Source: a virus
Taxonomy: Duplodnaviria > Heunggongvirae > Uroviricota > Caudoviricetes
Direction: 5' to 3' (one strand)
Length of the DNA: 64,000 bases
Virus record (IMG/VR): IMGVR_UViG_3300027749_005140
Coordinates: 1 to 64,000 of that record
Part shown: piece after piece, positions 1-64,000 of the stretch
Numbering within the stretch: the stretch's first letter is position 1
How the letters are laid out: the number at the start of each line of letters is the position of its first letter
The notes under the pieces: generated by a model
What the model saw: only the letters and a program-made list of their open reading frames with translations
Told to the model about the DNA's origin: nothing
The model's database searches: none
Made by a program: the position numbers and the translations under genes

Positions 1-135
1 AATTAGTTTTACTTTTTAAATTTACTATCATATTTTAATTGTTTTATTTATTTATATCACTAAATTTTTATTAGTTTAGTTTTGTTTTACTAAAAAATAG
101 TTGTATATTTGTATTTCAAAATATAAAGACGAAAT

Positions 136-783
136 ATGATTACATTAGGATTATCAGGTAGTAGATACTCAGGAAAAAAAACAACTATTGAAGTATTCAA
201 AAGAATAGGTATACCTGTTTTCGATGCAGACCTTATTTTAAAGTTTATCTTAAATCATAATCATGAACTATTAGGTGATGTAAGAAAAGAGATAGGTTCT
301 GACTTCTTTATAAATCATCAATTAGATTTTCGTAGTTTAAATAAATCTACATTTGATAAAGTTCTTGATATAACAGAAGACGATTTATTCAATGCTTATA
401 ATAAATTTTGTAATAGATATGAAAGAAAATCTTCAATCTATACAATTTTTCATTCATCGCTTTTATTTGAAAGAGACTGGGATAAAAAACTTGATTTAAG
501 TATCAATGTATTCTCTCCAGAGGGAGATAGATTAAAAAGAGCTCGTTATCAAACTAATGAAGGTTTACTAAACATTAGAGATAGAATGAAAACTGAAATG
601 AATCCACTTCAGAAAAATCAAATGGCAGACTATATTATAAATAACTATAATAATGGTGATGTCGTAGGAAATATTGGCCTACAACCTACAAAGCTACCAA
701 ACTTAGTAAAACAAGTAAATCAAATTGATCAAAAGGTTATTGATGAATACTTATATAAAGAAAGTTTAATACTTTGTGTGTAA
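136..783 (+). CDS. P-loop kinase, dephospho-CoA kinase-like
   Basis: N-terminal GLSGSRYSGKKT P-loop followed by VFDADLI, resembling the CoaE GLTGGIGSGKS...VIDAD pattern. Confidence 0.4.
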   Translation: MITLGLSGSRYSGKKTTIEVFKRIGIPVFDADLILKFILNHNHELLGDVRKEIGSDFFINHQLDFRSLNKSTFDKVLDITEDDLFNAYNKFCNRYERKSSIYTIFHSSLLFERDWDKKLDLSINVFSPEGDRLKRARYQTNEGLLNIRDRMKTEMNPLQKNQMADYIINNYNNGDVVGNIGLQPTKLPNLVKQVNQIDQKVIDEYLYKESLILCV

Positions 784-1236
784 ATGAAAAATGTAATAAG
801 AATAAAACTTATCAACCAATGTGCTGGTAAATTACAATTTGTAAAAAATATAAAAGAACTTTTAGGTTTAGGTTTAAAAGAAGCTAAAGACATTGTTGAT
901 AATATCTGTACTCAACCATTTAAGTATGTTGAGTTTGAAATTCCAAATAATACCAGTATCTATGATGTCAAAAAACTTTTAGATGATTTATCTTGGACTA
1001 GTATATCTCGTGATGATGAAATGGCTTTTTACAACTATGAGATCAATGGTGGCGTACAATGGCAGAGAGAAGCTAATATGTTAAAACTAGGAATAGGTTC
1101 ACGAGAAGATTATTTAGATTTTATTAAACAATCTATTCAAACAAATTTTGGTAACTCAGAAGAATTGATTACATTTGTACTCAATAAATTATCAGACGAA
1201 CAATTAAAACAAACATTAGAAAAAATAGAATATTAA
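784..1236 (+). CDS. ribosomal protein bL12 (L7/L12) C-terminal-domain-like protein
   Basis: [25 protein letters not shown] matches the L7/L12 CTD core ([21 protein letters not shown]). Extra ~80 aa C-terminal extension. Confidence 0.5.
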   Translation: [150 protein letters not shown]

Positions 1237-1653
1237 ATGGCAAATGCACATATACATTCAGTATCTTCAGCACGTAAATTTGGTGGACAACCAGAGGATT
1301 ACTTAACAATACATATAAAGATGGATTGCTCTAAAGCCTATTTATCAGATAATAGACATAGAGCTTTAACACACCACGGGTTTTGGATACACGAGGTGAT
1401 GATACCTATATTCGGATACACAATCACAAACTCAGATGATAAAATTGTATCTGTAAAAGATATATGTGAACAACATATATTAGAAGACTTTGGAATGAGG
1501 TTCATTCCAACTGCACAAGACTACCTTGAAAATTTAGATTTTAAAGAATGGATGCAAAATGGATTAAAAGATAATCCTTCATCTGCAATAAAAATTACAC
1601 AAAAAAATAAATCTGGACAAATACCTAGTCCAACTAACACAATTTTAGACTAA
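1237..1653 (+). CDS. hypothetical protein
   Basis: ORF in co-directional gene run; no recognisable motif. Confidence 0.3.
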   Translation: MANAHIHSVSSARKFGGQPEDYLTIHIKMDCSKAYLSDNRHRALTHHGFWIHEVMIPIFGYTITNSDDKIVSVKDICEQHILEDFGMRFIPTAQDYLENLDFKEWMQNGLKDNPSSAIKITQKNKSGQIPSPTNTILD

Positions 1654-2381
1654 TGATAGTAATATGTAAAAAAGGTAGTACCCGATTAGTAAAAGGACTT
1701 AGATACGAAGTAATCGCTATGAATAATAGTCCAACTTCCTCATATAATAGTGTACGTATTAAAGACTTTGGTGCTTACTCTGTAAAAAACTTTACAACTA
1801 TTGAGGGTAATGAATTACCAAAAATTGATATAGCATTACCACAATACTTCTATAATAGAAATACTTTATTAAAAGTTGATGAAATTAAGAAAGGTGATAT
1901 AATTGTTTGTACCCGAGATACATATAAAACTTTGGTACAAGATGGTATGTATCGTATTGAAGAAATTACTGTTAAATCAACACCGAGAACTTCTTATAAT
2001 GGTACTATACTTTCACCAAATATAGAACATTTCATTAAACTTGAAGGTGTTAAAAGAAAACTAAAGTTCAATGGTTGGACTTTTAGAAAATTGACAATCG
2101 CAGAAGCACGTGAAATGGCATTAGGTCAATTACTATTTGATGAAGAAACAGGAGTTATTACTACAAATGATGTAAGAAAAATTGACTTGGTTAAGAATAA
2201 GAACTTAGAACTAGTTAGATTGGTATCAAAATCTATATTAGACCCTAATAGACACGGGTTAAAGATTTTAGACTGGGGTATTCAACAAGTGTCTAAGAAA
2301 GTAGACGTAAAAGCAGATGATTATGAAGAACTTTTAAATATGTCTTTAAAAGATATATTAGAACTAATCGAAACTAATTAA
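1653..2381 (+). CDS. hypothetical protein
   Basis: ORF, start overlaps upstream stop (ATGA); no motif recognised. Confidence 0.3.
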   Translation: MIVICKKGSTRLVKGLRYEVIAMNNSPTSSYNSVRIKDFGAYSVKNFTTIEGNELPKIDIALPQYFYNRNTLLKVDEIKKGDIIVCTRDTYKTLVQDGMYRIEEITVKSTPRTSYNGTILSPNIEHFIKLEGVKRKLKFNGWTFRKLTIAEAREMALGQLLFDEETGVITTNDVRKIDLVKNKNLELVRLVSKSILDPNRHGLKILDWGIQQVSKKVDVKADDYEELLNMSLKDILELIETN

Positions 2382-2422
2382 GAATAAGTAATACAATTAA
2401 AACAATTAAAAACAATTAAATT

Positions 2423-4321
2423 ATGGTAGAACAGATTTTGGGCTATTGGCCCGTACTTTTAACGCTCGTATGTATCGTTATGTACAAATTCATTTTTCGT
2501 GTATTTTTTGGACTAGTCATTGTTCCTGAGGACAAGGTTGGTTTAGTAACGAAAAAATTCGTTCTTTTTGGAGACAATAAAGAACTTAGTGGTGATAGAA
2601 TCATCGCAGTAAACGGTGAAGCAGGTTTACAAGCTAAAATGCTTTCTCCTGGTTTACATTGGTGGATGTGGCCTTGGCAGTACTCTGTTGATATGCAGGC
2701 ATTCATCGTTATCCCAGAAGGACATATTGGATTAGTTTCTTCTAAAGATGGTAGAGTTCCTAAAACTGGACGTATCTTAGGACGTAGAGTTGAATGTGAT
2801 AATTTCCAAGATGCGGTAGCTTTCCTTAATAACGAAGGACAAAAAGGACGTCAGTCTGCTTATATCACGAATGGTACTTATAAAATCAACACTCACTTAT
2901 TTGAAGTGTCTGCAGTTAAACAAGTAAGTGTACAAGAGAATATGGTTGGTATTGTAACTACACTTGATGGTGAACCACTTAACACTGGTCAAATCGCAGG
3001 AGAACCTGTAACAGGACACAATAACTTCCAAGACTTTGATACATTCTTATCTGAGGGTGGTAATAGAGGTTTACAACAACAAGTAATTCTTGCGGGTTCT
3101 TATAACTTAAACCCTTGGGCAGTACAAGTTGAAGAGGTTCAAATGACTGAAATTCCTATTGGTAATGTTGGTGTTGTTATTTCTTATGTTGGTGCTGATG
3201 GTGTTGACTTAACTGGTGCTAACTTCAAACACGGTAACTTAGTATCTAAAGGACAAAAAGGTGTTTGGGCTGAACCACTTGGACCTGGTAAGTATGCAAT
3301 CAACAGATATACAAATCGTATTGAAGTTGTACCTACTACTAACTTAGTTCTTAACTGGGCAAATGCTAGAACAGAGTCTCACAACTTAGACAAGGGATTG
3401 AGTACGATTACAGTACGTTCTAAAGATGGTTTCCCATTCAACTTAGACGTTTCTCAAATCATTCACATTCCAATGACAGAAGCACCAAAAGTAATCGCTC
3501 GTTTCGGTTCTATGTTAAACCTTGTATCACAAGTATTAGAACCAACAATTGGTAACTACTTCCGTAACTCTGCACAAGATTCAGACGTTATTGCTTTCTT
3601 ATCTACTCGTCAGATTAGACAAGATGCAGCTAAAGCTTCTATCTCTGCAGTACTTGAAGAGTATAATGTTCACGCAGTAGATACCCTAATTGGAGACATT
3701 ACTCCACCAGAGTCTTTGATGAAAACTCTTACTGACCGTAAGATTGCAGAAGAGCAACAAGTGACTTACGAGACACAGAAAAAAGCTCAAGTTCAAAGAC
3801 AAACTCTTGAAAAAGAAACTGCTATTGCAGATATGCAAGGTGAGTTAGTAAAAGCTGACCAAGGTGTTCAAATCTCTGAGAGATTGGCAGACTCTGCAGT
3901 AAAAGACGCAACTGGTAAAGCTCGTTCAGTAAAAATTGCAGCAGAAGCTAACGCCGAATCTACAACATTGAATGCTAAAGCAGAAGCTACCAGAAAAACT
4001 CTTATTGGAGATGCTGAAGCTAACGCTATCTTAGCAGTAGGTAAATCGACTGCAGAATCTTACAGATTAGCTGTTGATGCAATGGGTCAAGATAACTTCA
4101 CGACTTATAAAGTAACAGAAGAAATCGGTAAAGGTAATGTGAAAATTATGCCAGACTTACTTATCAACGGTGGTGGTCAAGGTGGAAATGGTTCATTAGA
4201 TGGACTACTTGGAGTTCAAATCATGAATATGATGGGTAAAGGTTTTAAAAATCTTGAGACAACAGAAATTCCTGCTGAAGTGGTAGTAACAACTACCGAA
4301 GATAAAAAAGGAAAAAAATAA
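2423..4321 (+). CDS. SPFH/band-7 flotillin-like membrane protein
   Basis: N-terminal TM helix, SPFH-like core, long Ala/Glu/Lys-rich coiled-coil C-terminus typical of flotillin/YqiK; terminator follows. Confidence 0.6.
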   Translation: MVEQILGYWPVLLTLVCIVMYKFIFRVFFGLVIVPEDKVGLVTKKFVLFGDNKELSGDRIIAVNGEAGLQAKMLSPGLHWWMWPWQYSVDMQAFIVIPEGHIGLVSSKDGRVPKTGRILGRRVECDNFQDAVAFLNNEGQKGRQSAYITNGTYKINTHLFEVSAVKQVSVQENMVGIVTTLDGEPLNTGQIAGEPVTGHNNFQDFDTFLSEGGNRGLQQQVILAGSYNLNPWAVQVEEVQMTEIPIGNVGVVISYVGADGVDLTGANFKHGNLVSKGQKGVWAEPLGPGKYAINRYTNRIEVVPTTNLVLNWANARTESHNLDKGLSTITVRSKDGFPFNLDVSQIIHIPMTEAPKVIARFGSMLNLVSQVLEPTIGNYFRNSAQDSDVIAFLSTRQIRQDAAKASISAVLEEYNVHAVDTLIGDITPPESLMKTLTDRKIAEEQQVTYETQKKAQVQRQTLEKETAIADMQGELVKADQGVQISERLADSAVKDATGKARSVKIAAEANAESTTLNAKAEATRKTLIGDAEANAILAVGKSTAESYRLAVDAMGQDNFTTYKVTEEIGKGNVKIMPDLLINGGGQGGNGSLDGLLGVQIMNMMGKGFKNLETTEIPAEVVVTTTEDKKGKK

Positions 4322-4340
4322 TAAAATCCTTTTTAAGAAA

Positions 4341-4385
4341 AAACACCCCTATTTTTTAATAGGGGTGTTTTTATTTATAATTTTT
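4341..4385 (+). terminator. rho-independent terminator
   Basis: aacacccctatttttt / aataggggtgtttttattt hairpin plus T-run. Confidence 0.7.
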
Positions 4386-4398
4386 AATATATACAATT

Positions 4399-5145
4399 AT
4401 GTACAATAAAATATATGACTTCTGTAAAGTAAGAAATGAAGGAACTATCTATGATAATAATTCACAGACACCTCCTCCAAGAGTTCAATTTTTAATGGAA
4501 CTTTTAGATTCGGAAGGTATTAAATATGAATTAGATAAGTTTTATACTTCTGAAGTTACCGGATATAATCTTATTCTACAGGGAACATCAAATAGGATGG
4601 TTGTTGCACATCATGATGTAAGTAATCCTAACATAGATAATGCAAATGATAATAGTGCGTCAGTAATCAATGCAATAATGATTAAGAAGCTTTTACCAAC
4701 AATGAATGTAATTCTATTAGATGGTGAAGAAGTTGGGGGTGTAGGCTCTAATAGAGCTTCAGAACTAATCAATAATGGTAAGTTTGGTGATATAGAATGG
4801 GTACTTAATTTAGAGTTAAGTGGTAAAGGTGGTAAACACTTTTTCATCGGAGATTATCCAGGACCTTTAACAGATCACATTAAAAATATTTTTGATTGTC
4901 CAATAGTTCGAACACCTTTTAATGACTCAGTTACATTTAGAAGAAATGGAATTGATTCAGTAGTTATAAATCCATTACCTCCTGTTTTAGAAGGTAAAAC
5001 AAATGTTAAATGGAATGAAGATACATATTTAGATTACTCTATGTTATTTAATTGTCATTCATCAAAAGACACGATTGCAACAATTGATCCAACAGATATG
5101 AAAGAATTTGTTGAAGATGTTGTTTTAAAAATATTAACATATTAA
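4399..5145 (+). CDS. M28-family zinc peptidase-like protein
   Basis: VVAHHDV (H-x-D), DNSASV (Asp), LDGEEVGGVGS (EE-x-G-x-GS) resemble the M28 aminopeptidase metal-ligand motifs. Confidence 0.45.
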   Translation: MYNKIYDFCKVRNEGTIYDNNSQTPPPRVQFLMELLDSEGIKYELDKFYTSEVTGYNLILQGTSNRMVVAHHDVSNPNIDNANDNSASVINAIMIKKLLPTMNVILLDGEEVGGVGSNRASELINNGKFGDIEWVLNLELSGKGGKHFFIGDYPGPLTDHIKNIFDCPIVRTPFNDSVTFRRNGIDSVVINPLPPVLEGKTNVKWNEDTYLDYSMLFNCHSSKDTIATIDPTDMKEFVEDVVLKILTY

Positions 5146-6333
5146 ATGAGAAGTTTAACCAAGTATGATGAATTTATTGTAGAGAAACTTATATTAGAAC
5201 AGCTTCTATTAGAGTCTAATGTAATTTATTCTAGTAAGTTTAAAAAAGCACTTACAAAATTACCGGATAATGAAATAGCTCAAAAGTTATTAGAAATAGA
5301 AAATAAAGACTTAGAAGTAGTTTCTAACTTCTTTGATATAAAAATAGACAATGATAATATATTGACATTTACTCCTGACAGAGTTGCACAACAAATACTT
5401 GAAGATACTAGAGAATATGTAAATTATGTTGGCCGTAGAGGTGGTTGGTTGACTAATAATGTTAGAACTAACGGAGCTATCTTTGCAAGACTTGGATTTA
5501 CTCCTACAACAGAAGAGGTATTTCATCCAAACAATAATCTTATTGGTGAAGTAATTAGTGAAGTGACCTCTGAAAAAACTCATAAAACTTGGTGTTATGT
5601 TAAGTTTCCAACTGGTGAAGGTGTTTATAATAGAGAAAAGTTAAGAACTATTGTTGATGATAAACAAAAGATAGTATTTACTAAAAGTAGACAAGAAATA
5701 AGAATTGGTAGAGCAGTTAGGATTCTATTGACTGCATATAACTTCAATCCAACCGCTGCAGCGATAGAAACATTTGTAAATGAGTTTAGAGCAGTCTTGT
5801 CAATTATGAATGATGTATTCTCACGATTTGAGATAGTCGAAGGTGATGATTTAGGATTCTGGTATCATAGAAGAAACTATGAGTTTCCACACCAAGGTAC
5901 ATTAGGAGGATCTTGTCAAGCAGTTGGAAATCTTGATTGGTTAGAAATTTATATTAAAAATCCACAAACCGTTAAACTACTTATGTTAAAGTCAGAAAAC
6001 TTTGATAATAAAATTATTGGTAGAGCACTTCTTTGGACATTAGATGATGGTAGACAAGTAATGGATAGTATTTATACAAGTAAAGATTCTGATAGAAATG
6101 TATTTATTGAATATGGTAATGCAAAAGGATATCTACAAATGAATTATAGTGATACATTTGTTGCTCATATAAATCCTGGTGAATTTGATCAATATCCATC
6201 AGTTGATAATATGAATAATTGGGATCCAATAACTGGTAAAATTAGTAATAGAAGTTTTCCAGGTTCAAGAGGTATAATATGGAGTGAGAATGATGGTGAT
6301 GAAGAATGGGATGAAGACGATGATAACTGGTAA
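5146..6333 (+). CDS. hypothetical protein, paralog family A (acidic C-terminus)
   Basis: Shares SKF..L..IEN..FTPDR, IY(I/V)KNPQ, GRA(L/I)LW, IYTS(K/N)DSD and an acidic tail with the ORF at 50467..51696. Confidence 0.4.
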   Translation: MRSLTKYDEFIVEKLILEQLLLESNVIYSSKFKKALTKLPDNEIAQKLLEIENKDLEVVSNFFDIKIDNDNILTFTPDRVAQQILEDTREYVNYVGRRGGWLTNNVRTNGAIFARLGFTPTTEEVFHPNNNLIGEVISEVTSEKTHKTWCYVKFPTGEGVYNREKLRTIVDDKQKIVFTKSRQEIRIGRAVRILLTAYNFNPTAAAIETFVNEFRAVLSIMNDVFSRFEIVEGDDLGFWYHRRNYEFPHQGTLGGSCQAVGNLDWLEIYIKNPQTVKLLMLKSENFDNKIIGRALLWTLDDGRQVMDSIYTSKDSDRNVFIEYGNAKGYLQMNYSDTFVAHINPGEFDQYPSVDNMNNWDPITGKISNRSFPGSRGIIWSENDGDEEWDEDDDNW

Positions 6334-6525
6334 AAAAAATAATATATACTAAGTGAAATACTTAAAGCTTTTTGAAGCATTTGTTGCAGATATACCACAA
6401 GTAGAATTATCAGACAAAACAATTGATGATGTTCTTAATCCGAATTTCTTTGAAGAAGTGATTGAGGATGATGGTTCTACAATAGATTCAAATGGAGTTA
6501 TACATATAAAAAATTGGAATATATA

Positions 6526-7707
6526 CTAAAGAATACCGTCTTTTAGTTGATTTATTAAATGATTAGTAATTTTCTGAATGATTCTACTACTAATTATTTC
6601 TGCTTGTTCTTCGTTAAAATCTGAGAACTTTTTACGTTGTTCATTCAATTCTGATTCTTTGATATCATTTAATTTTTCTTTTAAAGCTTGAATGGTTGGT
6701 GCGAACTTTCTATTTTCTAACCAAGTTATAAATTCACCTTTTATTTCGTCTATGATTGATTCCGCAGCAGGTATATAAAGTTTTCGATTCTCGAGTGTTT
6801 CGTCAGTAATTTGTGATAAGTGATCCAAATGTATTAGTGTGACACCATTTATTTCGTTTACATTTTCATTTACATTTTTCGGAATTGATAAATCTAAAAT
6901 CAATAATGGTTTTTTAATATTAAGTATTTCTTTATCAACTGTTGGTTTTTTCGATCCAGTCGCAACAATAACAACATCTACATTTTGGAGTTCTGATTTC
7001 AAATTTTCATAATCTTTTACAATAACATTTACTTTTTGAGCTAACTTTTCTGCCTTGTACTTTGTTCTATTGATTAAAGTTATGTTATCGTGTTTAGTAT
7101 GTTTTACTAAGTTTTGACAAGTATTTATTCCAATTTTTCCTGTTCCTAAAAGAAGAATATTTTTGTTTGCAATATCTTCGACATTTTTAATGATATATTG
7201 AACAGATGCAAATGCAACTGAAGTAGCCCCACTAGAAAGTTTGGTTTCTGTTTTTATTTTTTTACTGGCTTGTATAACAGAATTCACTAATCTTTCCATA
7301 AAAGAATTTACTAATCCTGATGATTTACTTTGTATAAAAGAAGATTTTAACTGACCGATAATTTCAAAATCACCTAAAATTTGACTATCTAGTCCGGCTC
7401 CTACTCGAAACATATGACTTACTGCGTCATGATCCTTGTATACATAAATAACCTCTTGTAATTCTTCAACAGTACCCTCGCTGTTATTACAAAGTAATTT
7501 GATCAACTCATATGGATGATTTGAAAAACCATATATTTCAGTTCTATTACAGGTTGAAGTAACGATTAGAGATTCAATTCCAGCTGTTTTTGCTTGTAAT
7601 AATAATCTTGATTTAGTATTAGTATCTAAAATAAACTTACCTCTCAGTTCAGCATCAGCATTCTTGTAACTTAATCCGATGGCATAGAAAGAAGTGTGCT
7701 TCGTCAT
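6526..7707 (-). CDS. hemA: glutamyl-tRNA reductase
   Basis: Hallmark STCNRTEIY motif near the N-terminus, LLGTGKIG NADPH-binding glycine-rich motif, length ~390 aa. Confidence 0.8.
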   Translation of the reverse strand: MTKHTSFYAIGLSYKNADAELRGKFILDTNTKSRLLLQAKTAGIESLIVTSTCNRTEIYGFSNHPYELIKLLCNNSEGTVEELQEVIYVYKDHDAVSHMFRVGAGLDSQILGDFEIIGQLKSSFIQSKSSGLVNSFMERLVNSVIQASKKIKTETKLSSGATSVAFASVQYIIKNVEDIANKNILLLGTGKIGINTCQNLVKHTKHDNITLINRTKYKAEKLAQKVNVIVKDYENLKSELQNVDVVIVATGSKKPTVDKEILNIKKPLLILDLSIPKNVNENVNEINGVTLIHLDHLSQITDETLENRKLYIPAAESIIDEIKGEFITWLENRKFAPTIQALKEKLNDIKESELNEQRKKFSDFNEEQAEIISSRIIQKITNHLINQLKDGIL

Positions 7708-7721
7708 AGTTTTTAATATTT

Positions 7722-8132
7722 TTATACTTCTACAACCCAGGTATCAGTTTTAAAATCATCCTTTGTCATTACAGTGATTACCGTTAGTGTAAATTCATTC
7801 GCACCAGGTGTTAGTACACAAACTATATTTAATTTAGTTTTCTTATCTCTAATAACAAATCTATTTGGTTTACCATTTTCATCCATAATATCAAATTGAT
7901 CTTGCATTAAAGCAATTGTTATTTCTTCAATCGCAGATTCTACTAAACCTCTAATATCATCATCATCAATTTTACCACTTTCTTTATTAAAACCGTGTCT
8001 ATATTGTTGAATTGCAGCATGTTCTACCTTTTCAAGATCAATTCTAATTTCAACTCTTTTTTGAATTGGACCTAAATCTGTTACTCGTGGTCTAAAACCA
8101 CCTTTAAAGCTTTCAAATTTCTTAATTATCAT
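7722..8132 (-). CDS. hypothetical protein
   Basis: ORF immediately downstream of hemA on the same strand. Confidence 0.3.
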   Translation of the reverse strand: MIIKKFESFKGGFRPRVTDLGPIQKRVEIRIDLEKVEHAAIQQYRHGFNKESGKIDDDDIRGLVESAIEEITIALMQDQFDIMDENGKPNRFVIRDKKTKLNIVCVLTPGANEFTLTVITVMTKDDFKTDTWVVEV

Positions 8133-8165
8133 ATTAGTAAATTATTTTTTAATAAACTATATATT

Positions 8166-8200
8166 AAATAAAAAAACCCTAGATTTCTCCAGGGTTCAAT
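8166..8200 (-). terminator. rho-independent terminator (minus strand)
   Basis: Minus-strand hairpin aaccctgg..agggtt followed by ttttttt, downstream of the S1-like gene. Confidence 0.5.
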
Positions 8201-8235
8201 TTTATTTTATCATTTTAAAAATGGGTCGTTTTTAA

Positions 8236-9324
8236 TTATCCAATCGTTAAGAAGATCTTACGTGATTGTCTATCAACTGATAAAACTTTTACTTTGATGT
8301 CTTGTCCAGACACAAACTTTTTGCCTAATTTCTCCATTTCTGAAGTGTGGATTAGTCCAACTGTTTCATCATCTAAGATTACTAAAGTTCCAAATTGTTT
8401 CACATCTTTCACACGACCATCAATAACTTGACCGTTTTTGATGTTATCCCAAAGTGTTTCTCTTAGAACTTGAGTAAGAATAATCTTCTCTTTAATGATT
8501 TCTTTTACATAGAATTCAATCTCTTGTCCTGGTTTAATTTCGGAGATTCTGTTTTGCCAATCTTCTGTAACATTCGCTTTGTGAATCATACCAGTTAAAC
8601 ACTCGTTAAACTCAACAAAGATACCAAACGGTGTTGTTCCAGTTACTCTACCACCATATAAGTTATTAAACTCAAGATTACCAATTTCTTCTGGAATCAA
8701 TGATTGTAGATACTTTCTACGACTTACGATATAAGTTCCTTCATGTTCTGAGAAAGACTCAATCATTACTTGGAATGTATCACCAACAATTGAAGTTGGG
8801 TCGTAAAGTTTGTTGATACCTGCTAAGGTATTTGGCATAAATCCTGGAAGAGTTACTCCTCCATTTGTGATTTCAACATCGTAACCTGCTGGATTAAGTC
8901 CTCTTACATAAGCGGTTACTGATTCTCCTTCCTCTAAAGATTTAAGGTTTTCGTGAGCTCTTGACTCATATAGTGAAGCAATGCTTCCTTTGATGAAATA
9001 TTGACCGTGATTTATCTCGGTAATTAAAACATCAACCTCATCTCCAGTGTTGCAATTTTTAAGGTACTTTGCCTCATTTGGTTTGTCTTCAACTCTAACA
9101 TCATCTTTGAATCCGTCAACGCTAAATACAAACTGATTAGCCATAATACCTCGGTAGTTAGATCTAACCACATTACCTATTTGTGGTATTTCTAATTTAA
9201 TAGAGCTATAAAGAGCATCTAAGTCTTTATCACTCATATTCTTACCCTTTCTGTAGCTTTTTTCTTCAAATAAAAGCTCAAAGTCTGGGTTTCCTACTTC
9301 TGGGTTTAAAATTTCGTTTGTCAT
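8236..9324 (-). CDS. multi-S1-domain RNA-binding protein (ribosomal protein bS1-like)
   Basis: Repeated S1 OB-fold signatures, e.g. GQVIDGRVKDVKQFGTLVILDDETVGLIHTSEM and GGRVTGTTPFGIFVEF..GMIH. Confidence 0.6.
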   Translation of the reverse strand: MTNEILNPEVGNPDFELLFEEKSYRKGKNMSDKDLDALYSSIKLEIPQIGNVVRSNYRGIMANQFVFSVDGFKDDVRVEDKPNEAKYLKNCNTGDEVDVLITEINHGQYFIKGSIASLYESRAHENLKSLEEGESVTAYVRGLNPAGYDVEITNGGVTLPGFMPNTLAGINKLYDPTSIVGDTFQVMIESFSEHEGTYIVSRRKYLQSLIPEEIGNLEFNNLYGGRVTGTTPFGIFVEFNECLTGMIHKANVTEDWQNRISEIKPGQEIEFYVKEIIKEKIILTQVLRETLWDNIKNGQVIDGRVKDVKQFGTLVILDDETVGLIHTSEMEKLGKKFVSGQDIKVKVLSVDRQSRKIFLTIG

Positions 9325-9375
9325 ATAATTTTTTTAGTGTTTAAGTTTTAGTGTGAATTATTAAAAAGTTTTAAA

Positions 9376-9741
9376 TTATTTAATTCTTTTTATAGATTTT
9401 TTTAACATATAATCTCTAAGCTTTGCTGCTTCTTCAAACCTTTCATTTTTGATAAGTTCATCCATTTTATCATTTACTTCTTTGGTAACTTCTTCTAAAG
9501 TCTTATTACCTATCTTTATAGGATCTAAAATAGAATTATAAAAATCATCCATTTCCGAAATACTAGTTAGATAAACATCCTGATTTTTAGGATTATTTAA
9601 CTTAGCACTTTTCATTATTTTGTTTAGGAATGGTTTATTTAGAGCAGAATTTTCAATTAAGTACTTTGCTAGATGATAAGGTCTATTCTTAAACATCTTT
9701 AAAAAGTTTGCTAAAATTTCATTTAATTCTTCGTTATTCAT
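9376..9741 (-). CDS. small protein with UVR-like motif
   Basis: C-terminal FEEAAKLRDYMLKK resembles the UvrB/UvrC UVR motif. Confidence 0.3.
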   Translation of the reverse strand: MNNEELNEILANFLKMFKNRPYHLAKYLIENSALNKPFLNKIMKSAKLNNPKNQDVYLTSISEMDDFYNSILDPIKIGNKTLEEVTKEVNDKMDELIKNERFEEAAKLRDYMLKKSIKRIK

Positions 9742-9773
9742 ACTACATATTATAAGTAATTAAATGATAAGGT

Positions 9774-10472
9774 TTATATTTTTTCAAATAAAATGTTAAA
9801 GTAATAATCAAATTTATAAGTAGAGCTTGGTTTTTCTTGATTAAACATTATTTTAATTGACGATTGATCAAACTCTGTTTCAGTTTGAATCTTAATTAGT
9901 TTATAAGTAGGATCTATTATATTAGTCGACCATGTATTATTATATCTAAGTAAATTTTGATTTCTTAAATCTTGGTATCTTACATAAAGCTCTACACCTT
10001 TGTATTTATATCTATCTAAAACATTTGAACGTATATAACTAGTTACAGCAACATTTACATCATTAAACATGGTCATGTCATTCTTAACTCCCTCAAAAGT
10101 TCTATATTTTTTAAGTGTCGCAAATAAATAGTTAGTAATTATTGTTTTTAAATCAATGGTTAATATCCATCTGGTATTATTATCTAATTGATATTTTGGT
10201 TGTGTGTTATCAATAACCAATGTATGATTTTTGAACTTATCACCATTATTACTACCTGGTGAATAAATATAAGAATCTAGTGATGTTTCAATAGAAACAT
10301 CTAATTGTTCTCCATTAGGTCTTTGATAATATATAATATCTTGATTATCTATACTTATGGTATCTTCTACTTCAAGCATTTTCGCACCGAAGAAGGTACT
10401 TTCCTCTACCATGTTTAATGTTCCATAAACTGCTCTATTCTGATATTCTGGTGATATATAACTTCTTCTCAT
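9774..10472 (-). CDS. hypothetical structural protein
   Basis: ORF contiguous with giant structural genes; no motif recognised. Confidence 0.3.
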   Translation of the reverse strand: MRRSYISPEYQNRAVYGTLNMVEESTFFGAKMLEVEDTISIDNQDIIYYQRPNGEQLDVSIETSLDSYIYSPGSNNGDKFKNHTLVIDNTQPKYQLDNNTRWILTIDLKTIITNYLFATLKKYRTFEGVKNDMTMFNDVNVAVTSYIRSNVLDRYKYKGVELYVRYQDLRNQNLLRYNNTWSTNIIDPTYKLIKIQTETEFDQSSIKIMFNQEKPSSTYKFDYYFNILFEKI

Positions 10473-13400
10473 TTAACTATCTTGTGTTTTTCCTATATAA
10501 GATGGTATTACAATTGGTGTTGTAATATCAAATGTATTTATTACATTTTCATCAATAGTATATTTTTGTAAATAATCTTTATTTGTACTACTATAAACAG
10601 TTTCCAAATAATACTTTAAATCCCAAGTTGATGAGAATATAAAAAAGTCATAAATAGAATATCCAAACTCATCTAACATAGGATATATTGACTTTTCGTC
10701 ATTTATGTTACCTAATCTTAATATATTTCCCTTTCTATTGATTTTTCTAATTTTTCTTTCTTTCATTAAACCAAAATCATTTAATATGGTATCAAACTTA
10801 TAATTACCACCAGATGGTATTCCATTAGAATCTCTTTCAAACAATTGAACATCATAAAATACTGGACTATAATAACCACTATATCGGTGTATTTCATGTG
10901 AAATTATATTTTTATTACCATGATAATTCTCAAATACTTTAGGTGGATATTTATTTTCAATAATATTTGCCGCAACTGGAATATTATTATAATAATTTAA
11001 TTGTGTTATATCTATTATTCTACCACCATCCAACTTTTTAATTGGATTTAATGTATTCGGAAGTTCAACTGCTCTTTTAAATAAAGAGTTCACTTTAACA
11101 TCTAATTTATCTGGTTCTTCACACTTTAATAAATATGGTAAATCTTTTATATTACCACCATCTACATCTGAATAACTATATTTTTTAATATTATTATTTT
11201 CATCAATAACAACATATGATACATAATTACTAAACCCATATTTATTAGTAATATCATTGATAGCATTGGTAAAATTCGATGCAGTTAGTTTCTGATTTAC
11301 ATCATTGTATAAAATATCTCTATTTGAATTAGATATATTTGGTGTTGTACCATCACTTATATTTATATTTACTAATATATTTTTCCATTTTTTATTGATA
11401 TAAATAATAATACCATTATTAAGACCTGAAGAAGTGGATTGTCCACCACCAACTAAAATATTATATCTATTATTTAATTTAATTATTGAACTTGTACCAA
11501 CAACTGAATTAAATGACTTATCTTTTCTTTCTATCCAGTAGTTTGATTGTAATGGATTAGTACCCGGTAATACTGAAATACTACTAGTTCCATTCCAATA
11601 TAATTTATAGATACTATTATTATAAACAATATTACCAGAAAATGTTCCATCATAAGTGTATTGTTTAGTTGAATTCCAAGATTCTATTATTTCCCACTTT
11701 GATTGAGTGTACGAAGACATAGTCCAAGTATTCATAGTTGGCTTAAAGTAATTATCACCAATCAATGATGTATAATAATTATTCTTATAGATAACAATTG
11801 ATGCGGTTGTATAACCAGTTGTAATAGATTTTCCTGGGTTCCAAAAATCAATAATATTAGATTCTGATGCACAGTAATAATATTCTCCTGAATTATATAC
11901 AACTGATGGACCAGTAGCACTTATAAATGAGCTATATGCAGTTACTAATGGTGACCAAAAAACACTATTTTTATCATTATAAAATCCCCATTTTTGTGTA
12001 TATGGAGCAGATGGTATTGTAATACCATATGTTGCAAATATTGGATTATTAGTAGTATTTGAAGAATATCTATAATATAGAATATCATCATGTAAAACCT
12101 TTGAAGCATTTGCCCAAGCAGTTCCACCATATACATATTGTTTATCCATCTTCCATTCATCAATAACACTCCAAACAAGATTACTATCTGAACTAGTGAG
12201 TCCAATTATTTTACTTTTATCAATATTATCAAATATTGGAGAAGAGTTATTATCAGATAATAAAATAGAAAATTTATAATCATCAAATGAATTAGATGAT
12301 TTTATATTGATTTTATCAATTTGATTATTTGTATTGATTGTAATACTACTAACATCATAAATATCAAATTTTATACCTCTAAATAAAGTATGATTTGGTA
12401 CAGATTCATCACCAACATTAAAATATGAATACTTATTAGTATTCTTTTTAATTTTACCATTAAATAATTTAGTGGACTTACCAAACAAATATGAAAAATA
12501 GTCATATGGGTATGGTGATGTTGATTGAGTTGATGTAATAGAATATGTAAAGTTTAAATACTTATTTAACTCAAAATTAAACATATTATCTATAGTATTA
12601 TTACTATTTAGATTCTGTATATGTAAACTATGATAAACATATGATGATGATGCGGAGTTTATTGTATAAAAATAATCTAAATTTCTTTCAGATCTTATAG
12701 GATATGGTTCGTAAATATTAACAGTTCTATTAAAATCTTCAAAAATTAAAGAATTATTCAATGAATATGGTAGATCGTTTGCGGAAAGTGATTTGTGAAA
12801 TCCCCATTTACAATAAACCGGATTTTTTCTCCATATTTCAGAAAGATCATTTCCATCTATCTTAAATGTTTCATAATTTGCAGTATATTCAGAAGATGTT
12901 GGTATATTAACTATATTATTTTTATAATTAAAATCATCCAAATTTATAGGATCTGTTAAACCACGTATATCTTCTAAATACATTTTTGTTTCATCAGTGG
13001 AAGTAATATTAGTAGATTCCTCATATTCATATTTAGAATAATCGGTATCAACAATTCTTGTATCAAAATCTTTTATATCACAAAAATTAAGTTTATAAAT
13101 TGAAAACTTTTTAGGTGAATTATTAAAATCAACTACTGTACTAACCTTTGTTGATTCTCCACGAACTTTATATGTAAAGTCATTTTGATTAAAAATAAAA
13201 GAGTAGTCTGTACTAACCATTATGTTACCATCTATCTTAACTAAATTATGGTATATTCCATCTATCTCAATTACCCAAACATCAGCATCATCAAACTCTG
13301 TCATCTGGAAGCTTTTTACACCACTACTATCATTAGTGATAAGTTTATTAGCAATATCTATCTCAGCATAATTTTGATTAAAACTAGATGCCGTTAGTCC

Positions 13401-14651
13401 AGTTAAATTTAAGTCAGTTATTATTTTATATTTTGTGACAATAACATCACCAAAATCCTCTACTGCAGATTTTGTATTTGTTGTAACTGATTTTTTAATA
13501 ATACTGGCATTTTTATTATACTTTGATGAACCAAATCCAAGATCTTTTGACATTCTACTTTCTGTATTATTCAATGGATTAGAAATTTTAACTAATTGAT
13601 TTGTAATAGTTTCAGTAAACTTTTCGACCTTATAATAGTTTCCATTATATTCTACATAGAATGGTCTTTTACTCGACCACTCTTGAAGGAATGGATTCTC
13701 ACTACTTGGTGAGTATAGTATATTTGATACTCCTGTGCCACTATTCTGAGTAATAGTAATATCACTTCTTAAAGGTATCGATAAATATGGTGAAATAGTC
13801 TTAACTAATTCTAAATCATTTAGATAAAATCCATAGTATCTATTTATAGACCATTTTCTTTTAATATCTGGAGTTGATGGAGTATCATCAAATAAAAATG
13901 AGAAATTTATTATATTGGGAAAAACAACTTTATTATTTTTATAAGAATCAAATACAAATTTTTCAAGTTCAAATATCTCTTTTTCCTCATCTAATATATC
14001 ATCAATAAATAAAGACTTATAAGTATAACCACCATTTTGATAATCAATTCCGTTCCATCTACAAAATTCTAAATTTCTAAAATCAATGTCTAATGGAGAA
14101 TCTGGAAAATATTTATTATCTGTAAAGTTTTTTCCTAACCATTCTCCCAATATACTTTTCTTACTTAAATCAAATAATTTAACAGTTTTTAATTTTTTAA
14201 TTATTCCGCTATTAAAACTATTTGCATCGGTTGTACCAATACCAGACCCATCAACTCTAAAAATAATGAAGTTTTTTGGCAATCCATTTTTTGTAATGTA
14301 TAAAGGTGCAAAATACTCATACTCTTCAGTATAGTTTTTATTATCAACTATATTACGTGCACCATAGCTATACAACTCATCATATTGATTTTTAAAATCA
14401 TTTGACATTGTATCAACATCATTTTCATATTTAATTGAGAATGCAGTTTCTGCAGGTAAATTATTATAGAAATATGGAATCAACTCATCATAGTAGTTAT
14501 CTTTAGTAAAAGGAACCTTTTTAAATTTATCAAAAGATAGGTTAGGATCAGATTCAATACTATCTAAACTAAATTTATAGTTAGTATCAATCATAACCTT
14601 AATATTTGTTGTCAATCCAACATTTGTTCTTAATAAACCAAAACTTTTCAA
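10473..14651 (-). CDS. giant tail fibre / baseplate-like structural protein (1392 aa)
   Basis: Very long Asn/Tyr/Ser/Thr-rich ORF typical of phage fibre and baseplate proteins. Confidence 0.4.
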   Translation of the reverse strand: MKSFGLLRTNVGLTTNIKVMIDTNYKFSLDSIESDPNLSFDKFKKVPFTKDNYYDELIPYFYNNLPAETAFSIKYENDVDTMSNDFKNQYDELYSYGARNIVDNKNYTEEYEYFAPLYITKNGLPKNFIIFRVDGSGIGTTDANSFNSGIIKKLKTVKLFDLSKKSILGEWLGKNFTDNKYFPDSPLDIDFRNLEFCRWNGIDYQNGGYTYKSLFIDDILDEEKEIFELEKFVFDSYKNNKVVFPNIINFSFLFDDTPSTPDIKRKWSINRYYGFYLNDLELVKTISPYLSIPLRSDITITQNSGTGVSNILYSPSSENPFLQEWSSKRPFYVEYNGNYYKVEKFTETITNQLVKISNPLNNTESRMSKDLGFGSSKYNKNASIIKKSVTTNTKSAVEDFGDVIVTKYKIITDLNLTGLTASSFNQNYAEIDIANKLITNDSSGVKSFQMTEFDDADVWVIEIDGIYHNLVKIDGNIMVSTDYSFIFNQNDFTYKVRGESTKVSTVVDFNNSPKKFSIYKLNFCDIKDFDTRIVDTDYSKYEYEESTNITSTDETKMYLEDIRGLTDPINLDDFNYKNNIVNIPTSSEYTANYETFKIDGNDLSEIWRKNPVYCKWGFHKSLSANDLPYSLNNSLIFEDFNRTVNIYEPYPIRSERNLDYFYTINSASSSYVYHSLHIQNLNSNNTIDNMFNFELNKYLNFTYSITSTQSTSPYPYDYFSYLFGKSTKLFNGKIKKNTNKYSYFNVGDESVPNHTLFRGIKFDIYDVSSITINTNNQIDKINIKSSNSFDDYKFSILLSDNNSSPIFDNIDKSKIIGLTSSDSNLVWSVIDEWKMDKQYVYGGTAWANASKVLHDDILYYRYSSNTTNNPIFATYGITIPSAPYTQKWGFYNDKNSVFWSPLVTAYSSFISATGPSVVYNSGEYYYCASESNIIDFWNPGKSITTGYTTASIVIYKNNYYTSLIGDNYFKPTMNTWTMSSYTQSKWEIIESWNSTKQYTYDGTFSGNIVYNNSIYKLYWNGTSSISVLPGTNPLQSNYWIERKDKSFNSVVGTSSIIKLNNRYNILVGGGQSTSSGLNNGIIIYINKKWKNILVNINISDGTTPNISNSNRDILYNDVNQKLTASNFTNAINDITNKYGFSNYVSYVVIDENNNIKKYSYSDVDGGNIKDLPYLLKCEEPDKLDVKVNSLFKRAVELPNTLNPIKKLDGGRIIDITQLNYYNNIPVAANIIENKYPPKVFENYHGNKNIISHEIHRYSGYYSPVFYDVQLFERDSNGIPSGGNYKFDTILNDFGLMKERKIRKINRKGNILRLGNINDEKSIYPMLDEFGYSIYDFFIFSSTWDLKYYLETVYSSTNKDYLQKYTIDENVINTFDITTPIVIPSYIGKTQDS

Positions 14652-14660
14652 TTTAAACTA

Positions 14661-17600
14661 TTATTTTTTACTTGATGTTGACCAATCATCTATATATGCT
14701 GGACTACCACCAGTTGAGTTGAATTTTCTTACAATAACTTTATTTCTATTTAAGTTAAATTTAAGTGTAAATATAAATGGTCTATTTTCTGCCTCATTTT
14801 CCAAGAAGAATTTAATTTTCTTAACATGTTTAACAGTTTTTGTTGAATTATTAAGATCAACATACTGATAGTTTACTCCTGATTGACTATTATCTAGTGA
14901 GTTAAGTTTAAAATAAATGTTTAATGGAACTATAATAGAATTCTTATCACCAACATTTAATGTTTTAACCTTATCACTATTATTTTCTTGTATATTTTCT
15001 AAATTTTTAACTACTGGATGAATAGTTGTTAAGAATTTAGTTGTTGATGCAATTGAAACAGTCACATCATTCCATTTTGAAGGATCTAATAACGATTTAT
15101 TATTACCAATAAATTTTAATATACCAGACTCATTATAACCAACATTATAATCACTTGTCGCAAGTACATTTGTTATAGAGTTTGAGTTTACACTAGAATT
15201 ATCAAATCCATTACCTATATTCTCTGATAATTTAGCAACTGTATTTTGTGTAATAGAATCATAGTTCATTTGCCAAACAAATTGATTGTCTAAGTGAGTT
15301 CTTGTTTGACCAGTTTCAATAACATCATTTGTCAATAACTCATCTTGATTATTTACCCAGAAACTTTGAGGTGCCTGTGTATTATAAATTGAACTACTTT
15401 GTAAGTAAGTTCTGTTAGATAACAAACCTAATAAAGACTCTTTAGCATTATTTTTAATTTTCATAACAAAGTCTTTAATAACATAAATATTATTTTCATA
15501 AACTCTACCAGTTGCAGCTCCTTGTCCATTAAATATAGTGCAATAATCTTCACACTCAACATTAAATGTTGTTTCAGAACCATTATTTACTATAAATTCT
15601 TGATTATTTCTAAGAATAATAATTTGAAGTTCACCTTTAGCTCTTGTAATTTTCTCTTCTAGTGATGAAATTCTATCAGATAACTTTTGTATATAAGCAT
15701 ATAAATCTAATGATACACCATTCTCATCTTGAAAACCGGATAAAATCTTTTTAGCTTCGTGATGAAATGTAACATTATTTACAGTTACCGTATCTGCCAA
15801 GTGATTATCTAATCCTTTTGCAGATAATTCAGAATTCATACTTATTTTTAAATCCTCTTTAGTTGCAGTCGCTAATATAAAATCATTCTCATTAGCAATT
15901 GTGTTTAAATCATCTGGGAAATCAATTGTAATAATTTCAGACCAATCAGATTCTACTGCAGATTCTGGCCAACCAACCTCTGATATAGATTTTATTCTAA
16001 TATCAACTCTCTCATTAGATTGAATTGGAATATCTATTTGATTAATATTTGGAGTATCTGCATTAGTAACATCTTCAATTGCCCAAGTGTACTCACCCGT
16101 TGAAGTATTATACTGTCTTTTTCTTGCATCAGTTTTAAATTCTGTCCAGTTAGAGAACGAAGCTTTACTTTGAGAATCTGTAATTGTAAATGTATCTACT
16201 GGTGCTTCTCTACCATCTTTACTAGTATATCTATATTGTATTCTAAATTGTACAATCTCTTGTGGTTTAGTACCCGTAGTAACTACAGAACTTGGAATAG
16301 TCCAAAAGCCTCTTACACTAAATTTAGGAGCAACTTTATTTTTTGGATCTTTAGATAAGTCAATAACTTCTTGAGTAACTGATGCAAGTAATTTACTTTT
16401 ACTATCTTTTTTATTAGTTAATTCTTCAACTTCTAAATCGGCTTGTTTTTTCGCAGAGTCTGATTTAAACTTAGTAAATTTTGATGCCTTATTTCTTGAT
16501 AAAATTGCTTCTTGTAATTGTTGTATCTCTGATTTCAAAGATAACTGATAATTATGTTTTTGTTTAACTAAATTAGAATCAGGTGTATCAGTAAGATGTT
16601 TATTGATTTGAACTACTTTAAAGTTATCTAATGCCAATGTTGGTGAACCTGGTGTACCTGCTAATGAATTTGGAGTTTTCTTTGCAACTAAATCTTGTAA
16701 AACGACACCATAATCATAAACATAGTCAATATAAAACTGTTCCATTGATAATCCATTTGCCGTGGATGCAGAACTAAGTCTCAAGTCATTTGTATAATAT
16801 CCAGTACCCAAACTCCATTTTTTTGCAACTAAATTATTATCAGCATTTACTGGTTTAATAAAAAGAACATTTCGTTCATTATAACCAACACTTACTCTAA
16901 CTTTTTTGGTATATATAAGTGATGAGTAAATCTTTAAAGTACCAATACCAACAGGAATTGGTTCAATCCCCTCAAGTCTTTCTACTCTAATTCTAGGATT
17001 AGACTCTGCAGTCGAAACTTCTAATATTTTATATCTTGTTGATGTCTTGTCAGAATTTATAATAACTTCATCACCGTTAGATAATTTTTTTGTCATATTT
17101 GCATCAACTATCAAATAATCCAGAGTATCCAAAACGTACCAAAGTTTTCTATTTAATCTATCTTCCTGTATTCTTAAAACACTAAACTGACCATCATATA
17201 ATAGGTGGTTAGGCTCTAAGTCAAAAATTTGCTCATCATACTTAGGATTCGTTGGATTTAATAAACCCGTTGTAGTAGTATACCAATTTTCAAATTCTGA
17301 TATAACCACGTTGGCATTTCCTCTAAATAACTGATTATAACTATTAAGTGCCGACTGACCTAATGTAGTAAATGAACCATCTGCATTTTTTGCAAAATCA
17401 ATAATATATCTTCTAATTAAACATTTTCTAACATTATCTTCAATTTTACCAGATAAATCAAGTTCTACAGAAACCATAGGATCCATAAGTGAATCAAAAA
17501 ACCAATTAGGTGATGACTTAAAAGTACTTAAAGTTCCTAAACTTCCAATTGGAGTAGGATCTCTATTCAAATCAACTGTAATAATCTTTTTGTATTTATT

Positions 17601-17867
17601 TTGTGATGTTGTTTGAATTAAAGCACCCGCTGAATCAATACTATAAAGTGAATTAATATTATTATTTAATCTATCAATATCTGCTTTTAAAGATGTAAAA
17701 GAAGGTAATGTAAATTTTCTTAATATACCATTTTCATCATATACTTGAAGAGTAACAGAAGAATCTGTTGTTGTTGTTAAAGAATTGATTTTAGATAAAA
17801 TCTCAACAATATTTTTATTATACGTTATTATTTGATCCGCTACTTTTGGAAATGAACTTTGAACCAT
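14661..17867 (-). CDS. large structural protein (1068 aa) with central coiled-coil
   Basis: Long ORF with coiled-coil segment (QLQEAILSRNKASKF..) and beta-rich Asn/Ser-rich C-terminus. Confidence 0.4.
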   Translation of the reverse strand: MVQSSFPKVADQIITYNKNIVEILSKINSLTTTTDSSVTLQVYDENGILRKFTLPSFTSLKADIDRLNNNINSLYSIDSAGALIQTTSQNKYKKIITVDLNRDPTPIGSLGTLSTFKSSPNWFFDSLMDPMVSVELDLSGKIEDNVRKCLIRRYIIDFAKNADGSFTTLGQSALNSYNQLFRGNANVVISEFENWYTTTTGLLNPTNPKYDEQIFDLEPNHLLYDGQFSVLRIQEDRLNRKLWYVLDTLDYLIVDANMTKKLSNGDEVIINSDKTSTRYKILEVSTAESNPRIRVERLEGIEPIPVGIGTLKIYSSLIYTKKVRVSVGYNERNVLFIKPVNADNNLVAKKWSLGTGYYTNDLRLSSASTANGLSMEQFYIDYVYDYGVVLQDLVAKKTPNSLAGTPGSPTLALDNFKVVQINKHLTDTPDSNLVKQKHNYQLSLKSEIQQLQEAILSRNKASKFTKFKSDSAKKQADLEVEELTNKKDSKSKLLASVTQEVIDLSKDPKNKVAPKFSVRGFWTIPSSVVTTGTKPQEIVQFRIQYRYTSKDGREAPVDTFTITDSQSKASFSNWTEFKTDARKRQYNTSTGEYTWAIEDVTNADTPNINQIDIPIQSNERVDIRIKSISEVGWPESAVESDWSEIITIDFPDDLNTIANENDFILATATKEDLKISMNSELSAKGLDNHLADTVTVNNVTFHHEAKKILSGFQDENGVSLDLYAYIQKLSDRISSLEEKITRAKGELQIIILRNNQEFIVNNGSETTFNVECEDYCTIFNGQGAATGRVYENNIYVIKDFVMKIKNNAKESLLGLLSNRTYLQSSSIYNTQAPQSFWVNNQDELLTNDVIETGQTRTHLDNQFVWQMNYDSITQNTVAKLSENIGNGFDNSSVNSNSITNVLATSDYNVGYNESGILKFIGNNKSLLDPSKWNDVTVSIASTTKFLTTIHPVVKNLENIQENNSDKVKTLNVGDKNSIIVPLNIYFKLNSLDNSQSGVNYQYVDLNNSTKTVKHVKKIKFFLENEAENRPFIFTLKFNLNRNKVIVRKFNSTGGSPAYIDDWSTSSKK

Positions 17868-17947
17868 TTTATGATTTTTGATTTTTTAGTATATATTAAA
17901 TTGTCAGTTTTCTTTAATGGTTTATTTGTTATTTAAAATAAATTTTG

Positions 17948-17955
17948 TATATTTG
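17948..17955 (+). promoter_or_regulatory. Bacteroidetes-type -7 promoter box TAnnTTTG
   Basis: tatatttg 17 nt upstream of the ligase start codon. Confidence 0.45.
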
Positions 17956-17971
17956 TAGAAATAAATTATTT

Positions 17972-19807
17972 ATGATAGATAAAATAGTAGCAAAATTAGA
18001 AGAAGCAAATGAAGCTTACAGAACTGGTAATGCAATCATCTCCGATAAAGATTATGATGAGATGGTCGATTTACTGTTTTCATATGACCCAGAGAATGAA
18101 TTTTTCTCAAAAGTAGGTATTGAAATTCTTGATGAAACAAGAAAGTCAAAATTACCTATTGATATGGCATCTATGAATAAAATTAAAACCATTGAAGACA
18201 TACATACATGGTTAAGATTAAAAGGTATCAATCCGAATACCGAAATTGTATGTACTCCAAAATATGACGGACTTTCTTTATGTCATGACGAAATCAATAC
18301 AAACACCTGGACTAGAGGTGATGGTGAATTCGGCCAGAAATCCGATGAACACTACAAACTAATACAAAATCACTTATCTTTAAAAGGTGATGTATTTACA
18401 TATACTTATGGTGAAGTTATCATGCCTAAACAAGTTTTCTTAGACAAATACTCATTAGAGTTCGCAAATCCAAGAAATTTAGTTGCCGGTTTACTTAACT
18501 CAAAAGAAGTAACAGAACCATTAAAAGACTTACAATTCATTAAATACGGTGCAATACCAAATGAAGGATTTAACTTTAAAAACAAGTCAGACATTTTAGA
18601 TATGTTAAACTCTGGCCAAGAAGTTAAAGTAAATTATCATTTATTTATTGCGAAAGATATTACAGAAGACTTATTAGTAGAGCTATTCAAAAGATGGTCT
18701 ACCGACTATGAAATCGATGGTATTATTCTAGAAGTAAATGATCTTAAACTACAAGCAAGTTTAGGTCGTGAGACTTCATCTAACAATCCTTGTTATGCAA
18801 GAGCATTTAAACACGATAGTTTTGAACAAAAAGCAGAAGCGACAGTATTAGGTATTTCTTGGAATATCTCTAAACACGGTCTCTTAAAACCTGTTTTACA
18901 TATTACTCCAATTAAATTAGATGGAGTTACTGTTTCTAACGTAACTGGTAACAATGCTAAATTCGTAAGAGATATGGGTTTAGGAATTGGTGCGAAAGTT
19001 GTAGTTAAAAGAAGTGGTATGGTTATTCCTCTAATTGTAGAAGTATTACAAACGGTTGACTTTGTTATGCCAGTTGTTGAAGGTACTGAAATTGATTGGA
19101 ATGAGGCAGGTATTGAGCTGATTACTTTAACTGAAACTGACGATCAAAAGATAAGACAAAATATTGCTTTCTTTGAAATCTTAGAAGCAGACAATGTGTC
19201 AGAAGGTATCATCACTCAATTATGGGATGCTGGTTATAAAACTATCGAAGACATTTTAAATGTTACTACTACACAATTAGAGAGTATTGACAGATTTGGT
19301 AAAAGAAAGGCTCAGATTGTTTATAACTCAATTCAAAAATCAGTCACTGATGTTCAGTTATCTAAACTACAACACGCTACAGGTTTGTTCAGAGGATTAG
19401 GTAGTAAGAAGTTAGCTTTATTAGAACACTTTACAACTAAACCTACAATCGATCAAGTTATGGAGATTGAAGGATTTGCTGAGATTTCTGCAAAAGTTTT
19501 TGTGGATAACTACGATAATTTCTTTACCTTTGTAGGAAATCTTCCTATAACGATTGCTAAAAAAATAGAATCAGTTAAAGTTGGTACAGATTTAGATGGT
19601 AAATCATTTGTATTCACTGGAGTTCGTAGAAAAGATTTAGAAGAAGTAATTGAATCACGTGGTGGTAAAGTTGCAGGTTCTGTATCTAAAACTACAACTT
19701 ACTTGGTAATGAAAGCAAAAGGTTCAGGTTCAAGTAAAGAAACAAAAGCGGTTTCACTTGGAGTAGTAATATTGACAGTAGAAGAATTAGAAAACTTATT
19801 ATCATAA
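17972..19807 (+). CDS. ligA: NAD+-dependent DNA ligase
   Basis: N-terminal Ia domain (YRTGNAIISDKDYDEM), adenylation KYDG lysine motif, C-terminal BRCT. Start moved to the Met after the promoter box. Confidence 0.85.
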   Translation: MIDKIVAKLEEANEAYRTGNAIISDKDYDEMVDLLFSYDPENEFFSKVGIEILDETRKSKLPIDMASMNKIKTIEDIHTWLRLKGINPNTEIVCTPKYDGLSLCHDEINTNTWTRGDGEFGQKSDEHYKLIQNHLSLKGDVFTYTYGEVIMPKQVFLDKYSLEFANPRNLVAGLLNSKEVTEPLKDLQFIKYGAIPNEGFNFKNKSDILDMLNSGQEVKVNYHLFIAKDITEDLLVELFKRWSTDYEIDGIILEVNDLKLQASLGRETSSNNPCYARAFKHDSFEQKAEATVLGISWNISKHGLLKPVLHITPIKLDGVTVSNVTGNNAKFVRDMGLGIGAKVVVKRSGMVIPLIVEVLQTVDFVMPVVEGTEIDWNEAGIELITLTETDDQKIRQNIAFFEILEADNVSEGIITQLWDAGYKTIEDILNVTTTQLESIDRFGKRKAQIVYNSIQKSVTDVQLSKLQHATGLFRGLGSKKLALLEHFTTKPTIDQVMEIEGFAEISAKVFVDNYDNFFTFVGNLPITIAKKIESVKVGTDLDGKSFVFTGVRRKDLEEVIESRGGKVAGSVSKTTTYLVMKAKGSGSSKETKAVSLGVVILTVEELENLLS

Positions 19808-20115
19808 TGAAAGGAGATATAACAGAAGCTATCATAGAAAGATTAGAGAAACTCCAAAAAGATGTATTAGATTTACAAGACTTTGTAATTAGAGCCAAGA
19901 ACTTTGGATCTAACATTGAAGCAGCAGCTTTCAAAAATATTGAAGAGGGTATAGTAAAAAATCTTCATAAAGCTAATAAAGAACAATTACATAAAATCTT
20001 AAATGGCTGGAAGTTTAGATACTATACAGAATTTAATAAAGACAAAAGTTTGATTGTTAAAGAATTAAGAGATAATAGATTAAAAGATATATTAAATGGC
20101 GAAGACAAGAAATAA
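19807..20115 (+). CDS. hypothetical protein
   Basis: ORF, ATGA overlap with ligA stop. Confidence 0.3.
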   Translation: MKGDITEAIIERLEKLQKDVLDLQDFVIRAKNFGSNIEAAAFKNIEEGIVKNLHKANKEQLHKILNGWKFRYYTEFNKDKSLIVKELRDNRLKDILNGEDKK

Positions 20116-20689
20116 AATATTTGTATTAGGTGACTCTGTTTATAGATCAGAAGCAACCTTCTTAAAAAATATAAAAAGTATGGTTTCAAGACAAAACTTT
20201 GAAACTAGCTGGGCTGCAAAAATGACTTATCAAATTTTTGAAGTTAGTGAGTCTGGTACACTTGTTGATTATAAAGCAAGAGTAGATCAAACTAAAGTTA
20301 GTAATGAGAGAGATCTCCAATTGAAATCATTATTGGATCAACTAGATCCAATGGATAATGCAGTATTGACAATTATCAATATGTATCCCAATTTAGAGAA
20401 AGATGATAAAAAAAGAGCTAATGTTCTACGTGGACTAAATAATGTAAAGTTTGAGATTGATAATTTCAAAGGTTATATTATTGGTCATAAAGCTTATTTT
20501 TTAAATATATCTACAGATATTGAGTGGATGAAATCAATTTTAACTATTCACAATTTTAGAGATTGTAATTCTCAAAGATACTATGATTACACCCAAAGAA
20601 AGTATGTAACTACACAACCTAGTGAAGAATTACTTGCAACATTTAAACAAGCAAAGTTAGAATTAAGAAAAAAACGTAAAGTAAAATAA
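20096..20689 (+). CDS. hypothetical protein
   Basis: ORF. Confidence 0.3.
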   Translation: MAKTRNKIFVLGDSVYRSEATFLKNIKSMVSRQNFETSWAAKMTYQIFEVSESGTLVDYKARVDQTKVSNERDLQLKSLLDQLDPMDNAVLTIINMYPNLEKDDKKRANVLRGLNNVKFEIDNFKGYIIGHKAYFLNISTDIEWMKSILTIHNFRDCNSQRYYDYTQRKYVTTQPSEELLATFKQAKLELRKKRKVK

Positions 20690-20690
20690 T

Positions 20691-21059
20691 ATGATTTGGT
20701 TAGGTATACTGATAGGACTCATACTAGGTGTGGGTTCTACTTGTCTTTACTTCATAAGTAAAGATAAAAATAAGAAAATACAATTTATTAAAAGAGGCAT
20801 TTGGTCAAACCATTATACATGTGATGGTAAGTCATTCGATGTTCAGTTTGAATTAGGTGAGTTAGAAAAAACTTCGTTAAGATCAAAAGTAAAAGTTATA
20901 ACAATGGTTGCAAATCAATCTAAGTTTAATGATGATGATGTTAGAAAAAAAATTTCTGATATGGTTGATAATACTTGGATGTTATCGAGTAATATTGAAT
21001 GGATTGAAGACGACTTAGCAACTAAAAGAAATGATAAAATTGAACAAATACTTAAATAA
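20691..21059 (+). CDS. hypothetical membrane protein
   Basis: N-terminal hydrophobic helix. Confidence 0.3.
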   Translation: MIWLGILIGLILGVGSTCLYFISKDKNKKIQFIKRGIWSNHYTCDGKSFDVQFELGELEKTSLRSKVKVITMVANQSKFNDDDVRKKISDMVDNTWMLSSNIEWIEDDLATKRNDKIEQILK

Positions 21060-21086
21060 ATATGACATATTTCTTCAAGGAAGTTG

Positions 21087-21122
21087 ACAACTTTTAATAT
21101 ATATATCATATAATAATATTAC
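21087..21122 (+). promoter_or_regulatory. sigma-70-like TTGACA-N17/19-TATAAT consensus promoter
   Basis: ttgaca ... tataat with 17-19 nt spacing upstream of the sigma factor gene. Confidence 0.35.
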
Positions 21123-21203
21123 ATCAATTAGAATAAATAACAAGCCAAAATCACAATTAAAAGCAATTGACTGCAAGTCAAAAAGAAAAATCAAAAGCAA
21201 TCT

Positions 21204-21806
21204 ATGGAATTAAGCAAGACCCCCTTCTCTGAACAAGAGAAAATTTTTAAAGAAAGAACCGGTAAAGACTTCGCAACACTTTATCAAAAGTATTACCCAA
21301 AACTAATCTACTTTACATCAAGAATTTGTAATGATGTACAAAAAGCAGAAGACATTTCGACAGACTCATTTATGATAGCTCTGGAAAAAATAGAAATGTA
21401 TCAAAAAGAAAAATCACAATTCTCAACGTGGTTATTTACAATTGCAAAAAACTTATCTTTACAAGATAAAAAGTTAGAAAACCGAAACATATCACTAGAC
21501 ATTGAGTTTGATGATGAAGGTACTACTTTAAAAGATTTCTTACAAGAAACTGAAAGTAATGAAGCAATCTATGATGTTTTCACACAGAAAGCTGATGTAA
21601 TGAAGAAACATATCGACGAGTTAAAAGAACCGTATAAAACAGTTATTATAATGAGAGAGATAGAAAGAATGCAATACAAAGACATTGCAGATAAATTAAA
21701 TAAAAACTTATCTACAATAAAATCTCAAATCAGAAATGGTCGTCAAATACTTATGGAACAGTCTAAAAAAGAGTTTGAACAAATAGATGAAATGTTTTTG
21801 GATTAA
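21204..21806 (+). CDS. sigma-70 family (ECF-like) RNA polymerase sigma factor
   Basis: Region 2 FSTWLFTIAKN and region 4 HTH YKDIADKLNKNLSTIKSQIRNGRQIL. Confidence 0.6.
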   Translation: MELSKTPFSEQEKIFKERTGKDFATLYQKYYPKLIYFTSRICNDVQKAEDISTDSFMIALEKIEMYQKEKSQFSTWLFTIAKNLSLQDKKLENRNISLDIEFDDEGTTLKDFLQETESNEAIYDVFTQKADVMKKHIDELKEPYKTVIIMREIERMQYKDIADKLNKNLSTIKSQIRNGRQILMEQSKKEFEQIDEMFLD

Positions 21807-21949
21807 ATGAAAGATAAACAAATAAAAACAACAGAAGAATCGGAAGAAGTTAAAGATGAAAATCAGACTTCTTCTGATAATACTGTCAGAAGATCATTAA
21901 ATGATCACATATCAGAAGTTTTAAAATTAAACACTAAAAAAGAAAAGTA

Positions 21950-23203
21950 ATGAACGTAGAACAGTTAGCAAAGAATGCTATTCAAAAAATAAAATCGAAT
22001 TGGGGTTTGCCTAAAAGAGGTTTCATCGCAGGTGGTTCTGTTGCAAATCTTATATGGGAAGAAGTTTCTGGAACAAAAGCAATCATCAATGACATTGATG
22101 TTTTTTTGTTTGATGGTCTTTTAGATAACTATAACGAGAATAAAAAAGAATACTTTTTTTCATTTAAAGAAGATGAACAGAATATTTGGTATGATGATTA
22201 CGCTGGTCTAAGATTTATTGATAGAGCAAAAAATTATTACTCTATAGTTGAATCTACTACCGAAGGTATATTCAACTACGTTAGTTACAAGTCAAATACC
22301 CACAATCCAGAGATTATTATCAAATCATTTGATATAAACTGTACCGCAATTGGTTACTCAATTGAAGAAGATAAGTTTTATTGGACACCAGAATTTGAGA
22401 AGTTCTTAAAAACCGGAGAGTTAAAAATATCTAATTTGAAAACTCCTTGCCATACGGCAATCAGAATTGTTAAAAAAGCGGAAGAGCTTGATGTTAAATT
22501 AGATTTATTTGAATTGGAGATTGTTCAATGTGTTCTATCACGTCTTACAATTCCAAAACTACAAGATGTTTATAAAGTTAGATTTCAAGATAGATATTTT
22601 AATATGTTTAACAATCATAAGATACTCAATAACTATTTCACAATAGAAAAAGATCTTGACTGTATGACACACGTCAAAACGACATATGACAAAGATGTAG
22701 ATCTATGGACTTTAAAAACTAAAAAAGAGTTATTACTAGATAATAATCTACTTGCTATTCATAAAGGTGATGATTTCTTATTTTATTTAAGAAATATTTA
22801 TACCAAACCAGAATTAGTAGATATATGGAATCAGTTGAGACCTTTATTTGTAAATGAAGATTATGTAGATGGTGGTGTTGATGTAGAAGATATGAAATTA
22901 TTATCAAGTACAATTCAGTTTCTACCAAAAACAATACTTAATTTAAGAGGATATAAACTAACTGAACAGATTTCAATACTAAAACTATTATTAGAACGAT
23001 ATAAAGAAGATCCCGAAATTGCTTTTTCGGTATTAGAAAAACATACTATCGAACCAGGACAAGAGATTGATGATACAACAGCTTTACTTTATGAACTTTC
23101 AGTAAGAAAAGAAATTGTTGATGATGCACATAATTCTAGAGTTCAGAGTATCTTATCTAAAATAGAATCTAAAGTAGAAGATAGTGATCACTGGCCAATT
23201 TAA
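21950..23203 (+). CDS. hypothetical protein
   Basis: 417-aa ORF, no motif recognised. Confidence 0.3.
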   Translation: MNVEQLAKNAIQKIKSNWGLPKRGFIAGGSVANLIWEEVSGTKAIINDIDVFLFDGLLDNYNENKKEYFFSFKEDEQNIWYDDYAGLRFIDRAKNYYSIVESTTEGIFNYVSYKSNTHNPEIIIKSFDINCTAIGYSIEEDKFYWTPEFEKFLKTGELKISNLKTPCHTAIRIVKKAEELDVKLDLFELEIVQCVLSRLTIPKLQDVYKVRFQDRYFNMFNNHKILNNYFTIEKDLDCMTHVKTTYDKDVDLWTLKTKKELLLDNNLLAIHKGDDFLFYLRNIYTKPELVDIWNQLRPLFVNEDYVDGGVDVEDMKLLSSTIQFLPKTILNLRGYKLTEQISILKLLLERYKEDPEIAFSVLEKHTIEPGQEIDDTTALLYELSVRKEIVDDAHNSRVQSILSKIESKVEDSDHWPI

Positions 23204-23249
23204 AACTTTTCAACAAAATATAATATAAATATAAACTAAATATAAAATT

Positions 23250-23570
23250 ATGGGATTTATTACAGAATTAGATGAAACTAACTATGATGGATTTGTAGAA
23301 AGTGGAGTAGCATTAGTAGATATATGGGCAACGTGGTGTGGACCATGCCGTCAAATTGCACCAATTGTAGATCAATTTTCAATTGATTTCCAAGGAAGAG
23401 TAGCAGTTGGTAAATTAGATGCAACCCCAAATGGTGACAAAGTTTCCGAGTTAGGTATCAGAAACATTCCTACAATCTTAATCTATAAAGATGGAGAAAT
23501 TGTAGATAGAAGTGTTGGTATGACAACTAAAGAGAAATTGTCTGAACTTGTTGAGCAATACCTAAACTAA
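23250..23570 (+). CDS. trxA: thioredoxin
   Basis: WCGPC active site, 106 aa. Confidence 0.85.
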   Translation: MGFITELDETNYDGFVESGVALVDIWATWCGPCRQIAPIVDQFSIDFQGRVAVGKLDATPNGDKVSELGIRNIPTILIYKDGEIVDRSVGMTTKEKLSELVEQYLN

Positions 23571-24145
23571 TGGAAGAAATAGATTATTTATATGATCTAA
23601 TTAGTAAAACAGAGACAACCTTAATTGGTTATCGATTTTCAGATGAAAGAATTAAAGATGAAATTATTTCTAATCTTGGAGGAACCAAGATAATAGATTT
23701 AAGTTCATCTTTTTCTATGAAGTCAATCCTTAGAGATATGAAAATTGATCAAGTTTTAAATGAAGAAGAAAAACTTGAGTATCTATTATTAGATATAAAT
23801 GATATAAGAAATTCTTATATTAAACAAAGAAATTTTACTAATGAAGATATAAACCGGGCAGGTATAATAAAAAATACTATTTACGATATAAGAGATTGTT
23901 TAAGAGATAGTAGAAATGGTAAAGATATAAATGATATTAAATTGATAATTACTTGTCCACTACAATCTAATGGTTTAAATAAAGATAATAATATGATTGA
24001 TTCTTTTATAGGTGGTTCAACACCTTTATATTTGGCAGATTTAGCAATGGTTATAACTCAACAAAGTAATGATAAAGTAATACAAGTCATTAAGAATAGG
24101 GAATCAGATTTCCACAAAATTATAAAATATGATAGCATTAAATAG
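23570..24145 (+). CDS. hypothetical protein
   Basis: ORF. Confidence 0.3.
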   Translation: MEEIDYLYDLISKTETTLIGYRFSDERIKDEIISNLGGTKIIDLSSSFSMKSILRDMKIDQVLNEEEKLEYLLLDINDIRNSYIKQRNFTNEDINRAGIIKNTIYDIRDCLRDSRNGKDINDIKLIITCPLQSNGLNKDNNMIDSFIGGSTPLYLADLAMVITQQSNDKVIQVIKNRESDFHKIIKYDSIK

Positions 24146-24560
24146 AAGAGCACGTTATGAATATACGTTCATAGAAGAATTTGACTGCGGAATAATATTG
24201 GTCGGTAGTGAGGTAAAATCAGTTAGAATGGGTAATGTTACTTTAATCGATGCGTTTATTTTTATAAAAGATAATGAAGTTTGGATAAAGAATCTAAAAA
24301 TTGCTGCTTATAAATCAGCACATACTTTAGACATACACGAAGAAAATCGAGATAAAAAACTTCTTTTAAATAAAAAAGAGATTGTACGAATCAAAAGAAA
24401 ACTGGAAGATAAAGGTATAACCGCAATTCCACTTGGTATGTTTGTTAAGAATAACAAAATTAAAATTAAAATAGCTGTGGCTAAGGGTAAGAAAACTTGG
24501 GATAAAAGAGCTTCAATAAAGGAAAGAGATCTTACCAGAGAGATGCAACGAAATATATAA
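24129..24560 (+). CDS. smpB: SsrA-binding protein SmpB
   Basis: Full-length match to SmpB: IALNRRARYEY, GSEVKS, KLLLNKKE, AIPL..F, KIKIAVAKGKK.WDKR..IKERD. Confidence 0.85.
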   Translation: MIALNRRARYEYTFIEEFDCGIILVGSEVKSVRMGNVTLIDAFIFIKDNEVWIKNLKIAAYKSAHTLDIHEENRDKKLLLNKKEIVRIKRKLEDKGITAIPLGMFVKNNKIKIKIAVAKGKKTWDKRASIKERDLTREMQRNI

Positions 24561-24563
24561 TAT

Positions 24564-24917
24564 ATGAAATTGACGTTATTAGAATATCTTGATAAATTAC
24601 ACCTATCAAATACTGAAGATGAAGTTATTGATACACTTAAAAGACTTATGAAGAACTTTAGTTCCAATAATTACAAAGGTGTTATTATGTCAAATCCGTA
24701 TTTTAAATCATTAGCACTTGATTTAAAAGAAGAGGTCGGTAAAGAAATGAATTTAATGAAAGATTTAATAACTGTTGAAATCGATAATCTCAATTCACAA
24801 TTAAATAAAACTAAAAATACAGCGGACTTTTTAAAATTAAAGGATCTAAGAAGAGAATGTGTACACCTTTTAACTGAGTTAGAAACTAGACAACATGATT
24901 TATATCTACTATCTTAA
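24564..24917 (+). CDS. hypothetical protein
   Basis: ORF. Confidence 0.3.
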   Translation: MKLTLLEYLDKLHLSNTEDEVIDTLKRLMKNFSSNNYKGVIMSNPYFKSLALDLKEEVGKEMNLMKDLITVEIDNLNSQLNKTKNTADFLKLKDLRRECVHLLTELETRQHDLYLLS

Positions 24918-26582
24918 AAAGTCTTTAACTATTCGTTCAAGATTATCTAATTTTTTAATATCCTTTTTGTAGTCTTCATCACTATATCTTAATCTACTCA
25001 TCTTCAGTTTTAATGACGAAGAATCTGCATCTAAACTTGTAAGAATATCTTTAACAGGTCTTGAAAGGAAAAAAATATCATCTTGTGCTAACTCATATAA
25101 TGATGATAATCTAACTTGCACCGATTTAAGATCTTCAATAGTTTCTATATCTTTAGTTTTAACTGAAATTGATAAGTTTAAACCAATTTTAACCACTTTA
25201 TCAATTATATCAGACATTCTTTCTGCATTTTGATTATGTGTATCTTTAACAATTTTAATACCTTTAGAGTAAGCAGTCGTTTGTTTCAAGCGTCTTTTCT
25301 TAATAGTTTTGAATAATTCATACGTTTTCTCAAAGTTATAAGAATTATCATTTTCTGACATAAGTCTATATAAATAAGAAATAAAGTCTGTTAATCTATC
25401 AATATAAGCACTACTATTATAAAGAGCGATTATAAAGTAATCTCCGATAATTGATGATGAGACAACTGAGTTAAGATTTTTAAATTCTTGTTTATCTTTT
25501 TCAATTCCCAATTTTGTAAATAAAGTAGTTAGATACCTTTCAACATTTTCTTTTCTAATATCTTCTGGTTTTTTTAAAGCTAATGCGTTATTTTTGAATG
25601 ATTTTCTCCTACTTATAATATCAGATGTGGTATCATCAACATTTTTAATTATTATATCATCGAGAAAAAGAACAATTGCAAAATTTGCTTCTTTACTTAC
25701 TTTATTAAAAATTGAAGTTTTTCTCTGATTCCATTCTTCCAAATTAGTTCCATCCAATGGTAAATTGAAATCCCAAACAGATTCTTCTGTCTTATTCATC
25801 TTCTCTAAATCATCATCTTTAAATCTTAATGGTTTTTCATCAAGTATTACTTTATGTAACATAAGATGATCATCTGATTCATTTTCTGGACTTCCTAATG
25901 ACCAAGCATATTGATAAGCAGCGTTACCTTCATAAAGGTTATATCTATCTGGTATTTGTATTTCATTTCTGGTTACAGAAGGATCTGAACCTTCATGATC
26001 ATTTTGATAAAAGTAATACTGAGGATCATCATCATCTCTTCTATTATCCGCGTATATTTCACCAAAAGTTAAATAAGTAGGATCTCCATTGAAATCTTCA
26101 CCACAAACCATTACTACTTTATCACCAGTTACTAAATCTCCTAATCTAGCTGGAGTAATAATACCACCTATTTTATATTCTCTAGCTAGGTAAGCTAAGT
26201 GAGATTGATCTAAACCTTCACCATTACTCATCATAGCACCATTATAAGAATTATACTTATTATAATCCATTGTTTTATTTCCAGTTCCAGTACTACATAA
26301 ATATCCGTTTTCTAATGAAAACCAATACTTAATACAATAAGTTCCAGATGGATTCATTGCTTCTTCACCTCTACCAACAGAAAGTGCTTTATTTACTGGT
26401 AGATATTGTATTTCTTTATCACTTAATGTACTTAAAGGAAAATCAAATTTATCTGAAAGTTTTTTTAATACTTTCAAAAACTCTCTTGTAGGATTATCAC
26501 TCTTTATCTTGTTATTTAAAAATGAAAGTATTGCACTAATCCTATTAGATTCAAAACCTTCGTATAATTTTAAGTACTTCAT
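24909..26582 (-). CDS. hypothetical protein (557 aa)
   Basis: Long minus-strand ORF. Confidence 0.35.
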   Translation of the reverse strand: MKYLKLYEGFESNRISAILSFLNNKIKSDNPTREFLKVLKKLSDKFDFPLSTLSDKEIQYLPVNKALSVGRGEEAMNPSGTYCIKYWFSLENGYLCSTGTGNKTMDYNKYNSYNGAMMSNGEGLDQSHLAYLAREYKIGGIITPARLGDLVTGDKVVMVCGEDFNGDPTYLTFGEIYADNRRDDDDPQYYFYQNDHEGSDPSVTRNEIQIPDRYNLYEGNAAYQYAWSLGSPENESDDHLMLHKVILDEKPLRFKDDDLEKMNKTEESVWDFNLPLDGTNLEEWNQRKTSIFNKVSKEANFAIVLFLDDIIIKNVDDTTSDIISRRKSFKNNALALKKPEDIRKENVERYLTTLFTKLGIEKDKQEFKNLNSVVSSSIIGDYFIIALYNSSAYIDRLTDFISYLYRLMSENDNSYNFEKTYELFKTIKKRRLKQTTAYSKGIKIVKDTHNQNAERMSDIIDKVVKIGLNLSISVKTKDIETIEDLKSVQVRLSSLYELAQDDIFFLSRPVKDILTSLDADSSSLKLKMSRLRYSDEDYKKDIKKLDNLERIVKDFLR

Positions 26583-26625
26583 AAACTATATATTAAAATA
26601 TATTTTTTAAATTAAAACTTTGTTG

Positions 26626-26633
26626 TATATTTG
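26626..26633 (+). promoter_or_regulatory. -7 promoter box TAnnTTTG
   Basis: tatatttg about 200 nt upstream of the YqeY-tyrS operon. Confidence 0.4.
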
Positions 26634-26644
26634 CACAATAAATA

Positions 26645-26662
26645 ATGAGCTACTACAACTGA
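26645..26662 (+). CDS. candidate mini leader peptide MSYYN
   Basis: atg agc tac tac aac tga just downstream of the promoter box; two Tyr codons upstream of tyrS. Confidence 0.2.
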   Translation: MSYYN

Positions 26663-26837
26663 CCTGTTAGAGAATAAGTTTTGGTCACATAGTTATAGTT
26701 AGTGTTTATGGTAGTAATTAGCTGGGAAATACGTTTTCTTATACACTTTTAATAAAAACAGTGAACTACCTCGATATTAAATATAAAATATGAAAATAAA
26801 AGTGTATTTTTTTAGAAATTATTAAAAAATAAATATT

Positions 26838-27242
26838 ATGAATTTAAAAGAACAAATTAGCAAAGACTACATGATAGCTTTCAAAGAAAGAAATATCGTA
26901 GCAAAAAACTTACTTTCTGTAGTGAAAGGAGAGATCCAAACTATTGAGAAGAATACTAGTGTTGATTGTCTTTCTGATGTAGAAGTAGTTAAAATTCTTA
27001 ATAAAACTGCAAAGTCTTTAAATGAGGTTATTTCATTAAATGGTGATGAAGAGTCTAAATTACAATTAAAAATTGTAGAAGCTTTTCTTCCAACACCTTT
27101 AACTAAAGAAGATATTGTTATTAAAGTAAATGAACTAGTTGCATCTGGAATTACAAATGTTGGTGGTATTATGAAAGAGTTTGCTACTTTACATGTAGAT
27201 AGAAAAGTTGTATCAGAAGTTATTAAAGAAGTATTAGCATAA
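26838..27242 (+). CDS. GatB/YqeY-domain protein
   Basis: Colinear with YqeY (MNLKEQI..DYM.AFKERN..LLSVVKGEI.....EAFLP..LT.EDI). Confidence 0.6.
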   Translation: MNLKEQISKDYMIAFKERNIVAKNLLSVVKGEIQTIEKNTSVDCLSDVEVVKILNKTAKSLNEVISLNGDEESKLQLKIVEAFLPTPLTKEDIVIKVNELVASGITNVGGIMKEFATLHVDRKVVSEVIKEVLA

Positions 27243-28498
27243 TGAAAAATATAGTAGAAGAATTACAATGGCGTGGGTTAGTACACGATATAATACCCGG
27301 AACGGAGGCTCAACTTTTAAAAGAAGCCACCACCTCTTATATTGGTTTTGATCCAACGTCAGATTCTCTACACATTGGGAGTTTAGTTCCCATCATTCTT
27401 CTAAAACATATGAAGAATTTTGGACACAATCCTATCGCACTTGTTGGTGGGGCTACTGGTATGATCGGTGACCCCTCTGGTAAGTCAAATGAAAGAAATC
27501 TATTAGACGAACAAGAACTTAATAAAAATGTTGAAGGTATCAAAAATACTTTGACCAGATTTTTAGGTGATACTCCTGTAGTAAATAACTACGATTGGAT
27601 GTCAAAGTTTAGTTTCATAGATTTTGTAAGAGACATCGGTAAAAGAATTACTATAAATTACATGTTATCAAAACAATCTGTAAAGAACCGTATCGAAGGT
27701 GAAGGAATGTCTTTCACTGAGTTTACTTACCAGTTGATTCAAGGATACGATTTCTACCATCTAAATAAAGAGTATAACTGTTTATTACAAATGGGTGGTT
27801 CAGATCAATGGGGTAACATTACAACAGGAACTGAACTAATTCATAAAATGAATCCTGGTAGGGAAGCTTTTGCTATGACATGTCCTTTACTAACTAAATC
27901 GGATGGTTCTAAGTTCGGAAAATCTGAAGGAGGTACAAACATATGGTTAGATAAAGATAAGACCTCTGTGTACAAGTTTTACCAATTTTGGATAAGTACT
28001 GATGATAATGATGCAGAGAGATATATTAAAATCTTTACATTTTTAGATAAAGAAACTATTGATAATTTAATAGAAGAGCATAATAAAGCAAAACACTTAT
28101 TTTTGTTACAAAAAACATTAGCAAGAGAAATAACTATTATGGTTCACGGTCAACAAGAGTTTGAAAAAGCAGTAGAAGCTTCTAACATTTTATTCAATGG
28201 TGGAGATTTAAACTTACTTGATGAAGAATTATTCTTAGATATATTTGGTGGAATACCACAAGCGAAAGTTCCTATGGAAGATATTCTTGCTGGTATTACA
28301 ATGACAGACATTCTATTTAAAACAGGTTTCTTAAAATCAAATAATGAAGCTAGAAGAGCTTTAAAAGAAAACTCTGTTGCAGTAAATAAAATAAAGAGAG
28401 AGGAAGACTACATAGTAACAGATGTTGATTTGATAAATGATAAGTTTATCATACTACAAAGAGGTAAGAAAAGTTACTTCTTAGTTGAAGCATCATAG
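27242..28498 (+). CDS. tyrS: tyrosyl-tRNA synthetase
   Basis: YIGFDPTSDSLHIGSLVPI (HIGH region, here HIGS), VGGATGMIGDPSGKS, KFGKS, C-terminal S4-like domain. Confidence 0.85.
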   Translation: MKNIVEELQWRGLVHDIIPGTEAQLLKEATTSYIGFDPTSDSLHIGSLVPIILLKHMKNFGHNPIALVGGATGMIGDPSGKSNERNLLDEQELNKNVEGIKNTLTRFLGDTPVVNNYDWMSKFSFIDFVRDIGKRITINYMLSKQSVKNRIEGEGMSFTEFTYQLIQGYDFYHLNKEYNCLLQMGGSDQWGNITTGTELIHKMNPGREAFAMTCPLLTKSDGSKFGKSEGGTNIWLDKDKTSVYKFYQFWISTDDNDAERYIKIFTFLDKETIDNLIEEHNKAKHLFLLQKTLAREITIMVHGQQEFEKAVEASNILFNGGDLNLLDEELFLDIFGGIPQAKVPMEDILAGITMTDILFKTGFLKSNNEARRALKENSVAVNKIKREEDYIVTDVDLINDKFIILQRGKKSYFLVEAS

Positions 28499-28677
28499 TT
28501 TTCACTTACATAAGTTTGAAAACTTTTAACTTTGTTTGGTAACCCACTGGCTTTAACACCTTGGGACCAATCTTTGTTAAATACCCATTTCATATGTTTA
28601 GGTGCACTTTTTTTATTTTTATATTTATGACGCATAGCCCAAATATACTTTAATTGCTGTTTGGATTTTGCTGGCAT
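28474..28677 (-). CDS. small basic hypothetical protein
   Basis: 67-aa Lys-rich ORF on the minus strand. Confidence 0.3.
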   Translation of the reverse strand: MPAKSKQQLKYIWAMRHKYKNKKSAPKHMKWVFNKDWSQGVKASGLPNKVKSFQTYVSENYDASTKK

Positions 28678-28723
28678 TTTAACATATTTTTTCTTTTATA
28701 TATAAAAAACACAAAATACAATT

Positions 28724-28990
28724 ATGGAAATGACCAAAATTAGTAAAGAGGAAAAAATAATTCTCGATATACATCGTCAATTGTTTAAAGAATCTATGCC
28801 AAGTGCAAATTATGATGAACTTATTAAAAAAGAAAAAACTAACTTTAAAAGTTACATTTTATCGGGTTTATCATACCACCTTATTTTAGAAGAAGCATTA
28901 AAAAATAAAAAACTAACTCCGCTAAAAAAAGCAGTTATTCGTAATATGGTTAACTCAAGTGAAACTTTACCTGACATTAAAAGACTTTAA
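28724..28990 (+). CDS. hypothetical protein
   Basis: ORF. Confidence 0.3.
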   Translation: MEMTKISKEEKIILDIHRQLFKESMPSANYDELIKKEKTNFKSYILSGLSYHLILEEALKNKKLTPLKKAVIRNMVNSSETLPDIKRL

Positions 28991-28992
28991 AC

Positions 28993-29250
28993 ATGGTTTT
29001 AAAAATATTCTGTATAACAGAACCAGACATTTCCTATACAAGAAACAAAGAATTAGTTGTAAATGAAACTTATTATGGTGTATATGAAGAAGTCACACTT
29101 CTAGGTGATTATGGTATTTGTCCTATATATGATGTATTTGACGAAAGAAAAAATAAACTTGGTCAATACTATGCTAGAGATTTTATAACTTTAGAAGAGT
29201 ATAGAGATAGAAAACTTGAAGAAATTTTAGGTTTAAGTTTGGTAGATTAA
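28993..29250 (+). CDS. hypothetical protein
   Basis: ORF. Confidence 0.3.
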   Translation: MVLKIFCITEPDISYTRNKELVVNETYYGVYEEVTLLGDYGICPIYDVFDERKNKLGQYYARDFITLEEYRDRKLEEILGLSLVD

Positions 29251-29260
29251 AATAAAGCTG

Positions 29261-29268
29261 TATATTTG
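29261..29268 (+). promoter_or_regulatory. -7 promoter box TAnnTTTG
   Basis: tatatttg 22 nt upstream of a small ORF. Confidence 0.4.
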
Positions 29269-29290
29269 CAGTGTTAAAAAAATAACAAAA

Positions 29291-29410
29291 TATGAAAATT
29301 AAAAATTACGGATTGGTAGTATTATTTCTAATCATTATTGGTGTAACAGAAAGTTGTGCTTCAAGATGTGGACAACAAAGAAGATACTGGAGTAAACATA
29401 GATGTGTGTA
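29291..29410 (+). CDS. small Cys-rich peptide with N-terminal hydrophobic segment (39 aa)
   Basis: MKIKNYGLVVLFLIIIGVTESCASRCGQQRRYWSKHRCV, not in the ORF track. Confidence 0.2.
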
Positions 29411-29467
29411 ATTATCAGAAAAATTAAAATAAAAACATAAAAATTAGGTAGATAAGTAAACTTTTAT

Positions 29468-29475
29468 TACTTTTG
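29468..29475 (+). promoter_or_regulatory. -7 promoter box TAnnTTTG of leader/tRNA module 1
   Basis: tacttttg followed by conserved AAAAAGAGAGAATAAACTTTTAATATATA 5' UTR element. Confidence 0.5.
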
Positions 29476-29533
29476 TACTATAAAAATAACAAAAAAACAA
29501 AAAGAGAGAATAAACTTTTAATATATAATAACA

Positions 29534-29644
29534 ATGAGAACAAATTCAATACATACAAGCTTTAGTAAGTCGTTCAAGTGGTTTAGCCACAAGTTCGGAT
29601 GTATGAGTATGTCGTTCTCAAAAGAAGATGTTATTGTAGGATAA
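29534..29644 (+). CDS. leader peptide 1 (36 aa) of tRNA array 1
   Basis: MRTNSIHTSFSKSFKWFSHKFGCMSMSFSKEDVIVG; Lys/Phe/Trp/His codons mirror the downstream tRNAs. Confidence 0.45.
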   Translation: MRTNSIHTSFSKSFKWFSHKFGCMSMSFSKEDVIVG

Positions 29645-29674
29645 TGTCATAAAAGAGAATAAAACATAAACGTA

Positions 29675-29707
29675 AACCCGAACTTAAAATTAAGTTCGGG
29701 TTTTTTT
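29675..29707 (+). terminator. rho-independent terminator/attenuator 1
   Basis: aaacccgaactt aaaatt aagttcggg + ttttttt. Confidence 0.7.
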
Positions 29708-29716
29708 ATTTTATAA

Positions 29717-29789
29717 TCCCTCTAAACATTGTTGGTGGATGTACCAGACTTTTAATCTGGGAAGGTGGTTTCGATTACCACAGGGGGAA
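29717..29789 (+). tRNA. tRNA-Lys (anticodon TTT)
   Basis: Hand fold: acceptor tccctct/aggggga, anticodon loop cttttaa, T-arm gtggt ttcgatt accac. Confidence 0.55.
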
Positions 29790-29795
29790 CAAAAT

Positions 29796-29868
29796 ACAGG
29801 TCAGCATAATGGTATGCACCAGGTCTCCAAAACCTCGGATGGAAAGGGTTCGACTCCCTTGGCTTGTG
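29796..29868 (+). tRNA. tRNA-Trp (anticodon CCA)
   Basis: Acceptor acaggtc/ggcttgt, loop ctccaaa, T-arm aaggg ttcgact ccctt; D-arm slightly atypical. Confidence 0.45.
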
Positions 29869-29875
29869 CAAAAAA

Positions 29876-29948
29876 GTGGAGGTAGCTCAGTTGGTAGAGC
29901 ACTACCCTGAAGAGGTAGGTGTCGCGGGTTCGAGCCCCGCTCTCCACA
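29876..29948 (+). tRNA. tRNA-Phe (anticodon GAA)
   Basis: Acceptor gtggagg/tctccac, D-arm tagctcagttggtagagc, loop ctgaaga, T-arm gcggg ttcgagc cccgc. Confidence 0.65.
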
Positions 29949-29955
29949 CAAATAT

Positions 29956-30044
29956 GGTGTTTGTAACCGGTAAAGGCAGCCGACCAGATTGTGAATCTGG
30001 AATGAATTAATTTTCTAATGCGGGTTCGAATCCCGTCTCACACC
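29956..30044 (+). tRNA. tRNA-His-like (anticodon GTG) with G-1 and expanded variable region
   Basis: Extra 5' G, anticodon loop ttgtgaa, T-arm gcggg ttcgaat cccgt; 19-nt variable region and two acceptor mismatches. Possibly degenerate. Confidence 0.35.
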
Positions 30045-30062
30045 CTAAATTCTCCCTCTAAA

Positions 30063-30135
30063 CATTGTTGGTGGATGTACCAGACTTTTAATCTGGGAAG
30101 GTGGTTTCGATTACCACAGAGGGAACTAAGTCTTT
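30063..30135 (+). tRNA. tRNA-Lys (anticodon TTT), second copy
   Basis: Near-identical (1 nt difference) to the copy at 29717..29789. Confidence 0.55.
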
Positions 30136-30195
30136 GTAACTTATTATAAAGGAGCCACTAACTTATTAATATATAAATAAAAATTATTATTATAT

Positions 30196-31233
30196 ATGAT
30201 AAGTTGTAAATTTTGTAAAAAAGTATATATAGGACGTAATAAAAATAAAGATGTTTTAATACATGAGTCCCATTGTATTCTAAATACAGATAGAGTACCA
30301 TATATATGTAATATATGTGATATGGAGTTTGATAAAAGACATTCTTTAATAGGACATAAAAGTCATTGCGGTAATTTAAAAGTTAGGAAAAAACGGATTA
30401 CAAAAGAGAAAGTAATTAAAATACACAAATGTAAATACTGTGATTCAATATTCGAAAATGGTTATAAATTGGGCGGACATGTATCACATTGTGATAGAGA
30501 TCCAGAATATGAAACTAAGAGGAGAAAAATGTGTGATAATATCTCTTTTCTTAATAAAGGAAAGAAATTATCAGATGAAACTAGAAAAAAAATATCAAAT
30601 AGTAGAAGAGAATATTTAAAAAATAATCCAGATAAAGTTCCCTATCTATTAAACCATAGTAGAAATGAATCATATCCTGAGAAATACTTTACTGATGTTT
30701 TTTTAGATAGAAATATTAGTGTAATAAAATCTTACAGAATTGGATTATATGAATTAGATTTTTGTATTTTAGATAAAAAAATAGATATAGAAATCGATGG
30801 TGGTCAACACTATTTAGATAATAAAATTATTGAAAGTGATAAAAGAAGAAATAAATATCTAGAAGATTTAGGTTGGGATATAATTAGAATAAAATGGAGT
30901 GATTATCAATTGTTGGATAAAGATTCTAAAAGAGAATTTATTGATAATATAATCTATTACATAAATGGTCTGGTAAAAACTAAACCAACATTTGAAATAT
31001 TAGATAATAAAAATTATTGTAAATGTGGTATAGAAATATACAAATGTTCTAAAATGTGTTCTAAATGTGATTCATTTAGACAAAGAAAAGTTGAAAGACC
31101 TTCATTAGAGCAAATTTTAAAAGATATAAAAGAAACAAACTATGTCTTGACCGGTAAAAAATATGGTGTTAGTGATAACACTATAAGAAAGTGGATAAGA
31201 CAATATAATGCGGATTTAGCTGAGACGGTTTAG
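30196..31233 (+). CDS. homing-endonuclease-like protein: 3x C2H2 zinc fingers + DUF559/Vsr-like PD-(D/E)xK nuclease + C-terminal HTH
   Basis: CxxC..HxxxH x3; YELDF..IDIEIDGGQHY..D.RR..L..GWDIIRIKW core; stop codon lies inside the D-loop of the following tRNA. Confidence 0.55.
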   Translation: MISCKFCKKVYIGRNKNKDVLIHESHCILNTDRVPYICNICDMEFDKRHSLIGHKSHCGNLKVRKKRITKEKVIKIHKCKYCDSIFENGYKLGGHVSHCDRDPEYETKRRKMCDNISFLNKGKKLSDETRKKISNSRREYLKNNPDKVPYLLNHSRNESYPEKYFTDVFLDRNISVIKSYRIGLYELDFCILDKKIDIEIDGGQHYLDNKIIESDKRRNKYLEDLGWDIIRIKWSDYQLLDKDSKREFIDNIIYYINGLVKTKPTFEILDNKNYCKCGIEIYKCSKMCSKCDSFRQRKVERPSLEQILKDIKETNYVLTGKKYGVSDNTIRKWIRQYNADLAETV

Positions 31234-31281
31234 CGTATGGTTGAAAGCCATAAGAGGTCAATTCGATTTTGACAATCCGCA
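31210..31281 (+). tRNA. tRNA-Phe (anticodon GAA), second gene
   Basis: Acceptor gcggatt/aatccgc, loop ttgaaag, T-arm gtcaa ttcgatt ttgac; 5' 24 nt overlap the endonuclease ORF. Confidence 0.5.
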
Positions 31282-31285
31282 CAAA

Positions 31286-31422
31286 TAGAAAGTAGCTCAA
31301 TTGGTAGAGCACGTAATCATACTTAGTCAGTCTTTCTCTAAGAAACTCTCTTAGTAGCAATGAAATAAGTTACTTCGCTCTGTTAAAGCCGTGGTTGTGG
31401 GTTCGAGTCCCACCTTTCTATC
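31286..31422 (+). tRNA. tRNA-like gene with ~65-nt internal insertion
   Basis: Perfect acceptor tagaaag/ctttcta, canonical D-arm tagctcaattggtagagc and T-arm gtggg ttcgagt cccac, but 87 nt between D- and T-arms. Confidence 0.3.
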
Positions 31423-31464
31423 AGATAAATAAAAACAAAGAATAAAATTTTAATATATAGTAAT

Positions 31465-31542
31465 ATGAAAACAATTATCACAACATCGTCAAGTTCGTCT
31501 AGTCGCTCAAGTAATTTGAGGGAGGTTCTGTTGTGCTCATAA
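31465..31542 (+). CDS. leader peptide 5 (25 aa), Ser/Arg-rich
   Basis: MKTIITTSSSSSSRSSNLREVLLCS; upstream of tRNA-Arg and three tRNA-Ser. Confidence 0.45.
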   Translation: MKTIITTSSSSSSRSSNLREVLLCS

Positions 31543-31564
31543 TTGATATAAAAAATTAGTATGA

Positions 31565-31609
31565 AACCCACAGACTTCAAAGTTTGTGGGTCTTTTGTTT
31601 TTAATTGGT
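31565..31609 (+). terminator. rho-independent terminator/attenuator 5
   Basis: aaacccacagact tcaa agtttgtgggtc + ttttgttttt. Confidence 0.65.
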
Positions 31610-31678
31610 TCCATCGTTTAACGGATAGGATAGGTCGCTACGAACGATCAGGTGGGGGTTCGATTCCCTCTGGAATCA
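31607..31678 (+). tRNA. tRNA-Arg (anticodon ACG)
   Basis: Acceptor ggttcca/tggaatc, anticodon stem ggtcg/cgatc, loop ctacgaa. Confidence 0.5.
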
Positions 31679-31687
31679 CAAATATAT

Positions 31688-31770
31688 GGAGGGTACCGCT
31701 AAGGTAGCAAACTGGGCTTGAACCCCAGGGGTACGGGCAACTGTACGGGTTTCGATTACTCTACCCTCTT
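31688..31770 (+). tRNA. tRNA-Ser (anticodon TGA), class II
   Basis: Acceptor ggagggt/accctct, stem ctggg/cccag, loop cttgaac, long variable arm. Confidence 0.5.
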
Positions 31771-31776
31771 CAGAAT

Positions 31777-31862
31777 AGTGAGTAAGCCTTGATGGTGATA
31801 GGGTCTGCCTGGAAAGCAGTACGTACGTTTAGATGTATAGGGTTCGATTCCCTTGCTCACTA
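31777..31862 (+). tRNA. tRNA-Ser (anticodon GGA), class II
   Basis: Acceptor agtgagt/gctcact, loop ctggaaa, long variable arm, T-loop ttcgatt. Confidence 0.45.
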
Positions 31863-31870
31863 CAAAATAT

Positions 31871-31956
31871 GGAGGATGAATTCACTGGGTAGTGGACGCA
31901 GTTTGCTAAACTGTTGGTGCGTTAAATCGCATTGGGATCGAGACCTACTTCCTCCG
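31871..31956 (+). tRNA. tRNA-Ser (anticodon GCT), class II
   Basis: Acceptor ggaggat/ttcctcc, stem gcagt/actgt, loop ttgctaa, variable hairpin tgcg ttaaat cgca. Confidence 0.4.
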
Positions 31957-31960
31957 CATA

Positions 31961-31999
31961 AAAGAAAAGACTTTGATTTATCAAAGTCTTTTTTATTTT
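31961..31999. terminator. bidirectional terminator
   Basis: aaaagactttgat ttatc aaagtctttttt between the tRNA array (+) and the tail fibre gene (-). Confidence 0.65.
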
Positions 32000-34900
32000 T
32001 ATAATAACTCTATCCAAGTTGTATCTGGACAGAAATATAATAGACTTGTATCAACACAATAACCAATTACTCTAACAACTTCACCAGTTCCTGTAGGTTG
32101 AACTTCTTCAAACTCACCATCTGTTACTGATAAGAATTGTACTGTACCAAGAGTACCCATCGCCATATATATAGGTGTTGTATCAAATCTAGAGAATCCT
32201 CTTAATAACATACCATCAGAAGAGCTAGTTCCCAATGCAATTGCTAATAATCCTGATGAAGTTGCTTCTACTGAAGCACTTGCTAATGTCCAATCACCAC
32301 CATCATAATAGTATATTGAACCTGGAGTTAAACCAGTAGTAACATTACCAAAATAAACAACATCTCCTGAAGTCATATTATTATCAGGTAAAGTAAATGT
32401 TTGATTACCTTTTACTTCTAAATCACAATTTGGCGAAACTGAGGTTCCCGTAAATCCTATTGCAACATTTCCTTTAAGAATAGTTTTTTCTATATTATCA
32501 TTACCTAAAGTAACTGTATTAGAACCATTACCAAGTGCGGTTGCACCAATAACAATTTCATTACTTACATTAAAATTTACTGAATTTGCATTATATCCAA
32601 TATATACAGAGTCATTTGTATCAGCTAAATATCCATAACTACCAGCAAGACTTCCAATTCCTATATTACGTGCACCACCAAAAACATTATTTAATGCCTG
32701 ATAACCAAGTGCAGTGTTATCATCACCGGCTGGTTTTATACTTGCTATGTTTATTGAAAATCCTGATCCAGAACCTGGTATTTGATAATACTGAATACCG
32801 GTTTGTATACCAAATACAACTGTTTCATCAGGTACTACACTTCCTTCTGAAGTTAAAGTAACAGAACTTACAGTTCCACCAGCACCAACAACTATAGTAA
32901 CTTGAGGATAATCTCCAACATTATTACCAGGGTAGTAAGATGAACCACCTATACCAAATAAAACAATGTGTGGCCATGTACCTGGAGTATAACCGCCACC
33001 CGCAGAAAATGTTGCCGCTAAAGCTGTTACTCTGGTTGTAGAATTTCTCAATGTTTCTACACCAACCGCAGTATTAAAGTTACCTGTATTATTTTTATAT
33101 AGTGAAGAGTATCCAATTGCCACACTATTAGTTGCGGTTGTATTATTATATGATGAATTTTCACCAATCGCAGTATTTTGAAACCCAATTGTATTATTCC
33201 TTAATGAGTTTGCACCAAGTGCACTATTAGAATTACCTGTTGTATTAACATATAGTGAGTAGTTACCGATTGCGATATTATTTATACCTGTTGTATTTGA
33301 ATATAATGATTCAAGACCTAATCCTATATTATAACTACTTTTAGTATTAAGTAATGATCTATAACCAATTGCAATATTATAATTAGAAGAAGTTGCCGTA
33401 TATAGTGAATCAAAACCAATTGCGATATTATAAGAACCTGTTTTATTAAAATATAGTGAATCTGAACCCAATCCTACATTATAAGAACCAGTTGTATTAT
33501 TATACAATGAACCATATCCAAATGCAGTATTCGTATAACCAGATGTATTATTATACAATGAATTTACACCAACTGCAGTATTATAACTAGATGTATTATT
33601 ATACAATGAATTTGCACCAAGTGCACTATTAGAATTACCTATCAAATTATGATATAATGTAGCATATCCAATAGCGGTATTATTATAACCAGTTGTATTT
33701 AAACTTGATGAGCTTGCACCAATCGCAATATTATTATAACCAGTTGTATTTGATAGTAACGAATTGTGTCCAAATGCCGCATTATCATTACCGATATTTG
33801 ATTTTAATGAATTATAACCAAATGATGTATTACGAACAACTGCAAGATTAATGGTTATATAAAAACCAGAACCAGAATCAAAATTAGCAGTAAGTTGTGT
33901 TGATGAACTAGTAAATCCAGTACCATTAGTTACGATTACAACTTCTTGTACATAACCATCCTCAACATATATGTTTACTATTGGGTAAGTTAGTGGTGCT
34001 GGACCAGAATATAATTCCATCTCTATACCAGAATACCAACCATCATCATAACTTGAACCACCTATAATACTAGCCACACTAATACTCCCTGATGGAGAAT
34101 CCTTTTGTGAACCATAACCAAATGCGGTATTATAAGTAGATTTTGATCCACCTTGATTATAAACATTACCAGACTCATCAACTATTAAGGAAACAATTCC
34201 ATCATATGATGAAACTATAAATCTATCATTTGTATCAAAATCACCAGTTCCAACTTTTAAAACACCAGTTCTTACATTAGAATAATCTGTTATAGTAACA
34301 TTACCTGATACCGTATCACCATCTGGTGTAGAAATGAATTTAAACTCATCCATTGATTCATCCCAAATAAAAGCTTGAGTCGCACCAATACCACGATCTA
34401 CAAATAAACCTGAGTCTAATGTTGGTGTTCCTGACTGACTTGCAGCCAATACGATAATAGGATCTTTAACTATTAAATTCTCACTACTTATTGTCGTTGT
34501 TGAACCTTTAACCACTAAATTACCATCAATAGTAATAGTATTACCACTTTGGAAAGACATACTATATTCACTTCCTAATAAAGTTGACTGTCTATCATAG
34601 AAATAATTATTCAATATTAAATTATCTTGTAATGAATTTATATCAGTATTCATATTGAATTGAGCAGATGAATTATTCATTGTTATATTAGTTTGTAAAA
34701 TACCTCTAAAATTTAGATTCTCATTATAAGAGTTTACTATATTTTGACTCGCAATACCAACTCCAGTCGATGTACTATATACATTACCCCATTGAAATAC
34801 TTTTATTGGATCATATAATCCAACATCATCTACCCAATAACTAATATTATCTGCATTTGTACTTACTGTATTTATACCTCTTTCACTTCTATAAATGATT

Positions 34901-36390
34901 TTATCAGTAGCTCTGTCATACTTAATTTTATCATAACTAATTCTATAATATAATCCATTTGTATAAGGAATAACAGTCCACTCTGTTGGATTTAAGAAAA
35001 AGATAGTCAATGGGGATGAAGTATTAGTTCCACTATTATTAGACCATGCTCTACCACCCCAATAAACAACGGAAGCTGTTGCATAAGATGATGAAGTACC
35101 ACTCCAAATTCTATATCCTTCAACTGTTTGATCATATTTAGGATTATAGAATTTACCCTCACCAACATCATTTAATATTCCTTGTGAGTTTGTTGTTAAG
35201 TATATTTCTGTACCACCATATAAATCTGTATCAACACCAGTTATTCTATAGGTGCTAGATGATGAGAATGATGAAAGTCCAGCAAATGTTGCTGCGGTTA
35301 CAGTAATAACTGGTGTTCCAACTCCGGATGACCAACTAAGATTACCAGCACCATCTGTTTTTATAACTTGTCCGGATGTTCCATCTGATAGCGGCAATTT
35401 ATATTGATTATTAATATCTACTACACCACCTAGATAAACGGTATCAGAACTATCTACAGTTAAAAACTGTCCTCCAACAACAACGGTATTATTTATACTT
35501 GGATCAAATGTTGTATTTGATGTTGATATAAAAGTATTGACTGTTGTTGTTGATGTTTCAGTATCTCCAGATGGACCAGTAACACTATCTGTAATTATAA
35601 TACCATTGTTATTAAGCATTGTTGAACTACCTGCTTCCAATATACCAATAACTTTTGTACCTGATGACATATAAACCTCGTTATTACTATTAAATTTTAA
35701 TTGTCCATCTCCGATAGTTCCTTTTACATAACCACCATCTTTTATTATTAGATTAGGTGTATAGACAGAGTTTGATTGTGTTCCAGTAATACCAGAACCA
35801 CCAATAATAACACTATTAGTAACCGTATTTGAAAATCTTGATCCGTTTGATGATATAAATACAGGAACTCTATTACCACTTGCTCTAGAAGCAGTTGATG
35901 TTGTAAATTCTAAAACTCTTGTAGTTCCTAGCTGTAAGTAGGAATTATTATTTTGTAATAAAAATTGATTCACCCCAAAGTTTAAACGAATGTCTGTTGT
36001 ACTCATTTGTATAGATGAACTTAATCCTCTTAATTGAATAGTAGTATCATTCATAGTTAAAGTAGAACCGGTTGTTAAATTAGAGGATGATAATTCTACA
36101 TAATTACCAGGACTACCATTATCTAATCTTAAACTAGCAGAACCACCAGATGACTTAATACCAGAATTTACATCTAAATATATTGAATTAGTACCAGTTG
36201 TATTACCAATAGATAATGTTTGTGATAAAGAACCTATTCCTCCACCGGAACCAATTGGTGTGATAACACCTTGGTCATCTTTTTGTTTTAAAACTCCATC
36301 TAATGTATCATATGCAACTAGAAACCCACCAATTGAAGGTGTGGCCGCAGTTATCATATTTACTCTACTTTCAAAAAGAACTAATGCCAT
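31999..36390 (-). CDS. giant tail fibre protein (1463 aa) with tandem ~15-aa N-x-(A/S)-(I/V/L)-G repeats
   Basis: About 25 consecutive NTxGYNNIAIG / SLYNNTxG repeats (beta-helix/fibre-like); Gly/Ser/Thr/Asn-rich throughout. Confidence 0.5.
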   Translation of the reverse strand: MALVLFESRVNMITAATPSIGGFLVAYDTLDGVLKQKDDQGVITPIGSGGGIGSLSQTLSIGNTTGTNSIYLDVNSGIKSSGGSASLRLDNGSPGNYVELSSSNLTTGSTLTMNDTTIQLRGLSSSIQMSTTDIRLNFGVNQFLLQNNNSYLQLGTTRVLEFTTSTASRASGNRVPVFISSNGSRFSNTVTNSVIIGGSGITGTQSNSVYTPNLIIKDGGYVKGTIGDGQLKFNSNNEVYMSSGTKVIGILEAGSSTMLNNNGIIITDSVTGPSGDTETSTTTVNTFISTSNTTFDPSINNTVVVGGQFLTVDSSDTVYLGGVVDINNQYKLPLSDGTSGQVIKTDGAGNLSWSSGVGTPVITVTAATFAGLSSFSSSSTYRITGVDTDLYGGTEIYLTTNSQGILNDVGEGKFYNPKYDQTVEGYRIWSGTSSSYATASVVYWGGRAWSNNSGTNTSSPLTIFFLNPTEWTVIPYTNGLYYRISYDKIKYDRATDKIIYRSERGINTVSTNADNISYWVDDVGLYDPIKVFQWGNVYSTSTGVGIASQNIVNSYNENLNFRGILQTNITMNNSSAQFNMNTDINSLQDNLILNNYFYDRQSTLLGSEYSMSFQSGNTITIDGNLVVKGSTTTISSENLIVKDPIIVLAASQSGTPTLDSGLFVDRGIGATQAFIWDESMDEFKFISTPDGDTVSGNVTITDYSNVRTGVLKVGTGDFDTNDRFIVSSYDGIVSLIVDESGNVYNQGGSKSTYNTAFGYGSQKDSPSGSISVASIIGGSSYDDGWYSGIEMELYSGPAPLTYPIVNIYVEDGYVQEVVIVTNGTGFTSSSTQLTANFDSGSGFYITINLAVVRNTSFGYNSLKSNIGNDNAAFGHNSLLSNTTGYNNIAIGASSSSLNTTGYNNTAIGYATLYHNLIGNSNSALGANSLYNNTSSYNTAVGVNSLYNNTSGYTNTAFGYGSLYNNTTGSYNVGLGSDSLYFNKTGSYNIAIGFDSLYTATSSNYNIAIGYRSLLNTKSSYNIGLGLESLYSNTTGINNIAIGNYSLYVNTTGNSNSALGANSLRNNTIGFQNTAIGENSSYNNTTATNSVAIGYSSLYKNNTGNFNTAVGVETLRNSTTRVTALAATFSAGGGYTPGTWPHIVLFGIGGSSYYPGNNVGDYPQVTIVVGAGGTVSSVTLTSEGSVVPDETVVFGIQTGIQYYQIPGSGSGFSINIASIKPAGDDNTALGYQALNNVFGGARNIGIGSLAGSYGYLADTNDSVYIGYNANSVNFNVSNEIVIGATALGNGSNTVTLGNDNIEKTILKGNVAIGFTGTSVSPNCDLEVKGNQTFTLPDNNMTSGDVVYFGNVTTGLTPGSIYYYDGGDWTLASASVEATSSGLLAIALGTSSSDGMLLRGFSRFDTTPIYMAMGTLGTVQFLSVTDGEFEEVQPTGTGEVVRVIGYCVDTSLLYFCPDTTWIELL
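33040..33850 (-). repeat. tandem ~45-nt coding repeats inside the tail fibre gene
   Basis: Periodic recurrence of ttatacaatgaatttgcaccaa.. units at nucleotide level. Confidence 0.55.
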
Positions 36391-36430
36391 AATTTTATAT
36401 AAAATATTTTGTATCTTATATATTATTTTT

Positions 36431-36438
36431 TATATTTG
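36431..36438 (+). promoter_or_regulatory. -7 promoter box TAnnTTTG
   Basis: tatatttg 20 nt upstream of the ATG at 36458. Confidence 0.4.
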
Positions 36439-36457
36439 TAAATTAAAGCAAAGCTAC

Positions 36458-36961
36458 ATGATTATAACAAAAGGTGAGATAAGTGAGAAGAAAAATAAAT
36501 CTAAAGTATTTAGATTTGAAAATGATGAGGATGAAAAAGAACATTATCAAAAATTTGACTTACATCAAACTAAAATTAAAACAGGTAAATTCTTTTTATA
36601 TGAGTCTGTTATTGGAAGAGGTCAATCAGTTTTAACTTATCCAAAGTTAGGACTTTTTGTAGATACTTATCTGGTAGATCAAGCTTTAGAAGTTGAATGG
36701 ATTGATACTAGAAGAACTTGGGAATATAACTGTGAGTATGAGTATGATTATAATGGTAAAACATACACTAATATTGTTGCAGAAGATAAATCTGAGTTAA
36801 AAAGTTTAATTCTATGGGATGATGTAATGTATGTTTATGGAATTTGGGATATAAAGCCAGATTGGAAACAATTACGACAAGCATACGAAAGAACTTTATG
36901 GTTCAAAAAAACAAAATCTGAACTGAGAAATTCTCAAATAAATAGAATACTTAGTATCTAG
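36458..36961 (+). CDS. hypothetical protein (start revised)
   Basis: ORF-track start 36260 would overlap the fibre gene by 130 nt; an internal Met follows a promoter box. Confidence 0.35.
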   Translation: MIITKGEISEKKNKSKVFRFENDEDEKEHYQKFDLHQTKIKTGKFFLYESVIGRGQSVLTYPKLGLFVDTYLVDQALEVEWIDTRRTWEYNCEYEYDYNGKTYTNIVAEDKSELKSLILWDDVMYVYGIWDIKPDWKQLRQAYERTLWFKKTKSELRNSQINRILSI

Positions 36962-37316
36962 GTAATTGCATATCAGTTGTAATCTCAATCTTAAAACCAA
37001 ATCCAGAATCATCATCAGATGTATATCTAACTTCTGAATCATATCCTCTACCACCATCAAATGTTTTTGGCTTTGGTCCATTCATCTGTTGTTGTCTTCT
37101 CATTTGATTATTTCTTTCCTCTGCTTCTTGTTGAGCAATCATTTGATCAAATGTTAAACCCGGTTGTTGAACTGGTACTTCTTCTTGACGAGTTGTAAAT
37201 TGTTCTGGTTGATGTCCATATTTACGAAGTAGTTGTTCTGCTTCCCAACTTGGAATATTAGCTGGTTTAGTTTCTTCTGATTGAGGTTCAACCATTCTTA
37301 CTTGAGGTCTTTCCAT
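36951..37316 (-). CDS. hypothetical Gln/Glu-rich protein
   Basis: ORF. Confidence 0.3.
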   Translation of the reverse strand: MERPQVRMVEPQSEETKPANIPSWEAEQLLRKYGHQPEQFTTRQEEVPVQQPGLTFDQMIAQQEAEERNNQMRRQQQMNGPKPKTFDGGRGYDSEVRYTSDDDSGFGFKIEITTDMQLPRY

Positions 37317-37413
37317 AAATTTTTATTTATTTTATTAGTTATATATAAAATAAATTAAACTTTCTTATTTACGAGATTATAATTATGAGATTTTATTTGA
37401 AGTCTGATTAAAA

Positions 37414-38118
37414 ATGAAAATGAAAATGAATTTAGAAAAATTTAACTGGGGGTGGATGTATACAGAAGATGAGTCACATAAAAATCACATCATTTACGAA
37501 ATATTTGAAAGTAAAATATATGAAAAAATATTTGAGGTAGAATCTGGAGATATAGTGTTAGATGTAGGTGCCAGTATTGGTCCATTCACATATTCAATTT
37601 TAGATAAGAAACCTAAACACATATATTGTTTAGAACCAAGTGAATTACAGTTTCCAACTTTAATATCAAATACAGTAGGTCATCCAGTAACACCTATTTT
37701 AAAGGGTATTTCAAATATAAATTCATACGTTGATACCGAATTTCTTCATAAATTGAATTTACTTTTAGGTAATGATGAATCAAAAATGGAAGGCATTACA
37801 TTCAAAAAATTAAGACAAGTTTATAACTTAGAAAAAATTGACTTTTTAAAAACCGATTGTGAAGGTGGTGAATATGATATTTTTAATGAAGAAAATTTTG
37901 AATTTATTAAAAATAATGTTAAGAAAATATCAGGTGAGTGGCATTTAGGAAATACTGAGCTTAAAGAAAAATTCAGATACTTTAGAGACAATTACCTAGT
38001 TCAATTTGATAAAATAGAAGTATTCTCTGTAGATAATATTGATATTAAGTGGGACTTATGGAACGATCACTTTATTGATTATTACACCGAAATATTAATT
38101 CATATAGATAATCGTTAA
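37414..38118 (+). CDS. FkbM-family SAM-dependent methyltransferase
   Basis: VLDVGASIGPFT motif I and DFLKTDCEGGEYDIF typical of FkbM-family MTases. Confidence 0.55.
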   Translation: MKMKMNLEKFNWGWMYTEDESHKNHIIYEIFESKIYEKIFEVESGDIVLDVGASIGPFTYSILDKKPKHIYCLEPSELQFPTLISNTVGHPVTPILKGISNINSYVDTEFLHKLNLLLGNDESKMEGITFKKLRQVYNLEKIDFLKTDCEGGEYDIFNEENFEFIKNNVKKISGEWHLGNTELKEKFRYFRDNYLVQFDKIEVFSVDNIDIKWDLWNDHFIDYYTEILIHIDNR

Positions 38119-38181
38119 AAATATTTCAAAAATATCAAAAGGGAGAAAAACTTTTTAATATATAGAACTATAAACATATAT

Positions 38182-38251
38182 CGCGTTAAAGTGTAAAGGT
38201 TGCATGAGACTTTCATAAGGTCTACGGGGTGGTTCGAATCCACGCTACGCT
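38182..38251 (+). tRNA. tRNA-like, anticodon CAT (poorly folding, possibly degenerate)
   Basis: Anticodon arm agact ttcataa ggtct and T-loop ggttcgaatcc; acceptor and D stems weak. Confidence 0.3.
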
Positions 38252-38298
38252 ACAAAAGAGATAGGTAACGATTTAGATACAAGTCTCAAAAAATATAT

Positions 38299-38371
38299 CG
38301 CGGGATAGAGCAGTAGGCAGCTCGTGTGGCTCATAACCATAAGGTCGGAGGTTCGAGTCCTTCTCCCGCTA
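38299..38371 (+). tRNA. tRNA-Met/Ile2-like (anticodon CAT) with C1:U72 mismatch
   Basis: Acceptor cgcggga/tcccgct, D-arm gagcagtaggcagctc, stem tgtgg/ccata, loop ctcataa, T-arm ggagg ttcgagt ccttc. Confidence 0.55.
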
Positions 38372-38420
38372 CTAAAAGAATAAAAAATTAAAAAAGATTT
38401 GGTGGTTTAAAAACTTATCG

Positions 38421-38428
38421 TATCTTTG
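38421..38428 (+). promoter_or_regulatory. -7 promoter box TAnnTTTG of leader/tRNA module 3
   Basis: tatctttg upstream of leader ORF 3. Confidence 0.45.
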
Positions 38429-38496
38429 TACTCACAAGATGAGAGTCACATAAGTGACTAGAAGAATTAAAAACAACAATTTAAAAAATAGAAAAA

Positions 38497-38598
38497 ATGA
38501 CAACAATTACTAACATAACAATAGCTATCGAAGCCATAGGCGGGTATGAAGCGGGGTATATTATACCATCGGTCAGAAGCGTTATGTCTATAAAGTAA
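38497..38598 (+). CDS. leader peptide 3 (33 aa), Ile/Thr/Gly/Glu/Tyr/Ala-rich
   Basis: MTTITNITIAIEAIGGYEAGYIIPSVRSVMSIK; resembles thr-operon leader; codons ATA, GAA, GGC/GGG, TAT, GCN match the downstream tRNAs. Confidence 0.45.
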   Translation: MTTITNITIAIEAIGGYEAGYIIPSVRSVMSIK

Positions 38599-38627
38599 TG
38601 AGTTGAAAAAAACATTATTATATAACA

Positions 38628-38667
38628 AACCCAATCTGACTTAAAAATCAGATTGGGTTTTTTTATT
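38628..38667 (+). terminator. rho-independent terminator/attenuator 3
   Basis: aacccaatctga cttaaaaa tcagattgggtt + tttttt. Confidence 0.7.
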
Positions 38668-38682
38668 GAATTAAAAGTACAA

Positions 38683-38767
38683 GGGAGTACGCCGGAGTTG
38701 GAGAGCCGGAGCGGTCTGTAACACCGTTGGCATTACGCCTGAGTAGGTTCGAGTCCTACTACTCTCA
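38683..38767 (+). tRNA. tRNA-Tyr (anticodon GTA), class II
   Basis: Acceptor gggagta/tactctc, stem gcggt/accgt, loop ctgtaac, variable arm, T-arm gtagg ttcgagt cctac. Confidence 0.6.
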
Positions 38768-38773
38768 CAAAAT

Positions 38774-38841
38774 AAAAGTGACTATGTGCGGGTCGAAAGA
38801 CTTGAAAAGCCAACCGAAATAGTCTAACGTGGTCACTTTTT
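38774..38841 (+). other. extended imperfect hairpin flanked by A-run and T-run
   Basis: aaaagtgactat ... atagtc taacgt ggtcactttttt; not a tRNA (no T-loop). Confidence 0.3.
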
Positions 38842-38848
38842 AGAATAT

Positions 38849-38921
38849 GGTGTATTCGTCTAGTGGTAAGGATTACGCTTTTTCAAAGCGGAGGACGTCG
38901 GTTCGAATCCGACATACACTA
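38849..38921 (+). tRNA. tRNA-Glu (anticodon TTC)
   Basis: Acceptor ggtgtat/atacact, D-arm tcgtctagtggtaaggat (Glu-like), loop ttttcaa, T-arm gtcgg ttcgaat ccgac. Confidence 0.5.
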
Positions 38922-38925
38922 CAAA

Positions 38926-38987
38926 TGTAAGTAGAGCTCCGGTGACTTCTACCTAACCGGGCATTGTGCTTGAGTAGAAGACTTACA
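38926..38987 (+). other. nested hairpin element between tRNA genes
   Basis: tgtaagt..cttctac..gtagaag..acttaca nested inverted repeats. Confidence 0.25.
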
Positions 38988-38991
38988 AAAT

Positions 38992-39066
38992 GCTGCTATC
39001 GTCTAACGGTAGGACAACATCTTCTCAAGGTGTGAGATACGGGTTCGATCCCCGTTAGCAGCACCA
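38992..39066 (+). tRNA. tRNA-Glu (anticodon CTC) with encoded CCA
   Basis: Perfect acceptor gctgcta/tagcagc, loop ttctcaa, T-arm acggg ttcgatc cccgt, followed by a cca. Confidence 0.55.
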
Positions 39067-39182
39067 AACAGATACTTGAGTGCAAGCAAGTTATAGTATC
39101 AGTCGTTAGGTCCTTGCAGACAGTGAACGGTGGTCCGAATGTCATTATTCGGTGGTGGATACCAGGCAACTCCATCATATAT

Positions 39183-39254
39183 GATCCGGTCTTCTAATGG
39201 TCAGGAAGCAAGGTTTTCATCCTTGTAATCAGGGTTCGATTCCCTGTCGGATTA
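39183..39254 (+). tRNA. tRNA-like, anticodon TTC (Glu-like; G1:U72 and G7:U66 wobbles)
   Basis: Acceptor gatccgg/tcggatt, stem caagg/ccttg, loop ttttcat, T-arm caggg ttcgatt ccctg. Confidence 0.4.
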
Positions 39255-39264
39255 CAAAAAAAAT

Positions 39265-39338
39265 TGGTAAGTAGCTTAGACGGTAGAAGCATCTGTCTTA
39301 TACACAGAAGATAGTGGGTTCGATACCCACCTTACCAA
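39265..39338 (+). tRNA. tRNA-Ile (anticodon TAT)
   Basis: Acceptor tggtaag/cttacca, stem tctgt/acaga, loop cttatac, T-arm gtggg ttcgata cccac. Confidence 0.55.
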
Positions 39339-39345
39339 CAAAATC

Positions 39346-39419
39346 GCGGGAGTCGTATAATGGCTCGATTATGCTGGCTTTCCACGTCAGAGACGAGGGT
39401 TCGATTCCCTTCTCCCGCA
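39346..39419 (+). tRNA. tRNA-Gly (anticodon TCC)
   Basis: Acceptor gcgggag/ctcccgc, stem ctggc/gtcag, loop tttccac, T-arm gaggg ttcgatt ccctt. Confidence 0.55.
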
Positions 39420-39428
39420 CCGCATAAT

Positions 39429-39502
39429 GCAAATGTATATCAATTGGTAGATAGTCTCGTTGCCAACGAGAAGGCTTGCGGGTTCGAGCCCCGTCATTTG
39501 CT
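39429..39502 (+). tRNA. tRNA-Gly (anticodon GCC)
   Basis: Acceptor gcaaatg/catttgc, stem tctcg/cgaga, loop ttgccaa. Confidence 0.6.
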
Positions 39503-39600
39503 CAGTAGAAGTGGTTTAAGTTATAGAAATCTCTATATCTAAGACGTTAGATGTAAATTTTTATACACCACTTTAATTATAAAGATAGTAGTAATATAAA

Positions 39601-39700
39601 GCGTTACTTCGTATTCAAACGACTATTATAGGTTCGAATCCTATTGTCCGCACAAATAATTAAATTGCGGATATAGTGTAATGGTAGCACAGTAAAATAC
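39601..39700 (+). other. two orphan tRNA halves: a 3' half (T-arm + acceptor 3') lying upstream of a 5' half (acceptor 5' + D-arm); their acceptor strands are mutually complementary
   Basis: ...ataggttcgaatcctat tgtccgc a (39628-39652) and gcggata ta gtgtaatggtagcac (39667-39690); tgtccgc pairs perfectly with gcggata. Confidence 0.25.
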
Positions 39701-39728
39701 GCTTAATAAACTTTCTCTATCTTATTTT

Positions 39729-39800
39729 GGGGCTATCGTATAATGGCTATTACACAGGGTTTGCAACTCTGATATTCCGGATCGTCCCCGGATAGCTCCA
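39729..39800 (+). tRNA. tRNA-Ala-like (anticodon TGC) with non-canonical T-loop
   Basis: Acceptor ggggcta/tagctcc (G3:U70 present), stem caggg/ctctg, loop tttgcaa, T-arm tccgg atcgtcc ccgga. Confidence 0.45.
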
Positions 39801-39977
39801 CAAAAAATAAAAAATAGATATGAAAACTAAAGAACAGTCGCTGGACGCATTTTAGTCACAGAAGAATATAAATCTTACTGTGACGGTAATAAAACAGAAA
39901 GAATTAAAAGATCATTAGTAAAAAATGGTTCACGTAATGATAGAAAATTACAAAAATATTCTGATAAATTTAACAAA

Positions 39978-40358
39978 ATGTTTGAGTTTTATTTCAAAAT
40001 TTACAGAAGTGGTTTAGTTAAATTCTGTGGTGATATTGTTAAGGTAGACTTTGATGTAAATGGTTCAGAAGGAAAATTTGCATTTAGAGAATATGATAAT
40101 GGTCGTTTTAAATTAATAACACCTATATCAAGACATCCTAATATACTTCAATCAGTAATTATTGGTAAAAAAGGTTGGGGATTATGGGTAAGTCAATGGA
40201 CTGATGGAATTGTTGACTGGTCATTCACAAAAGAAGAAATACTAAAAGAATTTGAATTAAGAGATATAGAAATACCAGAATCACTAATGATTGAATGGGA
40301 TAAATTGATCTTAAAAAGAAAAATTATACGAAATGAGAATTATATAAAATCTAAATAA
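39978..40358 (+). CDS. hypothetical protein
   Basis: ORF followed by a terminator. Confidence 0.3.
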   Translation: MFEFYFKIYRSGLVKFCGDIVKVDFDVNGSEGKFAFREYDNGRFKLITPISRHPNILQSVIIGKKGWGLWVSQWTDGIVDWSFTKEEILKEFELRDIEIPESLMIEWDKLILKRKIIRNENYIKSK

Positions 40359-40384
40359 TCCGAGAATATTCTCGGATTTTTTTA
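40357..40384 (+). terminator. rho-independent terminator
   Basis: aatccgagaatattctcggatt + tttttt. Confidence 0.7.
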
Positions 40385-40403
40385 TTATATTAAATTTTTT
40401 ACT

Positions 40404-40411
40404 TACTTTTG
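40404..40411 (+). promoter_or_regulatory. -7 promoter box TAnnTTTG
   Basis: tacttttg 15 nt upstream of the ATG at 40426. Confidence 0.4.
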
Positions 40412-40425
40412 TAAAAATTAAAATT

Positions 40426-40695
40426 ATGGAAGTAAAAGATTTTCTTATAAAAGCAGGTTTAAAATCTTCTGAGGTTTCATTCTTCTATAAGAATAGAACT
40501 GATGAAAGACCAGTAGAAGTAAAAGTAATTCAATCTAGTAAGAAAGGTGAATGGGAGGTAATTAGAGAAAGTCAAATTCAAGGTAGAACTGAGTATGCTG
40601 GTTTCTTCACTACTTTCTCTACTCTCTGGGTTAAAACATCATCAAGATTTTTACAAATAGGTAAATTGTTACAAGAATTAAATGCTGTTGAATAA
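40426..40695 (+). CDS. hypothetical protein
   Basis: ORF. Confidence 0.3.
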   Translation: MEVKDFLIKAGLKSSEVSFFYKNRTDERPVEVKVIQSSKKGEWEVIRESQIQGRTEYAGFFTTFSTLWVKTSSRFLQIGKLLQELNAVE

Positions 40696-41164
40696 AGATA
40701 CACCGAGAAGAATTAAACAACGTCAAGATTGTCGTACTGTTGAACAAATAAAAGATTTTGTTAAGCAGTATTTCGACATATACGAAAGGTATGAAAATCG
40801 ACAGTTTGGACATCAAAGTAACTTCACTTTAGTTTACAAAGACAAACCAAAAGGAAATAATCATACTGACATCAACATAAAACTTGTTTGGTATAATGAT
40901 GAAGAATTAGTTACTGAGGTTAGTTTAGAATGGTATAAAGGATGGAGGTCAGATGAATGTAAATACAAAAAATTGGAGTGGACATTTAAGAATGATGATT
41001 TCAATTACGAATGTTGGTTTCTATGGAACGAACAAGGTCGTAAAGATATAGTAGAAAACTGTGACATATTGACAGAGATTACAAATTTTATCATTGAATA
41101 CGAACCAAGATTATCAACCGCTCTATTAAGAGAGAAGAATTTAAAACAATTACTCGGGATATAG
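40682..41164 (+). CDS. hypothetical protein
   Basis: ORF. Confidence 0.3.
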   Translation: MLLNKDTPRRIKQRQDCRTVEQIKDFVKQYFDIYERYENRQFGHQSNFTLVYKDKPKGNNHTDINIKLVWYNDEELVTEVSLEWYKGWRSDECKYKKLEWTFKNDDFNYECWFLWNEQGRKDIVENCDILTEITNFIIEYEPRLSTALLREKNLKQLLGI

Positions 41165-41195
41165 TATAAGTTTATATTATATATCATGATGTTAC

Positions 41196-41840
41196 ATGTT
41201 TTTAGAAACACTAATAAAAAAAATTAAAAAGAAAATGAATAAAATTGAATACGATCCATTTGTAACCAGACAATTCTCACAGAATTTCTCTGGAACTAAA
41301 GTTGATCCCGAAGTTAAAGATGAACTATTAGAAGTAATAAACGATGCTTATGAGTATATGTCAACAGAATCTATGTTAGACTCTGAATGGGATTTCTGTA
41401 AGTACTTGGTTTTACCAAATGAGTTTGGTGTAAAATGTGCTGTTAGAGAAATTACATTAGACATTTATCCTTATATTAGAACAGACTATTCTCAAAGAAC
41501 ACCAGAGGAATTGGCTGTTCTAACTAGATATGTTCAATTACCACCTGGATTCAAATCAGCAGAAGCAAACTATATTGTTTTAGTTCTTTACTCAAAAGAA
41601 CAACTTCAAAAGGAATTTAAACCAAAAGAAGAAGGACAAGAATTCTACTTTGATGATTCTGTTGATTGGGGTGTGGTAAGCATAATGGGTACGATGGAGC
41701 CGAAGCCAGATCCACTTGTACCAATTACTATTATGAGAAATGCTTTAGGCGTTGAAGAAGGTGGCAACGGAGAAACATTAAATAGAAAAGTTTATAATGA
41801 ATCAGTGGAATTCTGGTCTAAATATATTTTAGTTAAGTAA
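41196..41840 (+). CDS. hypothetical protein
   Basis: ORF. Confidence 0.3.
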   Translation: MFLETLIKKIKKKMNKIEYDPFVTRQFSQNFSGTKVDPEVKDELLEVINDAYEYMSTESMLDSEWDFCKYLVLPNEFGVKCAVREITLDIYPYIRTDYSQRTPEELAVLTRYVQLPPGFKSAEANYIVLVLYSKEQLQKEFKPKEEGQEFYFDDSVDWGVVSIMGTMEPKPDPLVPITIMRNALGVEEGGNGETLNRKVYNESVEFWSKYILVK

Positions 41841-42076
41841 TGAAAAAATTTATAATCACATTTATCGTATCATTTATTATATTCTATTTAATTGAGTATT
41901 CATTACACTATTTCTTCGATATAGACCTCGATACACTTGAATTAGGATGGTTAGGATGGCTTGGCTTCATAATTGTATATGGATTTAAGTTTCACATTTT
42001 TTGTTGCCTTATACCTCTTATTATTACTTCGTATAAATGTAAACATAAAAAATGTGAACACGATCACTGTAAATAA
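41840..42076 (+). CDS. small membrane protein with Cys/His-rich tail
   Basis: Two predicted TM helices, C-terminal CKHKKCEHDHCK. Confidence 0.3.
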   Translation: MKKFIITFIVSFIIFYLIEYSLHYFFDIDLDTLELGWLGWLGFIIVYGFKFHIFCCLIPLIITSYKCKHKKCEHDHCK

Positions 42077-42140
42077 ACCACCTTTTACTAGGTAATTACA
42101 AATATATGTTGTATATTTGCCCAATAAAATAAAAAAAAAT

Positions 42141-42896
42141 ATGGAACTTAAAGACATAAACGTAGATACAATTACATCAGACGAACTTTCAAAGATTGAC
42201 TTTTCAGATTTTGCTAGTTTACTAACAGACTTAAAAAACGACCACTTAACAACTGATGAAGAAAGAAAAACTTTCTTAACTGTTTTAAAAAGAATGTATG
42301 GTGGAGACTCATTCCCACATGTTGACATCTATCTTAAAAATACTCAATCTGGAGAACTTATTGAGAAGAAATTCGTTGATATGGTAAACGGAATTACTCG
42401 TGTAACAAGTGAAAACTATGACTTCTTATATGATGATAAGAAAGGTGAAATCAAATCTATTAGAGTAATGTCTAGTAAAGATAAAGATAAGTATCCTGTA
42501 CAAAGAGCAATGTCTATCTTTGAAAAACAAACCTGTCTTTCTAACACAAGTTTTCAGCAAATTAAACCAAGTGAGTTCGACTCAATGGTTGGTGTGTTAG
42601 TCTATAAAGACGGTATAAGTATATACAATGTTCCAAATACAGTATTCCACCCAACAGTGATTAAGAAAACTGATAAAACTAAGAAAGCTTTCATCAAAGA
42701 ATTAAATGATGCGGGTAAAATTGTTTTATCTGGACAACACAAGTCTAACTTAACAGAAGGACAAATTGGATTTAACGAATTGAAAAAATATCTTAAATTC
42801 TCACTTTATGTAAAAGATGGTAATTACTACTACGTAGAGAATGGTAAGAAAACTGACAAACTATACACTAACTTAGACTTTAGTGACTTGCTATAA
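42141..42896 (+). CDS. hypothetical protein (start revised)
   Basis: Promoter box tatatttg at 42112-42119; first Met after it at 42141. Confidence 0.3.
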   Translation: MELKDINVDTITSDELSKIDFSDFASLLTDLKNDHLTTDEERKTFLTVLKRMYGGDSFPHVDIYLKNTQSGELIEKKFVDMVNGITRVTSENYDFLYDDKKGEIKSIRVMSSKDKDKYPVQRAMSIFEKQTCLSNTSFQQIKPSEFDSMVGVLVYKDGISIYNVPNTVFHPTVIKKTDKTKKAFIKELNDAGKIVLSGQHKSNLTEGQIGFNELKKYLKFSLYVKDGNYYYVENGKKTDKLYTNLDFSDLL

Positions 42897-42898
42897 TA

Positions 42899-42930
42899 AA
42901 AAAGGAGACTAATGTCTCCTTTTTTTATTT
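42899..42930. terminator. bidirectional terminator between convergent genes
   Basis: aaaaggagactaatgtctcctttttt. Confidence 0.65.
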
Positions 42931-44352
42931 CTTATATTTAAACTCTTCCATAAATTCTACCGGTACTCCAAAGTAAAACTTACTATAAGTTTTCTTAATA
43001 TTCTTATACCAATCAGATTTGTAGATAAATATCATATACTCATAAATCATATCAATTGGCATTTCAGTATTTTCATACCAATACTTTTTAAATTCATCCG
43101 TAAGATTATCTTCTATACCAGCAAGAGGAATAGTTCTTATACTTCCTGGACTAGAGTTTCTATTTGCATCATAATCTGTGTATCCATAATAATCTGTTGA
43201 TATTGATGTTGGATTACTTGTGAAGTAAAAAGACTCACCAGGATTACTGTTTATAAGATAAACAAATGAAACCTTTTTAATACTCTCGTGTCTAAAATAG
43301 AATCTCCATTCATTTCTATGTTTTATTCTTTTGTAGTTATCAATATTCTGAAATATCGATAGATCATAAGAATCTTTAATCTCATTTACATAACTTAGAA
43401 TTATAGCTAACTTCTTATCATCAATTTTACTCAGGTGATGTGAATTATTATAAGATAGTTTATCCTTTAAATTAGTAAGATTAGTTTCTTCAAAAAACAT
43501 ACTACATACTCTTTCCATAAAATGTTCTTTAGATTCATCTTTACAAGAAAGTAAAAATGATTCAGCAGGAACACTACCTAAATAAGTTTTCTTAAAAATC
43601 TTGTTATAAGGTATGATATTCTGATTAGCACCTAAGAAATCATCTAATAAAATTTCCTCGTCATTATACAACATAGTTTTACTATTAGTAATATTAGTAG
43701 TAAAATGAACAAGTATTAAATTCTGACTTACATTCTCAAAGTTACTTTTATCAATGTCTTTTATAGAAACAATATTCAAATGGTTATTTAAGAAAGTATA
43801 AAATGACTTAAATGCTTTAGTTGGGTTTTGAAAGATTGTTTTTGGTAGAATATAGAAAACATCTGCTTCTTTATTCACATTTTTAATAACATCAAGTGTT
43901 TTTACTATAAAGAATATACATTCTTCTTTTACACCATCAATACTATATAATCTTTTCAATCTATCAATCTCTGGCTTTCTATCTTTCAAAGATAATGCTG
44001 GAGTTCTATAAGGTGGATTACCAACTAATAAAATTCTATCACAATCTTCGATGAAGTCTTTATCTAAATCAAAATCATAAATATTCTGATTTATCAATTG
44101 ACAATTATCTATTGGTGTAAACTCTGAGAAAACTTCATCATCTATCTCAACTGCAACAATCTTATTTTTATAAACTTTTCTAAATGATTTGACAAAATTA
44201 CCAGAACCAAAAGATGGTTCTATAAAAACTGTTTTATCAGTAATCTCAACAGGTAGTTCTGAAATAATTTTATCAGTACCTTCTATCTTAGTATTATACT
44301 GACCGAGTATTTCTACTTTTGTATAATTATCTTTATTTGTTGCTTTTCTCAT
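42925..44352 (-). CDS. N6-adenine DNA methyltransferase (gamma-class, motif I then NPPY)
   Basis: EPSFGSGNF (motif I) followed by LLVGNPPYRT (motif IV). Confidence 0.6.
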   Translation of the reverse strand: MRKATNKDNYTKVEILGQYNTKIEGTDKIISELPVEITDKTVFIEPSFGSGNFVKSFRKVYKNKIVAVEIDDEVFSEFTPIDNCQLINQNIYDFDLDKDFIEDCDRILLVGNPPYRTPALSLKDRKPEIDRLKRLYSIDGVKEECIFFIVKTLDVIKNVNKEADVFYILPKTIFQNPTKAFKSFYTFLNNHLNIVSIKDIDKSNFENVSQNLILVHFTTNITNSKTMLYNDEEILLDDFLGANQNIIPYNKIFKKTYLGSVPAESFLLSCKDESKEHFMERVCSMFFEETNLTNLKDKLSYNNSHHLSKIDDKKLAIILSYVNEIKDSYDLSIFQNIDNYKRIKHRNEWRFYFRHESIKKVSFVYLINSNPGESFYFTSNPTSISTDYYGYTDYDANRNSSPGSIRTIPLAGIEDNLTDEFKKYWYENTEMPIDMIYEYMIFIYKSDWYKNIKKTYSKFYFGVPVEFMEEFKYKK

Positions 44353-44429
44353 TATAAAAATTGTTTATTATTATATGAGTATATAGAATTAAAGTTTCAA
44401 CTTTACTTTGTATTATCAATATAATTCAT

Positions 44430-44437
44430 TATCTTTG
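44430..44437 (+). promoter_or_regulatory. -7 promoter box TAnnTTTG
   Basis: tatctttg 21 nt upstream of the ATG at 44458. Confidence 0.4.
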
Positions 44438-44457
44438 TTATCTAAATATAAAATAAT

Positions 44458-44895
44458 ATGGAAGATAATGTTAGTGTAGTTTATGATATTTTTTCAGAAT
44501 CATCTTGGGAAAATATCTATCAATTTGAAAAGGATATTAGAAGAATAACTGATAAGAAATTCTTACTTGGTTTATTAATGGAGTTTGTTAGAGCAGATCT
44601 TAATTATGATGTAGATAAAGAATACATTAGTGAACTAATGCTTTCTATTGATGATAACATTGATAATCATTTTGATGCAAGTGATTATTATATTGATAGT
44701 ATACGTAAGGATGTTAGATCAATAATGAATGATTTTTTATATCAAGGAGAAGGTGATTTAAGTGAGAATGAAGAAATGATAACTTGGATTAAAAGTCTTT
44801 CAAAAGAAGAAATTGAAATACTTGAGAGCTACTATGTTAGTAGTGAAATGTATGAGACAATAGGATTTATAATGGACATACATAAAAAAAAATAA
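44458..44895 (+). CDS. hypothetical acidic protein
   Basis: ORF. Confidence 0.3.
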   Translation: MEDNVSVVYDIFSESSWENIYQFEKDIRRITDKKFLLGLLMEFVRADLNYDVDKEYISELMLSIDDNIDNHFDASDYYIDSIRKDVRSIMNDFLYQGEGDLSENEEMITWIKSLSKEEIEILESYYVSSEMYETIGFIMDIHKKK

Positions 44896-44899
44896 AAAT

Positions 44900-47065
44900 A
44901 TGAAAGATATATACCTAATATCAACAAAAACACTACAATATCCTTCAACAATTCATAGAAGTGAATCACAAAAAGAGGATATTGAGCGTGGTTGTATTAT
45001 AAAAGTTGGTGAGGCCATAGATGCAGAAGTTAGGGTTGAGACACTTGATGGAACATTTGTTTTTGAAAAACCAATAATATTGAAAGTTTGGAAAGACTCG
45101 CCTATGACCGATAAGGAAATACACATAGAACTTGAAAAAAGAGGATTTCCTAAATATAGAGAAGATAGAGATAGAGAGTTCTTTGAATGGCAAAGTCAAG
45201 AACAAGCCATCAGAGAAATAAATAATATAATCTATGGAACAAAAAAACTAAAAACATACTCTGCTAGACCAGAACAATCCGAAATGGTAGATGGTGTATG
45301 TAAACTATTTAATATACAATTAAATAGAAAAGATAAAAGAGATTTATCACGTAAATGTAAAGGTCGTGCACTTATTAACGCAAAAATGAGAGCAGGTAAA
45401 TGTCATATATCATATAGAATAATCAAAAAAATGAATTTTAAAAGAATTCTAGTTTTAACATATAAACCAAACGGTGTTGCAGAAAGCTGGGAAGATGATA
45501 TTGATCACGTTGATTTTAAAGACTTTATCTTTAAAAAAGCAATAGATTTATCAGATGTTAAATTTGAGGAAGGTGATAAAGTACAGATAATCTTCTCATC
45601 ATTCCAAGATGCACTTGGTGAAGTAAGAGATCAAGATGGTAATATTATTAAACAAAATAAAGATAAATGGAATAATATCTTTGGACAAAAAATCGACTTG
45701 ATTATCAAAGATGAGGATCATTATGGGTATGAAACTGAAAGATCAACTAACTTTTTATCTAAGTTAGATTATGATTTTGAATTGTCTCTATCAGGAACCC
45801 CATTTAAAGCAATTTTAGATGGTAAATATGAAAAAGATGAGGTTTTTACCTGGACATATTTACAAGAGCAAGTAAAAAGAAATGAAGAGAAAGAAAAAGG
45901 ATGGAACACACAGGTTTATAGAGCACTTCCAGAATTTGAGGTATTTTTATGTAAATATGATAATGATATTATTAAAAAATTTTTAAAATATTATACAGAG
46001 GAGGAAAAAGTAACTAACTTTAAATTATTCTCAAATGAGAGAATTGTGTATGATTTTTTAACTTGGATTAAAATGGACCCAAGTATGAATAATCTTATTA
46101 CAAACCATATGTTTTGGTACTTACCACAAGTTATAAACTGTGATACTATTGAAAGTATTATTAAAATACATCCATATTGGAAAGATTATAGTATAATAAA
46201 CGCATCTGGTAATAGTGTTAGAGATTTAGAAGATACTAAAAATAATATTTTTAATAAAAAAGCAAATTCTATAACACTCTCTTGTGGAAGATGGAATACA
46301 GGTTCAACAGTTCCACAATGGAATTCTGTTTGGATGTTAGATGATGGATACTCTGCAGAAAATTGGTTTCAGACAGGTATGAGATCAGGTAGTCCTTTTA
46401 TTAGTAGAGAAGGAGAGGTTTTAAAAGAGAAAGTACATATCGTCGATTTTAATTCTGATAGAATGTTGAAATGTTATATTGAATACTCAACAGTTATATC
46501 TAAATATACTGGTTATGAAGCATCGGAATTTAGCACCGAAATGCTAAAGTGTATGCCCATTTTCAGTGTTGATGGAGCAACTATCAATAAAATTGACAGT
46601 GATGATCTACTTGAGCACTTTAATAGATTTTTAACCGATTCATTTGGTTCACTATCTCTTTTAGATAGAGATAAATTTGACAGTGATATAAAAGATATAC
46701 TTGAGGATATAAATGGAAATTTATCAAAGGAAGAATTATTATCAATGAATAAATCATCAAAAGGTAGAGGTAAAGATAATCAAAGAACAAAAGTTAGTGA
46801 AGGTGTCAAAGGTGAAGTTGAAAAAATTGAAGATTATGTTATAAAAGCAAGGTTGATTACTAATAGATTTAAAAACTTCCTATTTGTGATTGATAAGATT
46901 TCAAACATAGATGATATTTTTAAATATAAAGAAGAGTTTAAAACTCAAACAGGAGTTGAAGCAGAAAAATTCAAAATACTTTTAGATAAAGGATTCATTT
47001 TGAAAGAGAAAATAAATGATAGTATTGATTTATTCAATATTAACAACGAATACTTATATAACTAA
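44900..47065 (+). CDS. SF2 (SNF2/ResIII-like) helicase-family protein
   Basis: Motif Ia KPNGVAESW, motif II DLIIKDEDH (DExH), motif III LSGTPF, motif VI-like FQTGMRSGSP; Walker A degenerate (RAGKCH). Confidence 0.45.
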   Translation: MKDIYLISTKTLQYPSTIHRSESQKEDIERGCIIKVGEAIDAEVRVETLDGTFVFEKPIILKVWKDSPMTDKEIHIELEKRGFPKYREDRDREFFEWQSQEQAIREINNIIYGTKKLKTYSARPEQSEMVDGVCKLFNIQLNRKDKRDLSRKCKGRALINAKMRAGKCHISYRIIKKMNFKRILVLTYKPNGVAESWEDDIDHVDFKDFIFKKAIDLSDVKFEEGDKVQIIFSSFQDALGEVRDQDGNIIKQNKDKWNNIFGQKIDLIIKDEDHYGYETERSTNFLSKLDYDFELSLSGTPFKAILDGKYEKDEVFTWTYLQEQVKRNEEKEKGWNTQVYRALPEFEVFLCKYDNDIIKKFLKYYTEEEKVTNFKLFSNERIVYDFLTWIKMDPSMNNLITNHMFWYLPQVINCDTIESIIKIHPYWKDYSIINASGNSVRDLEDTKNNIFNKKANSITLSCGRWNTGSTVPQWNSVWMLDDGYSAENWFQTGMRSGSPFISREGEVLKEKVHIVDFNSDRMLKCYIEYSTVISKYTGYEASEFSTEMLKCMPIFSVDGATINKIDSDDLLEHFNRFLTDSFGSLSLLDRDKFDSDIKDILEDINGNLSKEELLSMNKSSKGRGKDNQRTKVSEGVKGEVEKIEDYVIKARLITNRFKNFLFVIDKISNIDDIFKYKEEFKTQTGVEAEKFKILLDKGFILKEKINDSIDLFNINNEYLYN

Positions 47066-48421
47066 ATGATAACAAAGGAACAACAATTAAGAATTGATAT
47101 ACTTTTTAAACAGATTTCTAATTTAGAAAGCTCTGATTCTTCTACAATGACAGAATTATCTGTTTGTAGAGATTTAATATCTCAAAAATTTGATTTTAAT
47201 TTATCGTATATGGATATATGTTGTGGTAAAGGAACAATTTTACTTTGTCTATATCTTGAATATTGGAAAAAATTAGATATACCTGATATTGAGGAAAAGA
47301 ATAAATATATCATTGATAGAATATGTGGAGTGGATATCTCAAAATCTCAAGTAGATATTACAAAAAGTACACTTAAAAAGATACAAAAAATACTGAAAAT
47401 ACACAACATTTTAGTGCCTTTTGTATATAATTATAACATACTTGACTGTGATAAAAAAGAAATAAATGACTTGAAAAGAAAATTTGATGTCGTAATAACA
47501 AATCCTCCATATAATTCGGAAAGAGGTGATAACAATCAATCTGTGGATATTTATCCAGATTTTGTAGATAAAGCATTTGAGTTGGCTGATAGATATGTAA
47601 TAATGATTACAAAATCTAATTGGATGAATAAACCATCTATGAAAGATTTTAGAGAGAAAATGATTAACAAATACAATGTTGATAAAATTGTTCATTATCC
47701 TGAAAATCCTTTTAAGGGAACACTAATATCAGGTGGTGTTTCATATTTTGTTATTGATAACAAAAACACAAAAGAAACATTTGAATTAAATGGTGTTGTT
47801 TATGATAGGAAAGTTGCCTTAGATTTTTTACCTTATGAACTTAATAAAGATGAATTATCAGTTCTAAGTAAACTACTAAAAATAGATAAAATAAACATGG
47901 ATAATTTTAGAACTCAAGGATATTATACTATAAAAACAAATGACAACAGACTAATAAGTGATAACTCTGATGAAGTTGTTGAGTGTCATGTATCAGAACA
48001 AAAGGGTAAAATAAAATATTTCCCAAGAGTATTATTCAATACTAAGATTAGTAATGATTTACTAAATCCTAAAATATTTACAACATCTGCATATGGCTCA
48101 AACCCATTTTCATTAGGTAGAATACTAAAATCTGATGGAAACCAGATATGTAGTGAAAGTTTAGTATCATGGTCATTTAATACTGTTAATGATAGAGATA
48201 TTTTTCATGATTATATGAATACTAAACTTTTCAGAGTTGCTGTTTCCTTTATAAAAAACAAAAAACATGTTAGTAAAAATACATTTTCTCTAATTCCACA
48301 AATTGATTTCTCAAAATTAGAGAAAATAGATGATGAAAATATTTACAAATACTTAAACTTAACAGAAGAAGATATTCAAACTATTGAAGAAAGATGTGAT
48401 AGACTAAAATTACTTAGGTAA
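47066..48421 (+). CDS. N6-adenine DNA methyltransferase (gamma-class)
   Basis: CCGKGTILLCL (motif I) and VITNPPYNSE (motif IV); C-terminal ~300 aa putative target-recognition domain. Confidence 0.6.
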   Translation: MITKEQQLRIDILFKQISNLESSDSSTMTELSVCRDLISQKFDFNLSYMDICCGKGTILLCLYLEYWKKLDIPDIEEKNKYIIDRICGVDISKSQVDITKSTLKKIQKILKIHNILVPFVYNYNILDCDKKEINDLKRKFDVVITNPPYNSERGDNNQSVDIYPDFVDKAFELADRYVIMITKSNWMNKPSMKDFREKMINKYNVDKIVHYPENPFKGTLISGGVSYFVIDNKNTKETFELNGVVYDRKVALDFLPYELNKDELSVLSKLLKIDKINMDNFRTQGYYTIKTNDNRLISDNSDEVVECHVSEQKGKIKYFPRVLFNTKISNDLLNPKIFTTSAYGSNPFSLGRILKSDGNQICSESLVSWSFNTVNDRDIFHDYMNTKLFRVAVSFIKNKKHVSKNTFSLIPQIDFSKLEKIDDENIYKYLNLTEEDIQTIEERCDRLKLLR

Positions 48422-48442
48422 TTATAAAAATAATAAGAAAAT

Positions 48443-48847
48443 GTGTCAAAAATTAAAGGAATTGAGAAAATCAAAGATGAAATAAATAAACTTACTAAAT
48501 ATAGAAAAGAACATGCCGACACATTTGGTGAAGTATTTACAGAGTTCTATCTTATAGAAGAACACGTATCTAATATTGATAGTAAATTATTTGAAGATCC
48601 TAACTCAACATTTCTTGATCCATGTTCCGGATTTGGTTCATATTCTATTATTTTAATAGAAAGACTGATGGAAGGACTTAAAGATTGGGAACCAAATATT
48701 GAAAAAAGATATAAACATATACTTGAAAACCAAATATTTATGGTAGAGATACAAAAAGAATCTTGTGAGGTAATTGAAAGATTATTTAATCCAAAAGGTA
48801 AATATAAATTAAATTTATATAACCAATCATTTTTGAACTTTGAATAA
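48443..48847 (+). pseudogene. truncated N6A-methyltransferase N-terminal fragment (motif I only)
   Basis: GEVFTE...FLDPCSGFGSY matches the N-terminus/motif I of TaqI/Eco57I-like MTases, but no NPPY follows before the stop. Confidence 0.35.
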
Positions 48848-48861
48848 TTTAAAATTATTTG

Positions 48862-48869
48862 TACCTTTG
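48862..48869 (+). promoter_or_regulatory. -7 promoter box TAnnTTTG
   Basis: tacctttg 16 nt upstream of the ATG at 48885. Confidence 0.4.
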
Positions 48870-48884
48870 ATAAAAATTAAAATT

Positions 48885-49193
48885 ATGTTTAAGAATAGTG
48901 ATAACTTATTTGTTGGTAAGTATTTTGGAGAAAATGTAAATGGTTTCATAAAAGGTAATACTTATACCTTCCGTGCACTAATGTATAATAAAGGTGTATC
49001 TATAAATACATCACCTGGTAGATCACATAAAATAATGGAGTTTGATAGTATGAGAGACCTATTACTCACTTTCAAGATAACTGATATACCAAATTATGTC
49101 ACAGATGATGTTGCTCTAGAATATGATAGAGGACTCGATCTATTAAAATCGGATTATAGAGAATATCAAATAAATCGTATTCTAAATATTTAA
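48885..49193 (+). CDS. hypothetical protein (start revised)
   Basis: First Met after the promoter box. Confidence 0.3.
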   Translation: MFKNSDNLFVGKYFGENVNGFIKGNTYTFRALMYNKGVSINTSPGRSHKIMEFDSMRDLLLTFKITDIPNYVTDDVALEYDRGLDLLKSDYREYQINRILNI

Positions 49194-49214
49194 GGAAACA
49201 TAAATCAATATGTA

Positions 49215-49655
49215 ATGAATAAGAAAGAAAAATTAGACGAACTATATAAAAAACTATCAAACGGACAAAGATTTGGATTTAATTTTTTGTATGGTTCACC
49301 TAGTGATATAAGTGATGATAAGATAGATACCGCAATAAAAACTTGTGAAAGTTATATTAGTAAAAAACCTAACCTTATTCAAACACTACCTGGTATCAAT
49401 TTCACAACCTCAACCGCATCTACTACCCCAACAGTAACACATTGTTTATGTGGAAATATCCCATCAAAAGGTGATATATTCTACTATCAATCAAAATATA
49501 GTAAAGTTCCACTCGAAGGTATCGTTGATGTTATTTATCACGACTCAATTCGTTCTAAAAATGGTACTGCTTATAAATTTGATGAAATTACTATTAAACC
49601 AAAGTCTGAAATAAGAGACGAAATAATAAATGAAATACTGAAGTTTAATATATAA
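49215..49655 (+). CDS. hypothetical protein
   Basis: ORF. Confidence 0.3.
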   Translation: MNKKEKLDELYKKLSNGQRFGFNFLYGSPSDISDDKIDTAIKTCESYISKKPNLIQTLPGINFTTSTASTTPTVTHCLCGNIPSKGDIFYYQSKYSKVPLEGIVDVIYHDSIRSKNGTAYKFDEITIKPKSEIRDEIINEILKFNI

Positions 49656-49658
49656 ATA

Positions 49659-50387
49659 ATGAAGAAGATATATACATATGAAGAAATGCTAAAATCCATT
49701 AAAAATAGTAAAAGAATATTTGAACAAGCCATGACACCTGAAAAAATATCAAAACTTAAAAGATTAAAGGATGCGGGTGATGTTAAAGGTGTATTAAAAG
49801 AATTACAAATAGATATTGATGATATTTGTAAAAAAGTTAAAGAATTAGAATGGAATGATATTAATTATTCATATAAAAATGATATTATAACCATATTATA
49901 TATAAATAATATAATGACATCATTATCCATACTAAAAGGAAAGATTAAAGAATATTCAAGTGATGAAATTGATGAAAGAATATTTGGTGGTGATTGGAAA
50001 GAGTTATTTTTAGAAATTGAATTAGATAAAGATATGTTAAATAGAATAGATATTATGAATGGTCTTCCCCTTTTTATGAAAGGTTTAGGACTTGGTAAAA
50101 AAATCTACAAAAAATTAATATGTGATTTTGGGTATATATCATCATATAATGGTTATGAACCAAGTTTAGATAGTTCAATGGTTTGGGAATCACTTGTACA
50201 AGATACAGAATTATTTACCTTTTCAAATGATGAAAATCTAATAAGTTTTTGGAATGAATTGGAATATGAAACTATTATCGAAAAATTAAAATTGTTCTGT
50301 AAACATAAAGGGAATATCCAATTTGATGATGATTTCCTAAATAAATATAATTTAAGTGAAACAAGTTTAAAAACACTATTAGAATAA
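49659..50387 (+). CDS. hypothetical protein
   Basis: ORF followed by a terminator. Confidence 0.3.
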   Translation: MKKIYTYEEMLKSIKNSKRIFEQAMTPEKISKLKRLKDAGDVKGVLKELQIDIDDICKKVKELEWNDINYSYKNDIITILYINNIMTSLSILKGKIKEYSSDEIDERIFGGDWKELFLEIELDKDMLNRIDIMNGLPLFMKGLGLGKKIYKKLICDFGYISSYNGYEPSLDSSMVWESLVQDTELFTFSNDENLISFWNELEYETIIEKLKLFCKHKGNIQFDDDFLNKYNLSETSLKTLLE

Positions 50388-50416
50388 ACCTCAAATTAAA
50401 TTTTGAGGTTTTTCTT
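50388..50416 (+). terminator. rho-independent terminator
   Basis: aacctcaaa ttaaa ttttgaggtt + tttctttttt. Confidence 0.7.
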
Positions 50417-50436
50417 TTTTATTCAAATAATTTACT

Positions 50437-50444
50437 TATATTTG
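50437..50444 (+). promoter_or_regulatory. -7 promoter box TAnnTTTG
   Basis: tatatttg 22 nt upstream of the ATG at 50467. Confidence 0.45.
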
Positions 50445-50466
50445 TACTCTAATATAAAAACAACAT

Positions 50467-51696
50467 ATGCAATCTGAAATTAAATATTCCAGTAAGTTCA
50501 CAAACTTATTAAGACTTATCGACCACCGTGTCGCAAAAATACTTTTAGACATTGAAAATAAAAGTTTTATAGTTACTCAAAACTATATTGATATTACCGA
50601 CAAAAAAGATACCGTATCTTTTACTCCTGATAGAAAAGTTGCTGAAATAAAAGCAAGTATACCTCAATTGTGGAAAACTACTGAAGATACAAAACATCTT
50701 ACACACGGTTCTGCAAATGATAAAATCTACGAAGATTTAGGATATGAAAAACCTAATAGAGATCCTTGGTCACCAGAGTACGGTACTTTAGGAACTATTT
50801 TAGGCGAAGCCAAGTCACGTACTACTGATAAGGTATATGTTATCTTTCAAAAATATGAAGGAGAATATAAAGTTGTCGTAAACAAAGCTACTTTGATACC
50901 AACAACTAACTTCAATAAAATCTGGTCTTCTAATAGAAACTCTATTAGAATTGGTAGATTGACAAGATCTCTTTTATCTTCTGTTGGTGCAATATTTACT
51001 GAGAAAGATATTGAAGAATTTACTAATAAGTTTAAGGCAGCTTATGACTTTAATAAAGATACTACCAATAAATTTGATATAGTATCTGGTGAAGACATTG
51101 CAAAATGGTATCACTTTGAGAAATATACCAAAGGTGGTGGAACACTTAACAATTCTTGTATGGCTAATGTAAAATCAGATTTCTTTGAGATTTATGTTAA
51201 AAATCCACAAGTTAAATTAGTTATTCTTTATGATGATGCTGGTAAAATTGAAGATGGCAAATATACTTCTGATAAAATCAAAGGTAGAGCCATTCTATGG
51301 AATGATGCTAAATGTGTTGGTGTAGAAGGTAATATAAACTTTATGGATAGAATTTATACAAGTAATGACTCTGATACTGATTTGTTTAAAACTTTTGCAG
51401 AGTCTAAAAACTTTTGGTATAAAAAATCACAAAGTATGGATTTTGATTGCCATATCTGTAATGGAGTTATCGAACAAAAAGCGACTATCACAGTTAAGTT
51501 AGATGAAACTAACTTTGCTTTTTACCCTTATACCGATACAATGTCTTTTGCTAATTTAGATGATAATACATTGATGAACTTCAGTGATGAATTTGATAGA
51601 AGACTTAGAGGTACAAATGGTGGATATGAAGGTTCGGACGAACACTATTATGATCCACAAGATTATGATGAAGATGAATATAATGATGAAGATTAA
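50467..51696 (+). CDS. hypothetical protein, paralog family A (acidic C-terminus)
   Basis: Paralog of 5146..6333 (shared motifs listed there). Confidence 0.4.
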   Translation: MQSEIKYSSKFTNLLRLIDHRVAKILLDIENKSFIVTQNYIDITDKKDTVSFTPDRKVAEIKASIPQLWKTTEDTKHLTHGSANDKIYEDLGYEKPNRDPWSPEYGTLGTILGEAKSRTTDKVYVIFQKYEGEYKVVVNKATLIPTTNFNKIWSSNRNSIRIGRLTRSLLSSVGAIFTEKDIEEFTNKFKAAYDFNKDTTNKFDIVSGEDIAKWYHFEKYTKGGGTLNNSCMANVKSDFFEIYVKNPQVKLVILYDDAGKIEDGKYTSDKIKGRAILWNDAKCVGVEGNINFMDRIYTSNDSDTDLFKTFAESKNFWYKKSQSMDFDCHICNGVIEQKATITVKLDETNFAFYPYTDTMSFANLDDNTLMNFSDEFDRRLRGTNGGYEGSDEHYYDPQDYDEDEYNDED

Positions 51697-51701
51697 AAAT
51701 T

Positions 51702-52655
51702 ATGAAAGTAACACAACATATAGACGCAGCCAAGAAACCATTGTTTTCCTTTGAAATTTTACCACCTTTAAAAGGACAAAACATACAATCTATATTTGAT
51801 GGTATTGATCCACTAATGGAGTTCGATCCACCATTTATTGATGTAACTTATCATCGTGAAGAATATGAGTATAAAGAATTACCTAATGGGTTATTTCAAA
51901 AGAAAGTTGTAAAGAAACGTCCTGGCACAGTTGGTATTTGTTCTGCTATTCAAAACAAGTATAATATTGATGCTATTCCACATGTTCTTTGTGGTGGATT
52001 TACTAAAGAAGATACTGAGAATCTATTGATTGACTTAGATTTCTTAGGAATTGATAATGTAGTAGCACTTCGTGGTGATTCTTTAATTACAGAAACATAT
52101 TTTAGTGCGGAAAAGGATGGAAATAATTATGCATCCGAATTAGTTACCCAAATTAGTAATCTGAATAAAGGAATCTATTTAGATGAAAGTTTAAAAAATG
52201 TTGCCAAGACAAATTTTTGTATTGGTGTGGCAGGTTACCCAGAGAAACACATGGAAGCTCCTAGTTTAGATAGTGACATTCACTTTTTGAAAGAGAAAAT
52301 AAAAAATGGAGCAGAGTATATTATTACTCAGATGTTTTTTGATAATAAGAAGTTCTTTGAGTTTGTTGATAAATGTAGAGCGGCAGGAATCACAGTCCCA
52401 ATTATTCCAGGATTAAAACCAATTTCAACTAAGAGACAACTTAATCTAATCTCACATAGATTTAGTATTGATTTTCCAGATGATTTGATTATGGCAGTAG
52501 TTAAAGCTCCCGATAATAATGCAGTAAAACAAATTGGTATTGAATGGTGTACTGAACAAAGCAAGGAATTAGTTAAAGTAGGTATTCCACTTTTACATTA
52601 TTATTCGATGGGGAAAGCAGAAAATATTAAAGCTATTGCAAAAGAAATTTTCTAA
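51702..52655 (+). CDS. metF: 5,10-methylenetetrahydrofolate reductase
   Basis: Colinear with MetF: FSFEILPP, IDVTYH, IPHVLCGG, VVALRGD, VAGYPEKH, IITQMFFD, IPIIPGLKPIS, HYYSMGKAE. Confidence 0.8.
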   Translation: MKVTQHIDAAKKPLFSFEILPPLKGQNIQSIFDGIDPLMEFDPPFIDVTYHREEYEYKELPNGLFQKKVVKKRPGTVGICSAIQNKYNIDAIPHVLCGGFTKEDTENLLIDLDFLGIDNVVALRGDSLITETYFSAEKDGNNYASELVTQISNLNKGIYLDESLKNVAKTNFCIGVAGYPEKHMEAPSLDSDIHFLKEKIKNGAEYIITQMFFDNKKFFEFVDKCRAAGITVPIIPGLKPISTKRQLNLISHRFSIDFPDDLIMAVVKAPDNNAVKQIGIEWCTEQSKELVKVGIPLLHYYSMGKAENIKAIAKEIF

Positions 52656-52656
52656 A

Positions 52657-52682
52657 AAATCCTCCAATCGGAGGATTTTTCA
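52657..52682 (+). terminator. rho-independent terminator
   Basis: aatcctcc aatc ggaggatt + tttt. Confidence 0.65.
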
Positions 52683-52690
52683 TATCTTTG
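52683..52690 (+). promoter_or_regulatory. -7 promoter box TAnnTTTG (probable leaderless transcript)
   Basis: tatctttg only 4 nt upstream of the ATG at 52695. Confidence 0.4.
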
Positions 52691-52694
52691 TACT

Positions 52695-53078
52695 ATGAAA
52701 ATTAAACTACAAGACGTTAAAGAAGATATTGAAGATATAATCGATGGTGTTCTCGTAGAACTAATTGATGATGATTTTGAGATTAGAAAAGTCTTTGTAG
52801 ACTCTAAAAATTATCCATACAGTAATGGTAGACATCTTATAGATGTTTACATAAACAAAGAAAATAATAAAGGATTTAAGATAAGTGAAATACAATCAAA
52901 AGTTTTAACACTTAATGACTTTATGAGACGTAGATATGATGCAACTGTTAGTTACCAAACAATGGATAGTAAAAGTAAAAGACAACTTCATGGAACTTTT
53001 CCACTTTTCAAATATAATCAAATAAGAAAATTTAAAATAATTATAACCTTTTTAGAGGAAACTACTAACATTCGATAA
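52695..53078 (+). CDS. hypothetical protein
   Basis: ORF. Confidence 0.3.
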   Translation: MKIKLQDVKEDIEDIIDGVLVELIDDDFEIRKVFVDSKNYPYSNGRHLIDVYINKENNKGFKISEIQSKVLTLNDFMRRRYDATVSYQTMDSKSKRQLHGTFPLFKYNQIRKFKIIITFLEETTNIR

Positions 53079-53128
53079 AAATACGATATAATAATTGTAA
53101 CCTTGTACTATAAAATAAAACATATATT

Positions 53129-54124
53129 ATGATAATCAAATCAGAAATAAATCCGAAAGACTTTGAGGTCGGTACAATCATTGGCCGTTTCCAAGTAAAC
53201 AAACTACACGATGGTCACAGATCATTAATCAACTACGTATTAGATAACCATAAAAAAGTAATCATACTTTTAGGTGTATCAAGAGTTCAAAATACTCGCA
53301 AAAATCCACTAGACTTTGCTTCTCGTAAAGCAATGATTCAAGCAGAGTTTCCTTCTGTTATGATACTACCAATTCAAGATCAAAGATATAACGAAAAATG
53401 GTCTCAACAAGTTGATTCTATTATCCCAATTCCTTTCGGTGAGAAAAAAACAGTAATCTACGGAAGTAGAGACTCTTTCATTCCTTACTACTCTGGTAAA
53501 TTTCCAGTTATCGAATTAGAAGAAAGTGTTACTTATAATGGTACAAACATCCGTGAAGAAGTTGCAAAAGAAACATTAGACTCTGACGACTTTAGAGCAG
53601 GTGTTATTTACTCTTCTTTTAATCATAGACCTACAACCTTCCCAACAGTTGATATTATTGCACACGATAATGAAGGTAATATCCTTTTAGGTAGAAAACC
53701 TAATGAGAAATTATTTAGATTTGTTGGTGGTTTTGTTGATACTTCAGATAGTTCATTTGAAGCAGCAGCTTTAAGAGAACTTAATGAAGAAACTGGTGGG
53801 AACTTAGTAGTAAATAAAGAATTAAAATATATTACTTCTCAAAAAGTAAATGATTGGAGATATAAAGGTGAAGACTCTGGTATTATGACTACATTATATT
53901 TGGCAACAAGACACTTTGGATTTGCTAAAGCTTCTGACGACATAGCCGAAGTAAAATGGATACCTGCTAATAAATTTAGTAACTATGATGGTATCAGAAC
54001 TGGAATTGTTCCGGAACACAGAGAGTTGATGAAAACATTTATTGATAAAGTTTATGATCAAAATCTTATGCCAATTGCAGAAAGATTAGAAGAAAGAACT
54101 AATGTAACTTACACCATTGAGTAA
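53129..54124 (+). CDS. nadM: bifunctional NMN adenylyltransferase / Nudix hydrolase (NadM-Nudix)
   Basis: N-terminal GRFQVNKLHDGH (nucleotidyltransferase H-x-G-H) plus C-terminal Nudix box GGFVDTSDSSFEAAALRELNEETG. Confidence 0.8.
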   Translation: MIIKSEINPKDFEVGTIIGRFQVNKLHDGHRSLINYVLDNHKKVIILLGVSRVQNTRKNPLDFASRKAMIQAEFPSVMILPIQDQRYNEKWSQQVDSIIPIPFGEKKTVIYGSRDSFIPYYSGKFPVIELEESVTYNGTNIREEVAKETLDSDDFRAGVIYSSFNHRPTTFPTVDIIAHDNEGNILLGRKPNEKLFRFVGGFVDTSDSSFEAAALRELNEETGGNLVVNKELKYITSQKVNDWRYKGEDSGIMTTLYLATRHFGFAKASDDIAEVKWIPANKFSNYDGIRTGIVPEHRELMKTFIDKVYDQNLMPIAERLEERTNVTYTIE

Positions 54125-54459
54125 TGAACAATCCAGTTATAAAAATAGCAAATGGTTTAATGATGGTTCAATCTTATCCATTTAATTGGATAAAAGATCA
54201 AGCCGCGGGTACCTCAGGTATTTCAACACCATGTTATTACATATTTTTAGGTGATATGTCTGGTGGTCCTACATGTGTTTATAGAGAGGAAAAAAACGAA
54301 TTATCTATTTCAGACTTAAAGTTTAAAGTCGAAAGTATCGAAGAAGCAGGTGAAATAGTTCTTAAACTTACACAAGGTATGGGAAAAAGTTTAGAAGGAA
54401 CTGTACATGAATCTGCTGTAGACATTAGAGATAAAAAGATAGAAAAAATATTAAATTAA
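54124..54459 (+). CDS. hypothetical protein
   Basis: ORF. Confidence 0.3.
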   Translation: MNNPVIKIANGLMMVQSYPFNWIKDQAAGTSGISTPCYYIFLGDMSGGPTCVYREEKNELSISDLKFKVESIEEAGEIVLKLTQGMGKSLEGTVHESAVDIRDKKIEKILN

Positions 54460-54464
54460 ATATT

Positions 54465-56057
54465 ATGAGTTTACAAAGACAAATTACTCGAAAATTAGAA
54501 AGAGTCATTGCTGATAAAGATTGGACTTCTTTAGAAGGTATTCAAAAATACCTAACAAAAATTATTACAAAACCAGACAATTTAATTCTTTGTTCTGATG
54601 CTTACAAATACTCACACCATAAATTCTATGGTGATGAAATGACTAAGATGATTTCTTATATGGAATCTCGTGGTGGTAAATTCTCAGAAACTTTATTCTA
54701 TGGTTTACAAATCATTATCAAACAATACTTAGAAGGTATCGCTATTACCAAAGAAGAAGTAGATGAAGCAAATGATTACTTAGCTTCTAAACTAGGTGTG
54801 TTCGGTAGAGAAGATGTATTTGATCGTTCTAAGTTTGATTATATCGTTGATAAATATGATGGTAAACTTCCTATCAGTATTAAAGCTGTACCAGAAGGAA
54901 CCGTTGTAAATACAAAAAATGTACTTTTCATTATTGAAAGTTTAGATGAAAAATGTGCTTGGTTGACAAACTTCTTAGAAAGTATCTTACTTCAAGTTTG
55001 GTATCCAATTACTGTTGCAACCCTTTCAAGAGAAGTTAGAAAAATTGTAACTAATTCATTTTTAGATTGTACTTCTTATGATGATAAAACAATCAATTTC
55101 TTAGTTGATTTTGTTTTAAATGATTTTGGTTTCAGAGGTGTATCATCTGTACAATCAGCTAAAATTGGTGGGTCCGCACATCTTGTCAACTTCTTAGGTT
55201 CAGACACTGTAATCGCTTCTAAATTGATTAGAGACGTATATAATACTGAACGAATCTATGGGTTATCAATTCCTGCAACCGAACACTCTATTATGACGCT
55301 TAAAGGTAAAGAAGGAGAGTTAGAACTAATGACGAGAGTGTTAAAAACATTCCCTACTGGATTAGTAGCGTGTGTATCTGATTCATATAACATCTTTAGA
55401 GCTTGTTCTCAATACTGGGGAACTGAGTTGAGAGATTTAGTTCTTTCAAGACCTGCAACACCTGGAAATCAATTAGTTATTAGACCTGACTCTGGCCACG
55501 TTTTAAGAACATTGAAAGAGATTTTTGATATATTATTTGACAAGTTTGGATATACGGTAAATGAAAAAGGTTACAAAGTACTTCCACCACAAGTTAGAGT
55601 AATTCAAGGTGACGGTGTCAACCTAGAATCAATTGGTGAAATCTATACAATGTTAAAATCAGAAGGTATTTCTCCAGAGAACTTAGCATTGGGTATGGGT
55701 GGTAAATTATTACAAGCGGATATAAACCGTGATACAAATAACTTTGCAACTAAAGCTTGTTTCGCAGTGGTTGATGGTCAAGAAAGAAATGTAGTTAAAT
55801 CTCCTACAGAAATGGATGCAGATGGTAACATTATGAAATCTTTCAAAAAATCTAAACAAGGTCGTTTGAAACTTGTTAAGAATGATGATGGTACTTACAG
55901 AACTGTTACTTCAATGGATGCAGACTTTGATACTGTTAAAGACGAGTTAGTTGAAGTATTTAGAATGGGAGAAATTACTAAAGAGTGGAACTTTGATGAG
56001 ATTAGACAAAGAGCTGCAGTTTTAGTAGAACAAGAAACAGAAGAATTGATAGCATAA
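54465..56057 (+). CDS. nadV: nicotinamide phosphoribosyltransferase
   Basis: LCSDAYKYSHHKFYG and GMGGKLLQ..NRDT motifs, ~530 aa. Confidence 0.85.
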   Translation: MSLQRQITRKLERVIADKDWTSLEGIQKYLTKIITKPDNLILCSDAYKYSHHKFYGDEMTKMISYMESRGGKFSETLFYGLQIIIKQYLEGIAITKEEVDEANDYLASKLGVFGREDVFDRSKFDYIVDKYDGKLPISIKAVPEGTVVNTKNVLFIIESLDEKCAWLTNFLESILLQVWYPITVATLSREVRKIVTNSFLDCTSYDDKTINFLVDFVLNDFGFRGVSSVQSAKIGGSAHLVNFLGSDTVIASKLIRDVYNTERIYGLSIPATEHSIMTLKGKEGELELMTRVLKTFPTGLVACVSDSYNIFRACSQYWGTELRDLVLSRPATPGNQLVIRPDSGHVLRTLKEIFDILFDKFGYTVNEKGYKVLPPQVRVIQGDGVNLESIGEIYTMLKSEGISPENLALGMGGKLLQADINRDTNNFATKACFAVVDGQERNVVKSPTEMDADGNIMKSFKKSKQGRLKLVKNDDGTYRTVTSMDADFDTVKDELVEVFRMGEITKEWNFDEIRQRAAVLVEQETEELIA

Positions 56058-56686
56058 TGGAAGAAAGAAAAACACTTGGGTTATCACCACTTATTATAGT
56101 TGAACCAGATCCTACTCTTATAGAATATTATAAGATAGCAAAGATTTTTGAAGTAAGTGAAATGCTTGTAAGTAAAACAGAAGATGGTGAGTGGTTATAC
56201 ATTCAAAGTAATTTAGATCAAAACATCTTTTTGTTGAAGAAACTAGAAGATATGGGATTGCTTCCAGATTCGGGAAAGATATGTGATTGTGGTATTGGAT
56301 TAGGAACTGCGATTTTTGATATTTATCTTCAATCTAAAAAACTTGAAAAGAACTATTCTTTTGTAGGGATAGAGAAACAATCTAAATATGTAAACTATCT
56401 CAATGAAAATCTTTTAGATTATTGGAATAATGATTTGCAAATAGTAGAAGGCGATTTAATGGAACAAAAGTATGATGATTATAATATCATATATTGTTAT
56501 ACACCTTTTAGAGATATAGAAAAACTCAAAACTTTCTATTTAAAAGTAATAGAAGAAATGCAACCAGGTTCTATTCTTATTGAGAATAAGAATTATGGAT
56601 TGGGAGAAAGAGAAATTCTTACTTCTTTGTCTGATAAAATATCTGCAATAGAGTTAGATGGAATAACAGTATTTAAGAAATTTTAA
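56057..56686 (+). CDS. class I SAM-dependent methyltransferase-like protein
   Basis: ICDCGIGLGTAIFDIY glycine-rich motif I. Confidence 0.35.
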   Translation: MEERKTLGLSPLIIVEPDPTLIEYYKIAKIFEVSEMLVSKTEDGEWLYIQSNLDQNIFLLKKLEDMGLLPDSGKICDCGIGLGTAIFDIYLQSKKLEKNYSFVGIEKQSKYVNYLNENLLDYWNNDLQIVEGDLMEQKYDDYNIIYCYTPFRDIEKLKTFYLKVIEEMQPGSILIENKNYGLGEREILTSLSDKISAIELDGITVFKKF

Positions 56687-56716
56687 AATAAAAAGAGTCT
56701 TTTTAAAAGACTCTTT
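56687..56716. terminator. bidirectional terminator
   Basis: aaaagagtcttt ttaa aaagactctttt between convergent genes. Confidence 0.65.
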
Positions 56717-57232
56717 TTATTTACCTTGTTCTATAACCTTCTTAACAGATTTAAAAACATTTTCCTTATCAATATCTGATAAATCTTTTTTAAAAATTAA
56801 ATACATTATATAATCATCATTACCTCTATTGGATAAGTTAAGATTTTTTTCCTTACAAAATTTAGTACAAAAAGAACTATAAAGTCTTTTCCTAGTATCA
56901 TTAGAATCTATTGCAGAAAATAATATAGAATTTGGATTCTTTTGTTCATATAGGTAATAGATATTAGTTTGTATTGTAGAAAGTACTCTAAATATAGATT
57001 TATTACTGTTATTTAACTCAAAACTCCAGTTATTACCATCCAAAAATGAAAATGAATAAGACCAGTTATTACCAAATTGTTTAAAACATTCTATTTTATA
57101 AGTAATATCATCTATTTCAAAATAACCAACTAAATAATTATCATCATCTATTCTCCAACTAACAACCACTGGAGAATCCAGTGATTCCTCTACAATATCT
57201 ACATAATCATTAAACTTTTTTATTAAATCCAT
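56717..57232 (-). CDS. hypothetical protein
   Basis: ORF. Confidence 0.3.
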   Translation of the reverse strand: MDLIKKFNDYVDIVEESLDSPVVVSWRIDDDNYLVGYFEIDDITYKIECFKQFGNNWSYSFSFLDGNNWSFELNNSNKSIFRVLSTIQTNIYYLYEQKNPNSILFSAIDSNDTRKRLYSSFCTKFCKEKNLNLSNRGNDDYIMYLIFKKDLSDIDKENVFKSVKKVIEQGK

Positions 57233-57261
57233 ATACTATATATATTAAAAAAGTAATACCT

Positions 57262-57594
57262 ATGAGTAAATGTAAAGTAGTACACTTTAGAAAAGAACCT
57301 TATGATATAATGATAGATAGGACAACCAAATGGGGTTGTCCTTTTTCTCATATAAAAGATAGAAAAACAAAAGCTAAGTATCATGTAAATTCAAGAAAAG
57401 AAGCTATTGATTCTTATAAAGAATGGATTACAAAAGGTGAAGGTCAACACTTATTGAATGATCTTCACGAGTTAAAAGGTAAAACATTGGGTTGTTGGTG
57501 TAAAGATGAAAATGGTAAAGGAAAATCTTGCCACGGTGACGTTCTAGTAGAACTGGTGAATGATGTGTTTAGAACAGATGGGTTTACTATTTAG
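57262..57594 (+). CDS. DUF4326-like small protein (conserved W-G-x-P-F ... CWC ... CHGD)
   Basis: YDIMIDRTTKWGCPF ... GKTLGCWC ... SCHGDVL. Confidence 0.35.
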   Translation: MSKCKVVHFRKEPYDIMIDRTTKWGCPFSHIKDRKTKAKYHVNSRKEAIDSYKEWITKGEGQHLLNDLHELKGKTLGCWCKDENGKGKSCHGDVLVELVNDVFRTDGFTI

Positions 57595-58087
57595 GTAAAC
57601 CAACAACAAAACTAATGGATCTCAATTTTTTACCTTCAAGAGAGGAAGAATTATCAAGTAATTCTTTACTTTGAAATTTTATATTATGTCCAGTAGCAAA
57701 TTCTAAATTAAAACGTGATTTCTGTATTGAAGTAACAGTAGATCTAGGATCTATTTTTAAAAGGTTATAATTATCTATTAGATATTTTACAAATGGTATA
57801 AATCTATCTGATACTTCTTCCCATAAAAATATTTTAAATGGGAAGCCTGGTCCTGCACTATTAGGTTTACCCAATTTTACTCTAAAATAATTTGTTTGAT
57901 AACCTAATTCAGGATAATTTTTTTTACCAATACATGGCCAAGAATCACTGGCCTCGTGTACTTGAATACTTATTTCGAAACCTTCATCCGTAAGATAAGA
58001 TAAATACATTTCACAGAAGTCTTGTAACTCCTCTTTTTGTAATTTAAGTTCTTCTCGGCTTTCGTTAAATTTTTTTAAATGTTTCAT
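57587..58087 (-). CDS. hypothetical protein, tandem paralog family B (1 of 3)
   Basis: MKHLKKFNES..EEL.DFCE.YL.YL.DEGF shared with two adjacent ORFs. Confidence 0.4.
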   Translation of the reverse strand: MKHLKKFNESREELKLQKEELQDFCEMYLSYLTDEGFEISIQVHEASDSWPCIGKKNYPELGYQTNYFRVKLGKPNSAGPGFPFKIFLWEEVSDRFIPFVKYLIDNYNLLKIDPRSTVTSIQKSRFNLEFATGHNIKFQSKELLDNSSSLEGKKLRSISFVVGLPK

Positions 58088-58091
58088 GTTA

Positions 58092-58583
58092 TTATTTAGT
58101 TTTAACCATAAAGTAAACCTCCCTTAATTTTACTCTATCAAGTGCATTATGTCTTTCTTCAAGAAGTCCTTTAGTTTGATACATAATACCATGCCATCTA
58201 TAATCTACAAATTTTATATCCGTTTTTCTATGGTAAGGTACAGTTGAACTTGGATCTACTTTTTCTAAGTTATAATTATCTTTTAGAAATTTAAGAAATG
58301 GTAAAAAATGATTGATTATATCTTGCCATGAAAAAATAGATTTATCTTGTTTTACTAAAGAAACTTGAAAAGGATTTCGTTTGATTACATTACCATTACT
58401 AGTAATTTGACCACCTCCATAAATTTTTAATTCAAATCCTTCGTCTAAAAGATAAGCTAGGTAGGTCTCACAGAAATCACGTAATTCTTCTCTCTGTAAA
58501 TTAAGTTCTTCTGGACTTAAAGCTTTAACTCCTGGTAGGAAATTTAGGACTGAACTCTCATTAAATCTTTTTAAATGTTTCAT
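58092..58583 (-). CDS. hypothetical protein, tandem paralog family B (2 of 3)
   Basis: MKHLKRFNES..EELRDFCETYLAYLLDEGF. Confidence 0.4.
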   Translation of the reverse strand: MKHLKRFNESSVLNFLPGVKALSPEELNLQREELRDFCETYLAYLLDEGFELKIYGGGQITSNGNVIKRNPFQVSLVKQDKSIFSWQDIINHFLPFLKFLKDNYNLEKVDPSSTVPYHRKTDIKFVDYRWHGIMYQTKGLLEERHNALDRVKLREVYFMVKTK

Positions 58584-58975
58584 AAACTATATTCTTCTAT
58601 TTTAAATGTTATCCTAGAAAGATCCCAATATACATTTATATCATCTAATTTATAATATGGAAAGCTTATTAAATCCATCGAATTTGATGAAGTGAAATTT
58701 ATGTAATCACTAGAAAGTTTATAGGTATTTTTTATTCTTTGTATAAATGGTATATAATGATCTTTTATATCATCCCACTTAAAATAAGAAGTATGAACAC
58801 CGTGTTGATTTGTAGTTAAACTTTTTCTAAGTGTAATATTATAGTACGCACCATTATGTGAGTGTACATCAATAAAAAATCCTTCATCTATTAGATAAGC
58901 TAGATTCATTTCACAATAATCTTTTATCTCTAATCTATCTTCTAAATTTTCATTAAACTTTCTTAAAAACTTCAT
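58580..58975 (-). CDS. hypothetical protein, tandem paralog family B (3 of 3)
   Basis: MKFLRKFNEN..DYCEMNLAYLIDEGF. Confidence 0.4.
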   Translation of the reverse strand: MKFLRKFNENLEDRLEIKDYCEMNLAYLIDEGFFIDVHSHNGAYYNITLRKSLTTNQHGVHTSYFKWDDIKDHYIPFIQRIKNTYKLSSDYINFTSSNSMDLISFPYYKLDDINVYWDLSRITFKIEEYSL

Positions 58976-59031
58976 AATCTATATATAAAAACATTTGACT
59001 AATAAAATCATATAATAAGAAAAAACTTTTT

Positions 59032-59685
59032 ATGGAATTATTTCACTTCGATATAGAAACTGCCGGCCAATATAGAAACTTTACAGAATTTGAAAAAAAT
59101 GATGAACGTGGTTCAGACCTCTTTAGAGGTAAGTTCCGAAAAATGGGTTGGGATTCTAAATATGAAAATGTTGATGAAGCTTACGCAGATAATTGTGGTA
59201 TTGTACCAACTTATGGTAGAATCGTTTGTATTTCATTTGGCTATTTAGATAATGGTCAAGAAAGAATTTCAAGTTTTTATGGTGAAGATGAAAGAGACAT
59301 CGTAGAAAAATTTAACAATTTACTTAAAAAGATTGAGAAGAAAGACTTTAATCTATCTGGATTCAGAATAGCTTACTTTGACATTCCCTGGGTAGCTCAT
59401 AAGTTAGCTAAGTATGGTATTAAACCAGCTGATATAATTACGACTTATAATAAGAAACCTTGGGAGATGAGAATTACTGATATGTCTGATGATTGGAAGT
59501 CAAAATTCGCTTGGGCATTCTCATTTGATGAGATGTGTTATGAGTTGGGTATTGAATCTCCAAAGGATAATATGAATGGTGGAGACGTACATGATGCTTA
59601 CTGGGAAGGTAGAGTTGAAGAAGTAAAAACCTACTGTGAAAAGGATGTAAAAGCCTCTATTAGAGTATCTCAGGTTATTTATTAA
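59032..59685 (+). CDS. DEDDy-type 3'-5' exonuclease (DnaQ/RNase D-like)
   Basis: Exo I FDIETAG, Exo II GFRIAYFDIPWV, Exo III YCEKDVKAS. Confidence 0.5.
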   Translation: MELFHFDIETAGQYRNFTEFEKNDERGSDLFRGKFRKMGWDSKYENVDEAYADNCGIVPTYGRIVCISFGYLDNGQERISSFYGEDERDIVEKFNNLLKKIEKKDFNLSGFRIAYFDIPWVAHKLAKYGIKPADIITTYNKKPWEMRITDMSDDWKSKFAWAFSFDEMCYELGIESPKDNMNGGDVHDAYWEGRVEEVKTYCEKDVKASIRVSQVIY

Positions 59686-59720
59686 AAAACTTCAAAAAGA
59701 GCGTTTTTCGATATATTTTT

Positions 59721-60068
59721 ATGATATATAGTTTTATGGAAAACCTTACTATCACGTACATCAAGACACATGGACAAACTTTGGAAATGTGGTCTGCAAC
59801 CGATACAAAAATAAACCTTTCGGTGGGTCATATTTGTATGAATGTAGAGAAAGATAACAGGATAAAATTCCTAGATGCTTGGGTACACGATGATTATCGT
59901 AGAAGAGGAATATATCGAAAACTATGGGAAACTAGATGGGAATATGTAAATAAAGAGTATAAAGGATATACAATATATGCTTGGTGTAAAGAAACATCAT
60001 TACCATTACTTTTAGAGAAGGAATTCACTCCAGGTGAAGTAGTTACTTATGTTGAGAAAAAGATTTAA
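59721..60068 (+). CDS. GNAT-family N-acetyltransferase
   Basis: HDDYRRRGIYRKLWE resembles GNAT motif A. Confidence 0.4.
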   Translation: MIYSFMENLTITYIKTHGQTLEMWSATDTKINLSVGHICMNVEKDNRIKFLDAWVHDDYRRRGIYRKLWETRWEYVNKEYKGYTIYAWCKETSLPLLLEKEFTPGEVVTYVEKKI

Positions 60069-60097
60069 ACTTTTTTAAAAAGTATAATATAAGTTGC

Positions 60098-60283
60098 ATG
60101 ATGAGACCCTTAAAATCAGTAGCCAAGTACTACTCAAAAGGATTTTTTTTAGCATATGGTTTATTAGCAATAATAAATCTACCAGAGTTTAACTTCTCTA
60201 CATTACTTGAACAATCACTTATGTTTGGCATAGGTATGGCACTTCTAATACACGGATTTGAAGACTTCTATAAAACAAAATAA
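60098..60283 (+). CDS. small membrane protein
   Basis: 61 aa with a hydrophobic helix. Confidence 0.3.
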   Translation: MMRPLKSVAKYYSKGFFLAYGLLAIINLPEFNFSTLLEQSLMFGIGMALLIHGFEDFYKTK

Positions 60284-60286
60284 ATT

Positions 60287-60463
60287 ATGGCAAATAAAGA
60301 CAGAAACTTTATAATTAGAATATCAGAAAAATTATTGGAAGAGTTTCAAGAGTTTTGTGATGATAATTCAATGAATGCTTCTAAAAGAATTAGAAAGTAT
60401 ATTGAGAACGATGTTGATGCGTGGAAGAAAAGAAAATTACAACAACAAAATAATCAAAAATAA
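60287..60463 (+). CDS. ribbon-helix-helix (CopG/Arc-like) small DNA-binding protein (58 aa)
   Basis: NFIIRISEKLLEEFQEFCDDNSMNASKRIRKYIE fits the RHH beta-strand + two-helix pattern; stop overlaps the next ATG (TAATG); not in the ORF track. Confidence 0.35.
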   Translation: MANKDRNFIIRISEKLLEEFQEFCDDNSMNASKRIRKYIENDVDAWKKRKLQQQNNQK

Positions 60464-61194
60464 TGGGTAATATACTTAAATTTATACTTGAATACCAAGA
60501 CTATATAGAAAATATAGAAAACTCCGATAAAGATGATTATATTTTTAATGAGATATTAAAAAGAAGCTATAATAGCAGATTAAAAATATCGGAAGGTCTC
60601 ATTAAAACACATCCCGTAAAAAAATCTGAAGATATTCTAAAAAGAAGATTTCCTGAACTAAATATAGAAATAGACGAAGATGATGAAATTTATATCTACA
60701 ATCTTAATGATAAAATAAGTAAATATCTACCCATAATAACCAACCTTGGATATTTTATATCACAAGTTACAATAGATGGTGATAATTGGCAACATAATGG
60801 TATAAATGATAATTTGTATACAAAAGGTATTTGTATAGAAGCAAAATATGATTATGAAGTAGAAATACCAAGTACTCTTTATCATGCATCACCAATTAAA
60901 TTAAAAAATAAAATATTAAAAAATGGCCTATCACCAAGATCTGGAAATAAAATAGCTAAACATCCAGAAAGAATATATTTAACCGATAATATCAATATCG
61001 CAATACAATTTGGAAAATATCTTAAAAATGAAGAAAATAATGAATGGTATAAAAATGGATTTTGTATCTATTCAATAGACGGTAAAGGTATATCAAACCT
61101 GTATTCAGATGTTAATCTTAGACAAGGTGGTTTTTATACTATGAACTATATAAAACCAGAAAACATAAAACTTATCTGGGATAATAGAAATTAG
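60463..61194 (+). CDS. putative ADP-ribosyltransferase-fold / Tpt1(KptA)-like protein
   Basis: LYHASPIKLKNKILKNGLSPRSGNKIAKHPERIYL resembles the Tpt1/H-Y-E ART core (L-Y-H-G-T...I...GL.P..R.HVHL). Confidence 0.25.
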   Translation: MGNILKFILEYQDYIENIENSDKDDYIFNEILKRSYNSRLKISEGLIKTHPVKKSEDILKRRFPELNIEIDEDDEIYIYNLNDKISKYLPIITNLGYFISQVTIDGDNWQHNGINDNLYTKGICIEAKYDYEVEIPSTLYHASPIKLKNKILKNGLSPRSGNKIAKHPERIYLTDNINIAIQFGKYLKNEENNEWYKNGFCIYSIDGKGISNLYSDVNLRQGGFYTMNYIKPENIKLIWDNRN

Positions 61195-61245
61195 CGGAAA
61201 TAAGAAATAAAAACAAAAAAATTAGGTAAAGCAGAAAACTTTTAT

Positions 61246-61253
61246 TACTTTTG
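61246..61253 (+). promoter_or_regulatory. -7 promoter box TAnnTTTG of leader/tRNA module 2
   Basis: tacttttg + conserved AAACAAAAAGAGAGAATAA 5' UTR element. Confidence 0.5.
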
Positions 61254-61309
61254 TACTATAAAAATAACAAATAAACAAAAAGAGAGAATAACATCTTAAT
61301 ATATACAAT

Positions 61310-61390
61310 AATGAAAACAACTAATCTAAATATTAACTTAACGCTGAATGTCTTATGTCTAAGACGTGAACCGGGTTTTGCCTTATTTAG
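61310..61390 (+). CDS. leader peptide 2 (26 aa), Leu/Asn/Arg-rich
   Basis: MKTTNLNINLTLNVLCLRREPGFALI; codons CTA, TTA x3, CTG, CTT, AGA, CGT match the downstream Arg(TCT) and Leu tRNAs. Confidence 0.45.
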
Positions 61391-61439
61391 AGCAAATGAT
61401 AATGTTATTGGATAACATATTATAACTAAATATACAAAC

Positions 61440-61472
61440 AAAACCCGAAATCTAAAAGTTTCGGGTTTTTTT
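61440..61472 (+). terminator. rho-independent terminator/attenuator 2
   Basis: aaacccgaaa tctaaaa gtttcgggtt + ttttttg. Confidence 0.7.
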
Positions 61473-61492
61473 GTGGAAAAAAATAAATAATT

Positions 61493-61565
61493 GGCTCTAT
61501 GATGTAATGGATTAGCATATAAATCTTCTAAATTTATCGTATAGGTTCGAATCCTATTAGAGTCA
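61493..61565 (+). tRNA. tRNA-Arg (anticodon TCT)
   Basis: Acceptor ggctcta/tagagtc, D-stem atgt/gcat, stem taaat/attta, loop cttctaa, T-arm atagg ttcgaat cctat. Confidence 0.6.
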
Positions 61566-61571
61566 CAAAAA

Positions 61572-61645
61572 GTCTGGGTGGTGAAACTGGAAAACACAAC
61601 AAGTTTAAGCCTTGTAAGCTGCGGGTTCGACTCCCGTCCCAGATA
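61572..61645 (+). tRNA. tRNA-Leu-like (anticodon TAA) with class-I architecture (short variable loop)
   Basis: Acceptor gtctggg/cccagat, stem acaag/cttgt, loop tttaagc, T-arm gcggg ttcgact cccgt. Confidence 0.45.
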
Positions 61646-61651
61646 CAAATT

Positions 61652-61733
61652 GCAGAGGTGATGTAATGTAACCATGCTGGTCTAAGAAGCCAGTGTCCGA
61701 AAGGACGTGCGGGTTCGAGTCCCGCTCTCGGTA
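61652..61733 (+). tRNA. tRNA-Leu (anticodon AAG by hand fold), class II
   Basis: Acceptor gcagagg/tctcggt (one mismatch), stem ctggt/gccag, loop ctaagaa, variable arm gtcc gaaa ggac. Confidence 0.45.
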
Positions 61734-61735
61734 CA

Positions 61736-62002
61736 ATGAAAGAAATAGATTATATACAGTACACATCATATACATTATTATCAAGTGGTAATGTATTTAA
61801 GGTAAATTCAGTTATGCCTTTACAAAGTTTAGACAAACACTTGAATGAAAGTACAAACTTAATTATGTTTGTAGTTCATAATATAAAGTGTAATGATAAA
61901 GAAGTAATGGTTTATAATAGAGATCTATTTAGATTTACATATGGATCAAAAGAATGTCCTGAAATGATTATGAAAATGAAACATTCACATATATTAGAAT
62001 AA
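61736..62002 (+). CDS. hypothetical protein embedded in tRNA array 3
   Basis: 88-aa ORF between tRNA genes. Confidence 0.3.
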   Translation: MKEIDYIQYTSYTLLSSGNVFKVNSVMPLQSLDKHLNESTNLIMFVVHNIKCNDKEVMVYNRDLFRFTYGSKECPEMIMKMKHSHILE

Positions 62003-62004
62003 TG

Positions 62005-62086
62005 TCGGAGTGATGAAATGGTAGACGTGCTAGCCTCAAAAGTTAGTGTCCAAGTGACGTGTGGGTTCGACTCCCACCTTCGATAC
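62005..62086 (+). tRNA. tRNA-Leu (anticodon CAA), class II
   Basis: Acceptor gtcggag/cttcgat, stem ctagc/gttag, loop ctcaaaa, variable arm gtcc aagt gac. Confidence 0.6.
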
Positions 62087-62095
62087 AAAAATATG

Positions 62096-62178
62096 CAGGT
62101 ATGGGGGAATGGTAGACCCGCTGGCCTTAGAAGTCAGTGCTGAAATATGCGTGTCGGTTCGAGTCCGACTACCTGTAC
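62096..62178 (+). tRNA. tRNA-Leu (anticodon TAG), class II
   Basis: Acceptor gcaggta/tacctgt, stem ctggc/gtcag, loop cttagaa. Confidence 0.6.
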
Positions 62179-62220
62179 AAAATAATACTAATAAAATTAG
62201 GTAGATTAAAAAACTAATAG

Positions 62221-62228
62221 TATATTTG
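62221..62228 (+). promoter_or_regulatory. -7 promoter box TAnnTTTG of leader/tRNA module 4
   Basis: tatatttg followed by perfect hairpin ctctgta ataa tacagag (62231-62248). Confidence 0.5.
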
Positions 62229-62314
62229 TACTCTGTAATAATACAGAGAGTGTTTTACACTACTATAAATAAAGATAAACAAAAAGGGACAATAAAAATT
62301 TAATATATAATATA

Positions 62315-62404
62315 ATGAAAACAAATACTGTAAATATTAATGTGATTACGATTACGAATTGTGTGAATAACACGACTTCGGGTAAGCGATTATGTATAGT
62401 ATAA
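62315..62404 (+). CDS. leader peptide 4 (29 aa), Asn/Thr/Val/Ile/Cys-rich
   Basis: MKTNTVNINVITITNCVNNTTSGKRLCIV; AAT/AAC, ACN, GTA/GTG, ATT, TGT codons match the downstream Asn, Thr, Val, Ile, Cys tRNAs. Confidence 0.45.
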   Translation: MKTNTVNINVITITNCVNNTTSGKRLCIV

Positions 62405-62430
62405 ACTCATATATTATATACAATTTATAA

Positions 62431-62466
62431 AGACCCGAACTCAAAAAGTTTGGGTCTTTTCTTTTA
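62431..62466 (+). terminator. rho-independent terminator/attenuator 4
   Basis: aagacccgaac tcaaaa agtttgggtctt + ttcttttat. Confidence 0.7.
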
Positions 62467-62471
62467 TATAT

Positions 62472-62542
62472 TCTTCTATAGTGAAATGGTATCACGTCTG
62501 ACTGTTAATCAGTTATTCCAGGTTCGAGCCCTGGTGGAAGAG
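62472..62542 (+). tRNA. tRNA-Asn (anticodon GTT)
   Basis: Acceptor tcttcta/tggaaga, D-stem gtga/tcac, loop ctgttaa, T-arm ccagg ttcgagc cctgg. Confidence 0.6.
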
Positions 62543-62551
62543 CAAAAAAAT

Positions 62552-62639
62552 TACTGGGTTGCCATAGCCAGGTCGAATGGTTCGGACTGTTAATCCGATG
62601 AGCATCGCTCCACCGTGGGTTCGAATCCCACCCCAGTAG
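62552..62639 (+). tRNA. tRNA-like, anticodon GTT, with class-II-length variable hairpin (atypical)
   Basis: Perfect acceptor tactggg/cccagta, stem tcgga/tccga, loop ctgttaa, variable hairpin gagc atc gctc, T-arm gtggg ttcgaat cccac. Confidence 0.35.
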
Positions 62640-62647
62640 CAATACAT

Positions 62648-62728
62648 TGGCACATACCAGCCCAACCTGATAAGTTGGAGAACTGTAGCGGTACGTTGAA
62701 AACGTGGGTTCGAATCCCTCTGTGCCAA
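62648..62728 (+). tRNA. tRNA-Ile-like (anticodon GAT) with atypical architecture
   Basis: Acceptor tggcaca/tgtgcca, anticodon arm ccaac ctgataa gttgg (loop identical to bacterial tRNA-Ile); D region too short and 26 nt between anticodon and T arms. Confidence 0.35.
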
Positions 62729-62735
62729 CAAAAAT

Positions 62736-62810
62736 AGTCCTATAGCTCAGTTGGTTCAGAGCGATTGTTTAACACACAATAGGTCGTCGGTTCGAATCCG
62801 TCTAGGACTA
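62736..62810 (+). tRNA. tRNA-Val (anticodon AAC by hand fold)
   Basis: Perfect acceptor agtccta/taggact, D-arm tagctcagttggttcagagc, stem attgt/acaat, loop ttaacac. Confidence 0.5.
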
Positions 62811-62847
62811 CTGAAAGTTGTTTTGTGAAACAAAACACTACAAAATC

Positions 62848-62919
62848 AGTTCCTTAGCTCAGCGGGAGAGCGGTTGTTTTACATGCAACAGGTCGTGGGT
62901 TCGATCCCCACAGGAACTA
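62848..62919 (+). tRNA. tRNA-Val (anticodon TAC)
   Basis: Perfect acceptor agttcct/aggaact, stem gttgt/gcaac, loop tttacat, T-arm gtggg ttcgatc cccac. Confidence 0.6.
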
Positions 62920-62924
62920 CAAAA

Positions 62925-62998
62925 ATACCTTGGTCGGTATATCAATTGGTTTAGATTATCACGCTGATACCGTGAAGGTTGCGAGTTCGAGTCTCGCA
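62925..62998 (+). other. degenerate tRNA-like element (T-arm only)
   Basis: gcgag ttcgagt ctcgc T-arm and cggtat/ataccg pairing, but no anticodon arm or acceptor 3' strand. Confidence 0.25.
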
Positions 62999-63007
62999 CA
63001 AAAATAT

Positions 63008-63095
63008 GGCATAGTGTCTGAGTGGTCGAAAGATGCGGTCTGCAAAACCGTAATGATTAAGTTCATCATCGTAGGTTCAAATCCTACCTATGCTT
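63008..63095 (+). tRNA. tRNA-Cys (anticodon GCA) with expanded variable hairpin
   Basis: Acceptor ggcatag/ctatgct, stem gcggt/accgt, loop ctgcaaa, variable atga ttaagt tcat, T-arm gtagg ttcaaat cctac. Confidence 0.5.
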
Positions 63096-63102
63096 CAATA
63101 AT

Positions 63103-63176
63103 GGCGCGGTGGCCGAGTGGCACGTAGGCGGTGGATTGCAAACTCACACACACTGGTTCGATCCCAGTTCGCGCCT
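63103..63176 (+). tRNA. tRNA-like, anticodon GCA (second Cys-like, irregular D-arm)
   Basis: Acceptor ggcgcgg/tcgcgcc, loop ttgcaaa, T-arm actgg ttcgatc ccagt. Confidence 0.4.
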
Positions 63177-63183
63177 CAAAAAT

Positions 63184-63256
63184 GCCGATATAGCTCAATA
63201 GGTAGAGTGCCAACTTGGTAGGTTGGAGGTTAAGGGTTCGATTCCCTTTATCGGAT
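63184..63256 (+). tRNA. tRNA-Thr (anticodon GGT)
   Basis: Acceptor gccgata/tatcgga (1:72 mismatch), stem ccaac/gttgg, loop ttggtag, T-arm aaggg ttcgatt ccctt. Confidence 0.55.
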
Positions 63257-63265
63257 CAATAAAAT

Positions 63266-63346
63266 GCTAGTGTGGCCCAGTGGCGACGGCACTTCCCTTG
63301 TAAGGAAGAAATAAAAACACCGCAGGTTCGAGTCCTGTCACTAGCT
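63266..63346 (+). tRNA. tRNA-Thr (anticodon TGT) with 13-nt A-rich variable region
   Basis: Perfect acceptor gctagtg/cactagc, stem cttcc/ggaag, loop cttgtaa, T-arm gcagg ttcgagt cctgt. Confidence 0.55.
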
Positions 63347-63351
63347 CAACA

Positions 63352-63386
63352 AAAAGACTTCTTTTAATTAAGAAGTCTTTTTTATT
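63352..63386 (+). terminator. rho-independent terminator
   Basis: aaaagacttctt ttaatt aagaagtctttt + tttatttt. Confidence 0.7.
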
Positions 63387-63400
63387 TTAAACTAAAACCG

Positions 63401-63408
63401 TATCTTTG
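63401..63408 (+). promoter_or_regulatory. -7 promoter box TAnnTTTG
   Basis: tatctttg 24 nt upstream of the ATG at 63433. Confidence 0.4.
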
Positions 63409-63432
63409 TATAGAATAATAAATACTACTATT

Positions 63433-63906
63433 ATGAAAGATATAAAACCTCGTTGCTTCGTGGATATGGATGGCGTCCTATGTGATTTTTTCGGAGCATT
63501 CAAAGATGTTCGTCAGAAAGATCCAAACTTTAAATATCCTCAATCCAGAATAGGGTTCTTCAAAAATCTTGAACCAATGCCAAACGCAATCGAATCTTTT
63601 AATAAATTAAAAGAACATTATGACGTTTGGATTTTAACACGTCCTTCATTTAAAAACATTAGTTGTTTTAACGAGAAAGCCGAGTGGGTTTTAGAACATT
63701 TAGGTTTTGACGTATTAGAAAAAACGATTATGTGTGGTGATAAATCTTTATTGAAAGGTGACTTCCTTATTGACGACAATGGTCAGAATGGACAACCTGA
63801 GTTTGAAGGTGAGTGGATACAATTCGGAACTAAACCTTTTGAAAATTGGCAAGATGTCATAAATTATCTATTAAAATCAGATTCCCATATAGATACAACA
63901 TTATAA
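63433..63906 (+). CDS. HAD-family 5'(3')-deoxyribonucleotidase-like protein
   Basis: CFVDMDGVLCDF (HAD motif I, D-x-D-G-V-L), typical of NT5C-like nucleotidases; start revised to the Met after the promoter box. Confidence 0.6.
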   Translation: MKDIKPRCFVDMDGVLCDFFGAFKDVRQKDPNFKYPQSRIGFFKNLEPMPNAIESFNKLKEHYDVWILTRPSFKNISCFNEKAEWVLEHLGFDVLEKTIMCGDKSLLKGDFLIDDNGQNGQPEFEGEWIQFGTKPFENWQDVINYLLKSDSHIDTTL

Positions 63907-64000
63907 CCTATTGATTTCAAATAGGACTCTTTTATCAAAGTTTTTTCATATAAATCTCCAAATTTTATGTTATTTACATAATTTATATCATTTGGATTAT

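Follow-up and report, generated by a model that had tools for sequence, protein, structure and literature searches.

Background

Type ISP restriction enzymes such as LlaGI and LlaBIII (PDB 4xqk, 5ffj) combine in a single polypeptide an N-terminal Mrr-type PD-(D/E)xK nuclease, an SF2 double-stranded DNA (dsDNA) translocase, a gamma-type N6-adenine methyltransferase and a recognition domain. The bacterial DnmA(YeeA)-YeeB-YeeC cluster, consisting of an MmeI-like methyltransferase, an SF2 helicase and a T5orf172 protein, is considered to act in restriction-modification or defence, being active in Vibrio and inactive in Bacillus subtilis (PMC9973331). The natural two-chain methyltransferases found in the literature searched here are cytosine-C5 enzymes only: in M.AquI and M.EcoHK31I (PMC3404938), one methyltransferase fold is distributed over two separately encoded chains that must associate, the split lying within or after the variable region and motifs IX/X residing in the small chain. 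The evolution of methyltransferase classes has been described by a circular-permutation model (PMC7544214, citing Jeltsch 1999) with duplication and truncation intermediates. An internal translation start within a restriction gene, giving an N-terminally shortened second product, is known from McrB-L/McrB-S (PMC12707154).

The window analysed here, a 64,000-nucleotide stretch of a Caudoviricetes genome (positions 1 to 64,000 of IMG/VR record IMGVR_UViG_3300027749_005140), carries on its plus strand (44900-48847) three genes, designated H, M and S, which resemble a restriction-modification enzyme broken into pieces and carried by a large phage. They probably constitute a phage three-gene module in which S and a short form of M would make up a two-chain methyltransferase, M would be produced in two forms, and H would act as a translocase.

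Results and Discussion

Organization of the locus

The methyltransferase and helicase open reading frames (ORFs) reported in an initial annotation of this DNA were confirmed in presence, position and divergent layout, although its interpretation of them was only partly supported. It had correctly recognized two gamma-class N6-adenine methyltransferases, a 721-aa DExH protein of superfamily SF2, and a 134-aa ORF without motif IV whose product is homologous to the N-terminal end of these enzymes, with motifs X and I; its suggestion that methyltransferase-helicase pairs point to restriction or anti-restriction biology was a fair one. The features of the locus are as follows:

42898-42925: terminator-like GC hairpin between a convergent 259-aa ORF (plus strand) and the 475-aa methyltransferase gene (minus strand)
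42925-44352, minus strand: 475-aa methyltransferase gene (motifs FGSGNF and NPPY)
44353-44457: 105-bp spacer, the centre of the divergent arrangement
44458-44895, plus strand: 145-aa ORF between the spacer and the H gene, missing from the initial annotation
44900-47065, plus strand: H, 721 aa (RAGKC P-loop, DEDH box, SGT, QxxxR)
44900-45244, plus strand: N-terminal domain of H (aa 1-115), T5orf172/MUG113-like, GIY-YIG clan, as predicted via homologues
45245-47065, plus strand: SF2 translocase core of H and helical C-terminal domain (aa ~560-721)
47066-48421, plus strand: M, 451 aa (DICCGKGT, NPPY)
47066-47470, plus strand: N-terminal SAM-binding half of M (aa 1-135; motif I DICCGKGT, motif II GVDIS, motif III NILD)
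47471-47473, plus strand: TTG codon (Leu136), candidate internal start aligned with the start codons of M-short genes
47471-48421, plus strand: core of M, from motif IV to motif VIII, with the C-terminal target-recognition region
48443-48847, plus strand: S, 134 aa, GTG start (GEVFTE, DPCSGFGS; without motif IV)

The M and S genes share a frame and are separated by four in-frame TAA codons (48419, 48425, 48431 and 48434), so they encode separate polypeptides; a read-through product is thereby ruled out, as is the possibility, raised in the initial annotation, that the fragment is a frameshift artefact. Continuation of S into the downstream 117-aa ORF (48840-49193) was rejected, there being no methyltransferase motif in that ORF; in L011, the sole relative checked downstream of S, the neighbouring gene differs from that of the window. 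The 145-aa ORF recurs only in two near-identical contigs (L004 and L005) and found no significant match in family-profile searches. A promoter scan of this AT-rich DNA was uninformative (58 sites against 59 expected). No deposited phage matched the region at the DNA level, so the context was taken from protein-level searches. NCBIfam yielded generic methyltransferase matches only, all of them sub-threshold, no defence profile matched the genes neighbouring the module, and a search of the window for a second motif-IV-first ORF as a partner of S found none. Comparison of neighbourhoods among relatives upheld one part of the proposed cluster and not the other: the gene order H-M-S was found repeatedly, in several clades, whereas the minus-strand methyltransferase gene is absent from the neighbourhood of the L011 module.

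The T5orf172-translocase protein

H is predicted, from sequence and from its structural model, to join a T5orf172-like domain of the GIY-YIG clan to an SF2 dsDNA translocase. It matches ResIII of Pfam above the cut-off (4e-8), and SF2 motifs I, II (DExH), III and VI, represented by RAGKC (aa 164-168), DEDH (aa 271-274), SGT (298-300) and Q491/R495, are invariant among homologues; the P-loop lysine is followed by Cys instead of Ser/Thr. Its sole match in PADLOC is REase_MTase_IIG (1.9e-15). The T5orf172 domain of the window's own H lies below the Pfam match level, but PF10544 is matched by 13 of 29 homologues and PF13455 by 12 of 29, and the conserved residues of the domain are Y5, K35-x-G37, R45, D71, H75 and E93-x-F95, with the second GIY-YIG tyrosine replaced by Lys. 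In the AlphaFold2 (AF2) model (pLDDT 78) the N-terminal part is a beta/alpha domain, and the best Foldseek match is LlaBIII (4xqk, 2.9e-12), followed by XPB, SNF2, SauUSI, HsdR and ZorD. A profile of H found no match among the sequences of solved structures, and H matched no Mrr profile of Pfam.

H and M thus have the parts of a Type ISP enzyme in the same order: a nuclease-type domain, an SF2 dsDNA-translocase core (recognized by sequence and fold, its activity being predicted), a gamma-type N6-adenine methyltransferase and a recognition domain. They differ from Type ISP enzymes in that the parts lie on two or three chains rather than a single polypeptide, the T5orf172/GIY-YIG-like domain takes the place of the Mrr-type nuclease, a stand-alone SAM-binding half is added, and the carrier is a phage. 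In some relatives, H and M are fused into one chain with the Type ISP domain order (P0129, P0131, P0132, L002 of 1255 aa and L152 of 1151 aa). The DnmA-YeeB-YeeC cluster, likened to the module by domain types only, links the same three domain types, but in the window the T5orf172 and helicase domains are fused and encoded upstream of the methyltransferase, which is much shorter, and S has no described counterpart. By contrast, the systems invoked in the initial annotation were poorly matched. DarB of phage P1 is a large methyltransferase-then-helicase fusion, from which H differs in domain order and size, and a tblastn search of 50,697 phage records with H gave 11 matches, none in P1-type phages. 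Neither the signature genes of BREX and DISARM (PglZ, BrxC, BrxL; DrmA, DrmB, DrmC) nor their profiles were found: H matched no Brx or Drm profile, and the PglX models of PADLOC match only the generic methyltransferase domain of M (aa ~133-237).

A conserved SAM-binding half-domain

The S gene, which the initial annotation took for a truncated third methyltransferase copy left by recent duplication and decay, is instead a real conserved gene with a functional SAM-binding half-domain as its predicted product. S contains motif X (GEVFTE), motif I (D59-PCS-G63-F-G65), motif II (E102) and motif III (N124..FL), and the chain stops just before motif IV, so that the motif order I..IV..target-recognition domain (TRD) of single-chain enzymes is not found in it. 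S has no match in Pfam, and therefore is not by itself a member of the Eco57I methyltransferase family, but it matches phrog_4376 (7e-12), a profile that is itself 134 positions long. The family comprises 60 homologue clusters (99-40% identity) from dozens of phage contigs, almost all of 130-160 aa, in which D59, G63, G65 and E102 are invariant and N124 nearly so. Between the window and L011, two lineages with a full-length M, the dN/dS ratio of S is 0.04 with dS saturated, and against the remaining lineages it is 0.08-0.16; S also surpasses the other genes of the module in conservation (85% identity, as compared to 78% for H and 69% for M). This is not the pattern of relaxed selection, variable truncation, frameshifts or stops that a decaying fragment would show among relatives. 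The AF2 model of S (pLDDT 86) is a beta1-alpha-beta2-alpha-beta3 fold with an exposed beta1 edge that matches the N-terminal SAM-binding part of CamA, HsdM, PglX and LlaBIII. Such a half Rossmann sheet is unlikely to be stable as a free protein.

The M protein is an Eco57I-family gamma-type N6-adenine methyltransferase by its profiles (Pfam Eco57I, 1.4e-18, 68 bits with a cut-off of 25.3; N6_Mtase, 29.3 bits with a cut-off of 20.4, aligned to aa 47-233; UPF0020 also matched), with a predicted C-terminal target-recognition region. A single chain contains motif I (aa ~50), the NPPY of motif IV (aa 146-149, nt 47501-47512) and the TRD in that order. Its N-terminal half is under purifying selection (dN/dS 0.145 against L011) and is judged by sequence to be paralogous to S but divergent from it (32% identity over 60 residues, E=5e-5; 4e-4 with the S-HMM). 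S is only distantly related to this neighbouring half, and so is not a recent duplicate of it.

A probable split methyltransferase in related phages

Among 70 stand-alone S loci, the gene directly upstream of S is of Eco57I type wherever flanking DNA is available and scoreable, with the exception of a decayed locus (L113), where S is intact but H is frameshifted and most of M has been deleted. In several relatives (L006/L007, L012/L104, L014, L016/L121/L123, L108, L115, L124 and L175) the upstream gene is an M-short: it begins 8-14 codons ahead of NPPY, just downstream of in-frame stops, so that its product starts at motif IV and the motif order I..IV..TRD is not found in one chain. When aligned to a profile built from 14 single-chain relatives, S occupies positions 8-137 (8-131 for the S of the window) and M-short positions 138-445; the two tile the full-length methyltransferase with zero gap or overlap in at least six lineages, as would be expected of a naturally split DNA methyltransferase. 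The core of M in the window is 54-82% identical to the M-short proteins and corresponds to positions 138-441 of the 451-position full-length profile. In M-short genomes S is the only source of a SAM-binding half, and the retention of NPPY by M-short makes sense only if that half is supplied. M-short proteins account for approximately 17 of the best 150 representatives of the family; an S-like ORF adjoins M-short in four of five sampled, and one short contig (L179) has M-short without S. M-short/S pairs also occur in phages without H. No significant relics of the N-terminal half were found upstream of M-short genes, and no single-chain permuted fusion of M-short to S was found, the nearest being an odd, cut ORF in L138.

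Like M.AquI and M.EcoHK31I, S and M-short place one methyltransferase fold on two separately encoded chains; unlike them, they represent an amino-methyltransferase split at the beta3/beta4 switch point, in which the SAM-binding motifs belong to the small chain, whose gene follows that of the large one. With M-short preceding S, the genes read motif IV, TRD, motif I, as in class beta methyltransferases, although here the halves are unjoined and belong by sequence to the gamma-type Eco57I family. Together with the loci that combine a full-length M (M-long) with S (the window, L011 and L180), the M-short/S loci resemble the intermediates of the circular-permutation model. S would thus join a catalytic and recognition half in trans to form a two-chain enzyme, a pairing indicated by sequence in the M-short relatives; for the window, where the large chain is full-length, we infer such pairing from the relatives.

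A possible internal start in the M gene

The window's M gene would yield a full-length product and probably also a short form that initiates at TTG136 and would need S, so that a single specificity would exist both as an M sufficient by itself and as a heterodimer of M-short and S. Codon 136 is TTG in 14 of 14 orthologues (13 of 13 full-length genes and L114), and of 170 invariant degenerate columns this is the only one in which a non-preferred codon is fixed. Aligned with it are the start codons of M-short genes, ATG in L012 and L006, GTG in L115, and TTG in L014, where it is the only possible start. This conservation suggests that TTG136 is an internal translation start, for which McrB-L/McrB-S offers a precedent in a different protein family, the start in M being deduced from codon conservation. 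A start-capable codon precedes motif IV in 27 of 27 against 32 of 88 cases, a figure that ignores kinship and is weakened both by a conserved Met at a similar place in some S-less single-chain relatives and by the counter-example of L180. In clades with ATG at the boundary, codon conservation may therefore reflect the amino acid alone. L180/L181, a lineage farther removed that likewise has H, M-long and S, offers no codon ahead of NPPY at which translation could start, so internal initiation cannot be the general reason for keeping S; as the M of the window possesses a conserved N-terminal half itself, S is not strictly needed there.

Alternative explanations

It is barely credible that S is a remnant, without function and in decay, of a third methyltransferase gene that arose by recent duplication: nothing from motif IV onwards is present in it, full-length methyltransferases such as P0057 and P0060 have an N-terminal part homologous to it, and the M of the window already has its own N-terminal half, but a remnant would not be expected to keep a constant length across 99-40% identity, dN/dS ratios of 0.04-0.16 and invariant cofactor-binding residues, to be the most conserved gene of the module while distant from the neighbouring N-terminal half, or to be the sole SAM-binding half in M-short genomes. 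S might instead be a SAM-binding protein that is no subunit of M, either a SAM sensor or sequesterer or a dominant-negative mimic poisoning host Eco57I/PglX-type enzymes, with a linkage to M that is historical only. Its fold, which resembles the corresponding region of PglX and of Type ISP enzymes, its conservation in excess of that of M, and its persistence beside self-sufficient M-long and beside the broken M of L113 would all suit such a role, which is nevertheless improbable given that S adjoins an Eco57I-type gene at nearly all scoreable loci, that its boundary fits M-short exactly, that M-short retains NPPY, and that the half sheet would hardly be stable alone. It is also unlikely, if less so, that M-long works alone in the window without an internal start, S being a redundant spare kept through repeated loss of the N-terminal half or exchange between S and that half. 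The L180/L181 lineage, with M-long and S and no internal start codon, the purifying selection on the N-terminal half of M, and weak, non-significant traces of an N-terminal half upstream of the L108 M-short favour this explanation, whereas a purely redundant gene should not show a dN/dS of 0.04 across saturated dS, and the fixation of the TTG codon is left unaccounted for.

A separate question is whether the module cuts DNA at all. It may serve modification only, as an anti-restriction device in which H is a DNA-binding translocase that aids processive methylation by M, and the T5orf172 domain binds DNA without cutting it. The original description of T5orf172 was as a domain that binds DNA, and the DnmA-YeeB-YeeC system of B. 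subtilis does not restrict (PMC9973331), orphan methyltransferases are common in phages (PMC7824862), the second GIY-YIG tyrosine is Lys in H, and M-short/S pairs exist in phages without H. Against this stand the conservation of Y5, R45, H75 and E93 in the T5orf172-like domain, the restriction enzymes among which the best structural and profile matches of H are found, the Type ISP domain order of the single-chain fusions, and the raised phage sensitivity reported upon deletion of the Vibrio homologues (PMC9973331); on these grounds a modification-only module is somewhat doubtful. In the preferred reading, H and M would be parts of an enzyme like Type ISP or DnmA-YeeB-YeeC, which would most likely serve to methylate an asymmetric site in the DNA of the phage itself, while H would contribute translocation driven by ATP and might also cut host or rival DNA that is unmethylated.

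Implications for methyltransferase evolution and annotation

A bolder reading, offered tentatively, is that these genes belong to an undescribed, widespread class of phage adenine methyltransferases, in which a conserved S is combined with an exchangeable catalytic and recognition subunit in the permuted order motif IV-TRD, then motif I. The window's gene would give a self-sufficient enzyme and an S-dependent short form from the conserved TTG; loci with M-long and S, with M-long, M-short and S, and with M-short and S would be living intermediates of circular permutation; and together with the T5orf172-translocase they would constitute a new multi-chain relative of Type ISP enzymes. If S and the motif-IV-first proteins assemble, they are a natural amino-methyltransferase split at the beta3/beta4 switch point and natural examples of the intermediates that the circular-permutation model assumes; phages could then exchange their recognition subunits in a modular way while keeping a common cofactor subunit, and the halves would be ready-made parts for split-methyltransferase tools. 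Short ORFs annotated as truncated methylases (phrog_4376) and phage Eco57I ORFs annotated as N-terminally truncated would then probably be working partners rather than debris. Through the combination of a T5orf172-translocase with a methyltransferase, the range of Type ISP-like enzymes would come to include another nuclease-type domain as well as phage carriers.

The minus-strand methyltransferase

The 475-aa protein, which the initial annotation had placed in one cluster with the other genes, is predicted to be an independent orphan gamma-type N6-adenine methyltransferase outside the conserved module. Besides its absence from the L011 module, its gene is bounded by the hairpin at 42898-42925 (12-bp stem with four GC pairs, A and T runs on the flanks, and a T tail), which may set it apart as its own transcription unit. 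The protein is intact, with motif I (FGSGNF), NPPY at aa 112 and a long C-terminal region, giving the motif order I..IV..TRD within a single chain. A search of deposited phages gave no match, and the protein itself has only a weak RrnaAD match in Pfam (29.5 bits with a cut-off of 24), but it has more than 216 homologue clusters (445-560 aa, 40-97% identity) on contigs of up to 614 kb, several of these homologues carrying PF07669 (Eco57I) or PF02384 (N6_Mtase).

A conserved gene for half a methyltransferase

The plus-strand module of helicase-like, methyltransferase and SAM-binding genes (H, M and S) occupies 44900-48847, and a further methyltransferase gene lies on the minus strand beside it:

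42925-44352, minus strand: 475-aa methyltransferase; motif I FGSGNF, motif IV NPPY
44458-44895: 145-aa ORF directly upstream of the H gene
44900-47065, plus strand: H, 721-aa SF2 DExH protein; RAGKC P-loop, DEDH box, SGT, QxxxR
47066-48421, plus strand: M, 451-aa methyltransferase; DICCGKGT, NPPY
48443-48847, plus strand: S, 134 aa, GTG start; GEVFTE, DPCSGFGS; ends before any motif IV

The initial annotation, which lacked the 145-aa ORF, had read these genes as a single divergent cluster with a truncated third methyltransferase copy. Its observation holds, all its ORFs being present in the ORF listing where it placed them, and its domain calls were right: HMM classification gave ResIII for H (4e-8) and Eco57I (1.4e-18), N6_Mtase and UPF0020 for M, with only a weak RrnaAD match for the 475-aa protein. 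Its pseudogene reading of S and its named analogies have to be given up.

A Pfam search of S gave no match; S matches phrog_4376 (7e-12), the profile of which is also 134 positions long. Homologues of S among 5.8 billion proteins searched fall into 60 clusters, from 99% down to 40% identity and nearly all 130-160 aa in length. D59, G63, G65 and E102 are invariant in the S alignments and N124 is nearly so; they stand for the acidic residue and glycines of motif I, the motif II acidic residue and the residue of motif III, which jointly form the SAM pocket of gamma-type methyltransferases (motif scheme: PMC7544214). Only the most distant matches (P0057 and P0060) continue into "F-DIIMGNPPY", and S is therefore equivalent to the N-terminal half of full-length enzymes, ending exactly before beta4 and motif IV. 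The AlphaFold2 model of S (24-row alignment, pLDDT 86) is a half-Rossmann fold, helices followed by beta1-alpha-beta2-alpha-beta3, and in structure it matches the SAM-binding N-terminal portions of CamA, a Type I HsdM, PglX, LlaBIII/LlaGI, BsaXI and DrdV.

In codon-level comparison, the dN/dS of S was 0.04 for the window against L011, the other lineage with a full-length M, and 0.08-0.16 against the remaining lineages, with dS saturated. S is the best-conserved gene of the module, with 85% identity between the window and L011 (H, 78%; M, 69%). Constant length, invariant SAM residues and this range of dN/dS argue against a pseudogene. Nor is S the product of a recent duplication, as had been proposed, because its similarity to the N-terminal half of the adjoining M is only remote (32% identity over 60 residues, E=5e-5).

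A probable split methyltransferase in relatives

Loci of relatives were taken from IMG/VR and JGI metagenomes by S alignments, and their ORFs were classed with our own HMMs. The S domain turns up in three contexts: as the N-terminal half of single-chain enzymes of 410-590 aa; within proteins of 1150-1850 aa, at residues ~900-1300 with NPPY after it; and as a stand-alone ORF, at 70 loci. Directly upstream of the stand-alone ORF, on the same strand, is an Eco57I-type gene at every locus with scoreable upstream DNA except the decayed module L113:2246-5798, where a frameshift divides H, M is reduced to its last ~123 residues, and an intact S has a second T5orf172-like fragment after it. The upstream gene is either M-long, with its own N-terminal half (397-492 aa, NPPY at residue ~112-187, often preceded by an H gene), or M-short, which begins at motif IV (289-318 aa, starting 8-14 codons ahead of NPPY). 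M-short N-termini read "MKKFTCVITNPPY" in L006 and L007, "MKRKFSCVITNPPY" in L012 and L104, and "METQWPDKFDIVIANPPY" in L016, L121 and L123; L108, L124, L014 and L115 also have M-short genes. In-frame stops lie a few codons 5' of the M-short starts, and no trace of an N-terminal half was detectable in the 1.5 kb upstream.

When both proteins were scored with a profile built on 14 single-chain relatives, which has 451 positions with motif IV at 147, S accounted for positions 8-131/137 and M-short for 138/140-441/445. By this alignment the two ORFs tile one enzyme exactly, with the break between beta3 and beta4, the topological switch point of the methyltransferase fold (PMC7544214). The NPPY retained in M-short is pointless without a SAM-binding half. 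Neither a frameshift nor a sequencing error can yield this layout, because S is encoded after M-short. Taken generally, S is probably a trans subunit of the methyltransferase.

Searching 1.84 billion representatives with the M core brought up 1695 relatives; among the 150 best, some 17 are M-short proteins of 300-345 aa in which the match begins at residue 2-5. Five of these were looked up for neighbours (L175-L179): L175 has a strong S downstream of M-short, S-like ORFs lie upstream in L176 and L178, L177 carries an H gene and an S-like ORF that may be frameshifted, and no S was seen near M-short on the short contig of L179. The recurrence of M-short with an S-like ORF across these loci indicates that the split is widespread and not the peculiarity of one clade.

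Some loci carry arrays: M-long (418 aa), M-short (289 aa) and S (138 aa) in L124 (~2880-5402); an S-like ORF (211 aa), a full-length M (413 aa) and two M-short genes (314 and 293+ aa) in L178 (481-4255); and M-short (277 aa), a 256-aa ORF, S (191 aa) and an H-M fusion in L002. These arrays hint that one S may serve several catalytic and recognition chains. The ORF at L138:750-1213 starts with 'MKFDIVVVNPPF' (beta4 and motif IV), followed by a basic linker of ~50 aa and a complete S domain (GEVYTP...DPCAGVGNF...), with neither catalytic core nor TRD between motif IV and the S domain; the contig ends inside this ORF, which may represent a mini-permuted form or have arisen by deletion.

A candidate internal start in M

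M of the window should work alone, because it carries its own motifs I-III and its N-terminal half is under purifying selection (dN/dS 0.145); the role of S in the window is therefore not self-evident. At the boundary codon, where M-short starts, L012 and L006 have ATG and L115 has GTG; in L014 this codon is TTG, the sole start-capable one between the in-frame stop and NPPY. The aligned codon of the window, Leu136 (nt 47471-47473), is TTG in 13/13 full-length orthologues of the window clade (65-95% identity) and in L114. Just 20% of Leu codons in the M-long genes of the clade are TTG. The codon varies in 16 of the 17 other invariant-Leu columns, and the seventeenth has TTA throughout. A single codon is fixed in 30 of the 170 invariant degenerate columns; in 29 of these it is the preferred A/T-ending codon, and the lone exception is TTG136.

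This pattern points to selection acting on codon TTG136 itself. The simplest reason would be initiation at TTG136, yielding an M-short form (aa 136-451) dependent on S; McrB-S is a precedent for an internal start within a restriction gene (PMC12707154). A start-capable codon before motif IV was counted in 27/27 against 32/88 cases, raw counts that ignore relatedness and overstate the case, because in the clades with a boundary ATG a Met stands at about the same place in some S-less relatives too. Two further points tell against the idea: no start-capable codon stands at the boundary in L180/L181, a more distant lineage with H, M-long and S, and L113 retains an intact S although its H is frameshifted and most of its M is gone. 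An internal start at TTG136 is put at a little under an even chance.

The M-long orthologue at L114:290-1675 has NPAY as motif IV, not NPPY, and retains the TTG boundary codon. A 12/12 match to the sigma-70 consensus (TTGACA, 17 nt, TATAAT) lies on the minus strand at 48421-48449, in the 21-nt M-S spacer, and overlaps the S start codon; a promoter here would direct antisense transcription of the 3' end of M, and the match may be due to chance, the DNA of the window being AT-rich.

H and the resemblance to Type ISP enzymes

Homologues of H at 96-25% identity contain PF04851 (ResIII), and in the aligned homologues an N-terminal PF10544 (T5orf172, 13/29) or PF13455 (MUG113, 12/29) was found, both of the GIY-YIG clan. 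H of the window does not itself reach a Pfam match to the T5orf172/MUG113 domain; it has the conserved Y5, K35-x-G37, R45, D71, H75 and E93-x-F95, together with the invariant SF2 motifs R164-x-G-K167, D271-E-x-H274, S298-G-T300 and Q491/R495. The structure closest to its AlphaFold2 model (pLDDT 78) is the Type ISP enzyme LlaBIII (4xqk, 2.9e-12), followed by XPB, SNF2-type remodellers, SauUSI, HsdR of EcoR124I and ZorD, all of which travel along double-stranded DNA. PADLOC assigned H to REase_MTase_IIG (1.9e-15) and returned no BREX or DISARM profile; the proposed analogies with these systems and with DarB are unsupported.

Distant H homologues (P0129, P0131 and P0132) are fused to an Eco57I methyltransferase, and other H-M fusions are a 1255-aa protein of the huge phage LR756508 and a 1151-aa protein of L152. 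H precedes M in the window clade, in L009, L127 and L135, and in the contigs of P0255 (H 697 aa, M 452 aa, S 140 aa); the order in cyanophage ACG-2014f is S (134 aa), H (691 aa), M (337 aa). From sequence and predicted structure, H and M appear to be parts of a Type ISP-like enzyme in which the T5orf172 domain would replace the Mrr nuclease. That the module is restriction-competent is a tentative reading; that it is a modification-only helper is somewhat less likely.

The LR756508-derived locus L002 (LR756508.1 271058-287369) is a methyltransferase island of a 484-kb phage, encoding a 273-aa NPPF enzyme, the 277-aa M-short, S, the 1255-aa fusion and two DPPY enzymes, the first of which (12379-14232, 617 aa) seems by eye to be broken by an intein-like insert. 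The loci L019-L089 (many of them IMGVR GVMAG contigs, from giant-virus MAG bins) commonly encode proteins of 1300-1850 aa in which NPPY and a TRD follow an S domain at residues ~900-1300. Several of these proteins also carry an N-terminal H-like translocase region, so that single-chain Type ISP-like enzymes seem to be frequent in such contigs.

Comparison with known systems

H and M are a new arrangement of a known kind, represented by Type ISP enzymes and by the bacterial DnmA-YeeB-YeeC triad, to which H and M also correspond. The triad links a methyltransferase to an SF2 helicase and a T5orf172 protein, and PMC9973331 describes it as a putative unit of restriction or defence that works in Vibrio but not in B. 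subtilis. The less expected part is the S/M-short pair. The only natural two-chain DNA methyltransferases found in the literature search are the cytosine-C5 enzymes M.AquI and M.EcoHK31I, split at another place in the fold (PMC3404938); no description of an amino-methyltransferase with its SAM-binding half as a separate protein was found in the literature searched. The order of M-short then S is that of class beta (motif IV-TRD-motif I; PMC7544214). The coexisting combinations (M-long + S; M-long + M-short + S; M-short + S) look similar to the intermediates, formed by duplication and truncation, in the circular-permutation model that this paper cites. The functions proposed for S, M and H draw on sequence, predicted structure and gene neighbourhood.

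The minus-strand enzyme and the phage genome

The minus-strand protein METHYLTRANSFERASE (475 aa) belongs to a large family of full-length proteins with >216 clusters (445-560 aa, 40-97% identity), several members of which carry PF07669 or PF02384, on contigs up to 614 kb; it had no match among deposited phages. Its gene is bounded by a terminator-like hairpin (42898-42925), and neighbourhood comparison shows no counterpart of the gene beside the module in L011. The 475-aa protein is an orphan enzyme, intact and independent, and the supposed cluster is therefore two juxtaposed units, not one divergent operon system.

The window has 29 tRNA genes in three arrays (29717-31679, 38299-39801 and 61493-63347), including tRNA-Ile(TAT) and four tRNA-Leu species, with an adjoining tyrosyl-tRNA synthetase gene (27242-28498), a translation-gene load typical of huge phages. 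From these, together with genes for an NAD-dependent ligase, NAMPT, MTHFR and virion or tail-spike-like proteins, the window is taken to be part of a large phage genome; its relatives are freshwater and activated-sludge contigs of up to 167 kb. The run at 51702-56057 (MTHFR, 51702-52655; a cytidylyltransferase-like and NUDIX protein, 53129-54124; NAMPT, 54465-56057) resembles an NAD salvage set of a phage, accompanied by a folate enzyme. A 632-aa protein with an SPFH/Band-7 domain (2423-4321, 1.3e-25) is unusual for a phage genome.

Follow-up and report, generated by a model that had tools for sequence, protein, structure and literature searches.

An apparently intact metF gene in a large tRNA-rich Flavobacterium phage, and its probable history of operon capture and deletion

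Introduction

The DNA analysed here, 64,000 nucleotides of the IMG/VR virus record IMGVR_UViG_3300027749_005140 (hereafter the window), contains a gene for a methylenetetrahydrofolate reductase (MTHFR, the product of metF) among the genes of a phage. This enzyme commits one-carbon units to 5-methyl-tetrahydrofolate (5-methyl-THF), whose sole common use in bacteria is the synthesis of methionine by MetH or MetE. Phages attack or exploit S-adenosylmethionine (SAM); SAM lyases and DNA methyltransferases are examples. The question raised by the locus is how a phage came to carry metF without a methionine synthase gene beside it, and what it may gain from the enzyme.

The G+C content of the window ranges from 25 to 38%, and A+T makes up about 71% of the phage genome. 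The window contains 29 tRNA genes in three arrays, and matches to the PHROG families were found for a tail-spike/virion-structural protein, an NAD-dependent ligase, a tyrosyl-tRNA synthetase and NadV. The remaining genes are mostly ORFans.

Results and discussion

Identity and integrity of the encoded protein

The metF ORF extends from ATG to TAA exactly over positions 51702..52655 (+ strand) and encodes a protein of 317 amino acids, which we assign as an FAD-dependent 5,10-methylenetetrahydrofolate reductase consisting of the catalytic domain only. Residues 3-315 match positions 2-285 of the 287 positions of the Pfam profile PF02219 (MTHFR) with E=3.4e-66 and a score of 223.9 bits (cutoff 24). 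The NCBIfam equivalog TIGR00676 (methylenetetrahydrofolate reductase [NAD(P)H]) was matched with 306.3 bits, above its cutoff of 293.7. A phmmer search of the PDB returned 16 matches, every one an MTHFR; the protein is colinear with solved enzymes from bacteria, fungi and human, and the best match was Thermus thermophilus 1v93, with which residues 1-310 align colinearly (E=1.4e-39). The AlphaFold model, built on 25 homologues (pLDDT 86, pTM 0.85), is predicted to contain the (beta/alpha)8 barrel of the solved MTHFRs; in Foldseek it aligned to 1v93 with TM scores of 0.80/0.87, and the top 50 PDB matches listed, 3fst among them, were all MTHFRs. Judging from these alignments, the family similarity is far beyond chance. 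The preliminary description of the window had proposed MetF on the basis of colinear similarity over the whole length, and the Pfam, TIGR00676, PDB phmmer and structure-model results all agree with that proposal.

A eukaryote-type MTHFR was considered and rejected. The phage protein ends with the barrel and does not have the C-terminal SAM-binding regulatory domain of about 300 amino acids; its alignment to 6fcx, 8qa4 and 8uy1 is confined to their N-terminal halves, and its score against TIGR00677 (186 bits) is under the cutoff of 310.

Four residues are essential in E. coli MetF, namely Glu28, Asp120, Gln183 and Phe223 (PMC11868366). In the alignment with the E. coli protein, the first three correspond to E18, D126 and Q210 of the window protein, and Phe223 is aligned to Ile250 in a helix where the alignment is uncertain. 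Isoleucine occupies this position in every aligned Flavobacterium orthologue, and leucine does so in two other viral copies; Ile250 is thus probably a trait of the lineage, and not a phage-specific defect or a sign of decay. The F223L variant of E. coli MetF is catalytically competent.

The preliminary description had also called for a check of the FAD-binding residues. We take the FAD contacts of the E. coli structure papers to be Thr59, Tyr60, His88, Arg118, Tyr152, His156, Asp165 and Lys172; the residues aligned to them in the window protein (T49, Y50, H94, R124, Y179, H183, D192 and K199) are all conserved. The neighbouring Arg171 of E. coli is replaced by Glu198, a position at which the aligned bacterial orthologues have Glu or Gln. 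From its residues, the phage enzyme looks intact.

Origin from a Flavobacterium methionine operon

The nearest cellular proteins are the MetF proteins of Flavobacterium, with 85-88% amino acid identity. Identity drops with taxonomic distance, from at most 88% in Flavobacterium to 74-79% in Tenacibaculum and Winogradskyella, and the best 80 species-representative matches belong nearly all to Flavobacteriaceae or unclassified Bacteroidota. Three of these 80 come from MAG contigs of short to medium length, whose labels, as given, are Sphingobacterium, Nitrotoga and Alteromonas. When 123 MetF sequences were placed in a neighbour-joining tree, the ten from phages formed a monophyletic group; the tree does not fix their placement within Flavobacterium, and the derivation from this genus, a point on which the preliminary description had proposed a phylogeny, follows from the best bacterial matches.

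The bacterial metF loci share a constant arrangement. In 79 of the 80, metH lies directly upstream on the same strand, and the one exception has just 153 nt of upstream sequence. The methionine synthase is split into metH-N, encoding the homocysteine-binding domain, and metH-C, encoding the pterin-binding, B12-binding and activation domains. Of the bacterial loci, 14 were tested for a SAM-I riboswitch, and all 14 have one ahead of the metH-metF operon. Where metK lies in the vicinity, it often has a SAM-II riboswitch. Relatives of the window phage that carry the whole set encode MetH-N and MetH-C proteins 92% and 89% identical, respectively, to those of the bacterial operon that gives 88% for MetF, and these parallel identities to one operon fit a capture of the three genes as one block.

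A near-identical donor was sought among the sampled bacterial metF genes and none was found. The phage metF genes have at most 81% nucleotide identity to the bacterial copies, with dS of at least 1.35 and dN of 0.07-0.13; this high dS means that either the transfer was not recent or the donor is unsampled. Codon amelioration was considered as a clock, and the comparison of the phage metF (GC3 0.19, equal to that of the neighbouring phage genes) with one bacterial copy (0.39) at first looked convincing. However, low-GC Flavobacterium metF genes have GC3 values of 0.16-0.27, and because the phage value lies inside this range, amelioration is unusable as evidence for long residence in phages.

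One slot with four states

The genes immediately around metF place it in an existing phage unit. This unit is bounded upstream by a terminator-like hairpin (50386..50411, + strand; a 10-pair stem followed by a T run) that closes the preceding gene. The promoter-like motif TATATTTGTACT (50437..50448, +), whose promoter function is putative, follows, 19 nt before the start codon of hyp409 (50467..51696, +), which encodes a 409-aa phage protein; the cargo is inserted downstream of this gene. The metF stop is immediately followed by an intrinsic-terminator-like hairpin of 11 pairs, AAAAATCCTCCAATCGGAGGATTTTT (52655..52680, +), and then by a second copy of the promoter-like motif, TATCTTTGTACT (52683..52694, +), immediately before a gene for a 127-aa protein (52695-53078). 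For the motif TAnnTTTGTACT, 8 occurrences were counted in the window where 0.51 would be expected; none of 100 shuffles reached this number. The motif resembles the Bacteroidetes -7 promoter element, TAnnTTTG. A scan of the window for sigma-70 promoters revealed no enrichment (43 found, 43.4 expected). The motif before hyp409 and the terminator after metF predict a bicistronic hyp409-metF unit under phage control, in which the two genes are probably co-transcribed.

The hyp409 protein matched no Pfam and no PHROG family, and the neighbouring hypothetical proteins likewise had no PHROG match at E<=0.001. Homologues are found in many large viral contigs, and a paralogue is present in the window at 5146-6333. 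A phmmer search of the PDB with hyp409 gave matches of about 22 bits (E about 4e-4) to many near-identical SARS-CoV-2 RBD chains, which were regarded as spurious.

Among phages at least 92% identical to the window phage, the slot between the hyp409 stop codon and the terminator was found in four states: empty, occupied by an unrelated small gene, occupied by metH-N, metH-C and metF, or occupied by metF alone, as in the window. In the sister phages, whose MetF is 95-98% identical to that of the window, the order is the 409-aa gene, metH-N (329 aa), metH-C (886 aa), metF, the 127-aa gene and a Nudix gene. In equally close relatives (L019/L047 and L046) the slot is empty, and the TAA of hyp409 is followed by the hairpin terminator and then by the 127-aa gene; the hairpin directly after the hyp409 stop is the same as AAAAATCCTCCAATCGGAGGATTTTT (comparison with L019 and L046). 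In L049, which is related somewhat less closely, this place is taken by a small, unrelated gene for a signal-peptide protein. There is no bacterial non-coding DNA around the phage cargo, and a search for the SAM-I riboswitch in the window and in two sister cassette loci found none.

The junction itself points to how the metF-only state arose. In the sister phages, the 10-nt sequence AGATTAAAAA occurs twice, at the end of hyp409 and at the end of metH-C, the two copies lying 3,658 bp apart and flanking metH-N and metH-C. The window has a single copy (51690..51699, +), which includes the hyp409 stop codon and is followed by the same 5-nt spacer as in the sisters and then by the metF ATG. The blastn segments of three sister contigs (L015, L012 and L017) overlap on precisely these ten positions of the window. 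The MetF of the window is closest to those of L015 and L017 (98%), followed by L012 (96%). Since all three carry metH, parsimony favours a loss of metH in the lineage of the window. That the metF-only state is a deletion derivative, formed by the loss of 3,658 bp between the 10-nt repeats, is thus largely shown by the sequences at the junction. No MetH is encoded elsewhere in the 64-kb window; linkage to methionine synthase belongs to the genomic context of metF and does not define the enzyme. Extension beyond the window ends, with a view to metH, metK and thymidylate synthase, added 2.5 kb at one end and no sequence at the other.

Near-identical phages with an empty slot, the full cassette or metF alone form an unusually clean natural experiment. 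With this allelic series it becomes testable at which step the methyl cycle restricts the production of phage in Flavobacterium, and whether escape from riboswitch feedback is the reason why the genes are carried.

Selection on metF after the loss of metH

It may be asked whether metF has any function of its own after the deletion. The complete metH-metF cassette could have been the selected unit, with metF spared by chance as a passenger that is intact because the deletion is recent. In favour of such a neutral leftover, the metF-only state is derived, the window branch has only seven substitutions (four synonymous and three non-synonymous) and a one-codon deletion (Gly12), and full-cassette alleles are found in more contigs (at least 24 for the allele P0005) than the metF-only allele (5). 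We nevertheless consider it unlikely. The ORF is intact and the catalytic residues are conserved; dN/dS is 0.05-0.12 between phage copies and 0.10-0.12 against the nearest sisters; two of the three amino acid changes on the window branch return to the bacterial residue; and the metF-only allele is unchanged in five samples. Some relaxation of selection since the loss of metH may have occurred, the changes on the window branch being too few to speak against it. The differences between the window and L015 cluster in the first 270 nt or so of metF, where the window is closer to L012, which suggests recombination among co-circulating variants.

The passenger reading is also opposed by an independent and older phage clade that keeps metF alone. 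Its first member was recognized on a 344-kb contig (L040), where the genes surrounding the solo metF have no Pfam matches. The clade comprises about 20 clusters, 71-97% identical to the L040 protein and just 62-64% identical to the nearest bacterial MetF. Two more members (L178 and L179) lie on contigs of 164 and 76 kb with dense small ORFans and no MetH within 10 kb, and in one clade member contig a tail-fibre-like gene is located 4 kb from metF. In L179, a possible methyltransferase gene, with no more than weak and faint Pfam matches, overlaps the metF stop. On two 89-kb contigs (L002/L003), a gene for an N6/N4 DNA methylase lies directly upstream of a solo metF, with a clear N6_N4 match in L002. 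As far as sequence comparison can tell, solo MetF is kept independently in other large phages, in an older and separate clade, and two viral solo metF genes adjoin methyltransferase genes, the one on L179 being weakly matched.

Proposed history and role

The account that we favour, and hold to be probable as a whole, combines an intact host-derived MetF, capture of an operon, a deletion and a supply of 5-methyl-THF independent of SAM. Its historical part is for the most part shown by the sequences compared above. A phage ancestor copied the metH-N, metH-C and metF coding sequences of a Flavobacterium without the SAM-I riboswitch leader, and these landed in the accessory slot that lies after the hyp409 stop codon and ahead of the terminator. 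In the window lineage, the 3,658-bp deletion between the AGATTAAAAA repeats then took both metH genes, and metF stayed behind with its 5-nt spacer. Transcribed with hyp409 from a phage promoter, metF should be expressed whatever the level of SAM or the state of host transcription. With NAD(P)H and FAD, the enzyme would reduce 5,10-methylene-THF to 5-methyl-THF; host MetH (phage MetH in the sisters) would use this product to remethylate homocysteine to methionine; and host MetK would convert methionine into SAM for the phage methyltransferases, methionine being also available for phage protein synthesis. The most likely role of phage MetF would thus be SAM-independent production of 5-methyl-THF feeding host MetH.

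Candidate consumers of SAM are present. The preliminary description had spoken of several SAM-dependent methyltransferases in the window, and three SAM-type genes were indeed found with Pfam: an FkbM-type methyltransferase (37414-38118), an RrnaAD-like methyltransferase (42925-44352, - strand) and an Eco57I/N6-adenine-type DNA methyltransferase (47066..48421, +), the last accompanied by a ResIII helicase (44900-47065). The met-carrying relatives that were examined have this helicase/methyltransferase module and two empty-site contigs lack it, in a comparison of very few lineages; the L015/L045 contig gave a partial module match only, at the contig end. The pattern is suggestive of a functional link between the module and the met genes, within these very few lineages. 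The earlier proposal of a role in methionine or SAM supply gains weight from the sister phages, in which methionine synthase genes immediately precede the same metF; the physiological role itself is one that we infer.

A wider reading is possible, and we put it forward tentatively. Large Bacteroidota phages may repeatedly capture MetF, sometimes with MetH, free of the riboswitch, thereby keeping SAM regeneration going past the riboswitch or the shut-off of host transcription, mainly for phage DNA methylation and maybe for anti-restriction. MetF alone would then be the minimal sufficient module, as it would control the flux into 5-methyl-THF and the pre-existing host MetH protein would persist. 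If true, regulation-bypassing genes of the SAM cycle would be a class of auxiliary metabolic genes (AMGs) not described before.

One-carbon flow in the opposite direction must also be weighed against the proposed methionine supply. The phage enzyme might oxidize 5-methyl-THF to 5,10-methylene-THF for the synthesis of dTMP or purines, or manipulate the folate pool in some other way, and a phage genome of about 71% A+T would have a high demand for dTMP. A reverse-acting type of MTHFR does exist: in the type 4 enzyme of Sphingobium (S6MTHFR), a Leu-Pro motif in loop beta2-alpha3 and a Pro-Phe motif in loop beta8-alpha11 are said to block the binding of NADH (PMC11868366). The phage protein shares with it the superfamily and the catalytic Glu, Asp and Gln. 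It differs in that both motifs are missing, Leu48-Pro49 and Pro268-Phe269 being replaced by His51-Arg52 and Ser302-Met303, and in that it has no association, within the window, with THF-dependent demethylases; no demethylase generating 5-methyl-THF was seen there. Moreover, the orthologous host metF belongs to a methionine operon controlled by a SAM riboswitch, and in the sister phages metF is paired with methionine synthase. We regard the reverse direction as very improbable.

Two NAD-salvage genes adjoin metF, one Nudix/NMNAT-like (53129-54124) and one for NadV (54465-56057), both recognized with Pfam/PHROG. The preliminary description had connected metF with them through the dependence of MetF on NAD(P)H. 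Their adjacency is real, but the functional link was not supported: the pair is kept in the empty-slot relatives, as it is in numerous less closely related viral contigs that have no MetF, and the slot holds other cargo elsewhere. The adjacency reflects an insertion hot spot, and the locus cautions against inferring functional coupling from the proximity of AMGs.

Phage origin and rarity of the gene

The setting of metF is reproducible. The identical MetF protein was found on five contigs from five samples, and its phage neighbours were the same in each case. Over 7-14 kb that cover both sides of metF, the window shares 99.7-99.98% identity with three assemblies made independently from other samples (L004, L005 and L006), and a 105.6-kb IMG/VR contig (IMGVR_UViG_3300027969_004220) is colinear with the window, including the tRNA arrays, and has the phage flanks of metF in common with it. 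Such shared junctions and phage flanks make contamination or chimerism very unlikely. The genomic marks of an AMG, i.e. a host-type gene with phage genes on both sides, on one molecule and reproducibly so, were found. The metF gene is carried by a real, large, tRNA-rich Flavobacterium phage.

That metF is instead bacterial DNA mis-assembled onto a phage, or that the contig itself is bacterial, might be argued from the identity of up to 88% to Flavobacterium MetF and from the many public 'phage' MetF matches that are bacterial contamination, but this is effectively refuted, and retains practically no probability, in view of the recurrent junctions and flanks just described, of insert ends that match the ORF ends to the base with no bacterial flanking DNA or riboswitch, and of a best nucleotide identity of only 81% to any sampled bacterial metF.

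The preliminary description had called metF an unusual AMG for a phage, and the searches bear this out. A megablast search with 15 kb around metF against the INPHARED phages gave no match. In tblastn, MetF had 13 matches in the same collection, all at 50% identity or less and none in a credible cultured phage; the matching records were unannotated gut fragments, Salmonella WGS contigs or MAG-like records. PHROG scans of MetF, MetH-N and MetH-C retrieved no family even at E<=0.1. Pattern scans of IMG/VR (2.9 million contigs) recovered at least 5 MetF loci, a lower bound since the scans were pattern-limited. In the literature on phage metF and metH, only entries in bulk AMG tables were found. 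The supply side of the methyl cycle on phages (MTHFR with or without B12-dependent methionine synthase) lies outside PHROG and, beyond bulk AMG lists, was not found in the searchable literature.

Comparison with known systems

The enzyme family and host-derived AMGs are already known; what this locus adds is its natural series of alleles and a metF that has lost its control by the riboswitch. The phage protein and MetF of Flavobacterium are homologous over their full length (up to 88% amino acid identity). Both contain two insertions, specific to this lineage, that E. coli MetF does not have, and they agree in the catalytic Glu, Asp and Gln as well as in the Ile aligned to E. coli Phe223. The phage protein differs in being one residue shorter through the deletion of Gly12, and its gene differs in being detached from metH, in having no SAM-I riboswitch leader, and in its place downstream of a phage gene, in a unit with a promoter-like motif and a terminator of the phage.

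The slot resembles those of phage morons and other accessory genes in that a single precise site holds varying cargo among close relatives. Classical morons, however, have their own promoter and terminator, whereas the met cargo brings neither and sits upstream of the resident terminator in an existing unit. Finally, metF shares with the phage NadV and Nudix/NMNAT-like pair the features of a host-type enzyme among phage genes, under purifying selection and variable among close relatives; but NadV has a well-populated PHROG family (phrog_448), whereas MetF and MetH have none.

Variable sites around the metF gene

When the window metF is compared with its closest sister, the copy on phage contig L015, the differences are concentrated in the first approximately 270 nt of the gene (51702-51970), and within this segment the window gene is more similar to that of the sister contig L012, although L012 is more distant overall. 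The pattern suggests that recombination took place near the deletion junction.

The site occupied by metF, between the stop codon of the upstream 409-aa gene (hyp409) and the terminator, can host unrelated cargo. In the more distant relative L049, whose hyp409 is 72% identical to that of the window, the same interval (L049 4280-4790) contains a small gene unrelated to the met cargo, with a signal-peptide-like N-terminus (MKKLLLGLVLLFSMLGFSQ...). The hyp409 family, which is without known domains, is common across large viral contigs, and a paralogue is present in the window itself at 5146-6333 (+), with 33% identity over about 340 aa.

A second variable region adjoins the met slot. This is a block of about 4.7 kb (44460-49209), composed of three small ORFs, one of them of 145 aa, together with genes for a ResIII helicase and an N6 methyltransferase of Eco57I type, which is missing from the close relative L019/L046 (where the met slot is empty) and is represented at the equivalent position of L012 by a different helicase/methyltransferase pair.

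Promoter-like motif, tRNA arrays and translation genes

The motif TAnnTTTGTACT occurs eight times in the window (at 1170, 29468, 38421, 50437, 52683, 61246, 61850 on the minus strand, and 62221) vs 0.51 copies expected, and a count of eight was reached in none of 100 shuffles. The window phage probably uses this motif as a promoter of the Bacteroidetes type.

Three arrays (29717-31679, 38299-39801 and 61493-63347) contain the 29 tRNA genes predicted by ARAGORN. The Rfam set of tRNAs is different, in that some of the ARAGORN calls are absent and additional tRNA-like matches appear at 31778-31861, 62648-62728 and 62938-62997. Within the first array lies an ORF of 345 aa (30196-31233, +) whose product has domains resembling endonucleases (MTES_1575, DUF559, RAP); the 3' end of this ORF overlaps tRNA-Phe (31210-31282).

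Host-like genes related to translation are also clustered in the window, namely those for an L7/L12-like protein (784-1236), SmpB (24129-24560, E=9e-51), YqeY (26838-27242) and tyrosyl-tRNA synthetase (27242-28498). Neither ARAGORN nor Rfam reported a tmRNA gene in the window.

Other host-like genes

Tetrapyrrole synthesis begins with glutamyl-tRNA reductase (HemA), whose gene is unusual for a phage; a complete copy is found at 6526-7707 (-), with the domains GlutR_N, Shikimate_DH and GlutR_dimer (E=2e-39). Further host-like genes encode a dephospho-CoA kinase (136-783), a 632-aa SPFH/Band 7 protein (2423-4321), a sigma-70-like factor (21204-21806), a thioredoxin (23250-23570) and an NT5C 5'-nucleotidase (63406-63906). 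A protein resembling the SPFH/Band 7 one is also encoded on L002, a viral contig bearing another solo metF.

Comparison with other MetF loci

Solo MetF genes on phage-like contigs of 76-344 kb (L040 5995-6945, L178 10001-10951 and L179 10001-10957) form a clade of their own. Identity to bacterial MetF is only 62-64% in this clade, against 71-97% between its members and the L040 copy. The metF stop codon of L179 is overlapped by the next gene, whose matches to methyltransferases are weak.

At the bacterial locus L009, metK and the metH-metF operon are divergent and each is preceded by its own class of SAM riboswitch, SAM-II before metK (5907-5966, -) and SAM-I before metH-metF (6122-6226, +), a layout that is seen again in several Flavobacterium genomes.

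Follow-up and report, generated by a model that had tools for sequence, protein, structure and literature searches.

We analysed a window of 64,000 nucleotides from a virus (IMGVR_UViG_3300027749_005140:1-64000), meaning the whole stretch of DNA, with a focus on the region 53129-61194, which lies among the accessory genes of an uncultured huge phage with AT-rich DNA. All open reading frames described in an earlier note on this DNA were recovered in place, and its account of the region was supported in part. The region combines two separate units in a mosaic. The NadM-Nudix/NadV pair was known beforehand as a set of NAD+ rebuilding genes (NARP2); the uncharacterised element here is an enzyme with a Tpt1-like ADP-ribosyltransferase (ART) fold located a few kb from this pair, a 243-aa protein that we call ART243. 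The relevant features are:

17972..19807, plus strand: LigA, NAD+-dependent DNA ligase
53129..54124, plus strand: NadM-Nudix, bifunctional NMN adenylyltransferase / Nudix hydrolase (Nmnat of NARP2)
54124..54459, plus strand: 111-aa ORF of no known family between NadM and NadV, its start overlapping the NadM stop
54465..56057, plus strand: NadV / Nampt, nicotinamide phosphoribosyltransferase (NARP2)
56057..56686, plus strand: 209-aa class-I SAM-methyltransferase-like protein, its start overlapping the NadV stop
57262..57594, plus strand: DUF4326 protein (Pfam PF14216)
60098..60283, plus strand: 61-aa predicted membrane protein (hydrophobic sequence), forming a conserved left border with the next gene
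60287..60463, plus strand: 58-aa predicted ribbon-helix-helix (RHH; CopG/Arc-like) protein
60463..60837, plus strand: ART243 N-terminal domain (residues 1-125), family-specific α/β, β-α-β-β-α-β, ferredoxin-like
60838..61194, plus strand: ART243 C-terminal domain (residues 126-243), ADP-ribosyltransferase fold, homologue of the Tpt1/KptA NAD+ lobe
61493..63347, plus strand: tRNA array, 13 ARAGORN calls, the first being tRNA-Arg(TCT) and tRNA-Leu

The first unit is a cassette with the gene order NadM-Nudix, 111-aa ORF, NadV, methyltransferase-like gene, an inserted minus-strand gene and DUF4326. NadV is matched by Pfam NAMPT_N (4e-27) and NAPRTase (2e-42), by phrog_448 at 1e-136, and by NCBIfam NF006629 with 518 bits against a cut-off of 405. 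NadM-Nudix displays a Pfam NUDIX domain (1.4e-14), a weak CTP_transf_like (cytidylyltransferase-like) match and the GRFQ…HDGH motif of a HIGH-motif nucleotidyltransferase; it matches phrog_395 and phrog_1198 and, in the PDB, the NadM-Nudix structures 2qjt and 2qjo. Its top NCBIfam families are all named 'bifunctional NMN adenylyltransferase/Nudix hydrolase', with scores below the equivalog cut-offs. These matches bear out the identification of the two genes as a known phage NAD+ salvage pair, and a suspected DUF4326 resemblance at 57262..57594 likewise held (E 5.5e-21, 75.4 bits against a gathering cut-off of 25, model positions 2-82 of 82; phrog_464 at 3e-30). Pfam, PHROG, NCBIfam and PADLOC assign the 111-aa ORF to no family, and the 209-aa protein has weak matches only (PRMT5 0.005 and GidB 0.03 in Pfam, CbiT 2.6e-4 in NCBIfam, mad2 1e-6 in PADLOC).

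The order NadM-NadV-methyltransferase-DUF4326, with DUF4326 downstream of NadV, is common to the related loci L027-L030. The L027 copy of NadM-Nudix is 95% identical to ours, and the 111-aa ORF is kept there at the same position with 91% identity. The methyltransferase-like gene shows 96% identity to its L027/L029 counterparts, whose stop overlaps the start of DUF4326. The NadM-Nudix copy of L026 is 48% identical, and no 111-aa ORF separates NadM from NadV in that locus.

NadV/NadM and DUF4326 are known to occur in phages (PMC9503650), and NARP2 (Nampt + Nmnat) of Vibrio phage KVP40 has been found by experiment to overcome the NAD+-depleting defences Thoeris and DSR2 (bioRxiv 10.1101/2024.02.11.579819). 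Judged by domain content, NadM-Nudix and NadV are predicted to be the NARP2 NAD+ reconstitution pair: as in KVP40, a large phage encodes these two enzymes, with matching domain architectures, side by side on the same strand. The cassette differs from that of KVP40 in the conserved 111-aa ORF between the two genes, in the methyltransferase-like gene and DUF4326 downstream, and in a NadM-Nudix divergent enough to stay below the NCBIfam equivalog cut-offs. NadV would convert nicotinamide and PRPP to NMN, which NadM would adenylate to NAD+ along the NARP2 pathway; this NAD+ would also supply the phage's own NAD+-dependent DNA ligase. DUF4326 forms a clade within the rhodanese-phosphatase superfamily predicted to process phosphates on ADP-ribose derivatives (PMC9503650), and a plausible role for it here is that of an accessory phosphatase acting on products derived from ADP-ribose.

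ART243 matches no family of Pfam, PHROG, NCBIfam or PADLOC. Its AF2 model (pLDDT 85) predicts a two-domain enzyme whose C-terminal domain is homologous to the NAD+-binding ART lobe of Tpt1/KptA, its nearest relative: alignment over the whole lobe gives an hhalign probability of 96.3% (E 1.6e-9). Structural matches in BFVD are phage entries annotated as 'putative RNA 2'-phosphotransferase' and DarT, and all seven PDB sequence matches at E<=10 are DarT1 or Tpt1. The segment LYHAS…GL.P…HPERIYL is the most conserved of the large ART243 family and aligns to the β1-α1-β2 motif of Tpt1 and DarT. An ART/Tpt1 core had been suspected from this short segment, and both the predicted fold and the alignment support it.

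In an alignment of 59 family members, ART243 carries the triad H141 / Y172 / hydrophobic 224. H141 is found in 56 of the 59 members and Y172 in 54, while at position 224, which is never acidic, 57 members have F, Y, V, I or C. In the predicted model a split β-sheet ART fold comes with His on β1 and Tyr on β2, as in the H-Y-E clade; where β5 begins, the catalytic Glu/Asp/Gln is absent and position 224 is hydrophobic, as in Tpt1. Set against the His/His/hydrophobic triad of the Tpt1 NAD+ lobe, ART243 has Tyr instead of His at the second position. Also conserved are R170 (56/59), H167 (52/59), K163 (51/59), D216 (56/59) and N218 (54/59) and, in the N-terminal domain, E44-G45 and N94-x-G96-[YW]97.

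With Tpt1/KptA, then, ART243 shares the homologous NAD+ lobe, the motifs LYH[GA][TS]…I…GL and [VI][HY]L[ST], and the hydrophobic third position. Unlike Tpt1/KptA, it lacks the N-terminal winged-helix RNA lobe with its Arg-His (LRH) and Arg (KKR) residues, for which an unrelated ferredoxin-like N-terminal domain stands in, and it has a 7-residue insert carrying K163/H167/P168/R170 and a 4-residue insert after D216. Of the Tpt1 Arg-His-Arg-Arg tetrad, three residues are therefore missing. The fourth (R119 in the Runella enzyme, which precedes the VHLS His by four residues) is unaligned: it falls on G161, 31 of 59 members have K or R in that column, and R170 lies two residues before Y172, after the 7-residue insert. 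ART243 gives no match to Pfam PTS_2-RNA (PF01885) and none of the 59 members passes its gathering threshold, with sub-threshold matches in 16 of them (best E 0.0012). Given the missing lobe and tetrad residues, we rejected ART243 as a true Tpt1.

The conservation pattern suggests that ART243 would bind NAD+ and transfer ADP-ribose to a target picked by the N-terminal domain. The most likely acceptor, by analogy, is a phosphate or other strong nucleophile at the end of a nucleic acid, RNA or tRNA. A phosphate is proposed because ART243, like Tpt1, has a hydrophobic residue at the place of the catalytic Glu, and the proposal stays an analogy because the residues with which Tpt1 binds the 2'-phosphate are missing. 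The invariant K163/H167/R170 would provide the positive charge that Tpt1 draws from its Arg-His-Arg-Arg tetrad. We favour a joint reading, at a probability of roughly 0.6, of a NARP2 cassette and a separate variable slot that holds ART243 as a probable phosphate-acceptor ADP-ribosyltransferase, with the RHH protein as a regulator.

The alternative that survives best, though we regard it as rather unlikely, is that ART243 modifies host DNA bases or proteins in the manner of DarT or of Alt/Mod, with D216 as a displaced catalytic acid. D216-x-N218, invariant and located in the loop that precedes β5, could serve as a non-canonical acid and direct the enzyme to protein or base targets, as in DarT and HYD-type ARTs, and one family member has a weak Tox-ART-HYD1 match. 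DarT, the ssDNA thymidine ADP-ribosyltransferase of DarTG, shares the ART fold of the H-Y-E clade and an alignable β1-α1-β2 segment (LFHFT…GL…HPDAICLS in DarT, LYHAS…GL…HPERIYLT in ART243). DarT1 is the top PDB sequence match of a broad family profile (5e-5, with Tpt1 at 2e-3), and a profile of the C-terminal domain alone scores the two equally (0.013 and 0.015). No Pfam or PADLOC DarT match was found for ART243, and no neighbourhood listing contains a gene for a macrodomain such as that of the DarG antitoxin. Over 40% of jumbo phages carry genes for fast-evolving conflict ARTs (PMC9503650); like those ARTs (Alt/ModA/ModB, ART-PolyVal, AcrIF11), ART243 is phage-encoded, multi-copy and accessory, and a variable-slot location and paralogy suit conflict genes. 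It differs from Alt and Mod, which are of the R-S-E type, in ART clade and in its distinct N-terminal domain. Candidate host proteins for such an enzyme would be RNA polymerase, translation factors or, as with AcrIF11, defence proteins.

It is improbable that ART243 is a genuine RNA 2'-phosphotransferase, a Tpt1/KptA orthologue removing 2'-phosphates during repair or splicing of the adjacent phage tRNAs. Tpt1 is the best structural and profile match, the gene lies 300 nt from the tRNA array, phage KptA homologues serving tRNA repair have been described (PMC9503650), and the relative L026 has an RNA ligase gene 9 kb away. Against this reading, besides the non-aligning N-terminal half, the missing tetrad residues and the Pfam result, the long tRNAs of the adjacent array have long variable arms rather than introns, no RNA ligase, 2H or PNK gene is present among the scanned ORFs of the window, most ART243 homologues are not near tRNAs, and multi-copy paralogy is unexpected for a housekeeping repair enzyme.

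Sponge proteins for nucleotide signals are known from phages, and with its canonical catalytic Glu missing ART243 might instead be an inactive NAD+/ADP-ribose binder (a sensor or sponge) or a simple NADase. We give this little credence: a hydrophobic third position does not keep Tpt1 from being active, H141, Y172, R170, D216 and N218 are nearly invariant across members that are 26-65% identical, which suggests catalysis, and an NADase would counteract the adjacent NAD+ salvage genes.

The second unit is a hypervariable cargo slot ~3 kb past the cassette, bordered on the left by the 61-aa gene and the RHH gene and on the right by the tRNA array. L022 and L027-L030 keep the 61-aa gene immediately upstream of RHH (62-100% identity), and the same tRNA array start follows the slot in L022, L027, L030, L031 and L033. 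The genes after RHH differ across L027-L033: RHH orthologues 83-98% identical to ours precede unrelated genes of 1033, 76, 109 or 181 aa in these sister phages. In L027-29 the flanks are 85-98% identical and the cargo is the 1033-aa protein; L030-L033 carry other cargos. ART243 is thus the cargo of this strain, a swappable accessory gene.

The earlier description of the 58-aa product as RHH-like is supported, the fold being plausible rather than proven. PHROG Arc-like repressors match weakly (E 9e-4 to 0.07), with no Pfam RHH family at E<=1. Four of its 29 homologues, which are all 53-65 aa long and 56-98% identical, are annotated by JGI as CopG/Arc/MetJ regulators. The AF2 monomer model (pLDDT 86) has an extended N-terminus followed by helices 14-26 and 31-57, and nearly all of its top Foldseek neighbours are CopG, Arc, AmrZ, NikR and RHH antitoxins, at E values that reach only ~0.4 because the domain is tiny. 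The RHH stop does share one base with the ATG at 60463 (TAATG), but two of the unrelated cargo genes show the same overlap, so this coupling is not specific to the ART gene. The RHH gene itself is highly conserved, but not together with the ART gene, and the two are not co-inherited as an adjacent pair across homologues. The protein is most likely a transcription regulator of the region and not an antitoxin, and is probably a DNA-binding regulator rather than an ART-specific partner. The arrangement resembles accessory or anti-defence loci marked by a regulator, in which Aca-type HTH/RHH genes neighbour variable anti-defence genes: here too a small, highly conserved, predicted DNA-binding gene sits beside interchangeable cargo, but the regulator precedes the cargo instead of lying downstream of it.

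The ART243 family comprises 1,717 representatives and includes paralogues, tandem copies, split forms and double-ART fusions. A motif scan tuned to the close subfamily found no match in 185,579 cellular species genomes, so the family appears to be restricted to phages. Because of this apparent restriction, the swappable slot and the multi-copy, tandem, split and fused variants, we infer a role in host takeover or counter-defence rather than in housekeeping. Unrelated genes lie upstream of the ART homologue in 13 of 16 non-redundant loci. RHH-like segments occur upstream in three of the 16, including an in-frame fusion in L012/L013, and some functional tie between RHH domains and the family may exist.

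An RHH-antitoxin / ART-toxin module had been proposed, and we rejected it on the strength of the conserved RHH orthologues that precede different genes. That the RHH protein neutralises an NAD+-consuming ART toxin by binding, as in a type II toxin-antitoxin or abortive-infection-like system, is very improbable: the gene overlap, the antitoxin-like predicted fold, the existence of ART toxins with adjacent antitoxins (DarTG, whose DarT1 is a profile match) and the RHH-like segments fused or close upstream in L012/13 and L002 are outweighed by the unrelated genes that follow RHH or precede ART homologues, by an RHH homologue 2.3 kb downstream of the ART gene in L002, by the lack of a PADLOC match and of cellular or prophage copies in the motif scan, and by the atypical prospect of an antitoxin fused in frame to its own toxin (L012).

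Only L026 has NadM/NadV within 10 kb of its ART homologue, and only L024 has DUF4326 that close; in the remaining 13 non-redundant loci the ART homologue has neither nearby. A link of the ART gene to NAD+ salvage at the operon level is therefore not supported, and the association is lineage synteny only, shared with one or two closer relatives. In L001 the ART243 homologue has an ART-PolyVal gene 750 nt upstream of it. Outside the 53129-61194 region, the same phage encodes another NAD+-consuming enzyme, LigA (Pfam DNA_ligase_aden 1.8e-20, DNA_ligase_OB 6.8e-18, BRCT).

The window is AT-rich (25-38% GC per 2-kb block) and holds 29 tRNA genes together with genes for an NAD+-dependent DNA ligase, CoaE and DNA methyltransferases. 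Megablast of the 8-kb region found no match, and nothing near-identical, among 50,697 phage records, and the relatives of the window genes lie on 100-650 kb metagenomic contigs and IMG/VR viral contigs. The window is therefore a piece of a huge uncultured phage. A scan of 185,579 cellular genomes for the neighbouring exonuclease found none, and hence gave no clue to the host. The ORF positions reported in an earlier note on this DNA proved exact throughout. The features that matter here are the following:

17972-19807, LigA, an NAD+-dependent DNA ligase with a BRCT domain, a second NAD+ consumer of the phage
53129-54124, NadM-Nudix, with cytidylyltransferase-like and Nudix domains
54465-56057, NadV/Nampt, an unambiguous assignment
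57262-57594, DUF4326 protein
60098-60283, 61-aa predicted membrane protein
60287-60463 (+), 58-aa ribbon-helix-helix-like (RHH) protein
60463-61194 (+), 243-aa protein (ART243)
61493-63347, tRNA array

ART243 matches no Pfam, PHROG, NCBIfam or PADLOC model. It has 197 close homologues, and clustering at the 50% level leaves 1,717 representatives; family members are mostly 220-260 aa long and cover positions 40-242. The best of its ranked matches is the Tpt1/KptA chain 9ld3_A (12.3, with 101 residues aligned), followed by mouse Tpt1 (9.2), by pertussis-like, cholera-like and Rhs ART toxins (8-9) and by DarT (7.7), with PARPs, diphtheria toxin, Arr and RES ranked lower. All these matches fall in the C-terminal ~120 residues. 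The sequence profiles agree with this fold assignment independently of the ranked matches: a broad family profile recovers DarT1 (E 5e-5) and Tpt1 chains (E 2e-3) from the PDB, and all seven matches of a C-domain-only profile at E<=10 are DarT1 or Tpt1. Matches to PTS_2-RNA, below threshold, occur in 16 of 59 family members. Profile-profile alignment with hhalign, using only Tpt1 chain sequences from the PDB on the Tpt1 side, joins the family to Tpt1 with 96.3% probability (E 1.6e-9) over 94 columns, corresponding to the entire NAD+ lobe. The tentative ART/Tpt1-like call made from a short motif is thus right in both fold and nearest relative.

The hallmarks of Tpt1 are a two-lobed structure and an Arg-His-Arg-Arg tetrad; the winged-helix RNA lobe, at the N-terminus, supplies three of these four residues. 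ART243 is not a true Tpt1, and its N-domain is not the Tpt1 RNA lobe: with the profile of the full-length family, the alignment to Tpt1 is confined to residues 135-187. The fourth tetrad Arg is aligned to G161. The NAD+ lobe is common to both proteins, whereas ART243 has a different domain in place of the RNA-recognition lobe. A weak match of this N-domain to UPF0201 AF_1395 is not significant (E 0.35). The idea that the adjoining 88-89-nt tRNAs carry introns requiring a Tpt1 fails as well, their extra length being long variable arms.

Within the aligned lobe, H141 stands opposite the His of the Tpt1 motif LYHGT, Y172 opposite the His of VHLS, and residue 224 opposite the Val of NGVWL, the place that the catalytic Glu occupies in H-Y-E ARTs. 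Among 59 diverse members this residue is never acidic, and 57 have F, Y, V, I or C there. By analogy with Tpt1, this hydrophobic third triad position suggests an acceptor that would not need a general base, such as a phosphate. Alternatively, D216 could be a displaced catalytic acid. It belongs to the near-invariant D216-x-N218 in a 4-residue insert before β5; a 7-residue insert ahead of β2 carries four more such residues (K163, H167, P168 and R170), and E44-G45, N94-x-G96-[YW]97 and E126-x-K128-x-D130 in or adjoining the N-domain are near-invariant as well. Such conservation at pairwise identities of 26-65% argues for the family being a real enzyme.

A locus may carry two or three members of the family, also in tandem (loci L002, L008, L014 and L016 from relatives). 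In L018-L021 it is split, the N-domain and the ART domain being encoded by two adjacent ORFs (e.g. L019 5563-5892 and 5896-6369). Four proteins (P0146, P0192, P0175 and P0158) carry a fusion to a second, PARP/DarT-like ART domain, and one ART243-family domain lies inside a 1654-aa protein. Motif scans tuned to the close subfamily found no member in 185,579 cellular species genomes, and tblastn of ART243 against the 50,697 phage records recovered only three unannotated huge-phage records at ~33% identity. The window holds no paralogue. On the 566-kb contig of L001 the homologue lies between an ART-PolyVal/PARP-like gene and a TROVE (Ro60-like) plus VWA gene (coordinates listed: 6641-7246 and 8743-10188), a neighbourhood that joins a second ART and an RNA-quality-control protein. 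Fast-evolving conflict ARTs are carried by more than 40% of jumbo phages (PMC9503650). The copy number, the tandem, split and fused forms, the lack of cellular matches and the L001 setting fit this class. A phage-encoded tmRNA is found at L009 8406-8784, 1.7 kb downstream of an ART243 homologue, and the window ORF at 24129-24560 looks SmpB-like, judged from its translation alone.

The stop codon of the RHH gene shares one base with the ART243 start, an arrangement that had been read as an RHH-antitoxin/ART-toxin pair. The ribbon-helix-helix fold is plausible; the pairing does not hold up. RHH orthologues are highly conserved (all 53-65 aa), and sister phages keep the block exonuclease – GNAT-like – 61-aa membrane protein – RHH, with RHH 83-98% identical. 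The gene that follows encodes a 1033-aa protein in L027-29, a 76-aa protein in L030, a 109-aa protein in L031/33 and a 181-aa protein in L032; the overlap with the RHH stop is repeated for the 109-aa and 181-aa genes. No ART family member lies within ±6 kb of the RHH orthologues in L027-L033. In most of the 16 non-redundant ART-homologue loci an unrelated gene lies upstream (a helicase, sigma-factor or coiled-coil protein gene, or a paralogue), and the RHH–ART arrangement recurs only in the near-identical strain L022. These comparisons of gene order speak against a dedicated RHH–ART243 pair, and a tempting but wrong toxin–antitoxin annotation is thereby removed. Promoter and terminator counts around the two genes do not exceed those of shuffled sequence. 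An unrelated RHH-like segment lies 314 nt upstream of the ART homologue in L002, and at 5836-6720 of L012/L013 a 294-aa ORF fuses an RHH-like segment (VNLTINEDLCNDLDKYLEEVKLSRSEYIEYLIKKD) in-frame to an ART243 homologue, the sequence being identical in contigs from two different samples. A looser relation between RHH domains and the ART243 family is possible.

The tRNA array beyond this position has the same start in the sister phages, tRNA-Arg(TCT) followed by tRNA-Leu. Because these conserved flanks hold differing genes across sister phages, ART243 is the cargo of a hypervariable slot, with a conserved regulator-like gene on one side and the tRNA array on the other; the interval between the two is a cargo hotspot. 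In huge phages, such a regulator-flanked slot gives a practical way to locate further accessory or anti-defence genes. The 1033-aa ORF filling it at L027 6196-9297 (also in L028 and L029) has no Pfam domain, and the 181-aa cargo of L032 shows a faint match to class-II aminoacyl-tRNA synthetases (PF00152). Three 89-nt tRNAs of the window (62552-62640, 63008-63096 and 29957-30045) combine a class-II-style long variable arm with anticodons of class-I amino acids (Asn GTT, Cys GCA and His GTG) and contain no introns; the long tRNA-Asn(GTT) is kept in L027, L030, L031 and L033. SerRS or LeuRS might charge these tRNAs, which would then recode; alternatively, they may be no more than unusual phage tRNAs. 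Two further tRNA-model matches, at 62648-62728 and 62938-62997 (34.6 and 37 bits), exceed the Rfam gathering score and receive no ARAGORN call.

The NadM-Nudix and NadV genes had been identified as a known phage NAD+ salvage pair, which domain, family and PDB matches bear out. The top NCBIfam families for 53129-54124 are all of the bifunctional NMN adenylyltransferase/Nudix type, with scores below the equivalog cut-offs, and its PDB sequence relatives are only the NadM-Nudix structures 2qjt and 2qjo and an archaeal NMNAT. The pair constitutes the already known NAD+ rebuilding pathway NARP2, and is one more example in a huge uncultured phage. NadV and NadM were surveyed earlier in medium and jumbo phages (PMC9503650), and the NARP2 proteins of KVP40 were shown to rebuild NAD+ and to overcome Thoeris and DSR2 (bioRxiv 10.1101/2024.02.11.579819). 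The DUF4326-like protein is a full-length DUF4326 protein; this family was placed in the rhodanese-phosphatase superfamily and predicted to process phosphates on ADP-ribose derivatives (PMC9503650). Close relatives (L027-L030) keep the order NadM – 108 aa – NadV – (108 aa) – methyltransferase-like or DUF7487 – DUF4326, and their stops and starts overlap; within the lineage these genes therefore behave as one cassette. In the window, a conserved 111-aa ORF (54124-54459) lies between NadM and NadV, and a SAM-methyltransferase-like gene (56057-56686) is coupled to the NadV stop; in L027 the stop of the latter overlaps the DUF4326 start. Each of the two could be an accessory of the cassette that has so far gone unrecognised. 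PADLOC returned nothing meaningful for ART243, RHH, DUF4326 or the 111-aa protein.

LigA gives the phage a reason of its own for carrying NAD+ salvage, and an NAD+-using ART would obviously benefit from NARP2 as well, as would LigA. In the ±6-10 kb around the ART homologues, L026 alone has NadM/NadV and L024 alone has DUF4326; these two are closer relatives (60-63% identical to ART243 by tblastn), and the other ART homologues have neither in that range. The proximity is therefore a matter of lineage synteny in an accessory region and not of a conserved functional module. The earlier note is upheld for the NAD+ salvage genes, for DUF4326, for a plausible RHH fold and for the Tpt1-like ART fold, and set aside for the toxin–antitoxin pair and the NAD+-themed functional neighbourhood.

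The new part is ART243 only, an uncharacterised variant that joins a Tpt1-type NAD+ lobe to a new N-domain and is very widespread in huge phages. In the most far-reaching reading, to which we give a probability of only about 0.2, this very large, phage-restricted family (with single, tandem, split, double-ART and RHH-fused versions) would combine the Tpt1-type lobe with a new ferredoxin-like targeting domain and ADP-ribosylate the phosphate ends of RNA from host or phage, for instance capping or blocking 5'-, 2'- or 3'-phosphates of tRNA or mRNA, as a counter-defence or host-shutoff weapon, with the conserved RHH gene marking a swappable anti-defence slot beside the tRNA array. To our knowledge, Tpt1-type chemistry, the transfer of ADP-ribose to a phosphate, is rare among ARTs. 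If the reading is true, a phage family has turned this chemistry on a new target, which would extend the range of nucleic-acid ADP-ribosylation known from phage–host conflict. The family comprises at least 1,717 sequence clusters and has no functional assignment in Pfam or PHROG.

The accessory region also holds three tandem paralogous genes (131-166 aa; 57587-58975, minus strand), whose products all begin with MK[HF]L[KR][KR]FNE. A similar N-terminus (MKxLKxFxE or MIxKFxxFE) occurs on unrelated proteins of the same phage (sites listed alongside: 24909-26582, 7722-8132 and 56717-57232), on an 81-aa protein of L024 and on the ART-family fusions P0146 and P0162; it may serve these proteins as a common N-terminal signal for targeting or packaging. 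In related phages, TnpB/IS605 OrfB (Cas12f-like) genes are inserted in this same region (L023 777-1466 and L030 4227-5408).
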